In this document: in pieces, positions 1-64,000 of the stretch
How the letters are laid out: every line of letters starts with the position of its first letter
Position numbering within the stretch: position 1 is the first letter of the stretch
Virus record (IMG/VR): IMGVR_UViG_3300014204_000107
Location: 43,468 to 107,467 of that record
DNA length: 64,000 bases
Reading direction: 5' to 3' (one strand)
Origin: a virus
Taxonomy: Duplodnaviria > Heunggongvirae > Uroviricota > Caudoviricetes
Program-made: the position numbers and the translations under genes
Notes under the pieces: model-generated
Databases searched by the model: none
What the model was told of the DNA's origin: nothing
The model's input: the letters and a program-made list of their open reading frames with translations, nothing else

Positions 1-12
1 ACAGGAGAACTA

Positions 13-258
13 ATGGTATATATTGACACCGCAGACAAGCGTGGTTGGTCACATTTAATTGCCACCTCAATAGAAGAATTGCATAAATTTGCAATTGGTA
101 TAGGACTTAAACGAGAATGGTTTCAAGATAAACCAGGACATCCGCATTACGATGTTGGAAGAACATTGAGAAAAATAGCAATTACTAATGGTGCTAAATC
201 TATTTCTAAGAAAGAATTAGTTTTGGTACTTGAACAATATTATGCATTGCAAAATTAA
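13..258 (+). CDS. DUF4031-like phage protein (GWSHL...ELH.FA..IGL...WFQ...HYDV motif)
   Basis: ORF track; motif pattern recalled for the DUF4031 family; start may lie upstream of the window. Confidence 0.4.
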   Translation: MVYIDTADKRGWSHLIATSIEELHKFAIGIGLKREWFQDKPGHPHYDVGRTLRKIAITNGAKSISKKELVLVLEQYYALQN

Positions 259-289
259 TTAATGGAGGTGAAAACAACTGCAATACCGG

Positions 290-470
290 GTGCGCAACTG
301 GTATAGTGATTAGTTTAAAGTCAAAGCGGGAGTGGCTACCCTTGTAGGTTAAAATCCTACATCACGTGCAGAAGTATTAATTAATTGCAATGTGTTTTGG
401 TCTCGATTACAGTGGTCTGGCATTATACAATGTTGGGGTTCGAATCCCTCTATCGAGCAAAGTTAATGGT
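290..470 (+). ncRNA. tRNA-like elements: element 1 has a T-arm (GTAGG-TTAAAAT-CCTAC, 344-360) plus acceptor-3'-like tail; element 2 (402-458) has acceptor (CTCGATT/TATCGAG), D-arm and T-arm (GGGGTTCGAATCCCT) but only a 9-nt linker where the anticodon arm should be
   Basis: Manual folding; ORF-free 230-nt gap; neither element folds into a complete cloverleaf. Confidence 0.3.
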
Positions 471-489
471 TACAAATTAAATTATCAAA

Positions 490-1854
490 ATGACAAAAAG
501 AGAGCAGTATGCTCATCTTATAATGGATGAGTATCGTAAAGAAACGGCGGATCAAACGTCTTTCTTATCAATTTTTATTAAATCAACAATAGGATATAGC
601 CATTTAGTTGATTTATTAAGAAACAAACGCATTGCAAAGTTCGAAATGATTAATGCTAAATTGCCCATTTATATGAGTGGTGCAGGATTTGTATTTGAAG
701 ATGCAAAAGTAGTAACAAAAAAGAAAGCAGCTATTGCGTCATTAAAAAGCAATAAAAAAAGCAAAAGTTACCGTAGGTTTTGTATTCAAAACAAAACCGG
801 ACTATTTAAAGTAGAATTGCTTACTGGCGAAGTTATTATATGGGTAAGCTACTATTGGGGCATGGGTAAGATAGAAGAGTTGGAATGTATTTTATGTGGC
901 AAGGAAAAGGATGTACAAAAGCTATATACAATTATAGATAAACAACGAGACAGGCAAAAGAAGCCAAAAGTTGGCGTACATTATGCATATTCTGATAGTG
1001 CAGGCATAGTACATTATGATGAATTAGATTATCCGCTAACACCAGTTATTCACCCAATATGCAAAGATGTAGCACAGCATATTGATTTCTATTTTAACAA
1101 TGTTGAAAAATATTGCATTAACAATAGGGCAGGAAATAAAAACGTATTAATATATGGTGAGCAAGGAACTGGTAAATCATCATTGTTATACCGGATTGCC
1201 GACAAATATAAAAATACACATTCAGTTGTGTTTTGCGGAGATATTGTAGCAGTATATAAACATTGTAAATTATGTGCAAAATATAAAGTACCCACTATAA
1301 TCATATTTGAAGACGCTGAAGGTGCGCTTAGTGATAACAATAGTGCTATTAAGAATTTCTTATCGGGAGTTGATACACCACGCAATATTGCTGGATGCTA
1401 TACTATTTTTACATCTAACTACCCAAAGAAAATTGAAGGAACAATTATTAAACGCAAGGGGCGTATTGATAGGTTATTTGAAATGGGTAAATTAGGTGGT
1501 AAATTTCTTGAAAAATGTATTAGGCTATATTTTGACCCATATGTAAATGACGAATATAGGGAAGAAATTTATGGATATTTAATGGAAAAGACATTAAGTG
1601 GCAGTGAAATAATGGTATTAGCTGAAGAATCTCTAACGTCAGCAGCAAAGGATGGTATTTCTACAATAGAACCAAAGCATGTTAAAGAAATGTATGCAAC
1701 TTGGGTGGATGAATTTGAAAAACTTAAAAATACTAAAGACGACGCATCTGATTTGGATAGCGGAAATAAACGCAAATTAGGGTTCGCAACAAATGCGTCT
1801 AGCATGCATATGACAGCAGCAGATGATTATTTTGCAGATGTTGAGGCATTTTAA
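490..1854 (+). CDS. AAA+ family ATPase (Walker A GEQGTGKSS, Walker B IIIFEDAE)
   Basis: Walker A/B motifs in translation. Confidence 0.6.
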   Translation: MTKREQYAHLIMDEYRKETADQTSFLSIFIKSTIGYSHLVDLLRNKRIAKFEMINAKLPIYMSGAGFVFEDAKVVTKKKAAIASLKSNKKSKSYRRFCIQNKTGLFKVELLTGEVIIWVSYYWGMGKIEELECILCGKEKDVQKLYTIIDKQRDRQKKPKVGVHYAYSDSAGIVHYDELDYPLTPVIHPICKDVAQHIDFYFNNVEKYCINNRAGNKNVLIYGEQGTGKSSLLYRIADKYKNTHSVVFCGDIVAVYKHCKLCAKYKVPTIIIFEDAEGALSDNNSAIKNFLSGVDTPRNIAGCYTIFTSNYPKKIEGTIIKRKGRIDRLFEMGKLGGKFLEKCIRLYFDPYVNDEYREEIYGYLMEKTLSGSEIMVLAEESLTSAAKDGISTIEPKHVKEMYATWVDEFEKLKNTKDDASDLDSGNKRKLGFATNASSMHMTAADDYFADVEAF

Positions 1855-1945
1855 TATTAATAATTCGATTTTTTTAGATAATTTAATACTTATTTGTTTA
1901 ACCATCACAGGAAAATATATGTATTAAACAATTTGGAGAAATTGA

Positions 1946-2497
1946 ATGAAAAGAGCAACATTAATGGGAAACAAGATTCCCTACGAATATTTCATTACCA
2001 AAGGAAAAGGTGAAAGTGATATCACAACCCACGCTGGATCTTATCATCTAGCGTTGAAAGAAGCTGGTATAGAAAAATTTAATATAATGACTTATTCGTC
2101 AATATTACCCAAACAAGCAAAACAAATTCCTAATTGCCCAAGATGGTTAACATTTGGCGCTGTAATGGATACCATAATGGCATGTGCAAATGGAACTAAA
2201 GGTGAAACTATTAGTGCTGGCATTATTACTGGCTGGTTATATGATACTAAGGATGTTAAATATGGCGGATTAGTATGTGAACACAATGGTAATATAGAAC
2301 CAGATAAATTGCGTACTAATCTTTATGCAAGTTTAATGGAATTATATGAAAATGGGTTCAAGCAAAAGGGTTATAATCTAAAGTATATAGATACAATGGT
2401 AGAATCAACAACAATAACAAAAGAATATGGTACGGTTTTATGTGCTATATGCTTTGTAAATTACTTATATCCAGTCTTTAAAAAAGAATTGGAATAG
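1946..2497 (+). CDS. pdaD: pyruvoyl-dependent arginine decarboxylase-like (PvlArgDC fold; self-cleavage-type NIMTYSSILP serine pair)
   Basis: HAGSYHLALKEAGIEKFNIMTYSSILP closely parallels the archaeal PdaD cleavage-site region (…AGIGNVNLIRISSIMP). Confidence 0.55.
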   Translation: MKRATLMGNKIPYEYFITKGKGESDITTHAGSYHLALKEAGIEKFNIMTYSSILPKQAKQIPNCPRWLTFGAVMDTIMACANGTKGETISAGIITGWLYDTKDVKYGGLVCEHNGNIEPDKLRTNLYASLMELYENGFKQKGYNLKYIDTMVESTTITKEYGTVLCAICFVNYLYPVFKKELE

Positions 2498-2513
2498 ATA
2501 TACGATTAAAATA

Positions 2514-2546
2514 AATGGTTGCATAATTATATATGCAACCATTTTT
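2514..2546 (+). terminator. rho-independent terminator (ATGGTTGCATA-loop-TATGCAACCAT + T5)
   Basis: 10-bp perfect stem followed by T-run directly after the stop at 2497. Confidence 0.6.
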
Positions 2547-2553
2547 GTGACTG

Positions 2554-3000
2554 ATGATTGAAGATAAAAATATAAACATTCACCGCAGCAGACTGGACTC
2601 TAAATTTACCGTCGGTATAATTTATAGGGGGCACGAGGACTATAAAATTGTCAAGCAACAATTTAATAAATATGGTCTGGCAGCAATGGATACGGAGCAT
2701 AGAATTATATTCATTGATGGTGAAGCTATTAAAGGATTAACACAAGGTCATTTATACTTTATTGAGGCACATGAAATTGTACATTATAAATTAAACCATA
2801 CAAATCCAATGACAAAAGAAAAGGAAATGGAAGCTGATTTTGGTGCATGTTTATTATGTAAGCATAAACAGTTAATTGATGCATATAATATTGGTATTAG
2901 CCAATTTTATTTAAGAAATAATGTTATGTACGGCACATATAATAAATTATATGGTAAAAATATTAGAAAAAAACTTAATTTTGCGGAGAATATGATATGA
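2554..3000 (+). CDS. hypothetical protein with HExxH motif (EAHEIVHYKLNH), possible small metallopeptidase
   Basis: HExxH in translation. Confidence 0.4.
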   Translation: MIEDKNINIHRSRLDSKFTVGIIYRGHEDYKIVKQQFNKYGLAAMDTEHRIIFIDGEAIKGLTQGHLYFIEAHEIVHYKLNHTNPMTKEKEMEADFGACLLCKHKQLIDAYNIGISQFYLRNNVMYGTYNKLYGKNIRKKLNFAENMI

Positions 3001-3323
3001 ACGAATTAGATGATGCTTTAGATAAATTATATACTATAACTGAAGATGAACAAACTAATCAAATTAAGCAACAACCAATTAAAATTGGAACTGCTAATTT
3101 TACAGTAATGGTGGTTATTAGTGATAGCAAAAAATTAGTAATGCAGTTTATACCGCAAACATCCATGGACTTAGATAATGCAAATAAAAATCCAGCAATG
3201 TTTTCTGCCATATCACAGAAACTTAAAGAAAGGGGGTTAGTAAACTATTATCTTAAACATGCTGATAGTGCCGGGTATGCATTTGAAATAGATTTGTACC
3301 AGTTACCTAACATATTGAGATAG
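2997..3323 (+). CDS. hypothetical protein
   Basis: ORF, overlapping start/stop with neighbours (ATGA). Confidence 0.4.
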   Translation: MNELDDALDKLYTITEDEQTNQIKQQPIKIGTANFTVMVVISDSKKLVMQFIPQTSMDLDNANKNPAMFSAISQKLKERGLVNYYLKHADSAGYAFEIDLYQLPNILR

Positions 3324-3325
3324 AT

Positions 3326-3829
3326 ATGAGTAAACTATATTGCTTTGACTTCGATGACTCAATTGCTACTACAGACGCAAGAATTAAATTAACAAATAAA
3401 AATAAGTCGCGCTATTTAACACCCCATGAATTTGCAGATTATAAGCAACAGCCAGGTGACGTATTTGATTATAGTGAATTCCGTGGTGAGTTACGCAATC
3501 CACAAATAATTGAAAAGTATTTTGAAGTATTTAAAAAGATATTTAAAGCAGTTGGTGATAAGTTAGTAATATTAACTGCCAGGGGAGATGCAGCACCAAT
3601 ACATAAATTTCTTGCTTTGCACGGACTAACAGGTATTAATATTGTAGCATTGGGTGCTTCAAATTCACCACAAGAAAAGAAAGATTGGATTGAAAAGCAA
3701 ATTATAAACGGGACGGATGACATATTATTTATGGATGATTCAATTGAAAATGTTATGGCAGTGCGGAGTTTAAAAGAAAAATATCCAAAAATAAAATTAG
3801 ATGCGCGAGTTATAAAACAAAAACATTAA
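3326..3829 (+). CDS. HAD-superfamily hydrolase (motif I FDFDDSIATT, motif IV FMDDSIEN)
   Basis: DxDx(T/S) and DD motifs. Confidence 0.55.
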   Translation: MSKLYCFDFDDSIATTDARIKLTNKNKSRYLTPHEFADYKQQPGDVFDYSEFRGELRNPQIIEKYFEVFKKIFKAVGDKLVILTARGDAAPIHKFLALHGLTGINIVALGASNSPQEKKDWIEKQIINGTDDILFMDDSIENVMAVRSLKEKYPKIKLDARVIKQKH

Positions 3830-3831
3830 TA

Positions 3832-4143
3832 ATGGAAAAGGAATTTAGAAAAGAAAAATTTACAGTAGCATTGCTTACATTAGATAAAGTAGGAGACCAT
3901 ATTAATGTGTCATATGATATATTTTATAATAAAGTAAACATTGGTCATGCAACATTTGCATCCCATAAAGATGGTCCAATTAGTGGCAGAAACATAATAG
4001 AAATAAAATTAGATAAAGAAGCATTTGAATTTGATACATTACATTTTGTTCACCCAATAATTAAACGGCAAGGCGTATCTTTCACAGAAGATAATATTAA
4101 ACAATATATAGAAAGCATACTATTAGATGAAAACAATTCTTAG
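3832..4143 (+). CDS. hypothetical protein
   Basis: ORF in operonic context. Confidence 0.4.
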   Translation: MEKEFRKEKFTVALLTLDKVGDHINVSYDIFYNKVNIGHATFASHKDGPISGRNIIEIKLDKEAFEFDTLHFVHPIIKRQGVSFTEDNIKQYIESILLDENNS

Positions 4144-4708
4144 TTATTCAATTATTGAGCAAGCATTAAAGAAAACTAATTCAGTTACTGCGGCAGCTCG
4201 ACTATTAAATGTATCATACAATACAATAAAAAAGCATACTAAAGCATTGGTTGATTCAAATAATATTAGTTTATTTGATAAGTATAAAAATAAGACTGGC
4301 AAAGGCATACCACATAATAAAAAAACATACAAACTTAAAATTGAACAAGTTTTAACAAACCAAATAAAAGATTATCCGTTGTGGTTGCTTAAGAAACAAT
4401 TAATAAGACTTGGCATGTTTAAGGAAGAATGTGAATTATGCGGATTTGATGAAAAAAGATTTACAGATGGTGAAATTCCCCTACTACTTTGCCAGAAAGA
4501 TGGTGATAAAAATAATTATCAAATAGATAATTTAGAGTTACTTTGCTATAATTGCTATTTTTTAACAGTTGGTAATATTTTTGGCAAAGGTATAACAAGA
4601 AAAAATGCAACAATAGCGCAACTTGAACATAAATTAGATAGTGCAATCGAGGATATTGATTTTGACCCTCGCAGAGATATTAATTGGGAGACGATTGACG
4701 ATGAGTAA
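4127..4708 (+). CDS. putative DNA-binding protein with N-terminal HTH-like segment and C-terminal Cys cluster (CELCG...LLCQKDGDKNNYQIDNLELLCYNCY; HNH-like fold lacking His)
   Basis: Motif inspection. Confidence 0.4.
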   Translation: MKTILSYSIIEQALKKTNSVTAAARLLNVSYNTIKKHTKALVDSNNISLFDKYKNKTGKGIPHNKKTYKLKIEQVLTNQIKDYPLWLLKKQLIRLGMFKEECELCGFDEKRFTDGEIPLLLCQKDGDKNNYQIDNLELLCYNCYFLTVGNIFGKGITRKNATIAQLEHKLDSAIEDIDFDPRRDINWETIDDE

Positions 4709-4985
4709 ACAATATGATGAATTAATGAAAGAGTATTTTAGAAGCAATGTTGAATTTAAAAAAACTCAATTTGATACATTGCAAGCTAAATGGGAAAACA
4801 CCCACCACCCGGAAAATCCTGTGTTTGCACAAAGAGTATTCTGGATTGCATTTTGTACTAAAGAAGGCAATTTATCTGTTGGGTTTAAATTAGATCTTCG
4901 GCGACCACCATACTGGATATTACATAAGCAAATTGACCCAAAAAAATTTAGAAGCGAAATATTTGAAATATGGAAAAAACAATAA
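4701..4985 (+). CDS. hypothetical protein
   Basis: ORF; start moved to ATG overlapping upstream stop. Confidence 0.4.
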   Translation: MSKQYDELMKEYFRSNVEFKKTQFDTLQAKWENTHHPENPVFAQRVFWIAFCTKEGNLSVGFKLDLRRPPYWILHKQIDPKKFRSEIFEIWKKQ

Positions 4986-4986
4986 T

Positions 4987-5328
4987 ATGGCAAAGAAAGT
5001 TAAACAACAATTAAAGAAAATACTACATAAGGGCCCCGAAGACTTAATTAAAAATGTCTTCACAGAATCAAATATAGATGTTGCAAGTATAATGCTTGAG
5101 TCAATTGAATTTGCAATTGAACATGAATTAGATGTTGCCCCACTATTTGAATTATGTTTCACTAAAGATGGCAAAACTGCATATGACGATATGCCTGTTC
5201 AATTTTATTGCATCAACAGTGAATGGAAAGATGGATTAAAATACCTTAATAATATATTTTTAACACAGGAGCAGTATGAGTATTGCGGAAAAGTTAATAC
5301 ATTATTATCTAAATTGGAGAATAAATAA
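4987..5328 (+). CDS. hypothetical protein
   Basis: ORF. Confidence 0.4.
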   Translation: MAKKVKQQLKKILHKGPEDLIKNVFTESNIDVASIMLESIEFAIEHELDVAPLFELCFTKDGKTAYDDMPVQFYCINSEWKDGLKYLNNIFLTQEQYEYCGKVNTLLSKLENK

Positions 5329-5876
5329 TGGCATCACAGGGTCCGTACTCCCCAGGTAGCACGTTTGTTGAGTCTGCATTAGGATCGGTGGTGTGGGACA
5401 GCCCGGATAATGTAAAAGTAGATGATACTAATTATGCAACAGCATCTTCCGCGGTCAGTGGGTTTACAAAAATATTAAAAGCATATAATTTTGGCTTTTC
5501 AATACCATCGGACAGCAGGATATCCGGCATTAAAGCCGAGGTTAAAAAAAAAGCAGAGACGGAGAATGTTACTGATTCATGGGTGATATTAACTGGCGGG
5601 TCGAATTTGTCTACTGGTGCTGAATGGCCTGCAGTGGAACAATATGTGACGTATGGTGGTGAAACGGAATTATGGGGAGCAAGCTACGCGCCAGAATATA
5701 TTAATGACCCGAGGTTTGGATTTAGGTGTGGTGCATTGTTAGGCATAAATGCCACGGCATCTATTAATCACATACGATTAACAGTATATTATACATCTAC
5801 TAAATATGTTGTATATGATGATCCAGATATGCAATATGTTGAATTTGAAAACCAATATGTGATATATGATGATTAA
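5328..5876 (+). CDS. hypothetical protein
   Basis: ORF. Confidence 0.4.
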   Translation: MASQGPYSPGSTFVESALGSVVWDSPDNVKVDDTNYATASSAVSGFTKILKAYNFGFSIPSDSRISGIKAEVKKKAETENVTDSWVILTGGSNLSTGAEWPAVEQYVTYGGETELWGASYAPEYINDPRFGFRCGALLGINATASINHIRLTVYYTSTKYVVYDDPDMQYVEFENQYVIYDD

Positions 5877-6421
5877 AATGGGTTTTCATACGACCCATTC
5901 ACATCCCCGAAGCAAAGAACGGGTATGTTTTTCACCACATCAGCACTACTCATAGTAACTATTCTATTCCCATAACACCAATCTCCTGCTGGAAACTCAG
6001 TGACCATCCCAGTAAATCGTTGGGTAACCAATAGACTGTCATTGCTATTGATAATTCCATTTGCATCCACGTCCGCCGCTGCTATTTGTAATGGTGTTGT
6101 AAGAACGCTGGAGGTTCCTCCGACATACTGCTGTATCACTATTGCATCAGTACTATTAACTCCTCCCCACGAACAAGTAATATTAAAATTAATATTATAA
6201 TACCCATCCTTTACATTATTAAAAATATAATAACCGCTACTGTCTGTATTTGCCATTGATGATGTTTGGCTACCAGTTATTAATAATATCTGCTGGTTTG
6301 CATAAGAAGTACTTACTTCGTTTTCATAATATATTTGGCCAGAAATATTATGGGCTGAGTATGTTAGCCAATAGCTTCCGCTATGAATAGTTATACCGTT
6401 GTATGTGATGTAATATTCCAT
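5873..6421 (-). CDS. secreted/surface protein with dockerin-like Ca-binding repeats (DVDANGIINSNDSLLV; GDVNGSYENP)
   Basis: Dockerin/EF-hand-like DxDxNGxIN repeats; convergent with upstream gene, divergent from the fibre gene. Confidence 0.45.
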   Translation of the reverse strand: MEYYITYNGITIHSGSYWLTYSAHNISGQIYYENEVSTSYANQQILLITGSQTSSMANTDSSGYYIFNNVKDGYYNINFNITCSWGGVNSTDAIVIQQYVGGTSSVLTTPLQIAAADVDANGIINSNDSLLVTQRFTGMVTEFPAGDWCYGNRIVTMSSADVVKNIPVLCFGDVNGSYENPF

Positions 6422-6492
6422 GAATTCGTTATTTATAATAAATATATTGATTTAGAATTTATAATGAGATCAGGTGAATTTAAATAATTATT

Positions 6493-7902
6493 TTGTACTT
6501 TTACCATATATATTTATTAAAATCACAAACTGGATCATTTGCAACCACAGCATCAAATTCTTTTACAGGAAATCAAATTGTCAATGGCAATATAATATCT
6601 ACTGGCTCAATATCAATGTCTGGTAGCTTAAATTTAGTTGGTAATGCAAATATTAATGGCACACTTACATATGTTGGTAAATTAATGCATAGAATTGTTG
6701 TCAGCCCATCTGGAAGTTTCACTACACTAAAGGATGCAGTTGATTACTTTAATGCATCAGCCGCATCTGATACAGAAATATTATTAGATGCTGGGATCCA
6801 CTTAATTACTGATACTGTAACTGTTAATAATTCTAGCTATTCATTGCAAATACGAGGTCTTAGTTATGGGGTGACAGCCTTACATGCTGCTACCGGTTTA
6901 ACTAATAAACCAATGTTTAATATAAGAAGTCACTGTGATATCAATAAAATAACAGCATCTGGGGCATCATTACTAAATTATGGGACTGCCCCGACTGAAA
7001 ACTTTATTAATTTTGATACCACCAATGCAATATATTCAGAAGTTACAGATATTTTTATTGATACTTTTAATATAGCAATATATGATACTGCAGGTACCAA
7101 TATATTTATATTTAATTTTGCCATGTCTGACTGTACTACTGCCGGAATCAGAATTAATACTGCAAATAGTAATGCATATTTGGATTGTGAAGTCGGTTCT
7201 TTTGCAAACAATGCAATTTCTATAGATCTATTGAAAGCAAACACTGGCGGGTTTTTAATCGATACATCAACATTTAATAATAGTAGTGGGCAAACATCAA
7301 TAAAATATACGGGAGGGGCTGGTAATTATATTAATGCTGGTGTATGCCAAATTACTGGCTGTTCGTATAATGGTGTAGGAACATTTATCACCGGTTTTGA
7401 TTTTTCTCTTACAACTGGCAGGGATGCCAACATTATAGTTATGTATAATACTGGTGAAGAAAATAAAAACCCACATGCAAAAATAAATGTTTTAAATAAT
7501 TCTTCATCCGTTGTCATTCCTGGCAATAATATATTTATCAAATCAAATTTCACGGCGTCATCAACTTATACTACAAAGTGGACGATAGAAAATAATAGGG
7601 CAATCTACCAACCATCAAATGTAAGGGATGCATTGATGTGGATCAATGCAAATGTTATTTGCACCAATCAAAATAATAGAAACATTGATATTGGAATCGT
7701 TAAAAATTCATTGACTTCTTCTGGTATATTTGGTCAAATGACTTGTAGAGCAGCAAATTCAGCTGAAACATATCCAATTAGTACAAATGTATACCTTGAA
7801 GATTGTACAAGTGGAAGTTATTATGAAATATGGGTTTCAAGTGCTAATGCAGCTGATCAAATAATATTACAAGATATTAATTGGTTAATTGAAGCAAGAT
7901 AG
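6493..7902 (+). CDS. tail fibre / receptor-binding protein, predicted right-handed beta-helix (N/T/S/G-rich repeats)
   Basis: Composition and repetitive NxT/SxS pattern typical of pectate-lyase-fold fibres. Confidence 0.5.
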   Translation: MYFYHIYLLKSQTGSFATTASNSFTGNQIVNGNIISTGSISMSGSLNLVGNANINGTLTYVGKLMHRIVVSPSGSFTTLKDAVDYFNASAASDTEILLDAGIHLITDTVTVNNSSYSLQIRGLSYGVTALHAATGLTNKPMFNIRSHCDINKITASGASLLNYGTAPTENFINFDTTNAIYSEVTDIFIDTFNIAIYDTAGTNIFIFNFAMSDCTTAGIRINTANSNAYLDCEVGSFANNAISIDLLKANTGGFLIDTSTFNNSSGQTSIKYTGGAGNYINAGVCQITGCSYNGVGTFITGFDFSLTTGRDANIIVMYNTGEENKNPHAKINVLNNSSSVVIPGNNIFIKSNFTASSTYTTKWTIENNRAIYQPSNVRDALMWINANVICTNQNNRNIDIGIVKNSLTSSGIFGQMTCRAANSAETYPISTNVYLEDCTSGSYYEIWVSSANAADQIILQDINWLIEAR

Positions 7903-7916
7903 AATTTTAAAATAAA

Positions 7917-7945
7917 AAAAAAAGCCTGCAACAGCAGGCTTTTAT
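7917..7945. terminator. bidirectional terminator (A-run, GCCTGC-AACA-GCAGGC, T-run) between convergent genes
   Basis: Perfect hairpin flanked by A10 and T4. Confidence 0.6.
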
Positions 7946-7962
7946 TTTATAGAATGTTTATA

Positions 7963-8466
7963 TTAATTAGATCGAATTACAGTATTTGCTGCATCTGCTA
8001 ATGCATTTGCAACGACATCAGGCACTCCGTGTGCTTTGCAATATTCAATAACAGCATCCGCAAATACGTCTTGGTCCACCATATAATCTAATGCAGTATT
8101 CCAATTATCAGTCACAGCAAACTCATCATTGCCAGCAAAAGCATTTATTGCATCTTCTTCACTTTCAAAATCTTCAGCATCAAATCCTAAACTAACTTCC
8201 CATGCCTCACCTGTACCGTCTTCTTCTACAATAGACATTTTACGCATTGACGGTTGTTTCATGCTGTTGGGGTCTTGTGCATCTACTGCATCCTCAGTAT
8301 TTAATTTTTGTATGTCTTCTTTAGTAAGAGGCTTGATATATTCTCTCCCCGTAAGCATGCTTACTCCTTGTGGAATATGAAACCCAAGGGATGCATTTTG
8401 ACTAATAACTGAGTTACATAACTCAAATGCTTCTTTTAATATTTTTTTAGTGTCTGGTGTTGGCAT
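7963..8466 (-). CDS. acidic hypothetical protein
   Basis: ORF; ends before the bidirectional terminator. Confidence 0.45.
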   Translation of the reverse strand: MPTPDTKKILKEAFELCNSVISQNASLGFHIPQGVSMLTGREYIKPLTKEDIQKLNTEDAVDAQDPNSMKQPSMRKMSIVEEDGTGEAWEVSLGFDAEDFESEEDAINAFAGNDEFAVTDNWNTALDYMVDQDVFADAVIEYCKAHGVPDVVANALADAANTVIRSN

Positions 8467-8544
8467 TGTATGCTCCTTTTATATTATACGAAAAATAAAT
8501 TTGGATAAGTGAAAATTTATACTTACATTTACTCGTAAATATAT

Positions 8545-9327
8545 ATGGTTAGGATGAAAATTAATCGATTTTTAAAGCCAATAGTAAGATTAACAAACAA
8601 TGAAAGTGCTCCAACAGATCCTCTTTTGGATGCCCAAATTGAAGAATTCTTATTTATTCACCATAAACATAACAAACTATTAAAAGAAATACGAAAGAAA
8701 AAAATTATTCGTTTCTTTAAATACTATAAGATTTATACATTGAGAATTTTATTGTATTTAGCTGTTGTTGTTTTTTTGGCTTGGCTAGCAATTATTAAAG
8801 TATATCAACCAATTATTATTCGTGAACAAGCAAAAACATATACAAGAGAAATATTTATGGCAAATTTAAAGCCATTTATACAATTAAAAAAAGAGGCGCG
8901 CGCGAGGGAATCATCTGGCAATTATAATAAGATTCGATACAATGATGTAGGAGTTCCAACTGCTTGGGGTGGGTACCAATTTACTATTAGTGGATTTGGT
9001 GCTTGCAGAAAAGCCGGACTGGATATAGGAAAAATAGGGTTAGCATTCTTTATGGAACACCCAGAAATGCAAGATATATACTTTATGAAATTGCTTGAAC
9101 TAAATAGTAAATCCCCTAATTTAATACCAATTATAAATAGGTGGCACATGAAAGAAAGATCTGGCATTAGTGGTACTATTACTGAAAGTGGTATATTAAT
9201 GGGGGCACATTTAGCGGGTGAGCAAGCAGTAATTGATTACTTTAATAAAGGCATTAATAGTACAGATGGTAATGGAACTCATGTATCATCATATATAGAG
9301 CAATTTTCAGGTTATAGATTAAATTAA
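8545..9327 (+). CDS. membrane-anchored hypothetical protein
   Basis: ORF with hydrophobic segment. Confidence 0.4.
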   Translation: MVRMKINRFLKPIVRLTNNESAPTDPLLDAQIEEFLFIHHKHNKLLKEIRKKKIIRFFKYYKIYTLRILLYLAVVVFLAWLAIIKVYQPIIIREQAKTYTREIFMANLKPFIQLKKEARARESSGNYNKIRYNDVGVPTAWGGYQFTISGFGACRKAGLDIGKIGLAFFMEHPEMQDIYFMKLLELNSKSPNLIPIINRWHMKERSGISGTITESGILMGAHLAGEQAVIDYFNKGINSTDGNGTHVSSYIEQFSGYRLN

Positions 9328-9332
9328 ACAAA

Positions 9333-9734
9333 ATGAATAAAGTTACTAACGAAAACATTACAGAGTTGCAGCCAAATGAAATATTTGTATTTGGTTCTAA
9401 TTTGGGGGGAAGACATGGTGCGGGGGCAGCAAGATTAGCTATGCAATGGGGCGCAGAATACGGAAATGGTGTTGGATTGCAAGGGCAAACTTATGCAATA
9501 CCAACATTAGACGATGATTTATATCAGTTAGACTTAGCTATTATGGCGAAATTTATAAATCAATTCTTAGATTTTGCCTATGGCAATCCTAATTTAACAT
9601 TTTTTGTAACTCAAATAGGTTGTGGGTTAGCAGGGTTTACTCCATGTGATATTGCGCCAATGTTTGAAGATGCAATGTATATGGATAACGTCATGCTCCC
9701 TCAGTGCTTTATTGAAGTAATTGAGAACATATAA
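9333..9734 (+). CDS. hypothetical protein with Gly-rich Rossmann-like motif (FVFGSNLGGRHGAGAARLA...GQTYAIPT)
   Basis: Motif only; family not identified. Confidence 0.4.
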   Translation: MNKVTNENITELQPNEIFVFGSNLGGRHGAGAARLAMQWGAEYGNGVGLQGQTYAIPTLDDDLYQLDLAIMAKFINQFLDFAYGNPNLTFFVTQIGCGLAGFTPCDIAPMFEDAMYMDNVMLPQCFIEVIENI

Positions 9735-9806
9735 GAAAAAATCGAATTGACTTCACTATATATATATTACAGCAAACAACGTACAAATAAAAATATAATA
9801 TTGAAT

Positions 9807-10193
9807 ATGATATACGCTGCAATTGATTTTGATGGGACTTGCGTGATGCACGAATACCCTAGACTGGGCGCAGACGTTCCTGATGCAGTTAGAGTATTAA
9901 AGCGCATGGTAGATGCTGGGAGCGAACTTATTTTAAATACTATGCGTTCTGGCGATGAGTTACAAGTAGCGGTGCATTGGTTTGATGAAAGGGGTATTCC
10001 ATTATACGGCACACAAAAGAATCCAACACAAAAGCATTGGACATCCAGCCCCAAATGTTATGCAAATTTATATATTGACGATGCTGGAATCAATTGCCCC
10101 CTTATACATGGTAAACATGCTCGTGCGTATGCGGATTGGAATAAAATTGAACAGATATTAATTGAAAATAACATATTAAATGGAGTTAGCTGA
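9807..10193 (+). CDS. HAD-like hydrolase (AIDFDGT motif I)
   Basis: DxDGT motif; start placed at internal Met. Confidence 0.45.
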   Translation: MIYAAIDFDGTCVMHEYPRLGADVPDAVRVLKRMVDAGSELILNTMRSGDELQVAVHWFDERGIPLYGTQKNPTQKHWTSSPKCYANLYIDDAGINCPLIHGKHARAYADWNKIEQILIENNILNGVS

Positions 10194-10458
10194 TGGTATA
10201 TATACTGAGTTGTGCACACTTAATCAAATGGCAGAGACAGAAAAGGCAATTTTAGTTGATGTTACAGAAGTACTTATAGCTGTGTTTGCAGAAAATACAT
10301 GCTCTTATGTTAAAGAATATTATATGTGGGCCACACACCAAGATTGGATTCCAAAATCATTAATACTTGATGCGATAGAAGACTATTTTGGGGGTAAGGT
10401 TTATTTTATGCCACAATGGTTTGGCGAACTTTTAATTAAAAAATATAAAGAACAATGA
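10180..10458 (+). CDS. small protein of the TEKA…W[IF]PKS family
   Basis: Shares TEKAIL…WIPKS motif with 36653, 36952, 39424, 40348, 41017, 41510. Confidence 0.4.
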   Translation: MELADGIYTELCTLNQMAETEKAILVDVTEVLIAVFAENTCSYVKEYYMWATHQDWIPKSLILDAIEDYFGGKVYFMPQWFGELLIKKYKEQ

Positions 10459-10724
10459 GTGAATTAATAGGGCAAAGAGTAATGTTTATGGATAGCATGT
10501 TTCGTCAACGATATGGCTCTATTAAAGAGAGTGTTATTGCAGTTGAAAGATATAAAGAAGAAACGTGGTCTCCGCAAGGGATTCTTGCAAAAGTATTAAA
10601 GTGCATGCCAACTACACACTACTTGGTTATGGCGGATGGTGAAGTTAATAAAGTAGAATTAGTGCCTGTCAGCGCAATTAAATATATTGGATTAGATTTA
10701 AACCAGCAAATAAAGGATATATAA
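10455..10724 (+). CDS. hypothetical protein
   Basis: ORF. Confidence 0.4.
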   Translation: MSELIGQRVMFMDSMFRQRYGSIKESVIAVERYKEETWSPQGILAKVLKCMPTTHYLVMADGEVNKVELVPVSAIKYIGLDLNQQIKDI

Positions 10725-11023
10725 TGGTGAAAGCAAATTTTGAATGGTCATTAGTGAAATTAGACCCATTGGGTATATATTTGAAGATTATAGACCTATA
10801 CAGTCCCAGCAATCCAACTATGTCTGTCACCAACGATATTGAAAATGTATTAATATATATAAAAGAGCAGGAAGGATTTTTGCCTGATCATATTATGTAT
10901 ATGGATACTGATGGCGTTTGGGATGGTGTTACAGTAAATGAGCTTAATGAACTTATATCATTTATTCCATTGTCGGTTAAAGATGAAAAAATTGCAGTAA
11001 AGTTATTATTCAAAAAAATATAA
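10724..11023 (+). CDS. hypothetical protein
   Basis: ORF. Confidence 0.4.
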   Translation: MVKANFEWSLVKLDPLGIYLKIIDLYSPSNPTMSVTNDIENVLIYIKEQEGFLPDHIMYMDTDGVWDGVTVNELNELISFIPLSVKDEKIAVKLLFKKI

Positions 11024-11025
11024 TT

Positions 11026-11433
11026 ATGTCACGACCAAAAGGTTCTAAAAACAAAAAAACTAAAGGTGTTGCGGTAAATAAGGTGAAAACATCCAAATTA
11101 CCTAATGTTAGCAAAGTAAAAGCACAAAAGGTAAAAGAATCTATATCAGGCCAACCACTAATGCTTGTATATTATTATCATCCAAATACATTAGTGATGC
11201 ATGGCAATCAATGGATAGATTCCATAATGGAAGAAGCCGATAGAGTCAAAAAACTCAATTTAGATAAATACGCCACAGGATTGGTGCAGTTTTTTGTACC
11301 AAATAGTGATATATCTCTTGAAACATTAAAGATTGAGTGCATTAACCCAGTGCAAGCAGATAATAAAACATATGATGATATAATAAAAATGCTTACTGAG
11401 TTGCAAAAACAAAATGATAAACTTTTAAAATGA
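11026..11433 (+). CDS. hypothetical protein with basic K-rich N-terminus
   Basis: ORF. Confidence 0.4.
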   Translation: MSRPKGSKNKKTKGVAVNKVKTSKLPNVSKVKAQKVKESISGQPLMLVYYYHPNTLVMHGNQWIDSIMEEADRVKKLNLDKYATGLVQFFVPNSDISLETLKIECINPVQADNKTYDDIIKMLTELQKQNDKLLK

Positions 11434-11622
11434 TTGAGTATGAGTTCAAGCAAACAACGTAATAGCATAGGATTAGGAACAATCTTATTTATTGTATTCT
11501 TAGTCTTAAAATTAACGCACGTAATTGATTGGTCATGGTGGTGGGTAACTGCCCCGTTATGGATTCCGATTGGAATAATGTTATTAATTATTGCATTAGT
11601 ATTAATATTTTTAAAACATTAA
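11434..11622 (+). CDS. small membrane protein
   Basis: ORF, two hydrophobic helices. Confidence 0.35.
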   Translation: MSMSSSKQRNSIGLGTILFIVFLVLKLTHVIDWSWWWVTAPLWIPIGIMLLIIALVLIFLKH

Positions 11623-11633
11623 GGAGAAATAAA

Positions 11634-12476
11634 ATGATAGAATTTCAAAGAGATAAAGATAGTTTGCTTGAATATCAATTTATTAAGAAATTAGATTTAA
11701 ACAAACCGCAATTAATAGTGGATTTACACTGCGTCTTGCAAGGTGAAGGCAAATTTATGGGCGTACCCCATATACTTATCAGATTTTCTGGTTGTAATAT
11801 GAACTGCATGTTTTCAGATTGGCTATGTGACACCAGTTATGCTTCGTGGCACGCAGAAGGTACAAAATATTCTATAAATGATGTAATAGAATTGCTATAT
11901 GCAAACCCGCATATTGATCACATAATGATTACTGGCGGAGAGCCTTTTCTTAATAAATCATTATTGCACACTATCACGCATTTAATAAAGACAATTGATA
12001 CACGGTATTGGATAACAGTTGAAACCAATGGTACCATGGGTTATTTTGATAGCAAAAACGAAGAGAATTTGCCAATCATAGACTTTATATCAATGTCACC
12101 AAAGCTGAAAAATTCAGTTCCTATTCCAGGTACTACTGCAATTGATCCATACGTCAGCAGAACAATTACCGAGCAAGACAAAATAAGGCACGAAGAATGG
12201 CGAACAAACTATAAAAACATGAATGAGATACTTGACCATTGTGCTGACTTTCAATTAAAGTTCGTTGTTACTACTGAAGACCAAATTGAAGAAATAGAAA
12301 CAGTGCGCCAAGCACTTGGTGTAGATATGGAAGATACTTATTTAATGCCAGAAGGAGTTACTGCTAACCAACTTGCTAAGAGAAGGCAATGGGTAATGGA
12401 AAAATGTATTGAAAAAGGTTATAAGTATAGTGACAGATTACATATTGTTTGCTACGGAAATGCTAGAACTGCTTAA
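11634..12476 (+). CDS. queE: QueE-like radical-SAM enzyme (7-carboxy-7-deazaguanine synthase family) with atypical Cx3Cx6C cluster motif followed by CDTSYASW and ITGGEPF
   Basis: GCNMNCMFSDWLCDT and ITGGEPFLN motifs; GGAG-like RBS upstream of the internal Met chosen as start. Confidence 0.5.
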   Translation: MIEFQRDKDSLLEYQFIKKLDLNKPQLIVDLHCVLQGEGKFMGVPHILIRFSGCNMNCMFSDWLCDTSYASWHAEGTKYSINDVIELLYANPHIDHIMITGGEPFLNKSLLHTITHLIKTIDTRYWITVETNGTMGYFDSKNEENLPIIDFISMSPKLKNSVPIPGTTAIDPYVSRTITEQDKIRHEEWRTNYKNMNEILDHCADFQLKFVVTTEDQIEEIETVRQALGVDMEDTYLMPEGVTANQLAKRRQWVMEKCIEKGYKYSDRLHIVCYGNARTA

Positions 12477-12488
12477 TACGCGTAAACA

Positions 12489-13298
12489 ATGGAAGTCTTT
12501 ATACCAGAATTAAAAAAACAATACACTATTGCTAGAGATTGGCATATATTATTATATCCATTTAATGGAATGCCACAATGGGTGTATGGGCAAAGCAAGT
12601 ATGATTACATTCAATTAGATGAAGAACATCCTATTTATACAACTACTCTTTATGCTGAAAGTAAAGCAAACTTACAAGTTATAACCGATGTAAAATGCAT
12701 AAAATTTATTGATAATAAATCATTTTGGCAACAAGATAGCCATAAAGTATATGATTATTTTTTAGTGACAGATAAAGACTTTGCTTTTGTTGAACATCTT
12801 ATTAATAGCCCCTTTGATTTAATGGGGTTGGACAACGATGATAATATATATCTTATTGTCTCTGACCCCATTCATAGAGTAAATGTTGAATTTAAATTAT
12901 TTTGTGCAGAGGAATTCAAAAGAAATTATGATTGGTACCCTAATAAAGCTGAAAGAAACTATTGGAATTCGATAAAAACAATATCTAGATTTGCACATTC
13001 AGTAGATGAACGATTTAAAGTGTATGAAGATTGCAAGCTTGAAATAATTGACTATTATAACAAAGTATTAGCCAGCGCAATTAAGCTTAATCCGTTATTT
13101 GATCCAGCAGTTAAGAATTATAGGTACTATGTGCCAATTAATTATACAATTAAATCCGGCAACTCAATTAAGATTAAAAAACTTGGTGTAAAACCAACAG
13201 GCAGAAGTAAATCAAAAGTACAATATGCTGAAATTGAAATCGGTGAATTTTCGCTAATTGTATTAATGTCCGATATTAATAATTTAATTTTAGTATAA
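12489..13298 (+). CDS. hypothetical protein
   Basis: ORF. Confidence 0.45.
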   Translation: MEVFIPELKKQYTIARDWHILLYPFNGMPQWVYGQSKYDYIQLDEEHPIYTTTLYAESKANLQVITDVKCIKFIDNKSFWQQDSHKVYDYFLVTDKDFAFVEHLINSPFDLMGLDNDDNIYLIVSDPIHRVNVEFKLFCAEEFKRNYDWYPNKAERNYWNSIKTISRFAHSVDERFKVYEDCKLEIIDYYNKVLASAIKLNPLFDPAVKNYRYYVPINYTIKSGNSIKIKKLGVKPTGRSKSKVQYAEIEIGEFSLIVLMSDINNLILV

Positions 13299-13299
13299 T

Positions 13300-13482
13300 A
13301 TGGTAGCAGTAATTAAAGAAGAAATATATGAATTAGGGGAAGATGAACAGGTAGAACCTGCAGTCTATCTTGCTAAACAAATAAATAATAACGGTTGGGA
13401 AGCTATGCATGTTAGTGAAGTTAGATATAATATTATCAATGGCAAGCGCAATGTAACAATAAGATATATATCAAAAGATTAG
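13300..13482 (+). CDS. small hypothetical protein
   Basis: ORF. Confidence 0.35.
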   Translation: MVAVIKEEIYELGEDEQVEPAVYLAKQINNNGWEAMHVSEVRYNIINGKRNVTIRYISKD

Positions 13483-13483
13483 T

Positions 13484-13729
13484 ATGAAGACCGCAAAAAC
13501 TATATTATCTTGCATTAAAGATTCTGATGGTTGGATGTCTCTTGCACATGAATTAAAGTTCGAACAATTCAAATCATGCAACCCTGAATTAAGTGAAGAA
13601 GATGTATCAGAGAAATTTTATACTGAAGTTGTGTGTAAGATGTTTGAATATGGGGAATATGCAAATATAGAGCTTGAGATAGATGAAAACTTTAATATTG
13701 TTGGCGGCCGCATTATGCCTAATGAATAA
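13484..13729 (+). CDS. small hypothetical protein
   Basis: ORF. Confidence 0.35.
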   Translation: MKTAKTILSCIKDSDGWMSLAHELKFEQFKSCNPELSEEDVSEKFYTEVVCKMFEYGEYANIELEIDENFNIVGGRIMPNE

Positions 13730-13730
13730 T

Positions 13731-13895
13731 ATGAAAAAAAGAATATTTAATTTTAAACATAAATTCAAGCAAATCAAGCTTGATCCTAATAATCCAGAAG
13801 TTAAAAGACTTATAGACCGCACTATTAAGGAGCAAGAAAAAACAATGTTATTAAAATATCCAGACAAAGAAACGCTTGAAATGGTTATAAATTAA
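13731..13895 (+). CDS. small hypothetical protein
   Basis: ORF, start at internal Met after upstream stop. Confidence 0.3.
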   Translation: MKKRIFNFKHKFKQIKLDPNNPEVKRLIDRTIKEQEKTMLLKYPDKETLEMVIN

Positions 13896-13901
13896 AGTAA
13901 T

Positions 13902-14171
13902 ATGACAGCAGAAGACATTATTAAAAAAGTTGATGAAATCGAACAGACCGATTTTGTGACACCAACTTTCGGAAGACATTGGCCGGATCACGTAAAGAAA
14001 CATAATGACATTGATGCGATAATTCATATCGCCCACAAACAAGGCAGAAGAGCCATATTACTCGAAAGAGCAATTGGTGATTTGGTTGCTGAGATCGAAC
14101 GGTTGAATCATAGAATAAAAGGACTTGAAGGAAGTATTGCCGGAATTTATAATAACACAAGATCATTATGA
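13902..14171 (+). CDS. small hypothetical protein
   Basis: ORF. Confidence 0.35.
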   Translation: MTAEDIIKKVDEIEQTDFVTPTFGRHWPDHVKKHNDIDAIIHIAHKQGRRAILLERAIGDLVAEIERLNHRIKGLEGSIAGIYNNTRSL

Positions 14172-14392
14172 CGGCAGAAGAATATTATAGAGCAATAATG
14201 CTTGAAGATATTAAAAATCTCAAGAAAAGAAGCAAGCTCACACATAGGCAAGTCATTCATATTATGCTGTTGTACAATGATATGAAGAAAAATGAATATC
14301 TCGAAGAAATAAATGCATTGAAAGCTGAAATTGAGAATTTAAAGTTAAATATAGATAATGAATATGCAGTAATTACTACCAATATATTATAA
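14168..14392 (+). CDS. small coiled-coil protein
   Basis: ORF. Confidence 0.35.
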   Translation: MTAEEYYRAIMLEDIKNLKKRSKLTHRQVIHIMLLYNDMKKNEYLEEINALKAEIENLKLNIDNEYAVITTNIL

Positions 14393-14680
14393 ATGACAGA
14401 ATACGAAATAATTAGAAAGAATATACCTAACGGAATAGTGAATATAAAGGCTATTGGAAAAGGAAATGGAAAACCACAAAAGCAAGCAGAGGATGATATA
14501 ATAGCTAAATGTATGAGGGATTTTGCTAACCAGGAAACTGATGAATTAGTTAAAAAAATTGAAGCATTACAGCGATTTAAATATAATTTATCTGAAGAGG
14601 TTGCTACTTTAAGGCAACGATTAATGGATGCAGGACTTGAAAAACCAGCAATAATAACAGATTTCAGTCATACTGCATAG
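14393..14680 (+). CDS. small hypothetical protein
   Basis: ORF. Confidence 0.35.
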   Translation: MTEYEIIRKNIPNGIVNIKAIGKGNGKPQKQAEDDIIAKCMRDFANQETDELVKKIEALQRFKYNLSEEVATLRQRLMDAGLEKPAIITDFSHTA

Positions 14681-14739
14681 TAAAAAATGAAAATATAGTT
14701 GATTAGTTTAACCGCCCATCCGGGCAAAAAACACAAAAC

Positions 14740-15198
14740 ATGAAAACATTACAAATAAACGAACAGGATGCAAGACGATTGTATCCTACTTCTTCTCCTG
14801 AAATGAAGGAAATATTTGAACAGACATTCGGTAAAGACTTTTTAATTGAAAAAATTATTGATCGGATTAAAACATTCGAGGATGCCTGTGATGCATTGAA
14901 CTATGATCCGAAACTTTTCATTTTTACCACAGACGAACCGGACGTAGTTGCCTATAAAAAGCTTAAAGTCATTGTAAAAGCCCTCAACGAGGGATGGACC
15001 CCGGACTGGAATGATGGAGATCAGAAGAAATGGTGGCCATACTTCCTAATGTCTTCCAGGTTCGGCTTTTCGCGTTCGGCTTACGGCTGTACGTATTCGT
15101 ACTCGGGTGTCGGCTCTCGCCTATGCTTCCGCACAGAAGAACTTTCAAACTATGCTGCTCTGCAATTCAGTGAAGTCTACAAGGACTTCTTAACATAA
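14740..15198 (+). CDS. hypothetical protein (GC-rich island)
   Basis: ORF; composition shift. Confidence 0.4.
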   Translation: MKTLQINEQDARRLYPTSSPEMKEIFEQTFGKDFLIEKIIDRIKTFEDACDALNYDPKLFIFTTDEPDVVAYKKLKVIVKALNEGWTPDWNDGDQKKWWPYFLMSSRFGFSRSAYGCTYSYSGVGSRLCFRTEELSNYAALQFSEVYKDFLT

Positions 15199-15211
15199 AA
15201 AAACAAACGAT

Positions 15212-15685
15212 ATGAATGATTTTGATGATAAACTAACCAACATTTTACAAGAATTATTTCTTGAACATTTGTATGTGCAAAATGCAGCAAATCTAATCAA
15301 GGATTTAATTCCCGAAACCGCCGCCCTGCAAGCGCAGGTAGAGGAACTGACGAAAGAACGGGACGGATTAAAACTCAAATTACAATGTCCAGCGGCTGAT
15401 TTGGAAAACGCCAGAGAACAGAATCAAAGGATGAGAATATGGTTTGCAGACAGAACCGGACTTGAAAGCACAATGCTATCCGACCACATGAAGGTTATTG
15501 ACGAAATGTTGAATGACAATACCGCACCCGAACCCTCTCTCCTGGAGATTGCAAAAGATATTTTTATAAAACTATATGAGGTTTTGCAGGATGAAAAGGT
15601 TGAGGTCGGAAGCACAATGAAAATTTCAATTAAATATGCCAAAGACTTCATTCAGTACGTCCGGGACGCAGAAAAACAATCTTAA
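15212..15685 (+). CDS. hypothetical coiled-coil protein (GC-rich island)
   Basis: ORF. Confidence 0.4.
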   Translation: MNDFDDKLTNILQELFLEHLYVQNAANLIKDLIPETAALQAQVEELTKERDGLKLKLQCPAADLENAREQNQRMRIWFADRTGLESTMLSDHMKVIDEMLNDNTAPEPSLLEIAKDIFIKLYEVLQDEKVEVGSTMKISIKYAKDFIQYVRDAEKQS

Positions 15686-15697
15686 AAACATAGAACC

Positions 15698-16201
15698 ATG
15701 AAAACATACACCAAAGAAGAATTAGATGAAATTTTAAAAAACCATTCTCTGTGGTTGGTTGATAGTACCACAGGAGAAAGAGCCAACCTCAGTTCTGCCA
15801 ACCTCCGTTCTGCCGACCTCAGTTATGCCGACCTCCGTTCTGCCAACCTCCGTTCTGCCGACCTCAGTTATGCCGACCTCCGTTCTGCCAACCTCCGTTA
15901 TGCCGACCTCAGTTATGCCAACCTCAGTTATGCCAACCTCCGTTCTGCCAACCTCAGTTATGCCGACCTCGACTTTTCGTGTTGGTCGCTGTCGTGTGAT
16001 TCCCTAAACGTAAATGTTGATGAAAAGCTGTTCTATCAATTGCTTTTTCATACCCTTTCGCTCAAAGGACTTTCCCAAAGCGAAGACTTCCGCAAGGTTT
16101 ACAAGACTTGTAAGGACATTGCCAACAAGTTTCATCGTACAGAAATAGCAAGATTGGAAGATTTGCCCGACCAGGCAGAAGCCGAAAGGGGGCAGAAATG
16201 A
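15698..16201 (+). CDS. pentapeptide-repeat protein (A[DN]L[SR]xA[DN]L tandem repeats) with C-terminal non-repeat domain
   Basis: About 19 consecutive pentapeptide repeats; N-terminus EL.EILKNHSLWL shared with 38275. Confidence 0.65.
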   Translation: MKTYTKEELDEILKNHSLWLVDSTTGERANLSSANLRSADLSYADLRSANLRSADLSYADLRSANLRYADLSYANLSYANLRSANLSYADLDFSCWSLSCDSLNVNVDEKLFYQLLFHTLSLKGLSQSEDFRKVYKTCKDIANKFHRTEIARLEDLPDQAEAERGQK

Positions 16202-16413
16202 ACGATTCGGATAAGAAATACTATGAGAACAGGGAGAGGGAAAGACAATCTCATATGCGTGCAATATCAAAGGCAAAGAACAGGGGCGAGGCATCTGTTA
16301 AGTGGCACGAAACAAATAAATTAACACCGGAAACATTAAGCGATTTCAAAAAAGCAATGAAACAGGCAGACAAAGAATGGGAACAGGCAATCAAAGAAGG
16401 GAGGCAGAAATGA
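16198..16413 (+). CDS. small basic hypothetical protein
   Basis: ORF. Confidence 0.35.
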   Translation: MNDSDKKYYENRERERQSHMRAISKAKNRGEASVKWHETNKLTPETLSDFKKAMKQADKEWEQAIKEGRQK

Positions 16414-16871
16414 AAGCCAAACAAATATTAGATGAGGTTGCTATAAGTCACGGGTGGGCGAATTGGTCCAGCCTGATTAAAATGGAGAGTATGCCTAATA
16501 TTCTTAATAGTACAATACAGGCAATGACATTATTTTCCACCCAGCAGAACGCCGAACTGGTGGACAAAAATCAAGACCTTAATATGGAACTATCCGGAGC
16601 GTATGCGGCAATGGATGCGAACAATAAAATCACGGAATCTTTACGGGCCGAGGTCGAAAGGCTGAATCGTTTCAACCAAGTTCAACAGGACGAACTTGTA
16701 CAAAGAATTGCGTTTTATAAAGCCGAACTCGAACGGCTGAAGGCGGAAAGGAAAAAAGAACTTATTGATGCAGTAATCAGTCAACAGACCTCGGATATGC
16801 GTACGGCAATAAAATATGCAAATAAATGGTATGAACATACCTACCCCGAAGGAAAGGAGAAAAAAGGATGA
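16410..16871 (+). CDS. coiled-coil protein (EVERLNRFNQVQ...ELERLKAERKKEL)
   Basis: ORF; paralogous segment in 17074-17325. Confidence 0.4.
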   Translation: MKAKQILDEVAISHGWANWSSLIKMESMPNILNSTIQAMTLFSTQQNAELVDKNQDLNMELSGAYAAMDANNKITESLRAEVERLNRFNQVQQDELVQRIAFYKAELERLKAERKKELIDAVISQQTSDMRTAIKYANKWYEHTYPEGKEKKG

Positions 16872-17077
16872 AAATGAAATCAAAAACAGTACATGTTGCA
16901 GTTCTTGATAAAACAAAGTGTAAAGGGTCGGACGGTTGCGGAAATACAACAGAGAACGAAGTTGCTACTGAAATATTAGGCTGGTATAATGGCATTGGTG
17001 GTGGATTACATCACAAAATGATAGAAGCCAAAATTACGGTAACTGTTGAATTTCTTGAAGGAAAGGAGGATAAATGA
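16868..17077 (+). CDS. small hypothetical protein
   Basis: ORF. Confidence 0.3.
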   Translation: MKMKSKTVHVAVLDKTKCKGSDGCGNTTENEVATEILGWYNGIGGGLHHKMIEAKITVTVEFLEGKEDK

Positions 17078-17325
17078 CAAAACTTGATTGTCTATATATC
17101 GAAGTGGATAGGTCTGTTGCTGGCGGTGCAAACGAAAAAGTAATGGCGGCAATTGATGAATTCACCACCGAGGTCGAAAGGCTGAACCGCTTCAATGAAG
17201 TACAGAAACGTGAACTCATTGAAAGGATTAGTAATTACAAGTCCGAGGTCGAAAGGCTGAAGGCGGAAATGAAAGAACAACTTAAAAAGGCTTATGATGT
17301 TGGTTATGAAAGGGAGTTGATTTAA
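17074..17325 (+). CDS. small coiled-coil protein, paralogue of 16410-16871 C-terminus
   Basis: Shared EVERLNRFNEVQ...EVERLKAEMKEQL. Confidence 0.35.
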   Translation: MTKLDCLYIEVDRSVAGGANEKVMAAIDEFTTEVERLNRFNEVQKRELIERISNYKSEVERLKAEMKEQLKKAYDVGYERELI

Positions 17326-17398
17326 GTTCTTTAAAGACGTTTGAAAATTCAGATGAATTTAAGGCTCGAAAAATTGAAATATTAAATTCTAAAAAATA

Positions 17399-17776
17399 TT
17401 GGTAATGGAAAAAGAACATATTTGCAGAAGTTGCAGACAGGATACTAATATAGAATGCCCGTATTATAAAAAAGATTATGCTTGCTGGGAAGACACCCCG
17501 CTTAAAACTAAGTTTATTATGCTAAATTTAGCAGCAATACACAAATTAATGGCAGATAATGGGTTTAATTATTTTACGGGTGGTAGCAATTATAATAGCA
17601 TTCATGTAGATTTCTCTACTAACCACAATGGTAGAGGAATAGCAATAGAAGTAACAGACTATGGTAATGGATTTATTTGGGCTAGATGGGGATTTGATTT
17701 GCCAATGATAAATAGTAAAGCAATATATGCGGAAGAAGAATTATTAAAAATCATTAATAGCGCTAAATCTTTATGA
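17399..17776 (+). CDS. hypothetical protein with N-terminal Cys4 cluster
   Basis: ORF. Confidence 0.4.
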   Translation: MVMEKEHICRSCRQDTNIECPYYKKDYACWEDTPLKTKFIMLNLAAIHKLMADNGFNYFTGGSNYNSIHVDFSTNHNGRGIAIEVTDYGNGFIWARWGFDLPMINSKAIYAEEELLKIINSAKSL

Positions 17777-18180
17777 CACAAGAAAAAGAAGAATATTTAG
17801 TTAGCAAATATCCTAAAATATTTAGAGATATCAATGAAGATATGACTGTTACCGCAATGTGCTGGGGCGTGGAGTGCAGAGATGGCTGGCTCTGGATATT
17901 AGATCAACTATGCGATTGCATACAAGGATATATAGATGCTAACCCGCATCTTGAAATACCGCAAGTAATAGCAACTCAAGTCAAAGAAAAATATGGTGAT
18001 TTGCGTTTCTATTATAATGGTGGTGATAGTACAATACATGGTATGGTTTGGCTTGCTGAACATATGTCGTGGAATACTTGTGAAGACTGCGGCAGTACTG
18101 AAGATATAGAACATACTGAGGGTTGGGTGCATACTTGGTGTAAGAAATGCGCTAATAAAGCTAAAAATAAAACAGAATAA
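17773..18180 (+). CDS. hypothetical protein with Cys-rich C-terminus
   Basis: ORF. Confidence 0.4.
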   Translation: MTQEKEEYLVSKYPKIFRDINEDMTVTAMCWGVECRDGWLWILDQLCDCIQGYIDANPHLEIPQVIATQVKEKYGDLRFYYNGGDSTIHGMVWLAEHMSWNTCEDCGSTEDIEHTEGWVHTWCKKCANKAKNKTE

Positions 18181-18182
18181 TT

Positions 18183-18956
18183 ATGCTGGGAGCAATTTGC
18201 GGAGATATTATAGGTTCCAGATTTGAATGGAACCGCATTAAGACAACGGAGTTTGATTTATTTGCACCCGAATGCAAATTTACAGATGATACAGTATTAA
18301 CAGTAGCAGTTGCTGATAGCATAATGAGCAAGTTTGCCCCGGAAGATGTGTATAGGTATTGGTGCTTGACTAATTTAAACCGCGGCTATGGTGGTATGTT
18401 TAAGCATTGGATATATGGTATGATTGCAAAACCATATAATTCATTTGGTAATGGTAGTGCAATGCGCACATCTGCTGTTGGATGGTTTTATAATGATATT
18501 GATACTGTTATGGAACGCGCAGAGTATTTTGCTGCAATCACACATAACCACCCAGAAGGCATTAAAGGTGCACAAGCCGTATCAGTTGCTATATTTAAAG
18601 CAAGAACTGGTAGCACAAAGGATGAAATCAAGCAATACATAGAAGAACTATTTAACTATGATTTATCCAGAACAGTTGATAGTATAAGGTCCGATTATAA
18701 GTTTGATGAAACATGCCAAGGTTCGGTACCTGAATCTATAATTTGCTTTCTTGAAAGTACTGATTATGAAAGTGCGGTTAGGCTTGCCATTTCATTAGGT
18801 GGTGATGCAGATACTCAAGCAGCAATTGCTGGTAGTATTGCTGAAGCATTTTATGGCGGTGTGCCAAGGGATATAATTGCCAATGCTGCTGAATACCTAA
18901 CAGATGACATGAAGTACTTGATCAAAGAGTTTTATAAAACAATAAAAGAGAATTAA
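18183..18956 (+). CDS. ADP-ribosylglycohydrolase family protein (DraG/ARH3-like)
   Basis: N-terminal GAICGDIIGSRFE, TDDT, and C-terminal GGDADTQAAIAGSIAEAFYG motifs. Confidence 0.7.
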   Translation: MLGAICGDIIGSRFEWNRIKTTEFDLFAPECKFTDDTVLTVAVADSIMSKFAPEDVYRYWCLTNLNRGYGGMFKHWIYGMIAKPYNSFGNGSAMRTSAVGWFYNDIDTVMERAEYFAAITHNHPEGIKGAQAVSVAIFKARTGSTKDEIKQYIEELFNYDLSRTVDSIRSDYKFDETCQGSVPESIICFLESTDYESAVRLAISLGGDADTQAAIAGSIAEAFYGGVPRDIIANAAEYLTDDMKYLIKEFYKTIKEN

Positions 18957-19058
18957 TGCTAATAATGCCATATTTATTTGTAGTAAAAAAATAGATTTGG
19001 AAAATACGCAAATAATTTGTATATTTAATAAAAATTAATAAAAATTAATACTAATATT

Positions 19059-28212: not shown

Positions 28213-29550
28213 ATGATAACAATTAAATTACCATATAATACAACTGATAAGTTTTATACAAAATTATTAGAATTGCGTAAGCAACAATCATCTGTGGTTA
28301 GGTTTAGCTTTAATAGATACCATGACGGAGTTAAACAAAAAGAAATTCGTAATAGATGCAAAAAATTAAATAATTTTGATAAATTAAATTCGTGGCTATT
28401 ACAATGTGGCATCATGGAAGGTGCACAATTATATACGAGATTTAAACATAAACCAAATATCATATTTGGTAGTAAATTTAATTTCAATCAGCGCATTAAA
28501 AATAAAATTACAAAAGAAGAATATCAATTAACTCGGTTATTACCGTTAAATGTTCAAGGAGCCACGTCATGTGGTAATAGAAATTTTGAATTAAATATTA
28601 TTGATGAAAATTTTATTTTATTTAAACCAAATAGGAAAGAACATTATATTTTACATTTACCTAAACTACGCAGCAACATTAAAAAACAATTATTTAAACT
28701 TCAAGAATTAGTAGAATTAAAACAATTGTCATACTCAATTAAATTGTCTGATAAATATGTTGCAATTTCATTTAATTTACCAAATGATAATACAATTAAA
28801 AATAATAAAACTTGTTATATTGGTATAGATTTAAATCCAGATAATATTGGGATTAGCATTTGTAATTATGAAAATGATAATCATAAAATAATCTGTACTA
28901 AAATGTTTGATATATCCCAAATATTTAATAAATTTGTTGCATTAAATGAACCATCTTATTCAATTAAATCAAAATATTATCAAAATAAATTGCAATTTGA
29001 AACTATTGAAATATCAAAACAAATAATTAAATTAGCAAAACAATATAAAGTAAGCAATATATTTATTGAAAAATTAGATTTTAATGCTAAAGTTGCAAAT
29101 ACATTTAATAATATTGGTAATAGAAAATGCAAAAACATATGGAAAAGAGAATTATTTATAGAACAATTAAGTAAGAGATGCAAGATCAATAGTATTGCAA
29201 TAAACAAAATACGCCCGGCATATACGAGTTTTATAGGAAATATACAATATAATTATGCTGATTCAATCAATGCAAGCATTGAAATTGGTAGAAGAGGATA
29301 TGAATTAAAAATAAATAACAATACTGATAGATTTTATCCAGCTATTGTAGCAAAACACCAATGGAAGGAAATGGCTGCTACTGCAAGTACTTGGAAGAGT
29401 TTATTTAGTAAAATAAAAAACTTGAAATTGAAATATCGAGTTCAGCTTGAAGATGCACTTTCAGTGCATAAACATGCTGTTTTTAGTTTAAATCATGCAA
29501 TAAAAAGCAAAGTCAAAGTTTATAATTTTGATAATGTATTGATGATTTAG
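28213..29550 (+). CDS. TnpB-like (IS200/IS605 OrfB / Cas12-like) RuvC nuclease lacking the canonical CxxC…CxxC zinc finger
   Basis: RuvC-I CYIGIDLNPDNIGIS, RuvC-II NIFIEKLDFN, TSF plus RuvC-III ADSINASIEIGRRG; extreme AT/Asn-Lys richness unlike neighbours. Confidence 0.55.
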   Translation: MITIKLPYNTTDKFYTKLLELRKQQSSVVRFSFNRYHDGVKQKEIRNRCKKLNNFDKLNSWLLQCGIMEGAQLYTRFKHKPNIIFGSKFNFNQRIKNKITKEEYQLTRLLPLNVQGATSCGNRNFELNIIDENFILFKPNRKEHYILHLPKLRSNIKKQLFKLQELVELKQLSYSIKLSDKYVAISFNLPNDNTIKNNKTCYIGIDLNPDNIGISICNYENDNHKIICTKMFDISQIFNKFVALNEPSYSIKSKYYQNKLQFETIEISKQIIKLAKQYKVSNIFIEKLDFNAKVANTFNNIGNRKCKNIWKRELFIEQLSKRCKINSIAINKIRPAYTSFIGNIQYNYADSINASIEIGRRGYELKINNNTDRFYPAIVAKHQWKEMAATASTWKSLFSKIKNLKLKYRVQLEDALSVHKHAVFSLNHAIKSKVKVYNFDNVLMI

Positions 29551-29945
29551 ATATTTTAGCAAGATCAAAAGTTTTGAATATTATTGTATAGCATCAAAAT
29601 TTAAATTAAAAATGAAATATGTGCAGGAAGAGAACTATTTGCAGCATTCAACAAAAATGTTGCATTTAGTTCTTTTTTTTATGAATATTTTTTTGTATGT
29701 TTGTGGTAATTAATCCATTAAAATCAAATTAAATGAATCCAGCCATTGGGGTGAAAGTCTTCACCGTAAGTACCAGTCCTTCCAACGATGATCTGGGGAT
29801 GAACTAACAAGTGCAATTAAAATATGGAGTGAAGCACACCCAGAGTTCTATATTCTTGACGTTCAGTGTGCAACTTCTAAATTTTTGTGCATAGTCACTA
29901 TCAAATATGAAATGCCTTATTAAAATAAACCAATAAAAACAAACA
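29551..29945 (+). ncRNA. ORF-free structured region downstream of the TnpB-like gene; candidate omega-RNA/reRNA scaffold plus guide
   Basis: Multiple local hairpins (e.g. GTGAA-AGTC-TTCAC); position expected for TnpB right-end RNA. Confidence 0.3.
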
Positions 29946-30365
29946 ATGTCAACAAATTTTAACAATGATTACAGCGACGATGTTCGCGATGGATTCAAAC
30001 CATTTAAGAAAATTATTTGGTGGGTTATCGGAGTAGTAATATTAGCATCTGCTATAGGATGGGTTACTACGAGAAGCAGCAGAACAATAGATACTGCGTT
30101 TACTCAATATGAGGAATTCCAAACCTTATATAATACTTGTCAAAAGCTCAATACAGACTTATGTAATATGCGAGAATTGCCAGAGAAAGATCAAATGTTT
30201 GAACAATTCTCGAAAGCACAGCGCATTAATACTTTAAAAACTCAACTTAACAGGTGGGTTGAAGACTATAACGCAAAGTCTAAGATGTGGAACAGAGATT
30301 TATGGAAGTCCAAAACACTACCATACCAATTATCTGTTGATGAATTTAAATGTTACGCAAATTAA
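29946..30365 (+). CDS. membrane-anchored protein (N-terminal TM)
   Basis: ORF. Confidence 0.4.
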   Translation: MSTNFNNDYSDDVRDGFKPFKKIIWWVIGVVILASAIGWVTTRSSRTIDTAFTQYEEFQTLYNTCQKLNTDLCNMRELPEKDQMFEQFSKAQRINTLKTQLNRWVEDYNAKSKMWNRDLWKSKTLPYQLSVDEFKCYAN

Positions 30366-30397
30366 TTAATAATCAAATAAAAACAAAACAAATCAAA

Positions 30398-31006
30398 ATG
30401 AAAAAAGTAATTTTTATGGCACTTTTAGCAGTGCTGTTTATGTACGGATGTGGACCCAGAAATGCTTCTCGTGCCACCGTTGAAAACAACACATCGGCAC
30501 TTGATGAGCAAGCAAGATGCGAAGAAAACCAAAAACGATTAACAAAAGTGCAACCATCACCAATGTTAGATTGGTCTCTTGAACGGGATAATCTCACTAA
30601 ACGATTTCTTTTACAGAATGACCGCACGGTTATGTTTTATATGTATATTTTCAATGAAGGCGTGGCAGACCCAATTGGTTATTACCAAGTAAATAAGGTA
30701 TCTTCCGTTAATAGCCAGCTTACTAATACTGAACAAATTATAAGCCTTAGCTCAACAGCTCACGTATATGTAACAGTTCCATCACCAGCGGAAGACAGGT
30801 CTTATGGAACTAATGGTGATGGCGTATTTGGATTCACTCCAGAAGATGTTTATATTGAGCACAATATGCATTATATTGTAGCAACTGTACCATTAACATT
30901 TAGATCGCCGGCCATCAAGCTTTACAATATTAATGTAAAAGATGCAGCATCATTAAAGGTATTGATGGATAAAATAGACGCAGCTGCCGCAAAACTTAAT
31001 AAGTAA
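30398..31006 (+). CDS. lipoprotein (MKKVIFMALLAVLFMYGCG)
   Basis: Signal peptide with lipobox Cys. Confidence 0.5.
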   Translation: MKKVIFMALLAVLFMYGCGPRNASRATVENNTSALDEQARCEENQKRLTKVQPSPMLDWSLERDNLTKRFLLQNDRTVMFYMYIFNEGVADPIGYYQVNKVSSVNSQLTNTEQIISLSSTAHVYVTVPSPAEDRSYGTNGDGVFGFTPEDVYIEHNMHYIVATVPLTFRSPAIKLYNINVKDAASLKVLMDKIDAAAAKLNK

Positions 31007-31054
31007 TTCGAAACATCATAATTAACATATATATTAACTAAAACAAGCAAACAA

Positions 31055-32983
31055 ATGGTATTATCAATGTTAGCAAGTGTTCTGTTAGCTTTTGCTTTAA
31101 CAGCAGCACAAATTAAAATCACAGCAATTATTGTAGGATTAATCTTACTTGCAGTGTGTTACAAATGGGTCTTTTGGCTATTTGGTATAATTTTTGTACC
31201 AGAAACCAAGCGTGCATTAGTGACAAAGAAATGGGTTCTTTTCGGCACCGATAAGAGCTTGAAGTCTGGACAGGTTTTTGCAACCGGTAAACAGGCGGGT
31301 ATCCATGCAGAACTTTTACCTCCTGGTATGAAAGTTGGATATTGGCCGTGGCAATACAAAATTGAATTCCTTGACCCTGTAATTGTGCCGACTGGCAAAT
31401 TAGGTGTGGTTACAGCACGAGATGGTAAGCAACTTCCTGATGGTGTATTCTTGGCACCATATGTAGAATGCAACGACTATCAAGATGCAATTACGTTCTT
31501 AGATAATGGCGGATATCGTGGTAAACAAACCAGGATGCTATTACCAAAGACATATATTATTAATACACGAGTATTTGATGTTAGAGTTGTCGATATGGTT
31601 GTAATTCCTGAAGGCAAAGTTGGTATTGTTACCACGCAAGCAGGAACACCAATGCCAACCGGAGAAATTGCAGGCCCTATTGTGGGTGGCCACAACAGAT
31701 TCCAATTAGTGGATGAATTCACGAGATCTGGTGGTATTAAGGGTTTGCAAGAAGAAGTGCTCACGCCAGGTACATATTTGATTCATCCTGAATTTGCAAC
31801 CGTTGAAACGGTAGATATGACTCTTATTCCTGTTGGTTGGGCGGGGGTTGTTATTTCTTATGTAGGTAAGAAAGGTAATGACACATCCGGTGATGAATTC
31901 AAACATGGTAATATCGTCCTTGAAGGAGAAAAGGGTGTATGGTCAACAACTAAAGATCCGGGTAGGTATGCAATTAATCCAAAGACTACATCAGTCGTTC
32001 CTGTTCCAACTACAAACATCGTATTGAATTGGGCAGATGCGCGCACGGAGTCACATAAACTTGACCAAAACTTGTGCACCATTACAGTACGTTCAAAGGA
32101 CGGTTTTAAATTTAATTTGGACGTGTCGCAGATTATCAACATTTCAAATGTTGAAGCACCTAAGGTAATTGCACGGTTTGGAACTATTCAAAACCTTGTT
32201 ACACAGGTACTTGAACCTACAATTGGTAACTATTTCCGTAATAGTGCACAGAACTCAGATGCTATTGATTTCTTAACATCACGCGCAGAAAGGCAAATGC
32301 AAGCAAAAGAACACATCAACGCAGTACTTGACAACTATAATGTGGTTGGTGTTGATACACTTATTGGGGACATTAACCCACCGCAGGATCTTATGGATAC
32401 GTTAACTAAACGTAAGATTGCTGAACAGGAAAAAATTACATTTGGAATGCAGAAGCAGGCACAGGCAGAACGCCAAGCATATGAAAGTGCCAAATCCAAT
32501 GCAGACATGCAACCACAGATTGTGCAGGCAGAAAGAGGTGTTGATATTGCAGAAAAAATTGCTAATGCAAAAGTAAAGACTGCAACAGGGGATGCTGATT
32601 CAAAGACTATTAATGCTAAGGCAGATGCTAATGTAAGAACAGTTAATGCTGAAGCAGAAGCTACAGCTACACTTGTTGTAGGTAATGCAAAGGCAGAGGT
32701 TACAAGTAAAGTTGGTACTGCAGAAGCCGAAGTTGCAAAGAAGAAAGTCGATGCAATGGGTGAACAGAACTATGCTGGAGTATTGAAAGTTCAGTACTTT
32801 AGTGAAGCTATTAAAAGCGGTAATGTTGCTATTGTACCTAAAATCTTAGTCAATAGTGGAAATGATGGTAATGGTGGTACGGGCGATCTTGTTACTGCAT
32901 TACTTGGTGCTAAAGCCCTTGAGAGTATGGTGGATGACACCGTTGAGATTGCTGACGTTAAAGAAAAGAAATCTTCCAAATAG
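31055..32983 (+). CDS. flotillin-like SPFH/band-7 domain membrane protein with long coiled-coil/Ala-Glu-Lys-rich C-terminus
   Basis: N-terminal TM, SPFH-like core, EA-rich repeats (AEAEATATLVVGNAKAEV...). Confidence 0.45.
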   Translation: MVLSMLASVLLAFALTAAQIKITAIIVGLILLAVCYKWVFWLFGIIFVPETKRALVTKKWVLFGTDKSLKSGQVFATGKQAGIHAELLPPGMKVGYWPWQYKIEFLDPVIVPTGKLGVVTARDGKQLPDGVFLAPYVECNDYQDAITFLDNGGYRGKQTRMLLPKTYIINTRVFDVRVVDMVVIPEGKVGIVTTQAGTPMPTGEIAGPIVGGHNRFQLVDEFTRSGGIKGLQEEVLTPGTYLIHPEFATVETVDMTLIPVGWAGVVISYVGKKGNDTSGDEFKHGNIVLEGEKGVWSTTKDPGRYAINPKTTSVVPVPTTNIVLNWADARTESHKLDQNLCTITVRSKDGFKFNLDVSQIINISNVEAPKVIARFGTIQNLVTQVLEPTIGNYFRNSAQNSDAIDFLTSRAERQMQAKEHINAVLDNYNVVGVDTLIGDINPPQDLMDTLTKRKIAEQEKITFGMQKQAQAERQAYESAKSNADMQPQIVQAERGVDIAEKIANAKVKTATGDADSKTINAKADANVRTVNAEAEATATLVVGNAKAEVTSKVGTAEAEVAKKKVDAMGEQNYAGVLKVQYFSEAIKSGNVAIVPKILVNSGNDGNGGTGDLVTALLGAKALESMVDDTVEIADVKEKKSSK

Positions 32984-33034
32984 TCTTAATCCTATCTGAT
33001 TAAGTGGTGGAGGCCAGAAACAGCCCCAACGGTA

Positions 33035-33107
33035 GCATAGGTAGATTTAATTGGTAAAATCCCTTCATTTTAGGAGGAAGATGGTGGTTCGATTCCACCT
33101 CTATGCA
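33035..33107 (+). tRNA. tRNA-Lys (anticodon UUU), no encoded CCA
   Basis: 7-bp acceptor (GCATAGG/TCTATGC), D-arm GATT/AATC with GG loop, anticodon loop AUUUUAG (U33, A37), T-arm GGTGG-TTCGATT-CCACC; N26 register ambiguous. Confidence 0.55.
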
Positions 33108-33136
33108 CAAACAATAAACAATTTAAAAACTGCACG

Positions 33137-33355
33137 ATGAAAAAATGTAAAATATTTTTGAGGTCAGATTCAACTATAATACAAGATGATATTAATAAAT
33201 GGATTAGTGCAAACAATATTGATATTGATAGTTGTGAAGTGCTTCAAAGTTGCATGGCAAATTATATTGTCATTTCAATTTGGTATAATTACTACAAGCA
33301 GGATGTTAAATTAGAAGTAATGTGCGACACAGAAGCATTTCCAAACCTTTCATAA
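33137..33355 (+). CDS. small hypothetical protein
   Basis: ORF. Confidence 0.35.
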   Translation: MKKCKIFLRSDSTIIQDDINKWISANNIDIDSCEVLQSCMANYIVISIWYNYYKQDVKLEVMCDTEAFPNLS

Positions 33356-33372
33356 CAACCAATTACGCTTAA

Positions 33373-33588
33373 CTAACGGTAAATATAATTAAAATGCGTT
33401 GTGTCGCCAACTAAATGCACACTATCAATATCTAATTGATTCATGGGTATGTATGGAATATGCATGTTATAATGATAATCATATACATAGATTGAGCTGG
33501 GCAATGGCTTTTTGCAATATACAATGTATAATTTATCAGAACAGGATGTGAATAATAGCAGTAATATTAAAATATATTTTTTTATCAT
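33373..33588 (-). CDS. possible small lipoprotein (MIKKYILILLLLFTSC)
   Basis: Signal/lipobox-like N-terminus; isolated minus-strand ORF in AT-rich gap. Confidence 0.25.
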   Translation of the reverse strand: MIKKYILILLLLFTSCSDKLYIVYCKKPLPSSIYVYDYHYNMHIPYIPMNQLDIDSVHLVGDTTHFNYIYR

Positions 33589-33768
33589 AAGTTTCTAACA
33601 ATATGTATATCAATATTAAAATTAATTATAATATTGCGTTGATCAGCAAAACTTAATTAGACGTATTTTAACACGATCTGACAAGCTCAAAATAGAAGAT
33701 GATACCTAATACTTATTCAAATAGAACGTCGAGCATATCTAACCAAACAGTCCCAAAATCAAATTGAA

Positions 33769-34065
33769 ATGGAATTATATTACATAGATTACGAAACCAA
33801 GATTTATCCTTGTACTTGCCATGACTGTGCGTTAATGGTAGATACCTTTGAAGTTGGAGGAATTAAGGAGGTTGAGTTTACATTCATGAAAACAACCAAC
33901 AATGAATACAAAGAAGGTTGGCTGAAAAGAGTTAAATCAATTATTAAGTATTTGCGTACAGGAAAGCTGGAAGGACCGGTTGTTAGTCTCACGTGCGAGA
34001 AAGCTGAAGAATTAAATAAACAATTACAGCAGTTCATTGAATGTAAAGTAACTACTGTAAAATAG
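33769..34065 (+). CDS. hypothetical protein
   Basis: ORF. Confidence 0.4.
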   Translation: MELYYIDYETKIYPCTCHDCALMVDTFEVGGIKEVEFTFMKTTNNEYKEGWLKRVKSIIKYLRTGKLEGPVVSLTCEKAEELNKQLQQFIECKVTTVK

Positions 34066-34365
34066 CATGATAATCATACTATTTCACAGTCGTACGGTGA
34101 TTGTGCTTGAATATCATATAATTTAACAATAAAATTGCGATGCTATCAAGTTTAATTGCATTGTTATTATTGTAAATATTAGAACAAATTATGAGGGCAG
34201 ATTTAAACCTAGCATCTGTTAACAGCAAGAAAAATATGCATTATAATTTAAGAATACGTGATGCTAAGTGTGGTTATTCTTTAAATATTATCTAAATTGT
34301 TTGGAAATGTCGGAAAAATTTCGTACTTTGCTTCCAAATATAATACTAACCTAAAAAGAATAAAT

Positions 34366-34671
34366 ATGAAAAATTATCCAAACATTGTAACAGCAATTCA
34401 TGAACATTTAAAAAATGAACGTTCAGTTTATAAAGTATGCAAAGCAACAATTACTAACCAAATTGGTAAGCAAGTATATAGATTTTATCTAGATACTGAT
34501 TGTTCTGCAAGAACTTTATTTAGAATTAAGAAACGAATAATGAATAAATTCGGAAATGCTGCTGGCACTGTAAACTTTACTTGGGCATCAGCATCACCAT
34601 GGCCTGATTGTGTATATGTGCATTCATATAAAGGGCAATTTGAAGGTCCAGCCTTTGATCTTTATATTTAA
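34366..34671 (+). CDS. hypothetical protein
   Basis: ORF; start at internal Met MKNYPNI. Confidence 0.4.
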   Translation: MKNYPNIVTAIHEHLKNERSVYKVCKATITNQIGKQVYRFYLDTDCSARTLFRIKKRIMNKFGNAAGTVNFTWASASPWPDCVYVHSYKGQFEGPAFDLYI

Positions 34672-34707
34672 TAGTTTTAAAATTGCGTAAATTATAAATA
34701 AAATATT

Positions 34708-35112
34708 ATGTGTTTCACAGTACATTTTGACCACCAAGAGGCATTAACTGCTACTAAAAATATAGTTTGCTATAAAACTGGCCTTAAAAAAGGCTCAAAG
34801 TTTGAATCATATTGGAACGAGCATATTTATATTAAAAGAAAATTACAACCACATATTGAATTAGCAACCAATGTGCTTTCTATCATCCACGGGTACCATT
34901 CATTTACAACAAAAAAACGAGCTGTTGCGCAACTAGCTGTTGCGCAACTAGCAACAACTGAAATACTTGTTAAATGCGTTATACCGAAAGGTGCATTATA
35001 TTATTATAACCCAGATGCAAATGAATATGTATCAAGCACAATTATCTTTAAAAGATTCTTAAAAATAGCAATGTTATTAAATAAAATAGAGAATTATTTA
35101 AAAAGGAAATAA
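34708..35112 (+). CDS. hypothetical protein, paralogue of 39908-40348
   Basis: Shared GYH(S/A)(F/Y)TT and (V/I)IPKGA(L/E)YY(Y/H)NP…EYV motifs. Confidence 0.4.
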   Translation: MCFTVHFDHQEALTATKNIVCYKTGLKKGSKFESYWNEHIYIKRKLQPHIELATNVLSIIHGYHSFTTKKRAVAQLAVAQLATTEILVKCVIPKGALYYYNPDANEYVSSTIIFKRFLKIAMLLNKIENYLKRK

Positions 35113-35421
35113 TTGGCATCGCACAGACAATATAATCACAAAAGACCACTTTCTGATTTTTGTGGTGCACTATGCGAAATTCAAATGGCTGGGTTTAACC
35201 CTATTGCGGTAACACAGCTATATTTTGAAGATACTTTTGTATTTAGCACAGATGTGGAAGCATTAAATGCATATAAAGAAATGGAAGAGAACAAGGCAAG
35301 ACCGCGATATAAAAGAGTTGTTGGGTGGTGGCTTGGGTTAAAGGATTTTAAAGAATCAGTTAGAATATATGAAACAATGTCTTCGTTTGCACCAATTAAA
35401 GTAAAAATATATTGGCTATGA
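35113..35421 (+). CDS. hypothetical protein
   Basis: ORF. Confidence 0.4.
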   Translation: MASHRQYNHKRPLSDFCGALCEIQMAGFNPIAVTQLYFEDTFVFSTDVEALNAYKEMEENKARPRYKRVVGWWLGLKDFKESVRIYETMSSFAPIKVKIYWL

Positions 35422-35705
35422 TTGCAACTAACAATGATACAGCGGCAATTGACACGTGGATTACTTGGCGAACTACTGCAACAACAGACTCAACTCCAAC
35501 AGATTATGCAGATACATCAAGTGATTGGCAAACTCAATATGTTTATGAAACCATACAGTATGCGATTGATCAAACGTTGCTACTTTATAAAGATAAAATT
35601 AATAAACCGCAGCAATGCATAGCAAAACTGCAAGATACTAAATATAAACAAGTTATTCCAAAAAGAATACTGCGAATGCATAAAAGACCATTTAATAAAA
35701 ATTAA
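35412..35705 (+). CDS. hypothetical protein
   Basis: ORF. Confidence 0.35.
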   Translation: MAMIATNNDTAAIDTWITWRTTATTDSTPTDYADTSSDWQTQYVYETIQYAIDQTLLLYKDKINKPQQCIAKLQDTKYKQVIPKRILRMHKRPFNKN

Positions 35706-35915
35706 ATATGCCATACAAACTTAAAGAAAAAAACTATACTGCAAAAGAAATATATGTAGTAATCAATGCAAATATTAAGTATCTTACATATAAGCAATTT
35801 ATTATTTTGCATTGGTGGGTATTGTTTAATAAGCGCAGGGCAAATAAATTTGTTGCAAAAATAAATAATGGCATGGCTGCAAACTTTGCATTCAAATTTG
35901 CTAAAAAGTTTTAAT

Positions 35916-36224
35916 ATGAGAAAGCGCAGAGAAAAAATACATAAGCATTTAGTTGAGCCTGAAGAGCCGAAAGGTTTTTATTGGGAACGTGATTTGCCCG
36001 CAGATATTGTCAAATGGGCCAAAGACAAATTAGATTATATCGTATCACCAGAAGGGCTTGATTTAGAATGTGTTGATAACTTTAGGGTGTGCAAAGTTGG
36101 CGTACCTGAACAGGAAGAATCATATAATAACCAAGTCAAAGATGGCTGTTGTGGCTCATTTGATAATGAGTTTCTTGGCCCGGATGGCTGGTATTATATG
36201 ATTGGATGTAACTATGGTCACTAA
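35916..36224 (+). CDS. hypothetical Cys-rich protein
   Basis: ORF, start at internal Met. Confidence 0.4.
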   Translation: MRKRREKIHKHLVEPEEPKGFYWERDLPADIVKWAKDKLDYIVSPEGLDLECVDNFRVCKVGVPEQEESYNNQVKDGCCGSFDNEFLGPDGWYYMIGCNYGH

Positions 36225-36638
36225 TTATTCTATATTAGCATTATCTGGAGTAATTGGCTTAATACTATCTAACCAAGCTTTATCAAACGCAATAGTTGTT
36301 TCATCATCTATTGTGGCTTCTGTTGGAGTGGCTGGTTTTAATTCATCTAATAATTGAATACTAATGGATACTGCTGGAACTTCTTTTGCTGATTTAGTTT
36401 CGCCACCGTTGTTACTAAAAGAAATATTCGAAATGAATACTAAACTTGCAATTAATAATACTTTTTTCATAACTTTTTGTTTTTTGTGTTTATAAATTAT
36501 TTTATTACTATGGCTAGAACAAGTATCATACCAAAAATGATAATATGCAAATATAGCAATAAGACAAGAAGATTTTGCTATGAAATTGTACGTTAAAATA
36601 TCGAAGTGTACATTATCGTACGCAACACATAATCCCAA
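36225..36638 (-). CDS. secreted protein (signal peptide MKKVLLIASLVFISNISFS)
   Basis: Clear signal peptide; minus strand. Confidence 0.45.
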   Translation of the reverse strand: MGLCVAYDNVHFDILTYNFIAKSSCLIAIFAYYHFWYDTCSSHSNKIIYKHKKQKVMKKVLLIASLVFISNISFSNNGGETKSAKEVPAVSISIQLLDELKPATPTEATIDDETTIAFDKAWLDSIKPITPDNANIE

Positions 36639-36652
36639 AAATCCACAAATTT

Positions 36653-36952
36653 ATGGATGAACAGGAATATAACCAATGGTGCCAAGATAATGGATATAGT
36701 AGAGATGATGTATGTACTGTTAGCGGTCACTTATTAAATGAAACTGAAAAAGCTTATTTATTAAATGCAATGTTAATATATTATGAAAATAAATTATATA
36801 TGGTTAATGATGTGTGGCTTCCAAAATCAGTAGTTTTATTAAATTATAGTTGGGAAGAATACTTCATAGCAACATCTGTTGCGTTCATTATTAAACGATA
36901 TTGGATAGATTTAATTGCCAACGATTCAAAAACTATTAAAGTGCAAATATAA
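36653..36952 (+). CDS. small protein of the TEKA…WLPKS family
   Basis: TEKAYLLNAML…DVWLPKSVV. Confidence 0.4.
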   Translation: MDEQEYNQWCQDNGYSRDDVCTVSGHLLNETEKAYLLNAMLIYYENKLYMVNDVWLPKSVVLLNYSWEEYFIATSVAFIIKRYWIDLIANDSKTIKVQI

Positions 36953-37284
36953 TGGCACACATTCAATTTATAGCAGAAAAAGAAACAGATAAAGCATATG
37001 GTGGATATGAATTAACAGTAACATTTGATGGTTCATGCTATTATGTAACACCCGAAGGGAATGATAAATTAGTTTGGGTTGCTAAAAGCTTGTTGCCAAA
37101 TATGGTATTAGCATCACCACTTATAATAGCTGATATTGCTGATTGGATTGCCGAACAAATAGTAGAAAAGCATAAATTAGTAGTATGGAAACAATCCGAT
37201 ACAATATGGTCTATTAATAAAGCAACATATGATGAATTAATGGATGAAATAAATAATGAGTTGGAAGATGAAACAACTAAATAA
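36952..37284 (+). CDS. small protein, TDKAY…VWVAKSLL variant of the same family
   Basis: Motif similarity. Confidence 0.4.
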   Translation: MAHIQFIAEKETDKAYGGYELTVTFDGSCYYVTPEGNDKLVWVAKSLLPNMVLASPLIIADIADWIAEQIVEKHKLVVWKQSDTIWSINKATYDELMDEINNELEDETTK

Positions 37285-37546
37285 CGAACAAATAGCTGAA
37301 TTAGAGCAGTTAAAAGAGGAGCTTGAAGAGTTAGAATATTGGATAACGCAACCAATAGAACGAATACTTAAAGAAGCCCCATTAAGAATGCTTGAAACCT
37401 TTTTACAAAGTTGTATTGATGATGCGGAATATGAAATATGTGCACCCATAAGTAAAGCAATTAATTATAGAAAAGAAGGCAAGCCGTTTACAGTAACAGC
37501 AAAAGAAAATAAGCACGAATATGAAGTATCAACCGTTGTTTCTTAG
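37268..37546 (+). CDS. small hypothetical protein
   Basis: ORF. Confidence 0.35.
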   Translation: MKQLNNEQIAELEQLKEELEELEYWITQPIERILKEAPLRMLETFLQSCIDDAEYEICAPISKAINYRKEGKPFTVTAKENKHEYEVSTVVS

Positions 37547-37928
37547 CTTTAAACAAAGCAGAAAAGCATATAATTTAATAGATTTTCTTATTAAAGATAT
37601 GGAATCTGATATATGGTACTATTCAAAATGGAATGGTATTCCGGATTGCCGGGTATCTAAAAGCTGGATAGATAATGAACTGCAAGGCAGTTATAAAAAG
37701 ATAAAATTTAGCTTTTGGCCGCCGACTAAAATGGAAATATTAGCACGGGAATTAAATAATATGCTTAAAATAGAAGATATGAAAATATTTAGAAAAATAG
37801 TATTTGATGATCATCATGAAATGATCAAATGGGTAAATAACAATATTGCAACCGTGCAAATAGTGCAAATAATAAGAACATATCACAATTATGAATATGA
37901 ATTATTTTATTATGAACTACCGCAATAA
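37521..37928 (+). CDS. hypothetical protein
   Basis: ORF. Confidence 0.4.
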   Translation: MKYQPLFLSFKQSRKAYNLIDFLIKDMESDIWYYSKWNGIPDCRVSKSWIDNELQGSYKKIKFSFWPPTKMEILARELNNMLKIEDMKIFRKIVFDDHHEMIKWVNNNIATVQIVQIIRTYHNYEYELFYYELPQ

Positions 37929-38036
37929 ATAACAATATGGGAACATTCATTGTCGTAATACTTGTATTAATACTGCTAATAATATTAGGTCCAGATATAT
38001 CAGATTCATTTCCAGATAAACCAAAAAATAGATAAT

Positions 38037-38255
38037 ATGAACGAACCAATAACATATAGTGACTTGCTAATAGGCATAATAGCAATTGTATTAGTGTGTG
38101 TTGCAACTTGGTTTGCAGCCAAATATTATGATAAGTATCTACAATGGAAAAGGCATAATTATATGAGTAGACTATGCCAATGCAAGAATAAAGAGATATG
38201 GAGAGAATCTAGAACTGGCAGAGGAGTATGTGCTAAGTGTGGAAGATATGTTTAA
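38037..38255 (+). CDS. small membrane protein with C-terminal CxxC…CxxC
   Basis: ORF. Confidence 0.35.
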   Translation: MNEPITYSDLLIGIIAIVLVCVATWFAAKYYDKYLQWKRHNYMSRLCQCKNKEIWRESRTGRGVCAKCGRYV

Positions 38256-38274
38256 TAAATAATTAATAAAAAAT

Positions 38275-39180
38275 ATGACAACAACAGAATTAAAAACTAT
38301 TTTATCTAATCATAAATTATGGTTAAATGGTAAAAAAAATGGAGTTTGTGCCGATTTAGGAGGTGTTGATTTAAGCGGTGCTAATTTAAGCAATGCTAAT
38401 TTAAGATATGCTAATTTACGCGGTGCTAATTTAAGCTATGCTAATTTAAGATGTGCTAATTTAAGCGGTGCTAATTTAAGCGGTGCTAATTTAAGCAATG
38501 CTAATTTACGCGGTGCTAATTTAAGCAATGCTAATTTAAGCAATGCTAATTTACGCGGTGCTGATTTAAGCGGTGCTGATTTAAGCGATGCTGATTTAAG
38601 CAATGCTGATTTAAGCAATGCTGATTTAAGCAATGCTGATTTAAGCAATGCTGATTTAAGCAATGCTGATTTAAGCAATGCTGATTTAAGCAATGCTAAT
38701 TTAAGCGGTGCTAATTTAAGCGGTGCTAATTTAGGCGGTGCTGATTTAAGCGGTGCTAATTTACGCGGTGCTAATTTACGCGGTGCTAATTTAAGATATA
38801 CTAATTTAAGCGGTGCTAATTTAAGCAATGCTAATTTACAAAATATTTTAATTAATGAATTATCAGCGTTCATACCATTATCGTGCCCCGAGGAAGGAAG
38901 TTTTATTGCATTTAAAACCGCGCAGAATCATATTATTAAATTATTAATACCAGAAGACGCAAAACGGAGTTCGGCAACATCATATAAATGTAGAGCATCA
39001 AAGGCAAAAGTACTTGAAATTAGTGATGAACTATCAAGCATACAATCTGATTATGATAACAACTTTGTCTATGCTGTTGGTGAAACAATTGAAGTAGATA
39101 ATTTTGATGAGTGTAGATGGAATGAATGCTCAACTGGAATACACTTTTTTATGTCTAAAGAACTTGCAAGGCAATATTAA
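38275..39180 (+). CDS. pentapeptide-repeat protein (about 35 A[ND]L[SR]xA repeats) with C-terminal globular domain
   Basis: Tandem pentapeptide repeats; N-terminal [13 protein letters not shown] shared with 15698. Confidence 0.65.
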
Positions 39181-39185
39181 TAACA

Positions 39186-39424
39186 TGGAATACAACGTAG
39201 ACGAACAAGGTATTAAATATAATAGTGAAATGGTTTGCGCCGAGTCATTATTTAAGAATGGTAAAAGCATAAGAAAGGCAAGTGTAATGTATTTGGAAGA
39301 TAATGTGATATGTGATTGTTGTGATGAAATAGCAACCTGCGCTATTATGAGTCCATTAGGACATTATACAATGCATATATGTGCAAATTGCTGCCAAGCA
39401 ATAATAAATCTAATAAATGAATAA
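39186..39424 (+). CDS. small Cys-rich protein
   Basis: ORF, start after upstream stop. Confidence 0.4.
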
Positions 39425-39642
39425 TGATTACAGAATTACAATTGATATGCGGCAAACTTGTAAAAGAAACAGATAACGCATGGTGTGTTGAAGATTTTAA
39501 AGTATATGCTCAAAGCTTTGATACAGTAATATTAATATCAAAACAAGCATGGTTTCCTAAATCAGTATGTTACCCGCATCCTTCGAAGGATGATATGATA
39601 ATTTTAATGGTGCCTGATTGGCTAATTCAAAAATTAATATAA
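39424..39642 (+). CDS. small protein of TEKA/W[IF]PKS family (TDNAW…AWFPKSV)
   Basis: Motif. Confidence 0.4.
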   Translation: MITELQLICGKLVKETDNAWCVEDFKVYAQSFDTVILISKQAWFPKSVCYPHPSKDDMIILMVPDWLIQKLI

Positions 39643-39654
39643 TGAATAATTAAT

Positions 39655-39885
39655 ATGAAAAGATACAGAATATCAAAAGACACATTCGCAGATAATCACG
39701 CAGAATATATAGCAGAATGCCAATCAGTGCCAACTGATATAGATTTATGGGAGCCAGTTCCACTAATTCATGGACATACGAGCAATCCAAAAACATATGA
39801 ATATTGCTTAGCACAAATAGAAATGGATAAGGCAGAAACATTAGCAAAGACCCGCATCAGTACAGAAATTATTGAAATAGTATGA
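39655..39885 (+). CDS. small hypothetical protein
   Basis: ORF. Confidence 0.4.
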   Translation: MKRYRISKDTFADNHAEYIAECQSVPTDIDLWEPVPLIHGHTSNPKTYEYCLAQIEMDKAETLAKTRISTEIIEIV

Positions 39886-39907
39886 TAACAATTAAAAACA
39901 AATAAAT

Positions 39908-40348
39908 ATGTGCTTTTTCATACCAAAAAATGCAACCAAGCAAATAGCAATTCAAGATATTGAATGCTATAAATATGGATATTATTATAAACAAAACAAC
40001 CCAGAACTGTATAAACATGCATTTCTAACTCGGCCATTCTGGAGATATGTAAAGGGAATCAGCAAACAAATAGAAGTATTTGATTCACCTGTATTTGATC
40101 ATATATGGTTTAAGAATAAACTGCAACCAACGGTTAAGCTTAATATTGATATAAAAGATAATGTAATATTGGATGGATACCATGCATATACTACATATGA
40201 TAATGTAGTGGTAGCGTATGGGACATGCCCGCGGGTTAATATTAAAATCGGAAAATTTATAATACCCAAAGGAGCAGAATATTACCACAATCCAGAAATA
40301 GAACAATATGTGGCAACCCAAATGATATTTATAGATTTTATAGAATAA
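39908..40348 (+). CDS. hypothetical protein, paralogue of 34708-35112
   Basis: Shared motifs. Confidence 0.4.
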   Translation: MCFFIPKNATKQIAIQDIECYKYGYYYKQNNPELYKHAFLTRPFWRYVKGISKQIEVFDSPVFDHIWFKNKLQPTVKLNIDIKDNVILDGYHAYTTYDNVVVAYGTCPRVNIKIGKFIIPKGAEYYHNPEIEQYVATQMIFIDFIE

Positions 40349-40665
40349 TGGTAAAAGCAGAGCTACATGGTGAGTTAATAACACAAACAGAAAAAGCAAT
40401 CCTGTTTGAAATAGCAATGATTTCATATTGTAATTATAGTGAAGATGCATTACATATTATAAGTATGGATACATGTCATATATATCTTGCACCACAATGG
40501 ATAGCACTCAAACTATTAGATGACCATACGCTATTTAAATTAGAATTTTTTAAAACCCACCCAAAATTTCTTATAGATTGCAATCTTAATATATGGCCAG
40601 AAGTACCAATATGGTTTGCAGACCAACTATTAAATAAAAACAATAAACAACAAAACAATGGATAA
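40348..40665 (+). CDS. small protein of TEKA family (TEKAILFEIAMISY)
   Basis: Motif. Confidence 0.4.
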   Translation: MVKAELHGELITQTEKAILFEIAMISYCNYSEDALHIISMDTCHIYLAPQWIALKLLDDHTLFKLEFFKTHPKFLIDCNLNIWPEVPIWFADQLLNKNNKQQNNG

Positions 40666-41014
40666 ATTTATATTAGTCGGCAATAGTGACATTATTAATT
40701 GTAATCACATTCGCAGATATTCTTTTAATAGTAAAGATAAAAATAAATTACAATTAACAGTATATTATACTGCAGATACATCTGATAATATCAATATACG
40801 GCAAGGCATACCAAAAGACTTATGGATTAAACACCTAATAAGGTTCTTAACTGGCGGGGATTCTTCTAAAATATATGATGTTGGTTGTGCAGCAGACGAA
40901 CTATTAAAGACTGTTAACATGATGGAAGGCCCGCCAAAAGAAACAAAACCAATAATAGCTGATACGCAAAACATAGCAGAAACCTATGTACCTGACGTAC
41001 CTATTGTGCATTAA
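40658..41014 (+). CDS. hypothetical protein
   Basis: ORF. Confidence 0.4.
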   Translation: MDKFILVGNSDIINCNHIRRYSFNSKDKNKLQLTVYYTADTSDNINIRQGIPKDLWIKHLIRFLTGGDSSKIYDVGCAADELLKTVNMMEGPPKETKPIIADTQNIAETYVPDVPIVH

Positions 41015-41016
41015 TA

Positions 41017-41268
41017 TTGCAACCGAGCATGCCACTAATACAATTTGATTTTGATAGAGTATCAGACAAGGCATTTCACGTATGTAATAATATAATATTG
41101 CATTATGTCCATGAAGTTTATTTAATGACAGTCGGCAATCGCAGAAATGATATATGGGTGCCAATAAGCCAATTGCAAGATATTAATATTTGGATGATTA
41201 ATGAACTATCAGCAGACATATCAGCTTGGCTAGCAGAAAGGCTTATAAAGAATATACCACTAATTTAA
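41017..41268 (+). CDS. small protein of TEKA/WxPxSQL family (SDKAF…DIWVPISQLQDIN…WLAERLI)
   Basis: Motif shared with 41510. Confidence 0.4.
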   Translation: MQPSMPLIQFDFDRVSDKAFHVCNNIILHYVHEVYLMTVGNRRNDIWVPISQLQDINIWMINELSADISAWLAERLIKNIPLI

Positions 41269-41281
41269 ATCAAGCAAACAT

Positions 41282-41488
41282 ATGTACAATAACGTAAAAT
41301 TAGGGCTAACGGAAGTGCAAGCAGCAAATATCCTAAAGAATATGGGATATAAAATAGAAATATATAAATATCCTAATGCGGAAAACCATTATGTATTTAA
41401 AGACTCTAATGGTGAAGAGCATACAGTGCAAACACTATTCGATAAAGTATTCTATAATTTCCTGCTTAACAATATGAAAGCAGAATAG
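41282..41488 (+). CDS. small hypothetical protein
   Basis: ORF. Confidence 0.35.
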   Translation: MYNNVKLGLTEVQAANILKNMGYKIEIYKYPNAENHYVFKDSNGEEHTVQTLFDKVFYNFLLNNMKAE

Positions 41489-41509
41489 CAATCGAGCAGA
41501 CCTAACATT

Positions 41510-41758
41510 ATGGCATACATAACTATTAATTATAGTATAGAAACGGACCTGGCATATAAAGTATATACTAGCATCTTTGTATTTATTAAAAAAGCAACCT
41601 ATTTTAAATATTTATTGCCAAACCACGAAGATATATGGATACCCAAAAGCCAATTAAAAAATATAAATACGTCTAATGAAGCAAAAATAATTCAAGCAAT
41701 AATAACAGATTGGTTGGCAGAAAAGCTAATAGCAGATTATAACCTTGCAGCAAAATAG
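41510..41758 (+). CDS. small protein of TEKA/WxPKSQL family (ETDLAY…DIWIPKSQLKNIN…WLAEKLI)
   Basis: Motif. Confidence 0.4.
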   Translation: MAYITINYSIETDLAYKVYTSIFVFIKKATYFKYLLPNHEDIWIPKSQLKNINTSNEAKIIQAIITDWLAEKLIADYNLAAK

Positions 41759-41809
41759 CTTATGATTGTCAAGCAGAAATTGCAACCAAGCAATCCTAAT
41801 AACTAATAT

Positions 41810-42103
41810 ATGCAATGGTTTGTTTATATAGTAGAATGCAATGATAATACCTTATATACAGGTATAACTAACAATATAGAGCTGCGCATACAAAAGCATA
41901 ATACAAAAAAAGGAGCAAAATATACGAAAGCAAGACTGCCAGTCAAACTAATATATAATCAAGAGTGTGCAAGCAAATCGGCAGCCCTAAAAGAAGAATA
42001 TAGAATCAAGCAACTAACAAAAAAGGAAAAGCTAGAATTAATAAGAAATTGCAACCAAACAACCCCAATATATGAACAAGGCAGTACAAATAACAATTAT
42101 TGA
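41810..42103 (+). CDS. GIY-YIG nuclease-domain protein (small stand-alone, YIVECNDNTLYTGITNN…R…H…KGAKYT)
   Basis: GIY…YIG core with conserved R, H, and KGAKYT. Confidence 0.55.
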   Translation: MQWFVYIVECNDNTLYTGITNNIELRIQKHNTKKGAKYTKARLPVKLIYNQECASKSAALKEEYRIKQLTKKEKLELIRNCNQTTPIYEQGSTNNNY

Positions 42104-42290
42104 AACAGAAGACTGGACATCCAGCACTCCAATAGGTAGGTATATTGTTATAGTAAAAGTAACACCAGAATTTATGCAGGAGCCAGAACATATTGTGAGC
42201 CACAGTGAAAAGGCAGAATATATAGCGCAAGAAATTAAAGAAGAATTCTTAAAGAAATTGCAACCGAGCAAGCCAACTACCACATATTAA
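42072..42290 (+). CDS. small hypothetical protein
   Basis: ORF. Confidence 0.35.
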   Translation: MNKAVQITIIETEDWTSSTPIGRYIVIVKVTPEFMQEPEHIVSHSEKAEYIAQEIKEEFLKKLQPSKPTTTY

Positions 42291-43005
42291 TAAAAACCTA
42301 GAAATTGCAACCAAACTATATAATTTGGAAATTGCAACCAATTACCTAATATACAATAAGGTAATAATATTATAGCAAATAACTAAATACCAAGAAATTG
42401 CAACCAACAAGAATTTGCAACCAACCAACTAATCCATACCGTATAAATGACAGTAGGTAAATAGTACAAATAGCCTGCTCCAGAAATTGCAACCAACGTA
42501 AAAATCAATAGGTTGGGGAGACGGAGGACGGTGTCTGGCTTGACTGTGCATCTTTATTCAAGCGTCTACCTAATAAGACCACGACCGACCTAACCATTTA
42601 AATTGCATAACCAGTTTTAGCTGTTACGCATATAGCGGTAACCACATAGCAATAATGTCGCGGATGCATATTATTCTTCCAGCCTAATTGCAGTAGGTAG
42701 CTCGTGTTTCTTCCATATGTTATATTATACGCTATATCTATTACACTAAATAGAACGTAATAGTTTGCGTTATTGCTATAGGTGTCCTGCACCCATCCCG
42801 GAATAGATTATTCCTCGGTGTCTGCACATTGCGTTAAGTTGCTTTAATTGTGTTAGAAAACTGCGTCTTTCATACTGTTGTTCTATTGTATAAGGTAAAG
42901 GTAGGAAGAATAGTTGAGATACACAAATTTAATTTTATGCTTCGTTAGTGTTGCTTGGTGTAGGTTTATATAGTGCTATAGAAGCATAGCAGATAGATTT
43001 GGTAG

Positions 43006-43045
43006 AGTGGTATATTATTCCTATATTTGTATATAACAAAATTAA
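43006..43045 (+). promoter_or_regulatory. variant of the recurring TTTGGTAG…TTT…TATAACAA promoter/leader motif
   Basis: Motif similarity; precedes ATG 43054. Confidence 0.35.
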
Positions 43046-43053
43046 CCAAACAA

Positions 43054-43293
43054 ATGAAAGTAAAAGTTGAAGAAACGGGTAAACCCGTATTGATCCCAAT
43101 GTGTGATATGGAACCTGGGCAAATGGCAGTTGTTGTTGACGATATGGCCGGCGACAATAACAGAGACTCTATTATACTGCGCACAGAGAAAGCAATAGCT
43201 GACTTTATGGACCCTTTGCTCGATTGGGAAATAGACTGTGAATTCAAAGTGAGAATCCTTCCCAAAGGCACCAAGATTGAAATTACTGCATAA
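43054..43293 (+). CDS. small protein, tandem paralogue family member 1 (MKVKVEETGKPVLIPM…ILRTEKAIADF…LPKGTKIEITA)
   Basis: Four tandem paralogues. Confidence 0.4.
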   Translation: MKVKVEETGKPVLIPMCDMEPGQMAVVVDDMAGDNNRDSIILRTEKAIADFMDPLLDWEIDCEFKVRILPKGTKIEITA

Positions 43294-43310
43294 CAAATTA
43301 ACCCAAACAA

Positions 43311-43550
43311 ATGAAAGTAAAAATTAAAGGAGAGGCTAAACCCGCATTGATCCCAATGTATGAAATGGTGCGTGGCCAGATCGCTAGAATTGTTGATACG
43401 TGCGCCGATAGTTATAACGGTTCTATCGTATTACGCAGTGAGAAAACTATTGTCGATTTAAAATCTCATCACGTAGATTGGTGCATGACATGCACTTATA
43501 AAGTAGAACTGTTGCCAGCCGGCACGGTCATTGAATTAACCGTTGAATAA
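43311..43550 (+). CDS. tandem paralogue 2
   Basis: Shared MKVKIKGEAKPALIPM…VLRSEKTIVDL…LLPAGTVIELTV. Confidence 0.4.
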   Translation: MKVKIKGEAKPALIPMYEMVRGQIARIVDTCADSYNGSIVLRSEKTIVDLKSHHVDWCMTCTYKVELLPAGTVIELTVE

Positions 43551-43558
43551 AAAAAAAT

Positions 43559-43798
43559 ATGAAAGCAAAAATAGTAAAAGAGGCTGCGCCTGCAGTCATG
43601 AAGATGAATGAACTTAAACCAGGACAGGTCGCTAAGATCAATGACCCTGATATTGGCCCCCACCATATGGGCAAAGTTATACTACGGACACAGCATTCAT
43701 TGGTTGATTTAGATGATCCAATTATAGATTTCTGCTTAGGAGCCGGTTGGGATGTAGAATTGCTCCCCGCTGGGACGGTTATCAAAATTACAGTCTAA
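43559..43798 (+). CDS. tandem paralogue 3
   Basis: Shared motifs. Confidence 0.4.
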   Translation: MKAKIVKEAAPAVMKMNELKPGQVAKINDPDIGPHHMGKVILRTQHSLVDLDDPIIDFCLGAGWDVELLPAGTVIKITV

Positions 43799-43866
43799 CT
43801 GATAAACGCAAGAAAAATGAATACAATCAAAGTTAAAAGACCCAAGGAACTTGTGCGGGACAAAAA

Positions 43867-44064
43867 ATGAAAATTGGCAAATTTGGCCAGATTAAAGAGG
43901 GATTTTATAAAGACCATATTGTATTGCGTGCTGATAGCAGCATATGGATTGATTTGACAGACCCGGAATACAATTGGACTAATGGCATTACATATCCTGT
44001 TGACGCACGGATATTGCTGGTTGGCACCACACTTGAGTTGGTTATTGGTAATAGTGCCATCTAA
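43867..44064 (+). CDS. tandem paralogue 4 (divergent, shorter)
   Basis: HIVLRADSSIWIDL…LLVGTTLELVIG resembles the family C-terminus. Confidence 0.35.
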   Translation: MKIGKFGQIKEGFYKDHIVLRADSSIWIDLTDPEYNWTNGITYPVDARILLVGTTLELVIGNSAI

Positions 44065-45034
44065 GCATTAGTGCTAATTCGATTTTTTATTTTTGGAAGA
44101 CTATATATTATAGAATAGGGTATCTGTGGTATTATACCAGCGCACCTTAATGCTAAGCTATCGTTAAGGGTTAATGCGGGTACATAAAGAGGCTAGCGAA
44201 TGCCATTACGCTATATTAATGTTGCCGTAACAGCGGGTGCGTTAGTCCTGCTCGGGCCGTTGGTAGACAGGCGAAACGTTTTTTGTAGTGTGGCGGCTAT
44301 AAATCGTATGGGGCCAGACTTAGATACGCTGGTTGCAGATCTAAGCATATACCACATTTAATGGGTGGCTTTATTATTTGGTAAGCAGGGTTGCCAGCCT
44401 TGTATGTTGCATATAATCATTGAAATATGCTAGTGTAACTCATGCAAGCAATGAGGTTTAGGTATAGCATGGCTACCAACTGTGTATGTTGCGCGTATAA
44501 CATTTATAAAACGTGATAGTTTGCATGTTTGCTCGATAAAACATTGCATATACATTGCGCTAGCTGCATGAATTTTGAATCATCGGCTAGATATTTCTGT
44601 CTTTGGTCGTTGCATAATATGCTATAAAATACTATACACAATAGATTTATAGTTTAGAAGGGGTATTGGATATATTTTCGGCAAAATTTCTTAAAAAATA
44701 TGATAATAAAAACTCAGGGCGCGCGGATATTTTTACTCATATAAGATAGTTCCTATGCTCGATTTGAATAGTATTTAGTGTGCGCATATAGCCGATATGG
44801 GAAAATAATCAAATAATTTCATTTCGCGGGATTTTTAATACTGTTGGTATATGTGCTTCGGTATTTGCTGGATTGCTACAGATATTTAGAAAAGTTTGAT
44901 AAAAAAATGCCATGGTCGATAAAAATTAATTCGAGCGTTCTTATTGCGTTATATAATAGAATCGAAGTTATGGTTGGCGCGTGGCTGTATGCGTACGCAT
45001 GTGCGTGTACATATAATATAGGTGCACCAAAAAT

Positions 45035-45085
45035 AATTTGGTATTCTGGTATAATTTACTTACCTTTATTCTATAACAATAAAAG
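45035..45085 (+). promoter_or_regulatory. recurring promoter/leader motif (TTTGGTAT…CTTACCTTTATTCTATAACAATAAA)
   Basis: Motif; precedes ATG 45095. Confidence 0.45.
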
Positions 45086-45094
45086 ACAATTTAA

Positions 45095-45341
45095 TATGAA
45101 AACAAATTTTAGACCTATTTACGAAATTGCTCGCGAGATAAGGAGTGATTGGAAAAACGTATATTATGGCGCCGTGCCATATTTGGATGCTATGCGTTCC
45201 ATAACAAACATAACCGATGCTTATTATGCTGACTCAGCAAAAAGCGTTGTGTTGTATTTCCTTGCCAATGCCAATACCTGGAAAGGTGAGGTTGCTCGCA
45301 GAATTAAGAAAGAATTAAATGATATGTGCAAATACAGGTAA
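45095..45341 (+). CDS. small hypothetical protein
   Basis: Start chosen downstream of promoter motif (ORF-track ORF begins 44844). Confidence 0.35.
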
Positions 45342-45412
45342 TTAGATCTGCTCGACGTTCTTTTTATAACTATATTGGTATATAAACAAGTATGAACGTC
45401 GAGCAGATCTAA
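45342..45412 (+). repeat. 19-bp perfect inverted repeat (TTAGATCTGCTCGACGTTC / GAACGTCGAGCAGATCTAA) with 33-nt loop; the right arm matches the 21-nt motif GAACGTCGAGCAGATCTAACC
   Basis: Read directly; starts one base after stop codon of 45095-45341. Confidence 0.6.
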
Positions 45413-45447
45413 CCTTATCAAGCTAAATTTTTAAAATAATAAATATC

Positions 45448-45630
45448 ATGACAAAGAAAGAATTTAATGCATTAGCATTTGCTAACGGTTACGAACCCCG
45501 CTACAACGGAAAAGAAGGTACTATGTACTTAACTGCTAAGCCGGCAAGAAGGGTTACTGTGAATGCAAACTTTAAGAAGGAAGTAAAGGCACTTGACCTG
45601 GCTTTTACAGTAAAGTTTGAAACTGAATAG
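45448..45630 (+). CDS. small hypothetical protein
   Basis: ORF. Confidence 0.4.
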   Translation: MTKKEFNALAFANGYEPRYNGKEGTMYLTAKPARRVTVNANFKKEVKALDLAFTVKFETE

Positions 45631-45653
45631 TGGCATTATTGGCATATAAAATA

Positions 45654-45703
45654 AATTAGGTAGGTTGAGAATTTCTTCCTACCTTTATCTTGTAACAATA
45701 AAT
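45654..45703 (+). promoter_or_regulatory. recurring promoter/leader motif
   Basis: TTAGGTAGGTTGAGAATTTCTTCCTACCTTTATCTTGTAACAATAAA before ATG 45715. Confidence 0.45.
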
Positions 45704-45714
45704 AAATAAAAAAC

Positions 45715-46698
45715 ATGAAAACAAATTCAGTTAACGATTACGTTAGCTTTCTTCGCAAGAATGCTCCAACTTCCTTTTCGGAACGTGCGCTCAATAAGTA
45801 TGTATATGGAATTGAAATTGCAGATGGCGGCACGTACAAGAAATATAAAGAATTGTTAAGACGTGCAGTAAGTAAGGGATTGGTTGAAGTTATTCATGTT
45901 ACCGGAAAACGCCACAGGCTCGAATATAAATTTTCGACACAACCTTTGATCATGCCCAATTTTAGACACAGGGTGATGGAAATCCTTGGACTCAGGTATG
46001 GCGCGTATCTCAGTGTGTTTTCAGACCGGCGCAAGGGCAACAGGTTCCGTGTTAAGTTTTGGAATGAAGATGCTACTCCTGCACAAATGAACGAAATTGA
46101 GAAGTTAAGCAAGCATGTTAAGAAAGTCTATAGGTACAGTGGTTCGCTGTGTATCGTGCTTGATTGCAGAATGCGTGACTTAATTAATTACAATGATACA
46201 TATATTACGCGTCTGGAACTGAGGGCAATGGTAACATACATTCCTGGTAATTGTTCACCTCTCCCGGCAAAGAAAGCTGAACCTGTAGATAAATTTGACT
46301 TTTTGAAGAAAGCACATGCAGAAGGCAAAACCATTGAACTGTATTTTGGAGAAAAATGGCAAACCATTCTAAACCCATTATTTGATGATGACTTCTGCAA
46401 CTATCGCATTAAGTCAGATGATAAATTTGCTGACTTACAGAAAGCGTATGATGCCGGGGATAAAATTGAAGTTTTGCTCTTAGATGGTACTTGGTGTGAT
46501 ATTGTAGAACCAGGTTGGTCGCCAGAATACAAATATCGTGTTAAGACAGCACCAAAAAACATGCCTAAATCCGTTGCTAAAAGCAAAGAAAGCATCCTTG
46601 AAGAAATTGAACTGTTGGTAAAACAATTGCCAAAAGGCACTACTTGCAGACTGGTTCTCCCCGTTACTACAATTGCAACATATAATTATACATCATAA
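45715..46698 (+). CDS. hypothetical protein; C-terminus paralogous to 46907-47473
   Basis: Shared …EI(E/K)…VK(Q/R)LP(K/V)GTT… C-terminal block. Confidence 0.45.
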   Translation: MKTNSVNDYVSFLRKNAPTSFSERALNKYVYGIEIADGGTYKKYKELLRRAVSKGLVEVIHVTGKRHRLEYKFSTQPLIMPNFRHRVMEILGLRYGAYLSVFSDRRKGNRFRVKFWNEDATPAQMNEIEKLSKHVKKVYRYSGSLCIVLDCRMRDLINYNDTYITRLELRAMVTYIPGNCSPLPAKKAEPVDKFDFLKKAHAEGKTIELYFGEKWQTILNPLFDDDFCNYRIKSDDKFADLQKAYDAGDKIEVLLLDGTWCDIVEPGWSPEYKYRVKTAPKNMPKSVAKSKESILEEIELLVKQLPKGTTCRLVLPVTTIATYNYTS

Positions 46699-46906
46699 TA
46701 GCATTAGCCACTCTATAATATGCAAATAGAGCAAAGGTAAGTAAAATTTTCGATATTATGTTAATGGTGTTGAATTTTTACTTACCTTTATATTATGGCA
46801 TTGAAGGTTACAATAAAATGTAACCGTCCGTGGGGATAACGCGAAAATAATAACGCTGGAAAGTTCAATTCTTTCCCTTGCCACAAAGAACAAAATAAAA
46901 TAAAAT

Positions 46907-47473
46907 ATGAAATCAGATTTAACACGCGCCGTAGAGAAAATTCTTAAAGCTAATAACAGTCCTTACTTTAGCATTCGTTATACGAATACTCCATGCTGGA
47001 CTGGCAGACTTGGTGTTCATTACAGTATTGACCCCAATTGCAAGCCAATAATGCCACTTAATTTAATTGCTGCAAGGATTGCTGAATTATCCAGGGGCAT
47101 TCACCACGCAGTTCAATCGAATCCGTTTACTATATCAGTTTATGTTGGCGAAGATTCTGGCTATCATATCGTTGACGAAGTAGCAATTGATGCTGGCAAA
47201 CACTTCTTAATATTAGATACATTGCGAGCAGTAAGGGCTGCAGAAACAAGGAATGAACGCATTGTTACAGAAGGACTCGTAATTCCCAAAAAGAAAATAT
47301 CTGGCGTAAGTACTGAAAAAGATGTGGTGGTTGAGGTGCAGAGTGGATTAGAAAGCTTTGACAATGCTATTAATGAAATTAAAGCTATTGTAAAACGGCT
47401 TCCGGTAGGAACTACTGTTAATATGGTTATCCCATATACTCAGCGGTTGAAGATTAACATTGAATGTAAATAA
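46907..47473 (+). CDS. hypothetical protein
   Basis: ORF. Confidence 0.45.
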   Translation: MKSDLTRAVEKILKANNSPYFSIRYTNTPCWTGRLGVHYSIDPNCKPIMPLNLIAARIAELSRGIHHAVQSNPFTISVYVGEDSGYHIVDEVAIDAGKHFLILDTLRAVRAAETRNERIVTEGLVIPKKKISGVSTEKDVVVEVQSGLESFDNAINEIKAIVKRLPVGTTVNMVIPYTQRLKINIECK

Positions 47474-47521
47474 TAGAGCATCAAACAAAGACAGCTTGCT
47501 TAAATAGCACAAAGAAAAATA

Positions 47522-47575
47522 AATTTGGTAGATTGAGAAAATGTTCTTATATTTACTTACCGTTTAACACAAACA
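47522..47575 (+). promoter_or_regulatory. recurring promoter/leader motif (variant)
   Basis: TTTGGTAGATTGAGAAAATGTTCTTATATTTACTTACCGTTTAACAC before ATG 47601. Confidence 0.4.
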
Positions 47576-47600
47576 AATAATTAAACAAATCCCATAACAA

Positions 47601-48029
47601 ATGGAAAACACTGAAAGAGAAGCTGTAACCAGCACCGAAACTGTTGAAGCAACAGTTGAAACCAAAGTATCAACCCCGAAGGCACCTAAAGCCCCTAAGG
47701 CACCGAAAGCCATTGCTCCTGTTGCTGAAGTCATTGATACTCCTGCGGCAGTTGAAGCTGAAGCCCCGGCAAAGAAAAGGCGTGGAAAAACCCCAACCAA
47801 AGCACAGATCCATTCTGTTGCCGATGTCATTGCCTTTGTGAAAAACACTGCTGATGAAAAGGCCGTTGCCAAAAGGCTCAAGGAAGTCTTTTCCAGCAAG
47901 TTCACTGAACAGAAAGAACTGATCATTGAAGCGCTGCACCCGGAAATGAATTCTGCCACGCCTAAGAGGCAGGAATGGTACAAAGCCGTTGGGTCGAAGA
48001 TCCGCAATGCCCGCAAACCGAAGTTCTAG
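47601..48029 (+). CDS. Lys/Ala/Pro-rich basic protein (KAPKAPKAPKA repeats), histone H1-like / nucleoid-associated candidate
   Basis: Composition; GC-rich relative to surroundings. Confidence 0.45.
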   Translation: MENTEREAVTSTETVEATVETKVSTPKAPKAPKAPKAIAPVAEVIDTPAAVEAEAPAKKRRGKTPTKAQIHSVADVIAFVKNTADEKAVAKRLKEVFSSKFTEQKELIIEALHPEMNSATPKRQEWYKAVGSKIRNARKPKF

Positions 48030-48279
48030 GAACTGCCACCGTTAGGGTGGAATGAGTAAAGGCCGCCGGTTATGCAGTTTGCAGCCGGTGGCCCTTTTAA
48101 TAAAGCAGCTTATAAGATAATAGAACATTTGCTCTTCGCCAGAGAAGCAGCAAATCCCTGGGTGGATCGGGGTATAAGCACAATTAAAAATAATAAGATA
48201 ATGCTGTTACAGCAGGTTCATGTTTCTTCTTATTGTTATAGAGTGTGCCGGCTTCGCGCCGGCATTTCTCTGATATTTT

Positions 48280-48326
48280 ATTTGTTGGTTAGAGAAATTC
48301 TTCCTACCTTTATTCTATAACAATAC
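48280..48326 (+). promoter_or_regulatory. recurring promoter/leader motif
   Basis: TTGGTTAGAGAAATTCTTCCTACCTTTATTCTATAACAATA before ATG 48331. Confidence 0.45.
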
Positions 48327-48330
48327 GAAC

Positions 48331-50958
48331 ATGAACAATCCTATCACAAAGAAAGGTACCTTTAAGTACGCAATTTCTGACTTTTGGTTATCCGAAAGCA
48401 CAAAGCGTATTTTAGAAGACTATGAACCGAAGGAGCATGCCTTTTATGTACGGGGTATGATTAAGAAAGCGGTGGAAGACTTTATTCGTATTATCAATAA
48501 CGGTGATGGCTCCGTGAAGGTTACATATAGGACTGATGGCAGTGAAACGTCATACAGTTCGGCCAACGCTATTGAATGTAAGAGTGTATGCGTCCAGTCT
48601 GATATATTTGACTTAGATGTTACCGTAGGTCTTGCTTTACATGAGGCAATGCACATCCGTGATACTATCTTTGTCACTATCAACCCATTGTTCCAATCCT
48701 TTCTTTTAAAGCATGATTGTAGTGATTTAATTATTGCTCATTTAGTTGATGCATATATCGACTTCCTGCATGATGAAATGATGTATGACTATGCTTATAT
48801 TGCAAGGAAGCTGACTGGGCAGTCAATGTCATATTTTGACATTACCAATGCAGTTACTGCCGCAATTACCAAGCACACTAATAAAGTTACTTTAAATAGC
48901 ATGTTCCAGAGTAGTGGTTATGTAAGAATGCGTAACTGTTACGAAAGAATAAACAAGCTTTCCAATGGCAAAGAGCTGTTGCCAAAGATTCTTAAAATAA
49001 CTGGCGGCATACTTAATTGGATCGAGGATCGTAGGATTGACCATAAAGCTAGTGTTATTGCTCCCGGCTATGTTGGCTATTATGATGCATTATACGATAA
49101 GTATTTCTTTGCACCAAACATGCGTGATATTGTAAAAAATAACATTACAAACGTGCCAACCCTTAAGCATTACGAATTATACATCACAAACTTATGGGAA
49201 TCGCAGAAATATGTTAACGAAGTCCCAGCATTAGGTGATATTGTTAAAGCCATTGATCTTCCGAATATTGGCAGGCTTGAAGACACTATTGATTCATTAG
49301 CTCTCACCTTCGAAGTAATGGCAATCATTCTCGAAGAAATGCTTTCACGTAAGAAGAAAGAAGAACAGGAGCCTGCAGAAAAAGAAACGAAGAAAGATAA
49401 GCTTGGAGAAAGCAAAGATGGCAAACGTGAAGAGAACGACAGTAATGACAATACTGAAATCGATAACGAAAATAGCGAAGACGGCCCTTCTAAAGAAGAT
49501 GATGACGAAAGCGAACCAAGCAATAAAGACAACAAATTCGATACAGAGATTGAAGAAGCTGGCGATGACAATGTTACTGCTGACGAGTTTGACGAAAACA
49601 ACGAAGACGCCCCAGAAGATAACTACGAAGACGCCCCAGAAGATAACTACGAAGATAACTACGAAGGTAACGACGAAAGTCCCGACCATACAGAAAACGA
49701 TGGTAGTGAGGTAGAACATACTGATGATGATACTTCTGGCACTGAAACTGCTGAAGACGATATTACTGATGCAGTAGTTCCCGACAATGATACTGAAAAT
49801 AGCAATACTACTGAAGGAGACAACGGCGATGAATCAAATAGTGCCGGTTCCAATGGTGGTAATGATTTAGACAGTTTTCCTGCTGAAGACAACAATATCA
49901 TTGATGACGAAGCAGACAAAATGCTTGGAGAGCAAAAGAAATTTGCTGAAGGTGATATCGAGCGTTCTGACGTTAATGAAATGGAGGAGAAGATTATTAA
50001 TGCTACCGCTACTGGCGATGTGGATTTGAGAGTATCAAAGGATGGTGCCAACCGCAATGTTAGTTATGTTTGCAATAACTTTAACAAGCAGAACGTAGAG
50101 ATGCTCAGTAATATGTGCGAATGTGTTAGTATGTGGACAACAGAAGACTCACGCGAGCAGCAAAATATCCTGAAAGCGCTGAAATATGGTGAAAAACTTG
50201 CACAGTTGATTACTATTCGCAACGAAGACAGGGAACTGGTTAATCCTAACCAGGAAAGCGGTAAAGTATTCAAAAGGCACCTTTACAAAATTGCTGGACA
50301 TAATAGTAAGGTTTTCTATAGCGTTCTCAGTGAAAACTTTGAACCCGTAACTATGCACATTTCAATTGACGCAAGTGGTTCAATGGCCTCTGGGTCAAGC
50401 TTTAGCAATGCTATTTTTATGGCCGTTGCTTTAGCAGTAGTTGCTGACAAGACTAAGAATGTTGAAGTTGTTATTTCATTCCGCGGTGAATCTTCTGGTA
50501 AATACAGAAGCGCATTTACTTCGGGTGCTGAATACAGCACTAAAGGAAAGATTCCTTTTATGTTGATTGCATATGATAGCCGCGTTGATAAACTTTCTAA
50601 AATCAAGCAAGTATTTAGGTATATCCATGCTAACAGTTACACTCCTGAAGGACTTTGTTTTGCCGCCATTTTGGAAGAACTCATTGAATACAGCAAAGAT
50701 TCAAGGTCTTACTTTATCAACATTAGTGATGGTATGCCGTGTTTCTACGAATATGCTGGGCAGAAGGCGTTAGAACATACAAGGAAACAAGTCGATAAAA
50801 TGCGCAAGGCAGGCATCAATATTATGGCATTTTTTATTGGCAATGAATATGGGCTTTCTAATTTTAAATATATGTATGGTAAGGATGCTACCAATATAGA
50901 CGTTACAAATTTGAGAAGACTTGCTAATAACATTAACCAATTATTATTGAAAAAATAG
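48331..50958 (+). CDS. CobT-like protein: N-terminal domain, long acidic low-complexity linker (EDAPEDNYEDAPEDNYEDNYE), C-terminal vWA with MIDAS (ISIDASGSM)
   Basis: Architecture typical of cobaltochelatase CobT-like vWA partners of MoxR/CobS AAA+ ATPases. Confidence 0.5.
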   Translation: MNNPITKKGTFKYAISDFWLSESTKRILEDYEPKEHAFYVRGMIKKAVEDFIRIINNGDGSVKVTYRTDGSETSYSSANAIECKSVCVQSDIFDLDVTVGLALHEAMHIRDTIFVTINPLFQSFLLKHDCSDLIIAHLVDAYIDFLHDEMMYDYAYIARKLTGQSMSYFDITNAVTAAITKHTNKVTLNSMFQSSGYVRMRNCYERINKLSNGKELLPKILKITGGILNWIEDRRIDHKASVIAPGYVGYYDALYDKYFFAPNMRDIVKNNITNVPTLKHYELYITNLWESQKYVNEVPALGDIVKAIDLPNIGRLEDTIDSLALTFEVMAIILEEMLSRKKKEEQEPAEKETKKDKLGESKDGKREENDSNDNTEIDNENSEDGPSKEDDDESEPSNKDNKFDTEIEEAGDDNVTADEFDENNEDAPEDNYEDAPEDNYEDNYEGNDESPDHTENDGSEVEHTDDDTSGTETAEDDITDAVVPDNDTENSNTTEGDNGDESNSAGSNGGNDLDSFPAEDNNIIDDEADKMLGEQKKFAEGDIERSDVNEMEEKIINATATGDVDLRVSKDGANRNVSYVCNNFNKQNVEMLSNMCECVSMWTTEDSREQQNILKALKYGEKLAQLITIRNEDRELVNPNQESGKVFKRHLYKIAGHNSKVFYSVLSENFEPVTMHISIDASGSMASGSSFSNAIFMAVALAVVADKTKNVEVVISFRGESSGKYRSAFTSGAEYSTKGKIPFMLIAYDSRVDKLSKIKQVFRYIHANSYTPEGLCFAAILEELIEYSKDSRSYFINISDGMPCFYEYAGQKALEHTRKQVDKMRKAGINIMAFFIGNEYGLSNFKYMYGKDATNIDVTNLRRLANNINQLLLKK

Positions 50959-50965
50959 CAAATAT

Positions 50966-51012
50966 ATTTGGTGAGCTTATTATTTCTTCCTACCTTTATT
51001 TTGTAACAATTA
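50966..51012 (+). promoter_or_regulatory. recurring promoter/leader motif
   Basis: ATTTGGTGAGC…TTCTTCCTACCTTTATTTTGTAACAATTAAA before ATG 51024. Confidence 0.45.
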
Positions 51013-51023
51013 AATAAAACACC

Positions 51024-52514
51024 ATGTCAAAAGAATCAACATTAGTATTTCCTGTATCAACGGGTAATGCTGTATGGTTTATAAGCGACGACAGAAAAAC
51101 TATATTAGATGTCGTTGATCCCGGACAACAGAGAAAAGCAAAAGCCGCCGAGGCAGCTGGACAAGTTGGAATACTTGGGTGGCGCGGAAAAGTTGAAAGA
51201 GAAGTTAAAGTTAAATACATTGACAGAAGCGATCTTCGATTGTATTGGTGTGAAAATTTCACTGATTGGTTTTCGGCCATTTCATCTGATGCTGCATTAC
51301 TCTCTAATTTTAATAACAAATACAGCATTGCCAACTATTTAACTGACGGTGATGTTGATACGATGCTTAAGTTGGTTGACAACCATACAGCGGTAGTTGT
51401 ATCAGGGTTATCCGGCAATTCACAGCCGAAATCACAGAAAAAAGGTAGACCTGCTAAGAAAGCAAAGGTTTCAAATTCTGCCGGTACTGCTGCACAGATG
51501 AGAAATCAAGTGGCTGTAAGTGCTACAGTAAGTCCCGAAGATACAGCAACAGAAACTGAAGAGCTGGCGGAAGTAGCTCCTGCAGAACCGGCCAAGGCTA
51601 TCGACGTTGACTTAAGCTGTGAGAACATGGCTCAGCGACTTGCAAATTTTGCAATGGTAAAGCCCGAAGAGCTTATCATTAGCGATCTTAAATGGAAATT
51701 TTTAATCCGTTCGGTATTACGCGGAAAAAACATATTGGTAACTGGCCAGTCTGGCACAGGGAAGACCAAATCGATTAATTCAGTTGCAAAGCTGATGGTT
51801 GAAGATCACCCGTTATTCATTATTCCTTGCGGAAATACAACTGATGCAAAGAGTATTTTATTGGGCAATACCAAATACAGCCCCGAGAGAGGCACTTACC
51901 TTAGCGAATCTGAATTTGTGAAAGCAATCCAGACGCCCAATGCAATTGTATATCTTGACGAGTTTACGCGTTTACACCCGGATGGGCAGAATATATTAAT
52001 GACAGTGCTTGACCACACACAGAGGGAACTCGTATTGGACGAAGCTGAGGGATGTCCTACTATTAAAGTAGCACCTGGAGTGTGTTTCATGGCTACGGCA
52101 AATATTGGGAAACAGTATAGCGCTACAAGATCCATTGACCGTGCATTGTTAGACAGATTCAATGTTACTTTCGAAATGGAGCCATTAGAGATCATGCAGG
52201 AACTTGAACTTATCTTCATGGAATACGGCAAGCCCGCTATTAAGATGAGGAATGAAATTTGCAAGGTGCTTGACGTTATCGACTCCATTAGGAAAGACTA
52301 CAATAACGAAAATACTGAGCTTACAACCTTTATTAGCACAAGGCCAGTGCTTGAAATTGCTGGACTGTTGCTTGATGGGTTTAGCCCTCTTGAATGCATT
52401 GAAGTATGTATTTATCCGTTATACAGCGACGATGGTGGAACCGAAAGTGAACGTGCATTGGTAAAGAAGATAGTACAAAAAGCAGGCTTTGCTCCTGCTG
52501 ATCAAACGATATAA
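51024..52514 (+). CDS. CobS/MoxR-like AAA+ ATPase (Walker A GQSGTGKTKS, Walker B YLDEFTRLHPDGQNILMTVLD) with ~200-aa N-terminal extension
   Basis: AAA_5/MoxR-type motifs; adjacent to vWA partner. Confidence 0.55.
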   Translation: MSKESTLVFPVSTGNAVWFISDDRKTILDVVDPGQQRKAKAAEAAGQVGILGWRGKVEREVKVKYIDRSDLRLYWCENFTDWFSAISSDAALLSNFNNKYSIANYLTDGDVDTMLKLVDNHTAVVVSGLSGNSQPKSQKKGRPAKKAKVSNSAGTAAQMRNQVAVSATVSPEDTATETEELAEVAPAEPAKAIDVDLSCENMAQRLANFAMVKPEELIISDLKWKFLIRSVLRGKNILVTGQSGTGKTKSINSVAKLMVEDHPLFIIPCGNTTDAKSILLGNTKYSPERGTYLSESEFVKAIQTPNAIVYLDEFTRLHPDGQNILMTVLDHTQRELVLDEAEGCPTIKVAPGVCFMATANIGKQYSATRSIDRALLDRFNVTFEMEPLEIMQELELIFMEYGKPAIKMRNEICKVLDVIDSIRKDYNNENTELTTFISTRPVLEIAGLLLDGFSPLECIEVCIYPLYSDDGGTESERALVKKIVQKAGFAPADQTI

Positions 52515-52586
52515 TTAGTGTTTACTAATTGTTACGTGCAAGCGCTGGCTAGACTTTATTGTTTAGCCGGCGTAAGCATGACCAGA

Positions 52587-52622
52587 CATTTGGTAGGTAG
52601 AGAAATTATACTTACCTTTATT
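52587..52622 (+). promoter_or_regulatory. recurring promoter/leader motif
   Basis: TTTGGTAGGTAGAGAAATTATACTTACCTTTATTATATG. Confidence 0.4.
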
Positions 52623-52624
52623 AT

Positions 52625-52780
52625 ATGAAAAACACGAAGTTGACCATATCCAAAGAACAGGCATATATTGCCCACAAGACTGCTTCCCGCAGAGTTGAAA
52701 TGGAAGAAGGACTTCGTAGACCTACACATTCTGTGCATAAAAATATGAAAGCTTATTCACGCAAAATTAAACATAAATAA
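52625..52780 (+). CDS. small basic protein (51 aa, below ORF-track cut-off)
   Basis: ATG 3 nt after promoter/leader motif; Lys/Arg rich. Confidence 0.3.
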   Translation: MKNTKLTISKEQAYIAHKTASRRVEMEEGLRRPTHSVHKNMKAYSRKIKHK

Positions 52781-52921
52781 ATATTGATATGAAAGGAAAT
52801 ATTAATGCTAAAATAAAATGCCCCCTCTGCGGTAAAAAAATCCACGTAAATAATTACCAAATGCATGTTAAATCTGATAAATGTAAAAGTAGTAGAAACG
52901 AACTTAAAAAACTCTTATAAT

Positions 52922-53260
52922 ATGGCAGAATACAATTTCCGCGACCAGGCAGACATAGTTGCTCTCGCACAAGAATGTGCAGTATCATTATCGGCACAAC
53001 CGTTAATTGATTACTTTGAACGCACTACCGTCGAAAAAGAAAAAGAAGAACTGCGAACCATGGTGTTTGAAGACATAAATGAAATTCATGAAGTGGATGT
53101 CGAGCAAGCATACAAGGATAACAAATTTGTCAAAGAAGCAGTTGACGAGTTAGTTGACAACCTATATGATGGTGGCGGATTCAACAATGACAATATTGAC
53201 TATTGGATGGAATACAATGAAAGCGCAGTTGAGAATATTCTCAGCGAAGTTGAAGACTAA
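52922..53260 (+). CDS. acidic hypothetical protein
   Basis: ORF; internal Met start. Confidence 0.4.
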   Translation: MAEYNFRDQADIVALAQECAVSLSAQPLIDYFERTTVEKEKEELRTMVFEDINEIHEVDVEQAYKDNKFVKEAVDELVDNLYDGGGFNNDNIDYWMEYNESAVENILSEVED

Positions 53261-53375
53261 AATAAGCAAAGCCGGCAGGAAAAAAGGTTTATAGTACTTT
53301 GGTAGAAATCTGAAACCTTGCAATACCCATTAAGATCGACAGTAGCTACCAACAGCCGGCTATGCATTATAATAA

Positions 53376-53425
53376 ATTTGTTTGCCCGGTATAAATTACT
53401 TACCTTTATTCTATAACAATAAATA
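53376..53425 (+). promoter_or_regulatory. recurring promoter/leader motif
   Basis: TTTGTTTGCCCGGTATAAATTACTTACCTTTATTCTATAACAATAAA; followed by a 40-aa membrane mini-ORF (53432-53554). Confidence 0.4.
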
Positions 53426-53564
53426 AAAGAAATGTGTCCAACAATTTTAGGAATTACCATTGGAGTATTTGTATGCATTCTAGCAGTAGGTCTTGCTGTT
53501 TGGTTTACACGGAAATTGGAAGATGAATGTGACGATGATATAATGATTTTTTAACAATAAGAAC

Positions 53565-53819
53565 ATGATAAAAAGAGTATTAGCGTTTGACACGGAATCT
53601 ATGTCGGGCGACCCGTGTGAATTTATATTTGATTCTGAAAAAGGAATTGCCAAGCAAATAATGGATGACAGCATTGAAGATGGTGAACCAGTTACCTTTG
53701 AGGAAGCAGTTGCATGGTGGATTGAAAATCCTGCCCCAGAAGATGAAAACTTCATCTTCTTGACAGACGAACAGATGGAAGACGCGTATACCCTGTTAAA
53801 GAGCATCCTTGGCAAATAA
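53565..53819 (+). CDS. small acidic protein
   Basis: ORF. Confidence 0.4.
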   Translation: MIKRVLAFDTESMSGDPCEFIFDSEKGIAKQIMDDSIEDGEPVTFEEAVAWWIENPAPEDENFIFLTDEQMEDAYTLLKSILGK

Positions 53820-53843
53820 AGCAATAAAAATATTCTTTAAGGT

Positions 53844-53885
53844 ATTTGGTGGTTTGAGAAATTATTCCTAACTTTACCTTGTTGT
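53844..53885 (+). promoter_or_regulatory. recurring promoter motif (variant) with no ORF downstream; faces the 53.9-54.75 kb ORF-free island
   Basis: TTTGGTGGTTTGAGAAATTATTCCTAACTTTACCTTG. Confidence 0.4.
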
Positions 53886-53889
53886 TTTG

Positions 53890-54720
53890 GACGAAATACT
53901 GTCCAGAACCTATAATCCCGGAAAAGGCAATATTGCCGCAAAACTTAGATTGTTTATACACCATTTAAAAGGAGGACGCAATGGAACCACCCGGTTAGTT
54001 TAGCTTTATATATTATTATTTTATTTTGATCTTTGACATCTTGTGAATTAGTAGGTTACCATGTAGTGCTCATACTTGAATGCTTTACATACGTCCCTCG
54101 CCTCCCTGTTGTATCGTGGTTTGACCGCCATTGTTGGCCACTTTGGTTCCGATAACTGTATGAACTTCATAGACGCATACGCTTTCTGTTGTCCATAGTT
54201 CTTGGCACGCATGGAAATAACCTATTAGCTTGGATTGGCGCTGTTACTATTCCGAAATGGTAACGGGGCCTTAACAAGCACCAGTGCATAATATGCGCGT
54301 TCTCGTAAGTGCAGCCATTTATTTTCCGCCGGCCGCTCTACATTAGTAGCATGGGACCGAGCTCCGTGGCCGAATCGAGTTAAATAGCTACGCATATATG
54401 TATTGCCAGAGTGGCTGGTACCCCACTCACTCAGTTTGCTTGTAGGGAAGTAAAACCTGCAAGGTACCACATTCCGAGAAAAGGCAATACACACTGGTTT
54501 TCACGAGTGTTGATACATCTAACCCTGCCGGGGCCTAATAAAGTGGCCTTTGGTGGGGTTTTCTGTTTTAGATCGATTCTTATGACTATTTTATAGTAGA
54601 TGATGTCAGGTATGTGGTTTATATGAACGTCGAGCAGACCTCACCATTTTGATTCAAATCCAACTTTACAGATATTGGTTAGAACCAAATACTACAAACA
54701 GTATTGCAATCTAAGCAATA
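53890..54720 (+). ncRNA. ORF-free GC-elevated island directly downstream of a promoter motif; candidate large structured ncRNA
   Basis: No + strand ORF of 60 aa or more in 830 nt of an otherwise gene-dense genome; only short - strand junk ORFs; local GC clearly above flanks. Confidence 0.3.
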
Positions 54721-54725
54721 AAATA

Positions 54726-54772
54726 TATTTGGTAGTTTGATATAATTTACTTACCTTTACATATAAACAATA
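54726..54772 (+). promoter_or_regulatory. recurring promoter/leader motif
   Basis: TTTGGTAGTTTGATATAATTTACTTACCTTTACATATAAACAATAA before ATG 54779. Confidence 0.45.
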
Positions 54773-54778
54773 ACAGGC

Positions 54779-54955
54779 ATGATTTTAAAAATTGAATTTG
54801 GTGACGAAGACCTTGCTTCCTTAGCGGAAGAAAATGGACTGTCAATTGCCGACATGGTAACGGTTCTTGAGGAAATTGCAATGGATGCACTGTCTGATGA
54901 TTATGGCATTGCAGAAGCAGCAAGTGGTTATGCTGAACGAATTAAAGAAGAATAA
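54779..54955 (+). CDS. small acidic protein (58 aa, below ORF-track cut-off)
   Basis: ATG right after promoter/leader motif. Confidence 0.3.
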   Translation: MILKIEFGDEDLASLAEENGLSIADMVTVLEEIAMDALSDDYGIAEAASGYAERIKEE

Positions 54956-54956
54956 A

Positions 54957-55202
54957 ATGAACAAACCAACAACAGGAAACAGAAAAGCCAATGCGCTGAT
55001 CAATCAATTCATTGAAGAATCCGATTGCAAGCCAGAACTTAAAGATAATCTTTACGAGGCTTTGGTTGAGGCAGTGATCGAAGATTACAGTGACGAACCA
55101 AACAATATTAAGCTAATTGAAATGCAAGATATTTACGAAATAGTAGATTCCTGCATCCCAATGGAAGATTACGAACCGCAAGAAGACGAAGATGAAGAAT
55201 AA
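54957..55202 (+). CDS. small acidic protein
   Basis: ORF, internal Met start after upstream stop. Confidence 0.4.
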   Translation: MNKPTTGNRKANALINQFIEESDCKPELKDNLYEALVEAVIEDYSDEPNNIKLIEMQDIYEIVDSCIPMEDYEPQEDEDEE

Positions 55203-55392
55203 GACATACAAGGATTGGATTATATGGGGCAAAAAGGTTACAGATAAGTATATTGCTGGCAAGCAATTCATCCCCGATCCCAGTGAATACAAGGACATGG
55301 TAATTGATGCCGTTTTGGAGGAGTTGCCAAGTGTTGATAACCTTACCTATAGCGAGCTGTCAAAGGCTTATAACGAGCTAAACAGGCAATAA
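55192..55392 (+). CDS. small hypothetical protein
   Basis: ORF. Confidence 0.35.
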   Translation: MKNKTYKDWIIWGKKVTDKYIAGKQFIPDPSEYKDMVIDAVLEELPSVDNLTYSELSKAYNELNRQ

Positions 55393-55397
55393 AACTG

Positions 55398-55448
55398 ATT
55401 TGGTAGGTAGAGAAATTATACTTACCTTTATTCTATAACAATAAACAA
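55398..55448 (+). promoter_or_regulatory. recurring promoter/leader motif
   Basis: TTTGGTAGGTAGAGAAATTATACTTACCTTTATTCTATAACAATAAA before ATG 55457. Confidence 0.45.
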
Positions 55449-55456
55449 ATAACAAA

Positions 55457-55642
55457 ATGGAAGATTTAACAATTAGCATTACCCTTGATGGGGACAGCGT
55501 TGAAAATTGGTGTGAAAACTATGGCTTAACTCGCGAAGAACTTGCCAGTAAATTTGAAGACTTTATTTACGAATGGTGCCTTGGGAACGAAGACCGCGAT
55601 GGCAGTAGCTTTGATTGCTATCTTGATTCATTCTGTCATTAA
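55457..55642 (+). CDS. small acidic protein
   Basis: ORF. Confidence 0.35.
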   Translation: MEDLTISITLDGDSVENWCENYGLTREELASKFEDFIYEWCLGNEDRDGSSFDCYLDSFCH

Positions 55643-55663
55643 TAACGCAAACAAATAAATAAA

Positions 55664-55849
55664 ATGAAAATTACAGTAGAAGTAAATGATGACAGAATTG
55701 CCGAAATGGCAGAACAGTATGATTTAACTGTGGATGAAATGGAAGCCGCGGTTGAAGATCTGTTTGACTGGATTGCTGGCAGCAACCTTGAAGAATCTAT
55801 TGAAGGCGAAGGTAGCTTTGACCCGGAATCGTACAGAGGAGAACGGTGA
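55664..55849 (+). CDS. small acidic protein
   Basis: ORF. Confidence 0.35.
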   Translation: MKITVEVNDDRIAEMAEQYDLTVDEMEAAVEDLFDWIAGSNLEESIEGEGSFDPESYRGER

Positions 55850-56163
55850 GAAAGCTACGTCTATATCTGGATGACCAGCGGCCATTACCAGATGATGGGT
55901 TTGATTTCCTTATTCGCACCGTAGAGGATGCCATTAAATATATCAACCAAAATGCAGTTGAGTTCATATCACTTGACAATGATTTAGGAGTTGGCTATAC
56001 TGAAGGTTATAAGGTGGCCGACTACATCGAGCATGCCTACATCTGTGGTGATATTGAGTTTGTTGACTTCATGCCGCACACTAATAACCCAGGTGCAGCT
56101 AGACGAATGTGGCAAGCACGTGAAAATGTGTACAAACATAAAGCTGCATTAGAAGCATTATAA
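55846..56163 (+). CDS. hypothetical protein
   Basis: ORF. Confidence 0.4.
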   Translation: MRKLRLYLDDQRPLPDDGFDFLIRTVEDAIKYINQNAVEFISLDNDLGVGYTEGYKVADYIEHAYICGDIEFVDFMPHTNNPGAARRMWQARENVYKHKAALEAL

Positions 56164-56246
56164 TAATATTAGGATATTAAGGAATTATTTCATAACTTTG
56201 TACTTGTGGAATAGTTCTTTTTTTATGACTATTAATTAACAACTAT

Positions 56247-56438
56247 ATGGGAGACCTCTTAACATCAATACTACTGCTAGTTTTACTATTTATTGCTATG
56301 GCCAATACTAAAAAAGTAATACAGTACAGCGGAATACTTGGTGCAATTCTAATGTATGCATTTATAATCGCATGTATTATTGGCAAGTTCATGCAATACT
56401 TGGGAATAATCCCATCAATCCTTAACTACAGCAACTAA
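56247..56438 (+). CDS. small membrane protein
   Basis: ORF, hydrophobic. Confidence 0.35.
   Translation: MGDLLTSILLLVLLFIAMANTKKVIQYSGILGAILMYAFIIACIIGKFMQYLGIIPSILNYSN

Positions 56439-64000: not shown

What the first reader, a model, noticed from the sequence alone, without database searches (positions are those of the whole stretch)
41015..42496. Iteron cluster GAAATTGCAACC(A/G)A x9, partly embedded in coding sequence
Nine direct copies of a 14-mer lie within 1.5 kb. Four are inside or at the ends of small genes; the copies at 41775, 42045 and 42253 lie in coding DNA (translated as EIATK, RNCNQ or KLQPS depending on frame). Five are packed into the 210-nt gap after 42290, with spacings of about 26-88 nt. 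This is the classic signature of iterons bound by a replication initiator or a transcriptional regulator. The reuse of the same 14-mer inside different reading frames of neighbouring paralogous small genes is notable.
Basis: seen in the sequence. Interest (0 to 1): 0.65.

Follow-up and report, generated by a model that had tools for sequence, protein, structure and literature searches.

The report
Strand-specific 14-bp control element cluster
A short DNA word (GAAATTGCAACCAA) is repeated nine times, always on the coding strand, at the ends of a few small genes and in a gene-free stretch of an uncultured ~299-kb phage of Bacteroidota; it is a real, selected recognition site, more likely a gene-expression signal than a classical replication iteron, but no tool here could show its function.

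Summary
The repeat cluster is real. There are 7 exact copies of GAAATTGCAACCRA, one copy with 1 mismatch and one with 2, all on the + strand within 41013-42496, against 0 expected. No further copy with 2 or fewer mismatches to the A-form 14-mer and an intact TTGCAACC core occurs in 83.5 kb of this ~299-kb phage. Conservation stops sharply at 14-15 bp and the flanks are unrelated, so the word itself is under selection.

Only two copies lie in coding DNA, both in C-terminal tails. Three of the four copies outside the gap end 2-20 nt before a start codon (chance P about 7e-4). Five more are stacked at irregular spacings (27, 66, 17, 72 nt) at the head of a 736-nt ORF-free region. That region also holds a G-rich island and an orphan host-type promoter pointing back at the array.

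Classical iteron-origin features are not met:
- no regular phasing of the repeats
- no DnaA box
- no initiator gene

My best reading (0.38) is a phage-specific promoter core. GAAATTGC sits where the Bacteroidota -7 box sits, and the variable R falls at +1.

Rivals:
- asymmetric operator or stoperator
- origin iterons
- an RNA-level target

No relatives exist for comparison. Interest is moderate.

The parts
41013..41026 (+). Copy 1, AATATTGCAACCGA (2 mismatches). It overlaps the stop codon of 40658..41014 and ends 2 nt before ATG 41029 (79-aa gene A1).
41484..41498 (+). Decayed copy AATAGCAATCGAGCA, 11 nt before ATG 41510 (82-aa gene A2, a paralogue of A1). It merges with a second motif, CGAGCAGACCTAA.
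   Evidence: (family D4)
41776..41789 (+). Copy 2, exact. Intergenic, 20 nt before ATG 41810 (GIY-YIG gene).
42045..42058 (+). Copy 3, exact. It lies inside the non-domain C-terminal tail of the GIY-YIG gene and ends 13 nt before ATG 42072 (72-aa gene C).
42254..42267 (+). Copy 4, exact (G at position 13), in the last 12 codons of gene C. The stretch 42257-42275 matches 41016-41034 in 18 of 19 nt.
42301..42496 (+). Array of five copies in ORF-free DNA: 42301, 42328, 42394, 42411 (1 mismatch) and 42483. The region is A-rich with C>G, and is the most C-skewed + strand-coded 100 nt of the window.
42291..43026 (.). 736-nt ORF-free region. All three stop-codon types occur in all frames, there is no Rfam match, and predicted folding is no better than shuffles.
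42509..42538 (+). G-rich island (16 G in 30 nt) that starts 13 nt after the last copy. It is among the five most G-rich 30-mers in 83.5 kb.
42896..42927 (-). Orphan host-type (Bacteroidota sigma-A-like) promoter on the minus strand: TTTG-N20-TACCTTTA, with the family's usual leader and an ATG followed by only 6 codons. It points leftward at the array.
42291..42341 (-). Candidate terminator for that leftward transcript. A 15-pair hairpin is formed by copies 42328 and 42301 (palindromic TTGCAA plus CCAAA/TTTGG). It is followed on the minus strand by GGUUUUUAU and ends at the stop codon of gene C.
42998..43029 (+). Perfect host-type promoter TTTG-N20-TATATTTG, which drives four tandem 79-aa paralogues (43054-44064). 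It marks the right end of the control region.
31790..31801 (+). Outlying looser copy GAATTTGCAACC(GT) inside the Band-7 gene. It may be chance.
37842..37853 (+). Outlying looser copy AATATTGCAACC(GT) inside gene 37521..37928. It may be chance.

Best explanation
The 14-mer is a selected, strand-specific recognition element that controls gene expression in this phage. Most likely it is the core of a phage-specific promoter.

Shown. The word is sharply bounded: A-GAAATTGCAACC-R-A. It is always on the coding strand. It sits 2-20 nt before the start codons of three neighbouring genes (A1, GIY-YIG, C), and a decayed copy sits before a fourth (A2). It is stacked five-fold at the head of an ORF-free region.

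Inferred. In the register used by Bacteroidota promoters, GAAATTGC occupies the -7 box (-12 to -5). It matches the flavobacterial variant TAnnTTGY in 5 of 6 specified positions. AACC then occupies -4 to -1, and the one variable 3' position (A or G) is the +1 purine. Each of these genes would get its own short-leader transcript, with leaders of 4, 22 and 15 nt. The five stacked starts would transcribe rightward into the non-coding region across the G-rich island, converging with a leftward host-type promoter at 42927-42896.

The T of the box is replaced by G or A, and no -33 element is present.
For: - The word is real and unique. Searches give 0 expected copies. One search finds no other copy with 2 or fewer mismatches and an intact core in 83.5 kb.
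- It is under selection rather than recently duplicated. Information content drops to background immediately outside the 14-15 bp. The pieces between copies resemble nothing upstream beyond what shuffles give.
- It is tied to expression. All 9 copies (11 with the looser consensus) are on the strand that carries nearly all genes.
- Three of the four copies outside the gap end 20 nt or less before a called start codon. The chance fraction per site is 0.057, so P(3 or more of 4) is about 7e-4.
- Two of the four copies outside the gap (42045, 42254) lie in the C-terminal tail of a gene, and a third (41013) overlaps the preceding gene's stop codon, although 736 nt of free non-coding DNA lies next door.
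- Register fit to the Bacteroidota -7 box. The host is inferred from 15 or more TTTG-N20-TAnnTTT(G/A) promoters in the window. The TAnnTTGY variant at -12 to -5 is described in PMC9723704.
- The three substitutions in positions 1-12 among the nine copies fall only at positions 1, 3 and 4, which are the 'n' or weakest positions of the box. Position 13 is always a purine.
- Sequences after the copies are A/C-rich and G-poor, like the leaders of this phage's other genes.
- No canonical host-type promoter (score 9 or more) exists on the + strand between 40300 and 42997, so these genes need some other signal.
Against: - There is no -33 TTG at the expected distance.
- The box lacks the highly conserved T at its first position, so host sigma-A recognition is doubtful. 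No alternative factor or phage RNA polymerase was seen in the 83.5 kb.
- A promoter class would be expected throughout a 299-kb genome, yet this one is confined to 1.5 kb of the 28% that could be read.
- Two copies are only 17 nt apart, which is awkward for two RNA polymerases and natural for a small DNA-binding protein.
- Copy 42254 and the five array copies precede no ORF.
- The predicted leader for A1 is only 4 nt.
- The fit to the box was noticed after the fact, and I estimate roughly 2% chance of such a fit.
- No transcript data and no relatives were available to test any of this.
Confidence: 0.38

Rival explanations
1. Asymmetric operator or 'stoperator' sites. A phage-encoded DNA-binding repressor binds each copy as a monomer, in one orientation relative to transcription. 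It blocks initiation or elongation into A1, GIY-YIG and C. At the five-fold array it insulates this block from the neighbouring, divergently controlled region.
For: - The word is asymmetric, 14-15 bp and sharply bounded.
- Copies lie in short intergenic spaces or gene ends, and all are oriented with transcription. This is the defining pattern of mycobacteriophage L5 stoperators (PMC9283540).
- The 17-nt spacing of copies 42394 and 42411 suits side-by-side protein binding.
- The array lies between the + strand gene block and an oppositely directed host-type promoter, where a roadblock would be useful.
Against: - No HTH, RHH or other DNA-binding protein was recognisable within +/-10 kb.
- The two local protein families that were modelled are an Sm-like barrel and a FeoA/SH3-like barrel.
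- Stoperators are spread over the whole genome, whereas these sites are confined to 1.5 kb.
- No host-type promoter overlaps any copy, so there is no obvious promoter to repress.
Confidence: 0.2
2. Iterons of a replication origin, or of another DNA-metabolism site such as a partition or packaging site. An initiator binds the five stacked copies and melts or loads at the adjacent non-coding DNA. Transcription across the G-rich island may help by forming an R-loop primer. The gene-proximal copies would serve copy-control or autoregulation.
For: - It is the only cluster in 83.5 kb.
- It abuts the head of a 736-nt ORF-free region that holds divergent promoters and a G-cluster 13 nt after the last copy.
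- The array segment is the local GC minimum (0.24).
- From my own knowledge, not checked here: short direct repeats at irregular spacing occur in some phage origins, such as lactococcal phage ori regions and P4 ori/crr, and promoter plus unwinding region is the design of T4 oriF/oriG and the T7 primary origin.
Against: - The conserved unit is 14-15 bp, not 17-22 bp, and the spacings of 17-72 nt are not helically phased.
- There is no DnaA box.
- AT-richness is not exceptional: 0.23 GC also occurs at 40701.
- No initiator, helicase, primase or partition gene was found in 83.5 kb.
- GC skew does not change sign here.
- Placement of copies just before start codons, inside coding tails, is unexplained by an origin role.
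Confidence: 0.22
3. An RNA-level element. The word acts in the mRNA, next to the start codons of A1, GIY-YIG and C. It would be the target of one of two things. The first is a leftward non-coding RNA made from the orphan promoter at 42927-42896, which would carry five complementary copies (UUGGUUGCAAUUUC). The second is an RNA-binding protein; the five local Sm-like-fold paralogues are candidates, with the array acting as sponge or decoy.
For: - Strict sense-strand orientation.
- Copies lie within about 35 nt upstream of start codons, inside the expected ribosome footprint.
- A bona fide host-type promoter on the minus strand has no gene to serve.
- A hairpin plus U-run would end its transcript exactly after the fifth anti-copy, at the stop codon of gene C.
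- 41016-41034, which spans the A1 start codon, matches 42257-42275 in 18 of 19 nt.
Against: - In the predicted fold of the leftward RNA the anti-copies are mostly paired with each other. Mean unpaired probability is 0.15-0.35, against 0.39 overall.
- Distance to the start codon is variable (2-20 nt).
- The minus-strand promoter could be a dead inverted duplicate.
- No expression data are available.
Confidence: 0.12
4. A functionless relic: junction sequence copied along with duplicated gene cassettes, with no present role.
For: The region is a block of small orphan genes with paralogue families. Four gene-proximal copies share a longer 19-nt similarity (family D4).
Against: - A1 and A2 are only 33% identical as proteins, yet six copies of the 14-mer are identical in all 14 positions and a seventh differs only at the R position.
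- Flanks carry no information.
- The pieces between array copies are no more similar to the cassettes than shuffles are.
- All copies keep one orientation.
Confidence: 0.03

Closest known systems
Iterons of plasmid and phage replication origins (for example P1 oriR/incA, lambda ori, P4 ori/crr, lactococcal phage ori regions). Cited from my own knowledge.
   Same: Several direct copies of one short word in one orientation, clustered in or next to non-coding DNA. Extra copies lie near genes and could serve control.
   Different: The unit is 14-15 bp rather than 17-22 bp. Spacing is irregular and unphased. There is no DnaA box, no marked AT-rich unwinding element and no adjacent initiator gene. 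Copies are tied to start codons.
Stoperators and operators of Cluster A mycobacteriophages (L5 gp71; PMC9283540)
   Same: An asymmetric 13-14-bp word in short intergenic spaces, with orientation strictly correlated with the direction of transcription. It is read as a single unit rather than as a palindrome.
   Different: Stoperators number more than 20 and are spread over the genome. These sites are confined to 1.5 kb and include a five-fold stack with no genes. No repressor homologue was found. This phage is a large, apparently lytic phage of Bacteroidota.
Start-associated sequences (SAS) of Cluster K mycobacteriophages (PMC3203893)
   Same: A 13-bp asymmetric repeat in one orientation, immediately upstream of start codons of non-structural genes, sometimes overlapping the upstream gene's stop codon. 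Function is unknown.
   Different: SAS lie at a fixed 3-7 bp from the ATG and contain a Shine-Dalgarno core. Here the distance is 2-20 nt, the host phylum does not use Shine-Dalgarno sequences (PMC6847099, abstract seen), and six of the nine copies (42254 and the five in the array) precede no called gene.
PeSL (promoter-early stem-loop) cassettes of T4-type phages (PMC2839356, PMC4122927; titles and abstracts seen)
   Same: A repeated regulatory word at the junctions of small orphan genes in a variable block of a large phage. It could also serve as a recombination substrate.
   Different: PeSLs are composite promoter-terminator motifs, per the title of PMC4122927; that they are longer than this word is my recollection, not read here. 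Here only 14-15 nt are conserved and no hairpin is shared by the copies.
Bacteroidota promoters: -33 TTTG / -7 TAnnTTTG, and the TAnnTTGY variant 'SM5' of Flavobacterium psychrophilum (PMC9723704)
   Same: GAAATTGC fits TAnnTTGY in 5 of 6 specified positions. With the box at -12 to -5, the variable purine of the word falls at +1. Variation among copies falls on the unspecified positions.
   Different: The conserved T at the first box position is G or A. There is no -33 element. Four further invariant bases (AACC) follow the box. The phage's many canonical host-type promoters look quite different (TACCTTTA).
Tandem early promoters at the leading end of phage genomes (T7 A1-A3, N4 P1-P3). Cited from my own knowledge.
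   Same: Several identical promoter-like words are stacked within about 200 bp, all firing one way. This promoter class is confined to one small region.
   Different: In those phages the stacked promoters are followed directly by early genes. Here they are followed by about 500 nt of non-coding DNA and then a separate host-type promoter.

Membership tests
Iteron-type replication origin | Three or more direct repeats of one word in one orientation | tested here: met
   9 copies, all on the + strand
Iteron-type replication origin | Repeat unit of about 17-22 bp at regular, helically phased spacing | tested here: not met
   Conservation covers 14-15 bp only. Spacings are 47, 27, 66, 17 and 72 nt in the array and 209-763 nt among the gene-proximal copies.
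Iteron-type replication origin | Adjacent AT-rich unwinding element | tested here: inconclusive
   GC is 0.24 at 42301-42400, but 0.23-0.25 also occurs at 40601-40800 and 41601. The DNA after the array is GC-richer (0.46).
Iteron-type replication origin | DnaA boxes or other host-initiator sites | tested here: not met
   No TTATCCACA or TTWTCCACA anywhere in the window
Iteron-type replication origin | Cognate initiator gene next to or around the repeats | tested here: not met
   No Rep, O, alpha, helicase or primase family in the window or flanks by Pfam or PHROGs. Local small proteins are orphans whose modelled folds are not initiator-like.
Iteron-type replication origin | Initiator binding and origin activity | not testable with these tools
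   Needs EMSA or DAP-seq, marker-frequency analysis or 2D gels
Bacteroidota sigma-A-type promoter | -7 box TAnnTTTG (or the variant TAnnTTGY) | tested here: inconclusive
   GAAATTGC matches 3 of 6 positions of TAnnTTTG and 5 of 6 of TAnnTTGY. The conserved first T is missing.
Bacteroidota sigma-A-type promoter | -33 TTTG 19-21 nt upstream of the box | tested here: not met
   Only copy 42328 has a TTG at the right distance, and that TTG is the core of the preceding copy.
Bacteroidota sigma-A-type promoter | Upstream of and co-oriented with genes, at a plausible leader length | tested here: met
   Predicted leaders are 4, 22 and 15 nt for A1, GIY-YIG and C. Median 5' UTR in F. psychrophilum is 24 nt.
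Stoperator-type asymmetric operator (L5 gp71) | Asymmetric 13-14-bp site in short intergenic spaces, orientation tied to transcription | tested here: met
Stoperator-type asymmetric operator (L5 gp71) | Many sites dispersed over the genome | tested here: not met
   Confined to 1.5 kb of the 83.5 kb examined. The remaining 72% of the genome was not available.
Stoperator-type asymmetric operator (L5 gp71) | Cognate repressor with an HTH domain | tested here: not met
   No HTH family hit near the cluster. Only two of the local protein families could be modelled.
Start-associated sequence (Cluster K SAS) | Fixed position 3-7 bp upstream of the start codon | tested here: not met
   Distances are 2, 13 and 20 nt (11 nt for the decayed copy). 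Six of the nine copies (42254 and the five in the array) precede no called gene; the only ATG downstream of the array copies opens a 5-codon ORF at 42447.
PeSL regulatory cassette | Composite unit of promoter plus stem-loop terminator | tested here: not met
   No conserved flank and no shared hairpin

The most novel reading that the evidence does not exclude
The word works in RNA. A leftward, roughly 600-nt non-coding RNA is made from the orphan host-type promoter at 42927-42896 and ends at the hairpin and U-run formed by two of the copies. It carries five tandem anti-copies of the 14-mer. It would act as a multi-seed antisense regulator, or as a sponge together with the five local Sm-like-fold proteins, on the translation-initiation regions of three or four neighbouring phage genes that carry the sense copy. 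That would be a phage-built post-transcriptional circuit in a phylum that I recall largely lacks Hfq and whose mRNAs lack Shine-Dalgarno sequences.
Probability: 0.1. Interest if true: 0.75.

Novelty: new member of a known kind. Interest (0 to 1): 0.4.

Why it matters
Almost nothing is known about how large phages of Bacteroidota organise transcription or replication. This window gives one clear class of host-type promoters and, separately, a second word of about 22 bits confined to one control region.

If the word is a promoter core, it defines a second, factor-dependent transcription class. It would also give a handle for finding that factor.

If it is an origin, it would be the first mapped origin candidate in this kind of phage.

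Either way, the 1.9-kb segment 41000-43030 is a compact, directly testable control region for the few experiments that would settle it: 5'-end mapping, strand-specific RNA-seq and read-depth profiling. Without relatives or expression data it remains an unassigned cis-element of a familiar general kind.

Tried and rejected
1. Comparison with relatives. There was no DNA match in GenBank phages. IMG/VR held no relatives of the 327-aa or 875-aa neighbours. The 81-aa neighbour hit only unrelated phages that lack the word. The small proteins match only themselves. The nearest loci with a homologous vWA-AAA gene pair (L183, L185; 34-38% identity) have no copy and no analogous cluster. The other assemblies of this phage are identical across the cluster.

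2. Public-collection scans for two copies of the word close together. Both the metagenome and the genome scans returned only unrelated tandem coding repeats and one rDNA-like contig. The single-copy scan of IMG/VR gave only chance hits.

3. The array as decayed gene cassettes. Rejected: the inter-copy pieces match the upstream genes no better than shuffles do.

4. The ORF-free region as a structured RNA or a recoded gene. There was no Rfam hit. Fold z-scores were -0.7 and -0.6. All stop-codon types occur in all frames, and there are no small ORFs of more than 10 codons.

5. Sigma-70 -35/-10 reading with TTGCAA as the -35 hexamer. Spacing to TA-rich boxes varies from 2 to 16 nt, and the promoter scan gave no more hits than shuffles.

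6. Sigma-54 reading with TTGCA as the -12 element. There is no GG at -24 and no upstream conservation (by inspection).

7. A common hairpin, as in N4 promoters or terminators. None found.

8. CRISPR-repeat mimic, integron attC and Chi-like site. All were considered from memory and dropped, because the unit is too short or too long, the spacing is irregular, and no partner genes are present.

9. A third upstream word, ATATATATTA. It is not enriched: 46 matches against 36.8 expected.

10. Literature search for the core word returned only primer noise.
Full report
**What is there**

The pattern GAAATTGCAACCRA occurs seven times exactly, at 41776, 42045, 42254, 42301, 42328, 42394 and 42483. All are on the + strand, and none were found in 100 dinucleotide-preserving shuffles. 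With mismatches allowed, two more copies join: 42411 GAATTTGCAACCAA and 41013 AATATTGCAACCGA. A decayed tenth copy, AATAGCAATCGAGCA, lies at 41484 (family D4). Nine of the thirteen + strand TTGCAACC cores in the window lie in this 1.5 kb.

An information profile of the nine copies shows conservation rising and falling abruptly. It covers one A, then GAAATTGCAACC, then R, then A. Background levels begin immediately outside. The pieces between the array copies are no more similar to the upstream genes than shuffled sequence is. The flanking paralogous genes are only 33% identical as proteins. The word is therefore maintained by selection and was not carried along by a recent duplication.

**Where it comes from**

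Exact-protein look-ups place the window in a contig of about 299 kb that was assembled independently in ENA, JGI and Logan data. Those assemblies are identical across the cluster. Nearly all genes are on the + strand.

The window holds 15 or more copies of a long promoter module, TTTG-N20-TA(C/T)(C/A)TTTA plus a TATAACAATAAA-type leader. This is the -33/-7 architecture of Bacteroidota (PMC9723704), so the host is very probably a member of that phylum.

I extended the window by about 9.5 and 10 kb with two further look-ups. In the resulting 83.5 kb no other copy with 2 or fewer mismatches to the A-form 14-mer keeps the TTGCAACC core. A looser consensus, RAWWTTGCAACC, gives 11 matches, all on the + strand, against 0.21 expected. 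The two extra ones (31790, 37842) lie inside genes and may be chance.

The remaining 72% of the genome could not be reached. Look-ups accept only window proteins, and the phage is absent from the scannable collections.

**Anatomy**

- Copy 41013 overlaps the stop codon of 40658..41014 and ends 2 nt before the ATG of A1 (41029..41268).
- The decayed copy ends 11 nt before A2 (41510..41758), a paralogue of A1.
- Copy 41776 lies in the 51-nt gap before the GIY-YIG gene (41810..42103) and ends 20 nt before its ATG.
- Copy 42045 lies in the GIY-YIG C-terminal tail, beyond the Pfam domain, and ends 13 nt before the ATG of the 72-aa gene C (42072..42290).
- Copy 42254 lies in the last 12 codons of C.

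So three of the four copies outside the gap end within 20 nt of a called start codon. The chance fraction per position is 0.057, giving P of about 7e-4.

Five more copies follow at 42301-42496, at spacings of 27, 66, 17 and 72 nt. They sit at the head of a 736-nt stretch (42291-43026) with these properties:
- no ORF in any code
- no Rfam match
- no better-than-random fold on either strand

The array is A-rich with C>G and is the most C-skewed + strand-coded segment of the window. A G-rich island (16 G in 30 nt) starts 13 nt after the last copy.

There is a full member of the host-type promoter family on the minus strand (TTTG at 42927-42924, TACCTTTA at 42903-42896). It has the usual leader and an ATG followed by only six codons, and it points leftward at the array. 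About 65 nt to its right, a perfect TTTG-N20-TATATTTG promoter (42998) drives four tandem 79-aa paralogues rightward.

Copies 42301 and 42328, with the CCAAA/TTTGG between them, form a 15-pair hairpin. On the minus strand this is followed by GGUUUUUAU, which ends at the stop codon of gene C. It is a candidate terminator for the leftward transcript.

**Testing the iteron-origin reading**

Direct repeats in one orientation are present. The other defining features fail or are undecided:
- The unit is 14-15 bp and the spacing is unphased.
- There is no DnaA box.
- The local GC minimum (0.24) is matched elsewhere nearby.
- GC skew does not turn.
- No initiator, helicase, primase or partition gene appears in 83.5 kb.

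An origin role also does not explain why copies sit just before start codons inside coding tails when free non-coding DNA lies next door.

In favour of an origin, or another DNA-metabolism site, are three points: the uniqueness of the cluster, the large non-coding region with divergent promoters, and the G-cluster, which could nucleate an R-loop from rightward transcripts. I keep this reading at 0.22.

**Testing the expression-signal readings**

No canonical host-type promoter (score 9 or more) lies on the + strand between 40300 and 42997, so these genes need another signal.

In F. psychrophilum a promoter class has the box TAnnTTGY at -12 to -5 in place of TAnnTTTG (PMC9723704). GAAATTGC matches that box in five of six specified positions. 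In that register AACC is -4 to -1, and the only variable 3' position of the word (A in seven copies, G in two) is +1, a purine. The three substitutions in positions 1-12 among the nine copies fall at positions 1, 3 and 4, the unspecified or weakest ones. Predicted leaders are 4, 22 and 15 nt. This is my best single mechanism, at 0.38.

Several points count against it:
- The conserved first T of the box is missing.
- There is no -33 element.
- Two copies are 17 nt apart.
- The class is confined to one region.
- The fit was found after the fact.

The nearest alternative is an asymmetric operator of the L5 stoperator kind. Those are 13-bp sites in short intergenic spaces whose orientation is tied to transcription (PMC9283540). 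I put this at 0.20. It is weakened by the clustering and by the lack of any recognisable DNA-binding protein.

Cluster K start-associated sequences (PMC3203893) look similar but sit at a fixed 3-7 bp from the ATG, which is not the case here. PeSL cassettes (PMC2839356, PMC4122927) share the context of small orphan genes but are composite promoter-terminator units, and no such second element is conserved here.

**RNA-level reading**

The orphan leftward promoter, the terminator-like hairpin at the far end of the array and the strict sense orientation suggest a leftward RNA of about 600 nt. It would carry five anti-copies able to pair with the regions just upstream of the A1, GIY-YIG and C start codons. 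In addition, 41016-41034, which spans the A1 ATG, matches 42257-42275 in 18 of 19 nt.

Against this reading, the anti-copies are mostly paired in the predicted fold, and the promoter may be a dead inverted duplicate. I give it 0.12 and present a sharpened form as the novel case (0.10).

**Candidate readers of the word**

None was found. The 68-, 72- and 118-aa neighbours have no sequence relatives among solved structures. The 79-aa paralogues model as a FeoA/SH3-like barrel (pLDDT 84, Foldseek E = 0.07). All local small proteins are orphans.

**Verdict**

The word is a selected, strand-specific cis-element of a control region that spans roughly 41000-43030. The evidence leans towards gene-expression control (promoter core, then operator, then RNA target; together about 0.7) rather than a classical iteron origin (about 0.2).

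It is a new example of a familiar general kind, not a new kind of system. Its function cannot be settled without the rest of the genome, transcript ends or relatives. Interest is 0.4.

Noticed in passing
window 42896-42927 (minus strand): A complete member of the phage's host-type promoter family lies on the minus strand (TTTG-N20-TACCTTTA, with the usual leader and an ATG). It has only a 6-codon ORF behind it. It is the only minus-strand TACCTTTA-box member in the 83.5 kb and points at the repeat array.
   Followed up: partly
window 8500-61660 (for example 45037, 48281, 50967, 52589, 53377, 54728, 55399, 61628): There are fifteen or more copies of a roughly 55-nt promoter-plus-leader module: aaaTTTGGTAg..GAGAAATT..TACCTTTA ttcTATAACAATAAA. 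It fits the Bacteroidota -33/-7 consensus. Copies are dense from 43 to 62 kb and nearly absent from 35 to 42 kb. This indicates the host phylum and a probable early region.
   Followed up: partly
window 33725-33745, 45342-45412, 41489-41505: A second repeated word, GAACGTCGAGCA(G/T)ATCTAACC, occurs upstream of genes 33769 and 45448. At 45342-45412 it forms a perfect 19-bp inverted repeat with a 33-nt loop, right after a stop codon. CGAGCANNNCTAA with 1 mismatch or fewer gives 15 matches against 2.5 expected.
   Followed up: partly
window 26670-28118 and 33035-33108: A Ro60/TROVE-vWA protein gene lies about 5 kb from a tRNA-like gene. That gene is called tRNA by Rfam (42.6 bits), but ARAGORN could not assign an anticodon. 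It may be a Y-RNA-like partner of the Ro60 homologue.
   Followed up: no
window 38275-39180: The pentapeptide-repeat gene is length-polymorphic between assemblies of the same phage: 301 aa in the window against 276 aa in the ENA contig. This repeat block accounts for all but one of the differences from the ENA contig over the overlap compared (window 31735-52103).
   Followed up: partly
[not shown]
   Followed up: partly
window 43054-44064: Four tandem paralogues of 65-79 aa lie behind a perfect host-type promoter. They model as a small FeoA/SH3-like beta-barrel (pLDDT 84) and have no homologues outside this phage.
   Followed up: partly
window 44065-45036: A second ORF-free stretch of about 1 kb has GC up to 0.51. 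It shares one 28-nt stretch with the first ORF-free region at 82% identity (44506-44533 against 42750-42777). Its function is unknown.
   Followed up: partly
window 48331-52514; loci L183, L185: A vWA-like 875-aa protein and a MoxR-type AAA+ ATPase form a gene pair. The pair is conserved, at 34-38% identity, in other very large uncultured phage contigs (135 kb and 364 kb). Those contigs lack the 14-mer.
   Followed up: partly
locus L162 (JGI Ga0209063_1002041): An unrelated 9.9-kb contig without ORFs carries nine copies of AAAATTGCAACCCGGAAC at both ends, like spacer promoters of an rDNA unit. It shares 11 nt with the phage word, which I regard as an effect of how the scan selected hits.
   Followed up: partly

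What the first reader, a model, noticed from the sequence alone, without database searches (positions are those of the whole stretch)
42500..43030. Second ORF-free GC-elevated island between the iteron cluster and the tandem small-gene family
About 530 nt without plausible ORFs (only short - strand junk). It has higher GC and many short palindromes (for example GGTGTCTGGCTTGACTGTGCATC, CACATAGCAATAATGTCGCGGATGCAT). It lies directly after five iterons and is followed by a promoter-motif variant. It could be an origin-associated region (iterons plus a structured/unwinding element) or another ncRNA.
Basis: seen in the sequence. Interest (0 to 1): 0.55.

Follow-up and report, generated by a model that had tools for sequence, protein, structure and literature searches.

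The report
Divergent-promoter spacer with untranslated leftward transcript
The gene-free stretch is the spacer where two gene blocks of a 299-kb Bacteroidota-type jumbo phage meet; it holds two back-to-back promoters, one of which points backwards into about 390 bases with no gene, so it is most likely an ordinary regulatory region that makes an untranslated RNA, not a demonstrated replication origin or folded RNA.

Summary
The ORF-free stretch is real. 42291-43053 is the longest non-coding gap in the window (763 nt), with no ORF even under stop-codon recoding and no coding potential. The other descriptors hold less well:
- GC (0.375) equals the mean of the right half of the window; only 42500-42700 reaches 0.43.
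- Palindromes and hairpins are not above shuffles.
- There is no Rfam hit and no folding signal (z -0.1 to -0.6).

The new result is a 32-nt promoter family (TTTG-N20-TACCTTTA, Bacteroidota -33/-7 type; about 11 strong + strand copies at 45037-61628). The island holds a divergent pair of it:
- A + copy (42998-43029) drives the tandem 79-aa genes.
- A minus-strand copy (42927->42896, 22.8 bits) is the only minus-strand site above noise. An ATG follows at the canonical distance, but the ORF is only 6 codons.

The island body is therefore predicted to be transcribed leftwards as an untranslated RNA of about 390 nt. This RNA would end at a C-rich tract plus U5 (42577-42500), just before the repeat cluster (AGAAATTGCAACCAA, 8 copies).

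The origin reading has no direct support: no skew switch, no replication genes nearby, and no unstable DNA in the island. It is not excluded for the repeat cluster. All available contigs are identical and the flanking genes are ORFans, so conservation cannot be tested.

The parts
41775..42496 (+). Cluster of eight direct copies of AGAAATTGCAACCAA (invariant core GAA-TTGCAACC). Copies start at 41775, 42044, 42253, 42300, 42327, 42393, 42410 and 42482. The first two lie 23-30 nt upstream of the ATGs of the GIY-YIG gene and the 72-aa gene. Six lie in or at the edge of the intergenic gap.
   Evidence: 17 matches with at most 1 mismatch against 3.7 expected, reached by 0 of 100 shuffles. All copies are on the + strand. 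Outside the cluster the 64 kb holds no exact match to AAATTGCAACC, only scattered one-mismatch matches. Spacings of the last six copies are 47, 27, 66, 17 and 72 nt, so they are irregular.
42340..42389 (.). AT-rich 50-bp spacer between the two triplets of repeats. It is the least stable duplex of the locus and is DUE-like, but it lies outside the finding's coordinates.
   Evidence: Nearest-neighbour dG is -50.5 kcal/mol, and only 0.47% of all 50-bp windows in the window are less stable.
42500..42577 (-). Predicted 3' end of the leftward RNA: an unstructured C-rich tract (the G-rich GGTTGGGGAGACGGAGGACGG on the + strand) followed by U5 at 42504-42500. This is a rut-like site, not a hairpin terminator.
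   Evidence: this is the only C>G stretch (C/G 1.4-1.7) of the predicted RNA before the repeat cluster, and the U-run is at 42504-42500; no terminator hairpin; the last 66 nt fold at -4 kcal/mol (z +0.8). The assignment as the RNA's end is inferred.
42500..42889 (-). Body of the island: predicted untranslated minus-strand transcript of about 390 nt, running from the inferred start near 42889 to about 42500.
   Evidence: No ORF and no coding potential. Fold z -0.62. No Rfam hit. AT skew is negative over 42600-42999, the opposite of the + strand genes.
42853..42873 (-). Six-codon ORF ATG AAA GAC GCA GTT TTC TAA (MKDAVF). Its ATG lies 22 nt after the -7 box, the same distance as real genes of this promoter family. 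The same frame continues through four in-frame TAA codons to 42508.
   Evidence: Codon-usage score of that frame is -0.057 per codon, about the 95th percentile of antisense windows but below real small genes (median +0.12). The 69-codon piece has no credible homologue among 1.84 billion representatives; the only matches are repeat-inflated and 20-26 residues long.
42896..42927 (-). Minus-strand copy of the phage promoter family: -33 TTTG (42927->42924), a 20-nt spacer, then -7 TACCTTTA (42903->42896).
   Evidence: a 16-nt exact match (ATTCTTCCTACCTTTA) to the + strand copies at 48297 and 61644, and 15 nt to those at 45673 and 50984. PWM score 22.8 bits, rank 13 of all sites on both strands, the only minus-strand site above noise (next -2.0; shuffle maximum 2.4); layout of the site.
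42998..43029 (+). Plus-strand promoter of the tandem small-gene family: -33 TTTG (42998-43001), a 20-nt spacer, then -7 TATATTTG (43022-43029), which is the canonical Bacteroidota TAnnTTTG. The ATG is at 43054.
   Evidence: 12.4 bits; ATG 24 nt after the -7 box, ORF of 79 aa.
43054..44064 (+). Four tandem paralogous small genes (79, 79, 79 and 65 aa) driven by the + promoter. They are ORFans.
   Evidence: 33-49% pairwise identity to the first. (among 5.8 billion proteins only the phage's own four copies match). (positive coding potential).

Best explanation
The island is the spacer at the junction of two gene blocks of a 299-kb jumbo phage.
- The left block has low GC (about 0.33) and ordinary promoters.
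- The right block has GC of about 0.38, and its genes are driven by a highly conserved promoter family, TTTG-N20-TACCTTTA, of the Bacteroidota -33/-7 type.

The right end of the island (42896-43029) carries the first two members of that family, arranged back to back about 70 nt apart.
- The rightward promoter transcribes the four tandem small genes.
- The leftward promoter fires into the island. A 6-codon ORF sits where a gene would normally start, and nothing translatable follows.

The predicted product is an untranslated RNA of about 390 nt. It is inferred to stop by Rho-type termination at the C-rich, unstructured tract plus U5 at 42577-42500, immediately before the array of AGAAATTGCAACCAA repeats.

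This RNA runs head-on against transcription that reads out of the left block. Its most likely effect is therefore to insulate the two blocks, by transcriptional interference or antisense pairing with read-through RNA, rather than to act as a folded RNA.

Shown: the ORF-free gap, the promoter pair and its statistics, the absence of a gene downstream, and the absence of structure and of homologues. Inferred: that the promoter fires, where the RNA ends, and what the RNA does.
For: - Promoter family: defined from nine + strand copies and scanned on both strands. The minus-strand site at 42927 scores 22.8 bits, shuffles reach at most 2.4, and the next minus-strand site scores -2.0.
- Exact identity: 16 nt of the minus-strand site match four other copies exactly or nearly so.
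- What the family normally does: 11 of the 13 strongest copies are followed by an ORF of 40-875 aa starting 4-45 nt after the -7 box. The two exceptions are this site (6-codon ORF) and 53845, which precedes a structured ORF-free stretch.
- Promoter quality: the minus-strand copy matches the family better than the + copy (12.4 bits), which is the only promoter candidate ahead of the tandem gene family.
- Promoter type: the + copy has the canonical Bacteroidota -33 TTTG / -7 TAnnTTTG layout. The motif is as cited in PMC8748976 and other papers listed, and from my own knowledge of Bayley et al. 2000.
- Composition: AT skew turns negative over 42600-42999 while the + strand genes have positive AT skew, as expected if the sense strand here is the minus strand.
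- 3' end: the only C>G stretch and a U5 run sit exactly at the island's left edge.
- Module boundary: GC steps from about 0.33 to about 0.38 here, and all strong promoter copies lie to the right of this point.
- Maintenance: the promoter is intact while the sequence downstream resembles no gene of the window and no protein in 1.84 billion representatives. This argues that the promoter is maintained for its own sake.
Against: - There are no expression data, so promoter activity, start site and end are all inferred from sequence.
- No intrinsic terminator was found.
- The RNA shows no thermodynamic structure and no conservation can be measured. A purely vestigial promoter left by a lost gene therefore fits equally well with most of the observations.
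- The ATG frame has fewer stops (4 against 9-10) and a slightly higher codon score than the other frames, which hints at a decayed gene.
- The repeat cluster next door remains unexplained by this model.
Confidence: 0.45

Rival explanations
1. Relic of a lost minus-strand gene. A gene of about 120 codons once followed the leftward promoter. It has been inactivated by nonsense mutations and is decaying, and the island has no present function beyond spacing.
For: - An ATG sits at the canonical 22 nt from the -7 box and begins ATGAAA, like many genes of this phage.
- The same frame runs from 42873 to 42508 with only four stops, all TAA, against 9-10 stops in the other two frames.
- The codon score of that frame is at about the 95th percentile of antisense windows.
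- The minus strand scores better than the + strand in the Markov coding model.
- There is no structure and no motif content, as expected of neutral sequence.
Against: - The codon score (-0.057 per codon) is below the lower quartile of real small genes (+0.035).
- Four stops against about 7.7 expected is not significant. This is my own Poisson estimate from base composition, P about 0.1.
- tblastn of 400 stop-free stretches of at least 50 aa from the window finds nothing, and the 69-aa piece has no credible homologue.
- The promoter is near-perfect while the supposed gene is unrecognisable, which is odd for neutral decay of both.
Confidence: 0.25
2. Replication origin. The AGAAATTGCAACCAA repeats are iterons for a phage initiator and the AT-rich spacer at 42340-42389 is the unwinding element. 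The leftward untranslated transcript from the island activates or primes the origin, in the way that transcription acts at lambda ori, T4 oriF/oriG or ColE1 RNA II.
For: - Eight same-strand copies of a 15-mer occur only here in 64 kb.
- Two triplets of repeats flank a 50-bp stretch that is among the 0.5% least stable in the window.
- A promoter with no gene behind it points at this array from about 400 nt away.
- This is the longest non-coding gap in the window.
- There is a local minimum of fine-scale cumulative GC skew at about 42700-42800.
Against: - Repeat spacing is irregular (47, 27, 66, 17, 72 nt), and two copies sit just upstream of gene starts, like a gene-junction element.
- There is no sign change of GC skew at the kilobase scale.
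- No replication protein family appears among the flanking or larger window genes.
- The island itself is neither unstable nor structured.
- Nothing ties the motif to a known initiator.
Confidence: 0.12
3. Passive spacer or long untranslated tail. The island is simply the 3' read-through region of the left-block operon, or a spacer that keeps the strong right-block promoters away from it. The minus-strand promoter copy is inactive.
For: - No terminator-like site on the + strand between 41500 and 45000.
- No structure, no motif and no ORF.
- A second ORF-free stretch of about 970 nt (44065-45036) lies on the other side of the small genes and is equally featureless.
Against: The 22.8-bit promoter match, with intact -33 box, spacer length, -7 box and leader, is hard to obtain by chance. 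It is also stronger than the neighbouring promoter that must be active.
Confidence: 0.13
4. Structured non-coding RNA, on either strand, of a family not yet described.
For: - The stretch is ORF-free and 42500-42700 is GC-richer.
- The phage probably makes other large RNAs: 53884-54580 folds with z -3.9, and there is a Ro60 gene plus a tRNA-like element.
Against: - No Rfam match at E<=10.
- Whole-region z is -0.34, -0.14 and -0.62. In the 120-nt local scan most island windows are within +/-1, with some down to -2 and the lowest (-3.3) on the minus strand at 42900-43019, at the promoter end.
- There is no hairpin excess.
Confidence: 0.05

Closest known systems
Bacteroidota housekeeping-sigma promoters (-33 TTTG / -7 TAnnTTTG)
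   Same: Both promoters of the pair have TTTG, a 20-nt spacer and a TA..TTT(G/A) octamer. Leaders are A/C-rich with no Shine-Dalgarno sequence, as is usual in this phylum.
   Different: The phage family is conserved far beyond the two boxes (GGTAG.TAGAGAAATT...TTCC/TACT TACCTTTA TTCTATAACAA) and mostly ends in A rather than G. This suggests an added phage-specific factor or simply recent copying. That point is inference.
Phage lambda OOP RNA (promoter pO, antisense to the 3' end of cII, next to ori lambda)
   Same: A short untranslated RNA is made from a promoter that points against the flow of the neighbouring operon. It lies in the spacer beside an array of direct repeats.
   Different: OOP is 77 nt with a clear intrinsic terminator and a proven overlap with cII. 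Here the RNA is predicted only, is about 390 nt, has no hairpin terminator, and would reach the upstream gene (which ends at 42290) only if it reads through the repeat array.
Iteron-type origins (lambda ori, satellite phage P4 ori with TGTTCACC octamers, P1 and plasmid origins)
   Same: Several same-sense copies of a short motif with an invariant 8-mer core, plus an adjacent AT-rich stretch of low duplex stability.
   Different: There is no cognate initiator gene, no regular phasing and no skew switch. Two copies sit in front of gene starts. The feature lies in 41775-42496, not in the island.
Transcript-primed or transcript-activated origins (T4 oriF/oriG, ColE1 RNA II)
   Same: A promoter followed by an untranslated transcript directed toward an easily unwound region.
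   Different: This is purely a resemblance of layout. No R-loop-forming element, processing site or replication data exist here.

Membership tests
Iteron-type replication origin | Three or more direct repeats of an initiator-binding site | tested here: met
   Eight + strand copies of AGAAATTGCAACCAA at 41775-42496, reached by 0 of 100 shuffles. They lie outside the island proper.
Iteron-type replication origin | Regular, helically phased spacing of the repeats | tested here: not met
   Start-to-start spacings are 269, 209, 47, 27, 66, 17 and 72 nt.
Iteron-type replication origin | Adjacent AT-rich DNA-unwinding element | tested here: inconclusive
   42340-42389 is in the least stable 0.5% of 50-bp windows, but eight other places in the window are less stable. 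The island itself ranks only at 2.4% for 50 bp and 16.5% for 100 bp.
Iteron-type replication origin | Cognate initiator or replication genes in cis | tested here: not met
   Ten flanking genes scanned against Pfam and PHROGs give only GIY-YIG and families of unknown function. The larger genes of the window are auxiliary-metabolism genes. The flanking ORFans could still hide a novel initiator.
Iteron-type replication origin | Strand-composition switch, or a marker-frequency peak, at the site | not testable with these tools
   Only 64 kb of the 299 kb are held. Within that, cumulative GC skew rises overall with no sign change at the island. No read data are available.
Structured non-coding RNA (Rfam family or new) | Match to a covariance model | tested here: not met
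   No hit at gathering score in the window apart from one tRNA. No relevant hit at E<=10 in 42200-43200.
Structured non-coding RNA (Rfam family or new) | Folding energy below that of shuffled sequence | tested here: not met
   z is -0.34 on the + strand, -0.14 on the minus strand, and -0.62 for the predicted transcript. The positive contrast is 53884-54580 with z -3.9.
Structured non-coding RNA (Rfam family or new) | Compensatory base changes among relatives | not testable with these tools
   Four contigs from four samples are 100% identical over 42250-43060. The flanking genes have no homologues outside this phage. No relatives were found in IMG/VR or in GenBank phages.
Promoter-driven cis-antisense or untranslated RNA (lambda OOP-like) | Own promoter oriented against the neighbouring genes | tested here: met
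   The minus-strand promoter copy at 42927->42896 scores 22.8 bits and is the only minus-strand site above noise.
Promoter-driven cis-antisense or untranslated RNA (lambda OOP-like) | No translatable ORF in the transcript | tested here: met
   Only 6-codon and 17-codon ORFs follow the promoter. Coding scores are negative.
Promoter-driven cis-antisense or untranslated RNA (lambda OOP-like) | Defined terminator and overlap with a convergent gene | tested here: inconclusive
   There is no hairpin terminator. A C-rich tract plus U5 lies at 42577-42500. The nearest convergent gene ends at 42290, so overlap would require read-through.
Bacteroidota -33/-7 promoter | TTTG, a spacer of 19-21 nt, and TAnnTTTG | tested here: met
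   The + copy is TTTG-N20-TATATTTG. The minus copy is TTTG-N20-TACCTTTA, with a final A as in the other strong copies of the family.
Pseudogene | Residual similarity to a functional gene, or a residual codon signal in one frame | tested here: inconclusive
   No similarity was found. The ATG frame has 4 stops against 9-10 in the others, and a codon score at about the 95th percentile of the null but below real genes.

The most novel reading that the evidence does not exclude
The repeat array, its AT-rich centre and the gene-less leftward promoter together form the replication origin of a deep-branching Bacteroidota jumbo phage. On this reading the island's untranslated RNA acts as the origin-activating or priming transcript.
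Probability: 0.1. Interest if true: 0.6.

Novelty: new member of a known kind. Interest (0 to 1): 0.3.

Why it matters
If the reading is right, the region marks where a jumbo phage switches from one transcription regime to another. It also shows that the phage's strongest promoter type is used at least twice to make RNA with no gene behind it: here, and at 53845. That gives a concrete, cheap target for strand-specific RNA-seq. It also supplies a promoter model (TTTG-N20-TACCTTTA with conserved flanks) that can be used to annotate the rest of this otherwise ORFan-rich genome. As a candidate origin the region would matter more, because no origin is known for this kind of phage, but the present evidence does not carry that claim.

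Tried and rejected
- Rfam at gathering and at permissive thresholds on the island and on two other ORF-free stretches found nothing.
- Folding of the whole region, the predicted transcript and 120-nt windows on both strands gave no signal.
- Hidden ORFs under TGA, TAG or TAA read-through: only TAA read-through gives a 125-codon frame. I judged this a composition effect or decay, not recoding.
- A decayed paralogue of any window gene was sought with tblastn of 400 stop-free stretches of at least 50 aa; nothing was found.
- Homologues of the 69-codon piece in 1.84 billion representatives gave only repeat-inflated short matches.
- Relatives were sought in several ways:
  - blastn and tblastn against GenBank phages gave none, or only about 28% identity in one large protein.
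  - IMG/VR scans by two flanking proteins gave none.
  - Profile and single-protein searches of 5.8 billion proteins returned only the phage itself.
  - Exact-protein look-ups returned the same strain from four samples.
- A repeat-pair pattern scanned in IMG/VR gave five unrelated contigs. One temperate-phage contig has its own TTGCAACC array, with no link to this phage.
- The promoter 19-mer gave no match in IMG/VR. In metagenomes it gave 28 hits: most are one repeated element with near-identical flanks, and 2-3 are short contigs with a similar promoter. None of them holds the island.
- Similarity between the island and the other ORF-free stretches is limited to one 28-nt direct repeat (23 of 28) with 44506-44533, which is borderline.
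- Invertible-promoter idea: weak 31-nt inverted repeats (about 77% identity) at 42340-42370 and 43012-43043 flank the island. They look like promoter-like AT-rich sequence, and all three contigs spanning the island have the same orientation, so this is not supported.
- Whole-genome skew was not possible, because DNA outside the window can be fetched only within 10 kb of window genes.

Full report
**Setting**

The window is part of a roughly 299-kb phage contig that was recovered almost identically from four samples (ENA ERZ27247350, JGI 3300035208, and Logan SRR6484787 and SRR18595299).

Nearly all genes lie on the + strand. The gene content is auxiliary:
- Ro60/TROVE, SPFH, a pentapeptide-repeat protein, NAMPT, PRPP synthase, an ADP-ribosylglycohydrolase, a QueE-like radical-SAM protein, endonuclease VII and AAA ATPases.

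Gene starts lack Shine-Dalgarno sequences. Many are preceded by TAnnTTTG, the -7 box of Bacteroidota promoters (the motif is as used in papers listed, for example PMC8748976).

The phage has no close relatives in any collection searched:
- The tandem small genes and the 327-aa gene downstream match nothing but themselves among 5.8 billion proteins.
- IMG/VR scans found nothing.
- The best GenBank phage match of an 875-aa protein is 28% identical.

**Checking the observation**

The stretch is truly ORF-free.
- 42291-43053 (763 nt) is the longest non-coding gap of the window.
- The longest stop-free run in 42500-43030 is 69 codons, against 65 on average in shuffles.
- Reading through TGA or TAG opens nothing long.
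- A 3-periodic Markov score trained on the window's long genes is negative on both strands, while the adjacent small genes score +5 to +14.

'GC-elevated' holds only for 42500-42700 (0.428). The island as a whole is 0.375, which is the mean of everything to its right (0.377) and above the mean to its left (0.331). It is a step between two compositional domains, not an island.

The claimed richness in palindromes is not there.
- Palindromes of 6 and 8 nt are fewer than in dinucleotide shuffles.
- Perfect hairpins are within the shuffle range.

The 'iterons' are real.
- AGAAATTGCAACCAA occurs eight times between 41775 and 42496, always on the + strand, with an invariant core GAA-TTGCAACC.
- Outside that cluster the 64 kb holds no exact copy of AAATTGCAACC, only scattered one-mismatch matches.

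**What is in the island**

Comparing the island with the rest of the window gave the key result. 42896-42911 is an exact inverted copy of a 16-mer, ATTCTTCCTACCTTTA, that recurs on the + strand at 45673, 48297, 50984 and 61644.

That 16-mer is the -7 part of a conserved promoter family of the form aaTTTGgtag.tagagaaatt.tnccTACCTTTAttctataacaa. It has a TTTG box, a 20-nt spacer and a TA..TTTA box, which is the Bacteroidota -33/-7 layout.

A weight matrix built from nine + strand copies gave these scores:

| Site | Strand | Score (bits) |
|---|---|---|
| Eleven strong sites between 45037 and 61628 | + | 39-67 |
| 47524 | + | 23.2 |
| 42927 | - | 22.8 |
| 42998 | + | 12.4 |
| Next minus-strand site | - | -2.0 |
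| Maximum in shuffled windows | n/a | 2.4 |

So the right end of the island holds a divergent promoter pair whose -33 boxes are about 70 nt apart.
- The + promoter (TTTG 42998, TATATTTG 43022-43029) is followed 24 nt later by the ATG of the first of four tandem paralogous genes.
- The minus-strand promoter (TTTG 42927->42924, TACCTTTA 42903->42896) is followed 22 nt later by ATG AAA GAC GCA GTT TTC TAA, then by nothing translatable.

Among the 13 strongest copies, 11 precede an ORF of 40-875 aa. The two exceptions are this one and the copy at 53845.

**The predicted leftward transcript**

From an inferred start near 42889 the RNA would run through the island body.
- The body has negative AT skew over 42600-42999, the opposite of the + strand genes.
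- The only C>G stretch of the RNA (C/G 1.4-1.7) and a U5 run lie at 42577-42500, exactly the island's left edge.
- No hairpin terminator precedes the U-run, and the tract is unstructured.
- A Rho-type end at about 42500 is therefore the best guess. It is inferred, not shown.

The RNA shows no sign of being a folded RNA.
- z = -0.62 for the 390 nt, and -0.34 and -0.14 for the whole region on the two strands.
- The local scan shows nothing beyond scatter.
- There is no Rfam match.
- By contrast, the ORF-free stretch behind the other gene-less promoter (53884-54580) folds at z = -3.9, with 0 of 20 shuffles as stable.

**Functional RNA or relic?**

The 6-codon ORF's frame continues to 42508 with four in-frame stops, all TAA, against 9-10 stops in the other frames. 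Its codon-usage score is -0.057 per codon. That is about the 95th percentile of antisense windows but below real small genes (median +0.12, lower quartile +0.035).

This is a weak hint of a decayed gene. Against it:
- No gene of the window resembles the region.
- The 69-codon piece has only repeat-inflated short matches in 1.84 billion representative proteins.
- The promoter is near-perfect while the 'gene' is unrecognisable.

I rate a maintained promoter that makes an untranslated RNA above a pure relic, but not by much. Either way, the transcript would meet read-through from the left block head-on, and no + strand terminator is detectable there. The most economical function is insulation of the two blocks by transcriptional interference or antisense pairing. 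This is an inference.

**The origin reading**

Points in favour of the repeat cluster, not the island:
- Eight same-sense repeats.
- Two triplets of repeats flanking a 50-bp stretch (42340-42389) that is among the 0.5% least stable in the window.
- A gene-less promoter aimed at the array.
- The longest non-coding gap of the window.

Points against:
- Irregular spacing of the repeats.
- Two copies lie 23-30 nt ahead of gene starts, like a junction element.
- No change of sign in GC skew at the kilobase scale.
- No replication gene nearby.
- The island itself is neither unstable nor structured.

Only 64 kb of the genome are available, and all copies of the region are identical.

**Verdict**

This is an ordinary but well-defined regulatory spacer: a divergent promoter pair at a module boundary, a predicted untranslated leftward RNA of about 390 nt, and an unexplained repeat array to its left.

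Noticed in passing
window 53845-54580 (+): A strong copy of the promoter family (42.5 bits) has no ATG in the next 60 nt. It is followed by about 700 nt of ORF-free, GC-richer sequence that folds far better than shuffles (z -3.9, 0 of 20) and ends in a GC-rich hairpin plus a T-run (about 54535-54575). There is no Rfam hit at E<=1. This is a much better candidate for a large structured RNA than the island under review.
   Followed up: partly
window 44065-45036: A second ORF-free stretch of about 970 nt lies directly after the tandem small genes. The promoter at 45037-45068 and the ATG at 45096 suggest the next gene is the 81-aa ORF rather than the 144- or 165-aa call, although 44881-44977 upstream of that promoter has positive coding potential. 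The stretch has no Rfam hit and z -0.63. It shares one 28-nt direct repeat (23 of 28) with the island (42750-42777 and 44506-44533).
   Followed up: partly
window 33035-33107 (+), with 26670-28118: A tRNA-like gene (Rfam tRNA, 42.6 bits) has a 6-nt anticodon loop, AUUUUA, and ARAGORN cannot assign an anticodon. It lies 5 kb downstream of a Ro60/TROVE-vWA gene. It may be the tRNA-like module of a Y RNA (YrlA-like) rather than a decoding tRNA.
   Followed up: no
window 26357-26669: A 313-nt gene-free stretch sits just upstream of the Ro60 gene. It has a -7-like box at 26495 and no ORF, which is the usual place for a Y RNA partner of Ro60.
   Followed up: no
window 38444-38764: Nearly all differences between the window and the 299,185-bp ENA contig (34 of 35 mismatches in 14.8 kb) fall inside the pentapeptide-repeat gene. 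The two versions also differ in repeat register and gene length (301 aa against 276 aa). This is either strain variation or assembly slippage confined to the repeats.
   Followed up: partly
window 42758-42774 and 62633-62649: An exact 17-nt inverted match (TAATAGTTTGCGTTATT) links the island to the sequence just upstream of the ATG at 62654. It has the same sense as the island's minus strand. Its significance is borderline (E 0.002 within the window).
   Followed up: no
window 46699-46906: A 208-nt gap contains a weaker promoter-family copy (46759, 14.8 bits) followed only by 14- and 1-codon ORFs, about 115 nt ahead of the next gene.
   Followed up: no
L007 12330-12660 (IMG/VR 3300024272_000329) and L006: An unrelated temperate-phage contig carries four TTGCAACC copies at about 20-nt spacing, followed by four tandem copies of GGTAATCGTTTACGGAGTAT. 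This is a classic-looking iteron array that shares the 8-mer core by coincidence or through a common binding-domain type.
   Followed up: partly

Follow-up and report, generated by a model that had tools for sequence, protein, structure and literature searches.

A long ORF-free intergenic region with a predicted promoter at its downstream end in an uncultured jumbo phage

A region of 1031 nt without long open reading frames (positions 44065-45095, hereafter island 2) has been analyzed within a window of 64,000 nucleotides, the whole stretch of DNA under study, which belongs to an uncultured jumbo phage of ~299 kb (ENA ERZ27247350, k141_2421633). The island separates the stop codon of a 65-aa gene from the start codon of an 81-aa gene and is best read as an ordinary, if long, intergenic region; the only unusual thing about it is the length of the gap for a phage genome. 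About an even chance is given to the reading that it is an intergenic spacer specific to this lineage, lying between two of the phage's transcription units and probably made of eroded DNA. A promoter (45037-45068) with its short leader is the sole recognisable functional part and fills merely the last ~60 nt. The spacer proper (44065-45036, 972 nt) lacks ORFs of at least 60 aa, phage-class promoters, terminators, repeats and significant RNA structure, and no homology was found for it in the searches described below. These other ~970 nt would most likely represent eroded sequence of a former accessory gene or a recombination scar within a fast-turnover block of small ORFan genes.

The first-pass annotation had described an island of 0.8 kb, in which the + strand has no ORF of at least 60 aa from 44065 to 44843. 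The gap does exist, and such ORFs are absent from that interval on both strands, although its length was underestimated, as it continues to 45095. Its longest ORFs encode 53 aa on the + strand (44200-44361) and 48, 45 and 41 aa on the - strand. The proposed non-coding nature of the region was supported by a frame-specific Markov model, in which all ORFs of the island scored negative (-0.17 to -0.26 bits/codon), compared with +0.10 to +0.24 bits/codon for the neighbouring genes of 60-82 aa. Since each frame is expected to have ~25 stop codons and the individual frames have 14-33, an ORF-free kilobase corresponds to random expectation at such composition. Recoding of stop codons (reassignment of TAG or TGA) was rejected because TAA, TAG and TGA are all present in six of six frames. 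The island is identical in three independent assemblies (ENA, JGI and Logan) and is thus not an assembly artefact; over the 42-47 kb region the Logan assembly is 100% identical, and the JGI contig carries two substitutions, both within a paralog gene. Nearly all genes of the window lie on the + strand, and its coding density is ~80-85% according to a crude gene model.

Downstream of the island, the 81-aa gene (45096-45341, + strand) was assigned to family phrog_13953 (PHROG E 1.1e-26), with 1643 homologues at E <= 1e-10, mostly of 74-90 aa. The suspicion raised at first pass that the ORF listed at 44844 really starts after the promoter motif proved correct, with the ATG at 45096 and the PHROG match covering residues 4-79 of the 81-aa form. 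Counted from the start of the -7 box, this ATG is 35 nt downstream, and an equal spacing separates the promoter at 45680 from the gene at 45715. The in-frame extension (44907-45095, + strand), which two pipelines fused with the gene into a 144-aa product, is not part of it: no PHROG match was detected within this N-terminal extension, whose coding score was -0.02 bits/codon when excluded from training. The idea that the island is an intron splitting the phrog_13953 gene was discarded, because the upstream 65-aa ORF has no match to phrog_13953, not even to the profile's missing N-terminal part, and the homologues are complete at 74-90 aa. In addition, this abundant and unannotated family has members in many phage contigs from fresh water and soil, of which two besides the present one are larger than 200 kb.

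The promoter of the 81-aa gene (45037-45068, + strand) consists of a -33 TTTG box, 20 nt and a -7 box TACCTTTA; it was recovered by the generic scan and has a PWM score of 57.3. It is predicted to be of the Bacteroidota type, as its TTTG and TAnnTTTG boxes lie within the 19-21 nt spacing range and upstream of a gene start. With the PWM, 13 strong + strand copies of the extended motif, this one included, were found from 43.0 to 61.7 kb, together with two weaker copies at 8.5 and 26.0 kb and one - strand copy at 42903. The geometry of Bacteroidota sigma-A promoters (-33 TTTG / -7 TAnnTTTG) is matched by this site and 12 sister sites within 42-62 kb, and the lack of Shine-Dalgarno sequences in most genes here is another likeness. 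In contrast to sigma-A promoters, the -7 box of most phage copies ends in A instead of G, and the phage motif is extended to ~45 conserved nt (ATTTGGTAG..GAGAAATT.TTCCTACCTTTATTCTATAACAA), a sequence pattern that suggests a putative phage-specific, co-regulated promoter class. The same promoter type was also observed in a distantly related phage contig (L007, 5803-5915), followed by a G/C-rich, ORF-free segment of ~70 nt that adjoins the upstream side of the 81-aa homologue's own promoter and may be a small RNA. Directly after the 81-aa gene, an inverted repeat with perfectly matching 19-bp arms and a 33-nt loop was found (45342-45412; folding z = -4.9 on the + strand and -7.7 on the - strand). 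It is formed by the box GAACGTCGAGCAnAnCTnACC pairing with itself; three + strand copies of this box are present (33724-33743, 45342-45412 and 54625-54644) versus 0.05 expected, and the ATGs at 33769 and 45448 follow it at a distance of 45-55 nt. This conserved box may bind a protein or define a second class of promoters or regulatory sites.

On the upstream side, the tandem paralog cluster reported at first pass is real and comprises four members according to protein alignment, encoding 80, 79, 79 and 65 aa (43054-44064, + strand; promoter at 42998-43029, last stop codon at 44062-44064). They are 33-47% identical to the first member, share 10 invariant columns and all have positive coding scores. 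The terminator scan called no terminator-like site in island 2. A weak 4-bp hairpin (AGCA/TGCT) with TTTTTTATTTTT 7 nt later can be read from the sequence at 44066-44095 (+ strand), uncalled by the scan, and would at best be a leaky terminator of the paralog operon; by contrast, a canonical terminator with a 12-bp stem is present in the same phage at ~26541-26582. Because no real terminator follows the paralog operon, read-through transcription of the spacer is probable, and the spacer may be passively transcribed as the untranslated intercistronic tail of this operon. No internal promoter was detected in 44065-45036 on either strand (no PWM score >10 bits and no generic TTTG-N18-22-TAnnTTT[GA]), a result that covers the phage-class and generic Bacteroidota-class motifs, the sigma-70 scan being uninformative. 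An independent transcription unit was therefore rejected, as neither a promoter nor a terminator of its own was found in the phage and generic Bacteroidota promoter scans and the terminator scan.

DNA search of GenBank phages gave no match, and no relative with the same neighbourhood was found in any collection searched. Among the neighbouring proteins, the 327-aa protein is an ORFan among 5.8 billion proteins and has no relatives in IMG/VR; the 65-aa, 79-aa and 875-aa proteins also have none in IMG/VR, and the relatives found for the 875-aa protein are only 28-29% identical. Relatives of the 81-aa gene, up to 78% identical, have compact, unrelated surroundings and upstream regions. These observations place the spacer in a lineage-specific, high-turnover block. 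All other copies of island 2 are 100% identical to it, and no diverged homologue was found. Nothing specific was found in the literature on non-coding loci in Bacteroidota jumbo phages.

With regard to base composition, GC elevation is confined to 44117-44420 (46-48% GC), which also has a weak period-3 signal, and the description of the island as GC-elevated is inaccurate for its whole length (36.8-37.2% GC, compared with 37.6% in the 42-64 kb block and 34.6% across the window). Within this sub-segment, 44117-44341 has 48% GC, which is the 98.7th percentile of 225-nt windows. The remainder (44421-44906) is featureless and AT-rich (29-34% GC), and the 3' half of the island drops to 29% GC. A period-3 signal was detected in 44065-44420 (z = 2.3, p = 0.025) and was missing from 44420-44906 (z = -0.8), and none remained across the island overall. 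The weak period-3 signal and a codon-like ORF in the GC-richer first 350 nt are compatible with a faded coding relic. In addition, the island is richer in GC (37%) than four-fold sites (24-32%) and has a GC skew of the other sign (+0.22 versus -0.07 to -0.22). Island 2 is thus not at neutral equilibrium, and an argument from neutral-equilibrium composition fails. The G/C-rich strings quoted as palindromes at first pass are not so: GGGCGCGCGG holds merely the 6-bp palindrome GCGCGC, and GCGGGTGCGTTAGTCCTGCTCGGGCCG is non-palindromic.

Searches for a decayed gene were consistently negative. Six-frame translations of the island had no match in Pfam and a best E of 0.04 in PHROGs, which is not significant; tblastn against 50,697 phage genomes gave nothing, and no remnant of other ORFs from the window or from related loci was recognised. 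The frameshifted coding remnants that the first-pass annotation had set against a non-coding origin were hence not found with these surrogates of blastx (Pfam, PHROGs, tblastn and window ORFs). A six-frame concatenated query against the collection of 5.8 billion proteins also returned zero matches, yet it failed to recover the 53-aa and 144-aa proteins, both of which that collection contains, and was discarded. A decayed fifth copy of the upstream paralogs was rejected as well (HMM score of 1.6 bits versus a 95th percentile of 1.3 and a maximum of 7.9 among shuffles). The island may be a dead gene (a "decayed moron"); such a gene would have been eroded past recognition.

Searches for known RNA genes and for DNA-level elements did not reveal a function either. 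Rfam 15, which includes group I/II introns, GOLLD, ROOL, Y RNA/YrlA, tmRNA, 6S and riboswitches, gave no match in 44065-45095 at gathering thresholds, nor did its covariance models with permissive filters at E <= 10, and neither tRNA nor tmRNA was found in the island. When the 972-nt spacer was folded and compared with dinucleotide shuffles, z-scores were -0.63 for the + strand and -0.73 for the - strand, and 150-nt windows within 44075-44899 ranged from -0.4 to +1.8; elsewhere in the window, four sites stood out in the same test, and its positive controls (island 3, the sequence preceding the Ro60 gene and the 45342-45412 hairpin) reached z = -3.6 to -7.7. A structured RNA in island 2 was thus rejected on the basis of Rfam and of folding z-scores no better than shuffles. 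At the DNA level, no k-mer or motif was enriched after multiple-testing correction: GCATATA and TTGCATATAAT were rejected as repeated motifs, and GTTGCATATAAT-like sites were not enriched. The only repeat is an imperfect 27-nt direct repeat in two copies 82 nt apart (44384/44466) with 78% identity, which is near chance, and a replication origin or iteron array was rejected on the basis of this single imperfect two-copy repeat and the lack of enriched k-mers. The cumulative GC skew climbs monotonically through the island, uninterrupted by any inflection. A 12-bp palindrome ATGCGTACGCAT (44989-45000) and GGTGCACC (45021-45028) closely precede the promoter; ~26 palindromes of 12 bp and any composition are expected by chance in 64 kb, and the scan found five with at least 40% GC. 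Their role as operators was dismissed, since the 12-bp palindrome is within chance expectation.

Several other explanations should be weighed against an eroded spacer. It is possible, though rather unlikely, that island 2 specifies a functional but weakly structured RNA, such as a long intercistronic leader, a 3' UTR or a regulatory transcript of the sponge or antisense type, produced by read-through of the paralog operon or from an unrecognised promoter class. The stretch is probably transcribed, because no terminator lies between the promoter at 42998 and the island; its + strand is G+U-rich with a folding energy far below that of the - strand (-258 versus -187 kcal/mol), its composition departs from four-fold-site equilibrium, and other gaps in this phage resemble RNA genes. 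However, it folds no better than shuffles on both strands, has no Rfam match and no promoter or terminator of its own that could be found, and showed no conservation anywhere it was searched for. In size (0.6-1 kb), lack of ORFs and phage context, it is similar to GOLLD, ROOL, Y RNAs and group I/II introns, and a Ro60 orthologue is encoded 17 kb upstream; the island differs from all of these in the absence of a covariance-model match, of a thermodynamic structure signal and of a flanking split gene. A broader version, in which this lineage-specific stretch has a function as a long RNA or DNA element of low intrinsic structure (for example a decoy/sponge transcript or a regulatory intercistronic spacer) and is one of several non-coding loci, is considered improbable. 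An element acting as DNA, such as a replication origin, a packaging or recombination site or a protein-binding array, appears even slightly less probable: the GC-richer segment adjoining one of 29-30% GC, the 27-nt repeat and the palindromes upstream of the promoter are compatible with it, whereas the lack of iterons or enriched motifs, the near-chance level of the two-copy repeat and the monotonic skew are not, and island 1, with its seven copies of AGAAATTGCAACCAA, is a much better candidate for an origin or operator.

The 53-aa ORF (MPLRYINVAVTAGALVLLGPLV..., 44200-44361, + strand), called a gene by one annotation pipeline, is probably not a gene, or a relic. There is a small chance that it is a real gene for a small hydrophobic, possibly membrane, protein, the remainder of the island being untranslated flanks. 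It was predicted by the gene callers of one or two pipelines, has AGAGG 7 nt upstream of its ATG, a coding-like codon-position composition (G1 0.37, T2 0.41) and an 18-residue hydrophobic stretch, and lies where the local period-3 z is 2.3. Nevertheless, its coding score of -0.17 bits/codon ranks within the lowest quarter of small + strand ORFs, its start codon lies in G/C-rich sequence whereas neighbouring genes have A-rich starts, it has no promoter, and it accounts for only 162 of the 1031 nt. An exhaustive phmmer search of 1.84 billion representative proteins recovered no homologue except itself and one dubious match, a protein with 11 fibronectin-type-III (FN3) repeats (E 2.4e-4). This match might be taken to mean that the GC-rich segment is a pseudogene fragment corresponding to the C-terminal half of an FN3 domain, as the ORF matches the F-G strand motif (LxGPLxxxxxYxCxVxAxNxxG), although such an origin is highly improbable. 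The match is a single one whose score is summed over repeats of 20-27 bits each, the Pfam fn3 model and all other Pfam models are silent at E <= 10, and only profile positions 61-89 of 97 are aligned, so that the N-terminal half would fall inside the upstream gene; the shuffle control for this match is circular because its profile was built from the selected match itself. The FN3 match is regarded as a weak lead only.

The first-pass annotation had also proposed that three islands in the motif-driven block form a family of non-coding elements. This was not supported: pairwise blastn (word size 7) found copies of the promoter motif as the only sequence in common, and island 2 lacks the internal promoter, repeats and structure that distinguish islands 1 and 3, so the three are not a family. 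Island 2 is one of five gaps of at least 750 nt in the window, two of which, of ~750 nt each (25919-26669 and 32984-33768), are located outside the motif block. Island 1 (42291-43044) contains a leftward promoter back-to-back with the rightward one driving the paralogs. This leftward promoter is the window's sole - strand promoter motif (-7 box at 42903) and points opposite to the + strand promoter at 42998-43029; no convincing ORF and no fold signal (z = -0.6) were found for the leftward unit. The seven copies of AGAAATTGCAACCAA are distributed over 42043-42500, the first of them inside a GIY-YIG-like gene region, and island 1 may be an operator or iteron array or an origin. Island 3 (53820-54769) has its own promoter at the start (53845-53876), followed by ~700 nt without an ORF, and ends in a terminator-like hairpin and U-run at ~54528-54572. 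Its + strand shows a significant fold signal over 53883-54580 (z = -3.63, 0 of 20 shuffles) and at 54200-54319 (z = -4.05). No Rfam or Pfam match was obtained, and island 3 is a candidate for a novel phage non-coding RNA of ~0.7 kb. An SD-preceded mini-ORF of five codons (MEPPG-stop) starts at 53981 in this island.

Further loci of the window were recorded along with the gaps. A Ro60/TROVE orthologue is encoded at 26670-28118 (Pfam TROVE 69.9 bits, with a Ro60 vWA domain). The 751-nt ORF-poor gap upstream of it contains strongly structured stretches on the + strand (26480-26659, z = -4.7) and on the - strand (26000-26119, z = -4.75), among which is the terminator at ~26541-26582; it has no Rfam match and is possibly a Y-RNA-like partner. 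For a tRNA gene at 33035-33108 (Rfam 42.6 bits), the Rfam alignment shows an anticodon loop of 6 nt (AUUUUA) and ARAGORN reported 'tRNA-???' with a 2-base anticodon; a one-base slip of the stem would yield a 7-nt loop with the anticodon UUU. The sequence at ~400-465, ahead of the gene at 490, resembles the T-arm and acceptor end of a tRNA (GGGGTTCGAATCCCTC...ATCGAGCA); it was called by neither ARAGORN nor Rfam and may be a truncated or degenerate tRNA. In addition, the window encodes a NAD-salvage pair, namely a ribose-phosphate pyrophosphokinase-like protein (57163-58095) and a nicotinamide phosphoribosyltransferase (59149-60687, PHROG E 1e-163), with an endonuclease VII gene between the two, and a pentapeptide-repeat protein (38275-39180).

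Among known systems, an eroded spacer has its closest counterparts in the hyperplastic regions of large phages, where long intergenic spacers are known, for example in the early-gene regions of T4-like and jumbo phages packed with small ORFans. Island 2 is alike in lying within a block of small, co-oriented and mostly ORFan genes with their own strong host-type promoters per gene, and in its lineage specificity, with no detectable homologues; it differs in its length, 1 kb being long for a phage intergenic region, and in that five such gaps occur here. Certain points count against an eroded spacer. Phages usually purge useless DNA, and the GC content and GC skew of the island are off the four-fold-site values. 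Furthermore, at least three of the other four gaps look functional, one having iteron-like repeats, another a structured RNA with its own promoter, and a third a structured region ahead of the Ro60 gene, so island 2 might be functional by analogy. A spacer with no function of its own, eroded from older coding DNA, would nevertheless remain the reading that we prefer.

For annotation of this phage, the 81-aa gene should be started at 45096, rather than at 44844 or 44907, and the 53-aa call should be treated as doubtful. The analysis removes a false lead, as the three islands are no repeat family and neither a hidden gene nor a structured RNA was detected in island 2. Among the non-coding loci of this phage, islands 3 and 1 and the sequence preceding the Ro60 orthologue hold more promise. 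If island 2 were, after all, a functional element among several such loci, this would mean that the jumbo phage invests unusually heavily in non-coding sequence, together with the island 3 RNA, the Ro60 gene with its structured upstream region and the odd tRNA.

What the first reader, a model, noticed from the sequence alone, without database searches (positions are those of the whole stretch)
45342..45412. Recurring 21-nt motif GAACGTCGAGCAGATCTAACC (3 copies plus an inverted copy forming a 19-bp perfect hairpin)
Copies sit at 33723-33744 (AGAACGTCGAGCATATCTAACC), 45394-45414 and 54625-54645 (GAACGTCGAGCAGACCTCACC), each preceded by TAT(A)T. At 45342-45360 the exact reverse complement occurs, giving a 19-bp perfect stem with a 33-nt loop immediately after a stop codon. 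The motif is GC-rich relative to the genome and contains a BglII-like AGATCT palindrome. Possible roles: binding site of a phage regulator, a recombination/packaging signal, or a homing-endonuclease target (GIY-YIG and EndoVII genes are nearby).
Basis: seen in the sequence. Interest (0 to 1): 0.55.

Follow-up and report, generated by a model that had tools for sequence, protein, structure and literature searches.

The report
Dispersed 21-bp intergenic box in phage
A 21-base sequence recurs only between genes in an orphan giant phage, once as an inverted pair that makes a strong hairpin; it is most likely a binding site for a phage gene-control protein, real but of an ordinary kind and with its function unproven.

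Summary
GAACGTCGAGCAGATCTAACC occurs at 33724 (1 mismatch), 45394 (exact) and 54625 (2 mismatches). An inverted copy at 45340-45360 gives a perfect 19-bp stem with a 33-nt loop (-36.5 kcal/mol, z -8.2), starting right after a stop codon. None are expected by chance.

I found two more partial, co-oriented copies: 41487-41507, and about 470 nt beyond the window's right end. All copies lie in the ~15% non-coding DNA.

Copies 1 and 3 also share a second box, ATAGWAGATGAT, exactly 32 nt upstream across an unconserved spacer. Solo copies have no RNA structure.

The window belongs to a 299-kb AT-rich phage with Bacteroidota-type promoters. The flanking proteins tested have no phage relatives, and the motif is absent from IMG/VR and from 185,579 bacterial and archaeal genomes.

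Best reading (about 0.4): a sequence-specific DNA recognition site, operator- or promoter-like, for a phage-specific factor at transcription-unit borders. The hairpin would then be a divergent pair of sites, and its transcript would also fold stably.

Homing-endonuclease target, packaging signal, CRISPR repeat and classical terminator are not supported. Function is unproven because no diverged relatives or expression data exist.

The parts
33692..33703 (+). Box 1 of copy 1 (ATAGAAGATGAT), 32 nt upstream of box 2
   Evidence: Pattern ATAG.AGATGAT occurs only twice in the window, both times exactly 32 nt before a motif copy. Sharing at the same offset has p ~0.002 by resampling.
33724..33744 (+). 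Box 2 copy 1 (GAACGTCGAGCATATCTAACC). It lies in the 180-nt divergent intergenic region, 25 nt before the ATG of the first gene (33769) of a tightly packed run of small + strand genes extending to about 42.3 kb.
41487..41507 (+). Partial box 2 copy 5 (AGCAATCGAGCAGACCTAACA; core 41491-41506). It fills the 21-nt spacer between the stop at 41486-88 and the ATG at 41510.
   Evidence: PWM 24.5 bits. My arithmetic puts the chance of a 14/15 core match at about 0.01.
45340..45360 (-). Inverted box 2 copy 4 (left hairpin arm, perfect over 45342-45360). It abuts the TAA stop of the 81-aa gene.
45361..45393 (.). 33-nt spacer/loop, 15% G+C (TTTTTATAACTATATTGGTATATAAACAAGTAT), with a small internal hairpin
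45394..45414 (+). Box 2 copy 2 (exact consensus; right hairpin arm), 33 nt before the ATG of the orphan 60-aa ORF 45448-45630
45337..45418 (+). Full extent of the predicted RNA hairpin (19 bp plus 5 bp after a 2-nt bulge)
   Evidence: MFE -36.5 kcal/mol, z -8.17, 0 of 200 shuffles as stable
54593..54604 (+). Box 1 of copy 3 (ATAGTAGATGAT), 32 nt upstream of box 2
54625..54645 (+). Box 2 copy 3 (GAACGTCGAGCAGACCTCACC). It lies about 55 nt after the T-run (54559-54569) of the intrinsic terminator 54523-54569 and about 80 nt before host-type promoter 54728-54759.
46733..46789 (.). Parallel case, not a motif copy: an inverted copy of the host-type promoter -7 core forms a 17-bp hairpin with the promoter itself, just after the stop of the 327-aa gene.
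   Evidence: (I6), (-30.0 kcal/mol, z -5.2)

Best explanation
Box 2 (invariant part GAACGTCGAGCA-A-CT-A; minimal core TCGAGCA) is a sequence-specific recognition site read on double-stranded DNA by a phage-specific protein. That protein could be a regulator or a promoter-specificity factor. The sites lie at borders of transcription units in the accessory-gene region of a 299-kb Bacteroidota-type phage. At two sites (33.7 and 54.6 kb) box 2 works together with a second box (ATAGWAGATGAT) three helical turns upstream, giving a bipartite promoter/operator-like unit. At 45.3 kb two box 2 sites diverge from a 33-bp AT-rich spacer, with centres 54 bp apart (about 5 turns), between the 81-aa and 60-aa genes. 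A by-product, possibly used by the phage, is that read-through RNA from the 81-aa gene folds into a stem of about 24 bp. That stem could protect or process the upstream mRNA's 3' end. Shown: existence, copy number, placement, the bipartite architecture, the lack of RNA structure in solo copies, and hairpin stability.
For: (1) All five window copies, and the sixth just outside, lie in non-coding DNA, which is about 15% of the window. My arithmetic gives 0.147^5 ~ 7e-5. (2) Conservation stops sharply at the 21-nt block and the flanks are unrelated. This indicates selection on a discrete site, not a recent segmental duplication. (3) Copies 1 and 3 share box 1 at exactly -32, while the 20-nt spacer is at background identity (6/20). 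The box-1 pattern occurs nowhere else in the window (p~0.002, 85). Fixed spacing of about 3 helical turns is typical of bipartite protein sites and promoters. (4) Solo copies have no secondary structure (z 0.06 to 1.65; 199 of 200 shuffles fold at least as well as the copy 1 unit). The primary sequence is therefore what is conserved. (5) Placement fits unit borders. Copy 1 heads a gene run that has no host-type promoter on the + strand between 28.9 and 34.6 kb. Copy 3 follows an intrinsic terminator. Copy 2 precedes a gene that lacks the family promoter. (6) The same 'inverted copy plus direct copy' hairpin design is used once more in this phage with a bona fide promoter core, at 46733-46789. 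(7) The box is private to this phage. It is absent from IMG/VR and from 185,579 bacterial and archaeal genomes apart from 2 chance hits. It is also absent from two other AT-rich phage contigs that use the same host-type promoters. This fits a phage-encoded reader. (8) Dispersed, asymmetric operators of about 20 bp, single or paired, are established for phage P1 C1: 22 sites with a 17-bp asymmetric consensus (PMC8546580).
Against: No candidate binding protein was identified. The 81-aa neighbour has a confident helical fold with no match in the PDB, and the 60-aa neighbour is an orphan. No host-type -33/-7 elements or sigma-70-like hexamers sit in a consistent register with box 2, so a promoter role rests on geometry alone. 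The 5 extra base pairs beyond the box in the hairpin hint at selection for the structure itself. The orientation bias (6 of 7 copies co-directional with genes) would equally fit an RNA-level element. The partial copy at 41487 ends 2 nt before a start codon inside an operon, an odd place for an operator or promoter. No diverged relatives exist to test conservation.
Confidence: 0.4

Rival explanations
1. The element acts at the RNA level. The 45.3-kb hairpin would be a processing or stability structure (an RNase III-type substrate or 3'-end protector) for the 81-aa gene's mRNA. Alternatively its 5' arm would be released as an antisense RNA that pairs with the box 2 copies in the 5' leaders at 33.7, 41.5 and 54.6 kb. 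A third form is that box 2 is a single-stranded RNA site for a translational or stability regulator.
For: The stem is very stable: 19 bp perfect plus 5 more pairs (-36.5 kcal/mol, z -8.2). It starts at the stop codon, with no terminator between gene and hairpin. Six of seven copies are co-oriented with transcription. Three copies lie 2-33 nt before start codons. The left arm is 17-18/19 complementary to the other full copies.
Against: Solo copies are unstructured. A 21-nt near-perfect match is far more than trans-acting bacterial antisense RNAs need. Box 1 at fixed spacing is not explained. Distances to start codons vary from 2 to 133 nt. There is no Rfam family beyond spurious miRNA-precursor shape matches far below threshold.
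Confidence: 0.25
2. The copies are scars or substrates of DNA rearrangement. The 71-bp unit at 45342-45412 would be a miniature inverted-repeat element with 19-bp terminal repeats, and the solo copies would be single ends. Alternatively the boxes act like the composite regulatory cassettes (PeSLs) of T4-type phages, which mediate gene shuffling by recombination.
For: The unit has terminal-inverted-repeat geometry. The copies sit between small orphan genes in a hyperplastic-looking region. The phage does have terminator-plus-promoter composites before many genes, as described for PeSLs (PMC4122927, PMC2839356).
Against: There is no target-site duplication at the hairpin flanks (GGTAA| ... |CCTTA). 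Only one inverted pair exists. No transposase lies nearby. Box 1 conservation across an unconserved spacer argues for function, not for a shared insertion. Four independent assemblies of this phage show no rearrangement at any copy.
Confidence: 0.12
3. The inverted pair is a replication origin: initiator sites flanking an AT-rich unwinding element. The solo boxes would be auxiliary initiator sites.
For: Two inverted 19-21-bp sites bracket a 33-bp spacer of 15% G+C. This architecture is known from viral origins such as HSV oriS (my own knowledge, not tested here).
Against: Cumulative GC skew shows no inflection at 45.3 kb. A better origin-like feature, at least 7 iterons of GAAATTGCAACC(AA), lies at 41.8-42.5 kb. 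Solo copies with box 1 are not explained.
Confidence: 0.06
4. The motif is a target of a homing endonuclease (GIY-YIG or EndoVII/HNH), a terminase packaging signal, or a strand-specific nick site.
For: A GIY-YIG gene (41810-42103) lies 300 nt from the partial copy. An EndoVII-like gene is at 58502-59152. Nick-site consensus sequences of T5- and phiKMV-like phages are also short, dispersed and strand-specific (my own knowledge).
Against: The four full copies are 3-8 kb from any endonuclease gene. The sites are in the phage's own intergenic DNA, not in a conserved gene of an endonuclease-free relative. At least six copies is too many for a pac or cos site. An inverted copy 54 bp away would convert two nicks into a double-strand break.
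Confidence: 0.05

Closest known systems
Dispersed asymmetric operators of the phage P1 C1 repressor (22 sites, 17-bp consensus ATTGCTCTAATAAATTT; PMC8546580)
   Same: A short, non-palindromic consensus occurs at many sites scattered across a large phage genome. The sites are intergenic, at the heads of separate transcription units, and occur singly or in paired arrangement.
   Different: There is no sequence similarity. No repressor gene was identified here, and binding was not shown. Overlap with a promoter was not demonstrated. This phage shows no sign of being temperate in the 84 kb examined.
PeSL composite terminator/promoter cassettes of T4-type phages (PMC2839356, PMC4122927)
   Same: Repeated regulatory cassettes lie between small orphan genes of a hyperplastic region. 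A stem-loop sits immediately next to a promoter-type element. This phage has such composites for its host-type promoters.
   Different: In PeSLs the stem-loop is a separate short G/C-clamped hairpin upstream of a sigma-70 early promoter. Here the hairpin is built from the box and its own inverted copy, with a 33-nt loop, and box 2 is not a recognisable host promoter. A role in indels could not be tested.
Promoters of single-subunit phage RNA polymerases (T7/T3/SP6 type, about 20-23 bp; my own knowledge)
   Same: The element is an asymmetric block of about 21 bp, nearly identical between copies, intergenic and mostly co-oriented with genes, and specific to one phage.
   Different: No such polymerase gene was seen in the 84 kb available. 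One copy points antisense into a gene. Box 1 at -32 has no counterpart. There is no AT-rich melting segment at the 3' end of the box.
Intrinsic (Rho-independent) terminators
   Same: A stable hairpin lies directly after a stop codon.
   Different: The loop is 33 nt, not 3-8. No U-tract follows (CCUUAUCAAGC...). The phage's clear terminators look different (for example 54523-54569 and 60705-60753).

Membership tests
Intrinsic terminator | G+C-rich stem with a short loop (about 3-8 nt) | tested here: not met
   The loop is 33 nt. The terminator scan found none in 44000-46000.
Intrinsic terminator | U-tract immediately 3' of the stem | tested here: not met
   The 3' flank is CCTTATCAAGCTAAAT.
Bacteroidota sigma-A promoter (-33 TTTG / -7 TAnnTTTG; PMC9723704) | TTTG, then 17-21 nt, then TAnnTTT(G/A), in register with the element | tested here: not met
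   The regular-expression scan finds 14-17 such promoters on the + strand, but none at or next to 33724, 41487, 45394 or 54625.
PeSL-type composite regulatory cassette | Stem-loop directly adjoining a promoter, repeated between accessory ORFs | tested here: inconclusive
   The stem-loop is present at one of the copies only. The promoter nature of box 2 is unproven.
PeSL-type composite regulatory cassette | Insertion/deletion breakpoints between close relatives coincide with the cassettes | not testable with these tools
   Four assemblies of this phage are at least 99.8% identical, with no indel at any copy. No diverged relative was found.
Homing-endonuclease target site | The site lies close to the endonuclease gene's insertion point and within sequence shared with endonuclease-free relatives | tested here: not met
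   Only the partial copy is within 300 nt of the GIY-YIG gene. The other copies are 3-8 kb from GIY-YIG or EndoVII genes.
CRISPR repeat / solitary repeat unit | Repeat of about 23-50 nt matching a CRISPR array of host or phage, or regular spacing | tested here: not met
   Conservation is limited to 21 nt. There is no regular spacing. No array appears in 185,579 species genomes, where the only 2 hits are single chance hits in high-G+C bacteria.
Miniature inverted-repeat transposable element | Terminal inverted repeats plus a target-site duplication, in several full copies | tested here: not met
   Terminal repeats are present, but there is no direct duplication at the flanks and only one inverted pair in 84 kb.
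Dispersed asymmetric operator set (P1 C1 type) | Non-palindromic consensus at multiple dispersed intergenic sites | tested here: met
Dispersed asymmetric operator set (P1 C1 type) | Cognate DNA-binding protein, and overlap with promoters it controls | not testable with these tools
   No binding protein was identified. The 81-aa neighbour gives no fold match. There are no transcription start data.
Single-subunit RNA polymerase promoter | Phage encodes a T7-like RNA polymerase | tested here: inconclusive
   None appeared among the proteins scanned in the window or in the Pfam labels of the flanking loci. About 215 kb of the genome could not be read.
Any Rfam RNA family | Covariance-model match at or above the gathering score | tested here: not met
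   Only a tRNA at 33035 reaches threshold. At the hairpin there are only miRNA-precursor shape matches at 22-32 bits, against thresholds of 76-117.

The most novel reading that the evidence does not exclude
Box 1-N20-box 2 is the promoter class of a phage-specific transcription apparatus (a phage sigma-like factor or non-host RNA polymerase) in a Bacteroidota giant phage. Alternatively, the 45.3-kb hairpin yields a phage antisense RNA that controls the mRNAs carrying the dispersed box 2 copies in trans. Either would be a regulatory system with no described counterpart in phages of this host phylum.
Probability: 0.12. Interest if true: 0.6.

Novelty: new member of a known kind. Interest (0 to 1): 0.3.

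Why it matters
Regulatory signals of phages that infect Bacteroidota, giant ones especially, are almost uncharted. This window shows a legible regulatory vocabulary. It has host-type promoters with conserved leaders, terminator-promoter composites, and a second phage-private bipartite box. If box 2 marks a phage-specific regulon, it would give a handle for sorting this orphan genome's many unknown small genes into temporal classes. It would also serve as bait for finding the regulator. If it is only a decaying repeat, little is lost.

Tried and rejected
(1) Relatives.
- Megablast and blastn of the hairpin region and of both ORF-poor regions against INPHARED found no match.
- The motif scan of IMG/VR gave 0 hits.
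- Protein-guided locus searches with the 327-aa and 875-aa neighbours found none in IMG/VR.
- The 327-aa protein has no homologue among 5.8 billion proteins except itself.
- The SPFH protein only finds bacterial YqiK-like proteins.

(2) My metagenome motif scan used too loose a pattern (16 fixed bases). The one 21/21 match (L037) lies inside a bacterial membrane-protein gene.

(3) Homologues of the 81-aa upstream gene in other phages (L001-L008, L011) have no hairpin of this kind and no box 2.

(4) Strain variants (ENA 299-kb contig, JGI, two Logan assemblies) are identical at all copies, so they give no information on constraint.

(5) Sigma-70, ECF (GAAC/CGTC) and sigma-54 readings of the box were tried by eye and by scan. 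No consistent register emerged.

(6) An invertible-promoter reading is rejected. A 33-bp segment between the repeats is too short for recombinase synapsis (established knowledge of minimal inversion substrates).

(7) Pairing between box 1 and box 2 is not conserved between copies 1 and 3.

(8) Trans complementarity to the ORF-poor regions gave only weak, non-significant matches at 44226 and 55731.

(9) A structure prediction of the 81-aa protein, made to look for a DNA-binding fold, gave a confident model but no PDB match.

(10) A literature search for the motif string found only unrelated probe and oligonucleotide sequences.

Full report

Yes. A 3-mismatch search finds the 21-mer at 33724-33744 (+, 1 mismatch), 45394-45414 (+, exact), 54625-54645 (+, 2 mismatches) and 45340-45360 (-, 2 mismatches). 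None occur in 100 shuffles.

- The inverted copy is perfect over 19 nt (45342-45360 against 45394-45412), with 33 nt between the arms. It is the longest perfect local inverted repeat in the 64 kb.
- As RNA it folds at -36.5 kcal/mol (z = -8.2), and pairing goes on for five more pairs after a 2-nt bulge.
- The left arm begins one base after the TAA stop of an 81-aa gene, 45096-45341.

- The upstream TAT(A)T is not shared by copy 1.
- The AGATCT palindrome exists only in the two hairpin arms.
- There are more copies than reported. A position-weight scan gives a fifth, partial copy at 41487-41507 (24.5 bits; the next best site in the window scores 12.6). A weak sixth lies about 470 nt beyond the right end of the window, in the same genome.

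**2. What genome is this?**

- The window has 31-40% G+C, and nearly all genes are on the + strand.
- It is an accessory-gene region of a very large phage. It carries NAMPT, a PRPP-synthetase-like gene, ADP-ribosylglycohydrolase, Ro60/TROVE, radical SAM, SPFH, pentapeptide-repeat, GIY-YIG and EndoVII genes among dozens of orphan ORFs.
- The same phage was assembled four times: an ENA contig of 299,185 bp, a JGI contig and two Logan contigs. These are at least 99.8% identical to the window.
- A family of about 14 near-identical promoters, TTTGG-N19-CTTACCTTTA plus a conserved leader, occupies 43-63 kb. It matches the Bacteroidota sigma-A pattern of -33 TTTG and -7 TAnnTTTG (PMC9723704). Two other AT-rich phage contigs use the same type at 11-14 copies per 10 kb. 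The host is therefore probably a member of the Bacteroidota. This is an inference.
- Several of these promoters are preceded by strong terminator hairpins. That resembles the composite terminator/promoter cassettes of T4-type phages (PMC4122927).

**3. Anatomy of the element**

*Placement.* All five window copies lie in the roughly 15% of the window that a crude gene call leaves non-coding. So does the sixth copy.

*Extent.* Alignment of the copies with 60-nt flanks shows that conservation ends at the 21-nt block.

- Positions 1-12 (GAACGTCGAGCA) are invariant in the four full copies. Positions 13, 15, 18, 20 and 21 vary.
- The two partial copies keep only ATCGAGCAG and part of the 3' half.

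*Second box.* Copies 1 and 3 share ATAGWAGATGAT, starting exactly 32 nt before box 2. The pattern occurs nowhere else in the window, and the 20-nt spacer is at background identity. Resampling gives p of about 0.002. This argues for two functional boxes at fixed spacing, not a recent 53-nt duplication.

*Left-arm remnant.* Copy 1 also has GATCTG at the same offset (-49) as the left hairpin arm of copy 2. This may be a remnant of an inverted arm.

*RNA structure.* Solo copies, with or without box 1, have no RNA secondary structure (z between 0.06 and 1.65).

*Context of each copy:*

| Copy | Position | Context |
|---|---|---|
| 1 | 33724 | In a divergent intergenic region, 25 nt before the first gene of a densely packed gene run (33.8-42.3 kb); no host-type promoter lies upstream of the run on the + strand |
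| 2 | 45394 | 33 nt before an orphan 60-aa ORF that also lacks the family promoter |
| 3 | 54625 | About 55 nt after the T-run of an intrinsic terminator and about 80 nt before a family promoter |
| 5 | 41487 | Fills a 21-nt gap between two genes |

**4. Parallel case in the same phage**

At 46733-46789 an inverted copy of the host-type promoter's -7 core forms a 17-bp hairpin with the promoter itself, just after the stop of the preceding gene. This is the same design as at 45.3 kb, but built from an element whose promoter nature is clear. It gives modest support for reading box 2 as a promoter-class or operator-class element. It also suggests that this phage builds junction hairpins out of the downstream regulatory box.

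**5. What it is not**

- It matches no Rfam family.
- It is not a host repeat or CRISPR repeat. A strict scan of one genome from each of 185,579 species returned two single chance hits in high-G+C bacteria, and IMG/VR returned none.
- It is not a classical terminator, given the 33-nt loop and the lack of a U-tract.
- It is not a host-type promoter.
- It is not a convincing homing-endonuclease target. Only the partial copy is near the GIY-YIG gene.
- It is not a convincing mobile element, with no target duplication and only one inverted pair.
- An invertible promoter is physically implausible with 33 bp between the repeats.

**6. Mechanism**

The best-supported reading is a sequence-specific DNA recognition site for a phage-specific factor at borders of transcription units.

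- The site is bipartite with box 1 at two loci, and a divergent pair at 45.3 kb.
- The closest analogue by logic is the set of dispersed asymmetric operators of the phage P1 C1 repressor (PMC8546580).
- A phage-specific promoter class is a variant of the same reading.
- Any transcript that crosses 45.34-45.42 kb will fold into a very stable stem. An RNA-level role there (3'-end protection, RNase III-type processing or an antisense arm) is the main rival and may coexist with the DNA-level role.
- I put about 0.4 on the DNA-site reading, 0.25 on a primarily RNA-level role, 0.12 on a recombination or mobile-element origin, and small weights on an origin, nick site, endonuclease target or packaging signal.

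**7. Limits**

No diverged relative could be found, so there is no comparative test of constraint or co-variation. There are no expression data, and about 215 kb of the genome could not be read with the tools allowed. My one metagenome scan was wasted on too loose a pattern.

**8. Verdict**

This is a real, non-random, phage-private cis-element with clear architecture but unproven function. It is a new member of a familiar kind, the intergenic regulatory repeats of large phages. Interest is moderate to low unless experiments show a new transcription specificity or a phage antisense regulator.

Noticed in passing
window 42998-62922 (+ strand), also 8500-8531 and 42896-42927 (- strand): A family of about 15 near-identical promoters, TTTGGTAG..GAGAAATT.T.CTTACCTTTAT.CTATAACAATAAA, of Bacteroidota -33/-7 type with a conserved leader. 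Several are preceded by strong terminator hairpins (before 48281, 52589 and 60757), like the PeSL cassettes of T4-type phages. The same promoter type is dense in two unrelated AT-rich phage contigs (L005, L007).
   Followed up: partly
window 46733-46789: An inverted copy of the promoter -7 core pairs with the promoter itself (17 bp, 1 mismatch, -30 kcal/mol, z -5.2), right after the stop of the 327-aa gene. This is the same design as the finding's hairpin.
   Followed up: partly
window 41776-42497: An iteron-like array with at least 7 copies of GAAATTGCAACC(AA), around and after the GIY-YIG gene. It is followed by an ORF-free, G+C-richer stretch (42500-42890) and a divergent promoter pair at 42.9 kb. 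It could be an origin or a regulatory hub.
   Followed up: no
window 53845-54575: A family promoter, then about 690 nt with no credible ORF and 45-48% G+C (the window average is about 35%), then a clear intrinsic terminator (54523-54569). The fold z-score is -2.7 and there is no Rfam match. This is a candidate long non-coding RNA. A similar ORF-poor stretch at 44065-45030 has no structural signal (z 0.24). Another G+C-rich non-coding block lies at L133 11000-11200.
   Followed up: partly
window 26150-26580, upstream of the Ro60/TROVE gene 26670-28118: Four repeats of GTGGCAAT..ATGAGTTACTTC.., three of them closed further on by CTCATTT. One encloses a GGTTCAACTCC T-arm-like hairpin. They look like Y-RNA-type partners of Ro60, including a tRNA-like module. 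Rfam finds nothing.
   Followed up: partly
window 33035-33108; 304-368; 395-463: A tRNA gene with an abnormal anticodon loop (ARAGORN 'tRNA-???'; Rfam tRNA 42.6 bits), plus two degenerate tRNA-like stretches near the left end (one at 20.8 bits, one seen by eye with GGTTCGAATCC).
   Followed up: partly
window 38275-39180: The pentapeptide-repeat gene (15-nt period, about 30 units) differs in repeat number between the window (301 aa) and the ENA assembly of the same phage (276 aa). Apart from single differences at 43408, 43415 and 50025, it is the only variable spot across the about 21 kb of the window covered by the other assemblies.
   Followed up: partly
window 45096-45341: The 81-aa protein just upstream of the hairpin belongs to a very widespread phage family (1648 hits; phrog_13953, function unknown). 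Its predicted four-helix fold is confident (pLDDT 93.5) and has no significant match in the PDB.
   Followed up: yes
window 31055-32983: A 642-aa SPFH/flotillin (YqiK-like) gene whose nearest relatives are bacterial (53-57% identity). The named ones are mostly Betaproteobacteria, not Bacteroidota. It was probably acquired horizontally.
   Followed up: partly
whole window: GATC occurs 94 times, against about 205 expected from base composition, a roughly two-fold depletion. The two hairpin arms each contain one.
   Followed up: no
window 34054-34090: A 17-pair hairpin with a 3-nt loop overlaps the stop codon of ORF 33769-34065, the first gene after motif copy 1.
   Followed up: no
window 18183-18956, 57163-58095, 59149-60687; L133 20251-20378: A cluster of NAD-related functions: ADP-ribosylglycohydrolase, a PRPP-synthetase-like gene, NAMPT, and a PARP-domain gene just outside the window.
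   Followed up: no

Follow-up and report, generated by a model that had tools for sequence, protein, structure and literature searches.

The interval at ~53884-54567 of the window, that is, of the whole 64,000-nt stretch of DNA analysed here, is tentatively interpreted as a free-standing transcription unit for a non-coding RNA (ncRNA), carried by an uncultivated 299-kb phage that probably infects a member of the Bacteroidota. With its own promoter and terminator and no gene in between, the interval probably makes such an RNA. Because it appeared non-coding in every test, follows an intact promoter, and ends in a plus-strand terminator, an ORF-less transcript of ~0.68 kb is the simplest reading. 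The first-pass annotation of this DNA had proposed that a promoter motif fires into an ORF-free, GC-elevated island (hereafter, the island) encoding a large structured ncRNA. The lack of coding signal, the promoter, and the plus-strand terminator speak for that proposal, but no Rfam family was matched and the folding z-score was ordinary for this genome. We therefore regard "ncRNA" as a plausible label for the island and "large structured ncRNA" as an unproven one.

The gap between the genes at 53565..53819 and 54779..54955 measures 959 nt, and the source gene callers called no gene in it on three independent contigs. Its longest plus-strand ORFs comprise 38, 40, 40, and 61 aa and start with TTG or GTG, in agreement with the earlier statement that ~850 nt here contain no sizeable plus-strand ORF. 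The longest open stretches on the minus strand are 89 aa (54225..54494) and 54 aa (54048..54212), which share one frame with TAA TAG between them; by our own estimate, chance alone would produce an open stretch of 91 codons ~0.6 times in 959 nt of the island composition. With a codon-usage model trained on the long ORFs of the window, log-odds were negative in all six frames of 53880-54700, and the flanking genes scored +0.1 to +0.4 in frame. Period-3 spectral power in the island was 0.7, a noise-level value that places the island among the lowest 9% of same-length windows. Searches for protein homology were equally empty. Nine stop-to-stop stretches taken from all frames of the island gave no match in Pfam or PHROGs, and tblastn of all window ORFs against the island returned promoter-derived matches only, without a paralog in the window. 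An exhaustive phmmer search with the 91-aa minus-strand stretch against 1.84 billion representatives yielded just two matches, which are artefacts because they fall in repetitive proteins with many weak repeated matches. The first-pass annotation had named a degraded gene as one outcome that would speak against an RNA. The frames of the island retained neither residual protein homology nor codon periodicity, and a pseudogene was rejected on the combined results of six-frame inspection, Pfam, PHROGs, phmmer, tblastn, and period-3 analysis. Stop-codon reassignment was also rejected: TAA, TAG, and TGA are each present in all six frames of the island, so that no single recoding opens a frame.

In the Bacteroidota, the sigma-A consensus consists of a -33 TTTG and a -7 TAnnTTTG ~19-21 nt apart. 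The window contains 13 plus-strand copies of a motif, TTTG-N20-TAnnTTTA with a phage-specific extension, which we take to be a promoter of this type; the last -7 base is A instead of the consensus G in every copy. The copy in front of the island (TTTGGTGGTTTGAGAAATTATTCCTAACTTTA, 53845..53876, plus strand, 32 nt) combines a -33-like TTTG, a 20-nt spacer, and a -7-like TAACTTTA. Its spacing is that of the other copies and its sole core change falls in the degenerate "nn" positions, and these conserved elements predict an active promoter. Downstream of the other 12 plus-strand copies, the first ATG lies within 4-45 nt and opens an ORF of 40-875 aa; the 53845 copy is the only one without a real ORF within 45 nt. 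The first ATG after it, at 53981, opens just 5 codons, and the next ATG ORF of at least 35 aa follows at 902 nt, behind a promoter of its own. The earlier description of an intact motif variant without a following gene is thus borne out, as is the statement that the next canonical copy starts the following gene: that copy (54728..54759, plus strand) forms the right cassette border and ends 19 nt ahead of the ATG of gene 54779..54955, which it would drive. Directly 5' of the 53845 promoter lies the module AGCAATAAAA (53820..53829, plus strand), which is repeated exactly at 54714-54723, and GCAATAAAA is found again at 55387. This module is part of a duplicated promoter cassette and not a target-site duplication. 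Elsewhere in the window, very stable hairpins are located just 5' of promoter copies at gene ends (46733-46793, 48240-48270, 52540-52575, and 60708-60759), with z-scores of -5.8 to -7.3 in 200-nt windows; the one at 46733-46793 is made from an inverted copy of the promoter's own TTTACTTACCTTT segment.

Judging from the promoter geometry, transcription would start at ~53881-53885. The TTCTATAACAATAA leader that usually follows this promoter is absent here, and a 10-bp hairpin, GUUUUGGACG/UGUCCAGAAC, is found in its place at 53884..53909 (plus strand), at the predicted 5' end of the transcript (dG -17.4 and z -3.4 for a 66-nt segment). The predicted transcript body (53884..54567, plus strand, ~0.68 kb) has no positive codon score in any frame. 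At its 3' end, an intrinsic-terminator-like hairpin, CCCUGCCGGGGCC-loop-GGCCUUUGGUGGGG followed by UUUUCUGUU, occupies 54523..54567 on the plus strand, with 14-15 bp, a 9-nt loop, a dG of -20.6 kcal/mol, and a segment z of -3.5. It ranks second in strength among the 23 plus-strand terminator-like sites in the window, and the others of comparable strength are located at gene ends. G-U pairs make up about a third of the stem, which would restrict its function as a terminator to the plus-strand RNA; the stock terminator scanner missed it because of the 9-nt loop. This predicted hairpin with its U-tract therefore bounds a discrete plus-strand unit of ~0.68 kb that opens with the 5' hairpin. Inside the unit, at 53969-53998, a perfect AAGGAGG stands 5 nt before ATG GAA CCA CCC GGT TAG (MEPPG-stop), which is unusual in a genome otherwise without Shine-Dalgarno sequences. 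This AAGGAGG can also base-pair with CCUCC at 54103-54107 and so may have a structural role instead of serving as a ribosome binding site.

We next consider which kind of RNA this could be. Rfam 15 covariance models applied to the whole window with cmscan at gathering scores detected only a tRNA at 33035, and a scan of 53600-55000 at E<=10 with lax filters gave three chance matches, none of them within the island body; nor did ARAGORN detect anything in the island. The database comparison suggested by the first-pass annotation accordingly went against the families it had in mind, as GOLLD, ROOL, HEARO, OLE, raiA, and the group I/II introns remained unmatched even at E<=10. The island likewise did not match the models of omega RNA, tmRNA, RNase P, or 6S RNA. 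A group I/II intron was rejected on two grounds: Intron_gpI, Intron_gpII, and group-II-D1D4 had no match in 53600-55000 at that threshold, and the neighbors 53565..53819 and 54779..54955 are complete ORFs, the latter with its own promoter. A HEARO/IscB-TnpB omega RNA was rejected since, besides the lack of a model match, no IscB, IsrB, or TnpB ORF lies within several kb; the neighboring proteins are 40-131 aa long and have no relevant Pfam matches. The location is also unlike that of GOLLD and ROOL, which typically, though not by definition, lie next to tRNA genes in a phage or prophage: the sole tRNA gene in the 64 kb (33035-33108) is 20.8 kb away. This tRNA gene scored 42.6 bits with Rfam, but ARAGORN left its anticodon unassigned ("tt", tRNA-???), and its anticodon loop may be atypical or the gene may be degenerate; a short way 3' of it is a 410-nt AT-rich ORF-free stretch (33356-33768).

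The predicted transcript folds at -208 kcal/mol with a z-score of -2.76 (100 dinucleotide shuffles), and the minus strand of the island gave -0.65, an asymmetry that favors the plus strand. Fourteen plus-strand control windows of the same length had z-scores of -1.73 +/- 1.20 with a minimum of -4.02. The island falls inside this spread, and its fold is thus ordinary for this genome; the energy is not well below those of both shuffled and genomic controls. In 200-nt windows, the island reached just -1.5 to -2.4, whereas terminator hairpins elsewhere reached -5 to -7. Its low absolute folding energy is due to its GC content, and an exceptional thermodynamic structure was ruled out against the genomic controls. 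Antisense pairing to phage mRNA leaders was examined as well, and the duplex energies equaled those of shuffled controls, which makes a simple antisense role against these leaders unlikely.

On this evidence, we propose the following scheme. Host RNA polymerase would start at a promoter type shared with a dozen neighboring small genes, and the ncRNA would be expressed together with these surrounding, presumably early, genes. The RNA would consist, in order, of the 10-bp 5' hairpin, an AT-rich tract, a ~500-nt core at 47% GC, and the G-U-rich terminator. It would remain untranslated: near the 5' end, ATG ORFs do not exceed 5 codons, the A-rich leader is missing, and coding statistics give no signal. 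Bounded by hairpins, it might act in trans, most likely by binding proteins or serving as a scaffold and not by antisense pairing. The scheme presumes an active promoter, efficient termination, and a stable RNA with a function in trans.

The island and its flanks (1,391 nt) are 100% identical on four contigs from four datasets, and these contigs share at least 99.98% identity across up to 10 kb. They comprise the ~299-kb phage contig k141_2421633 of ENA ERZ27247350, a contig of the JGI landfill metagenome 3300035208 (identified through bioRxiv 10.1101/2024.05.30.596742), and two Logan assemblies (SRR6484787 and SRR18595299). Only these identical copies of the island were recovered, and no diverged homolog appeared in any collection searched: blastn searches of 50,697 phage records and 72,556 plasmids gave nothing, and 20-mers of the island were present neither in IMG/VR nor in 185,579 GTDB genomes. 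Pattern searches of IMG/VR for the promoter and for a 21-nt motif described below gave one unrelated locus. Scanning JGI metagenomes for the promoter-leader pattern yielded 15 loci, of which two on short contigs (L009 and L020) look like distant relatives; nhmmer detected no island homolog at any promoter-leader locus from the JGI contigs. A further 20 kb of the same genome contained no island paralog. The flanking 84-aa protein had no homolog but itself among 5.8 billion clusters. The nearest relatives were those of the neighboring AAA ATPase (68% identical) and of a PRPP synthetase-like protein (49%), and they sit on tiny or non-syntenic contigs.

The assignment to a Bacteroidota host was derived from the promoter type and from the leader and translation-start features. 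Nearly all genes in the window are on the plus strand, 92 of the 112 called genes start with ATG, and a Shine-Dalgarno-like core is present upstream in only 14 of 111 crude gene calls, the leaders being A-rich. Few Shine-Dalgarno sequences and A-rich leaders are the translation-start pattern of the Bacteroidota, and the named homologs of the PRPP synthetase-like protein are from Flavobacterium and Pedobacter. The phage carries an NAD-salvage pair, the PRPP synthetase-like protein and NAMPT, together with endonuclease VII, a cREC_REC domain protein, and a CobS/MoxR-like AAA ATPase; these genes are located at 57163-60687, 55846-56163, and 51024-52514. The PRPP synthetase/NAMPT pair resembles an NrtR-linked operon on contig L028, which looks bacterial and Bacteroidota-like because of a Por_Secre_tail protein. 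Cohesin, dockerin, PARP, and cold-shock domain proteins are encoded just outside the window, in the flanks seen at L023 and L024.

The main rival to an ncRNA gene is that the island is inert cargo: foreign or long-decayed DNA caught between duplicated promoter cassettes in a hyperplastic small-gene region, incidentally transcribed and functionless. We consider this somewhat unlikely. Part of the support for it is compositional. The core at 54051..54550 has a GC content of 47.5% against 34.6% for the window, with values of 0.47-0.485 at 54100-54500; in 400-nt windows, the island peaks at 0.477 against a window mean of 0.346 (sd 0.048), ~+2.7 sd. The two GC runs quoted in the first-pass annotation were located at 54327-54339 and 54354-54380. 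Its claim of a higher local GC holds for the 3' two-thirds of the unit but not for 53880-54100, where GC is only 0.36-0.385 and the first 200 nt of the unit are thus not GC-rich. In the 5' part of the core, T exceeds A on the plus strand, opposite to the plus-strand genes, and the AT skew is lowest (-0.33) at 54000-54199, just 5' of the core. Such a reversed skew and a foreign-looking GC content fit captured DNA as well as an RNA gene. Elsewhere in the window, two islands with equally high GC are overlapped by long ORFs, namely 15698..16201, whose product is a pentapeptide-repeat protein, and 47601..48029. High GC alone is thus no marker of RNA genes here, and both islands may likewise have been acquired.

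The borders of the island are also consistent with cargo. Near-identical promoter modules, including AGCAATAAAA, stand on both sides, and the modules together with the upstream (A)GCAATAAAA are dispersed near-identical repeats (53820, 54714, and 55387). A Logan contig (L003) ends exactly at two promoter modules, 52593 and 55427, which suggests cassette-like borders where recombination could shuffle small genes. Mobile promoter cassettes of the PeSL type have reportedly been described in T4-type phages by Arbiol, Comeau, Krisch and colleagues in 2010. As in these, a repeated early-type promoter module, often preceded by a stem-loop, borders small variable cargo within one region; unlike in these, the cargo here has no ORF, and recombination at the repeats is a supposition. 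A mobile element was rejected: the best candidate for terminal inverted repeats, 22 nt at 77%, is unconvincing, a target-site duplication is absent, and the direct repeat on either side is simply the promoter module.

Two further observations would suit inert cargo, namely the ordinary structure statistics and the two longest open stretches lying in one minus-strand frame, although an open stretch of that length is within chance expectation. The genome moreover tolerates non-coding DNA. The earlier statement that other intergenic gaps are under 100 nt was wrong, since several ORF-poor gaps of 0.4-1 kb exist in the window: 42291-43026, 44065-44843 (reaching ~45096 if the next gene begins at its ATG), 25919-26499, 62891-63389, 56164-56631, 33356-33768, and 29551-29945, with approximate boundaries because the crude gene caller misses some real genes. 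The gap at 56164-56631 is seen in the source gene calls too. Starting at the same position as the second of these gaps, an ORF-free stretch of ~1 kb (44065-45036) has no Rfam match at E<=1; its plus strand folds far more stably than its minus strand in absolute terms, with z-scores near 0. Against inert cargo, no trace of protein homology or period-3 signal remains in any frame of the island, and shallow tests of GTDB genomes, plasmids, and phages revealed no donor. In addition, random cargo would not be expected to have its two ends marked precisely by a 5' hairpin and a well-formed plus-strand terminator.

An improbable alternative is a cis-acting element without a trans function, in which the promoter and a leaky terminator make up a long leader, or an attenuator, of the genes downstream, or the island is a long 3' UTR of the upstream operon (53432..53819). 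As no terminator is present between gene 53565..53819 and the island, upstream transcripts should enter it, and 160 nt after the island terminator there is another promoter for the same downstream gene. These 160 nt contain a regulatory-looking 21-nt motif, GAACGTCGAGCAGAyCTmACC (copy at 54625..54645, plus strand), which lies past the terminator and is therefore probably outside the RNA. However, gene 54779..54955 has a full promoter immediately before its ATG like the other small genes, no riboswitch or leader family was matched, and ~0.7 kb would be very long compared with the 4-45 nt of other leaders from the same promoter type. The motif itself occurs four times in the window, with 0 copies expected from shuffles: 33724-33744 (+), 45340-45360 (-), 45394-45414 (+), and 54625-54645 (+). 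Two of the copies form a perfect ~19-bp inverted repeat (dG -36.5, z -7.9) directly after the stop of the gene ending at 45341, and two finish ~24-34 nt ahead of an ATG. It was not found in IMG/VR and could represent another class of promoter or a site bound by a regulator.

Still less probable is a DNA-level element, such as a transcription-activated origin. Transcription primes replication at phage origins such as T4 oriF and oriG and the T7 primary origin. As at those origins, the promoter here fires into ORF-free DNA with an AT-rich tract, in this case 33 nt of ~15% GC (54003..54035) that lie ~120 nt 3' of the promoter and divide the low-GC 5' part of the unit from the GC-rich core. Unlike those origins, the island has no other origin features: the repeat search gave no iterons and no other internal repeats, GC skew keeps its sign around the island, and such AT-rich tracts are common in this 35% GC genome. 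A comparable layout exists near 42943-42892, and the iteron region at 42.25-42.5 kb is the better origin candidate. Six direct iteron-like copies of RGAAWTTGCAACCRA are present there at 42253-42510, within a 0.75-kb ORF-poor gap. A minus-strand promoter copy at 42892-42943 (TTTG-N20-TACCTTTA) fires leftwards into ORF-free DNA towards these repeats; its first ATG opens only 6 codons, and it is divergent from a plus-strand promoter at 42997-43030. This region may be a replication origin or a regulatory hub, and it offers a second candidate case of a "promoter without a gene".

Unrecognised coding, through the small non-ATG ORFs on either strand or through unusual decoding, is very hard to credit: such ORFs exist and AAGGAGG precedes the ATG at 53981, but that ORF is merely MEPPG-stop, all frames have negative codon scores, no period-3 signal, and all three stop codon types, the protein searches found no homologs, the A-rich leader is missing from all of these ORFs, and the genome relies mostly on ATG starts and seldom on Shine-Dalgarno-like cores.

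If the island is a stand-alone ncRNA gene, its closest architectural analog is, by likeness of layout, an ncRNA of the lytic Vibrio phage ICP1, whose most abundant transcript (~800 nt) comes from a ~1-kb ORF-less gap between gp139 and gp140 (PMC7567579). Both have an ORF-less gap of ~1 kb, a transcript of ~0.7-0.8 kb, no family assignment, and no adjacent tRNA genes. They differ in that the ICP1 RNA was demonstrated by RNA-seq while the island RNA is predicted only, the hosts are unrelated, and blastn against a phage collection that should hold ICP1 genomes revealed no sequence similarity. GOLLD and ROOL are large ornate RNAs of phages and prophages (Harris & Breaker, 2018; cryo-EM in PMC12286853). 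The island shares with them the size class of ~0.5-0.8 kb, carriage by a phage, and a GC content above its surroundings; it differs in having no covariance-model match and no nearby tRNA gene, and in folding statistics that give no sign of an ornate conserved structure. The lncRNAs of Staphylococcus phage K (PMC9241854) and the four ncRNAs of jumbo phage PA5oct (PMC7318152) are, like the island, orphan, ORF-less, and defined by promoter/terminator context, but they are supported by expression, whereas the island RNA is predicted and has no homology to them by blastn. No claim of descent from the ICP1, phage K, PA5oct, GOLLD, or ROOL RNAs is possible. In the simplest reading, the unit would join the loosely defined group of "phage long ncRNAs of unknown function" as a new member. 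In a bolder version, which we think doubtful, the island would found a new large (~0.7 kb) phage RNA family; its RNA would be made early by the host polymerase, would be functionally comparable to the ICP1 ncRNA or the GOLLD/ROOL-type RNAs, and would be an orphan only through sparse sampling of the phage lineage.

The case rests on one sequence and is chiefly useful as a candidate flagged for transcript mapping; the unit would be easy to synthesise and probe. A lesson from this locus is that, in this genome, GC-rich, ORF-free DNA between promoter cassettes is not necessarily structured RNA. Long non-coding transcripts are increasingly found in lytic and jumbo phages, and a clean promoter-to-terminator unit from a megaphage of Bacteroidota type would contribute an example from hosts whose phage RNA biology is barely explored.
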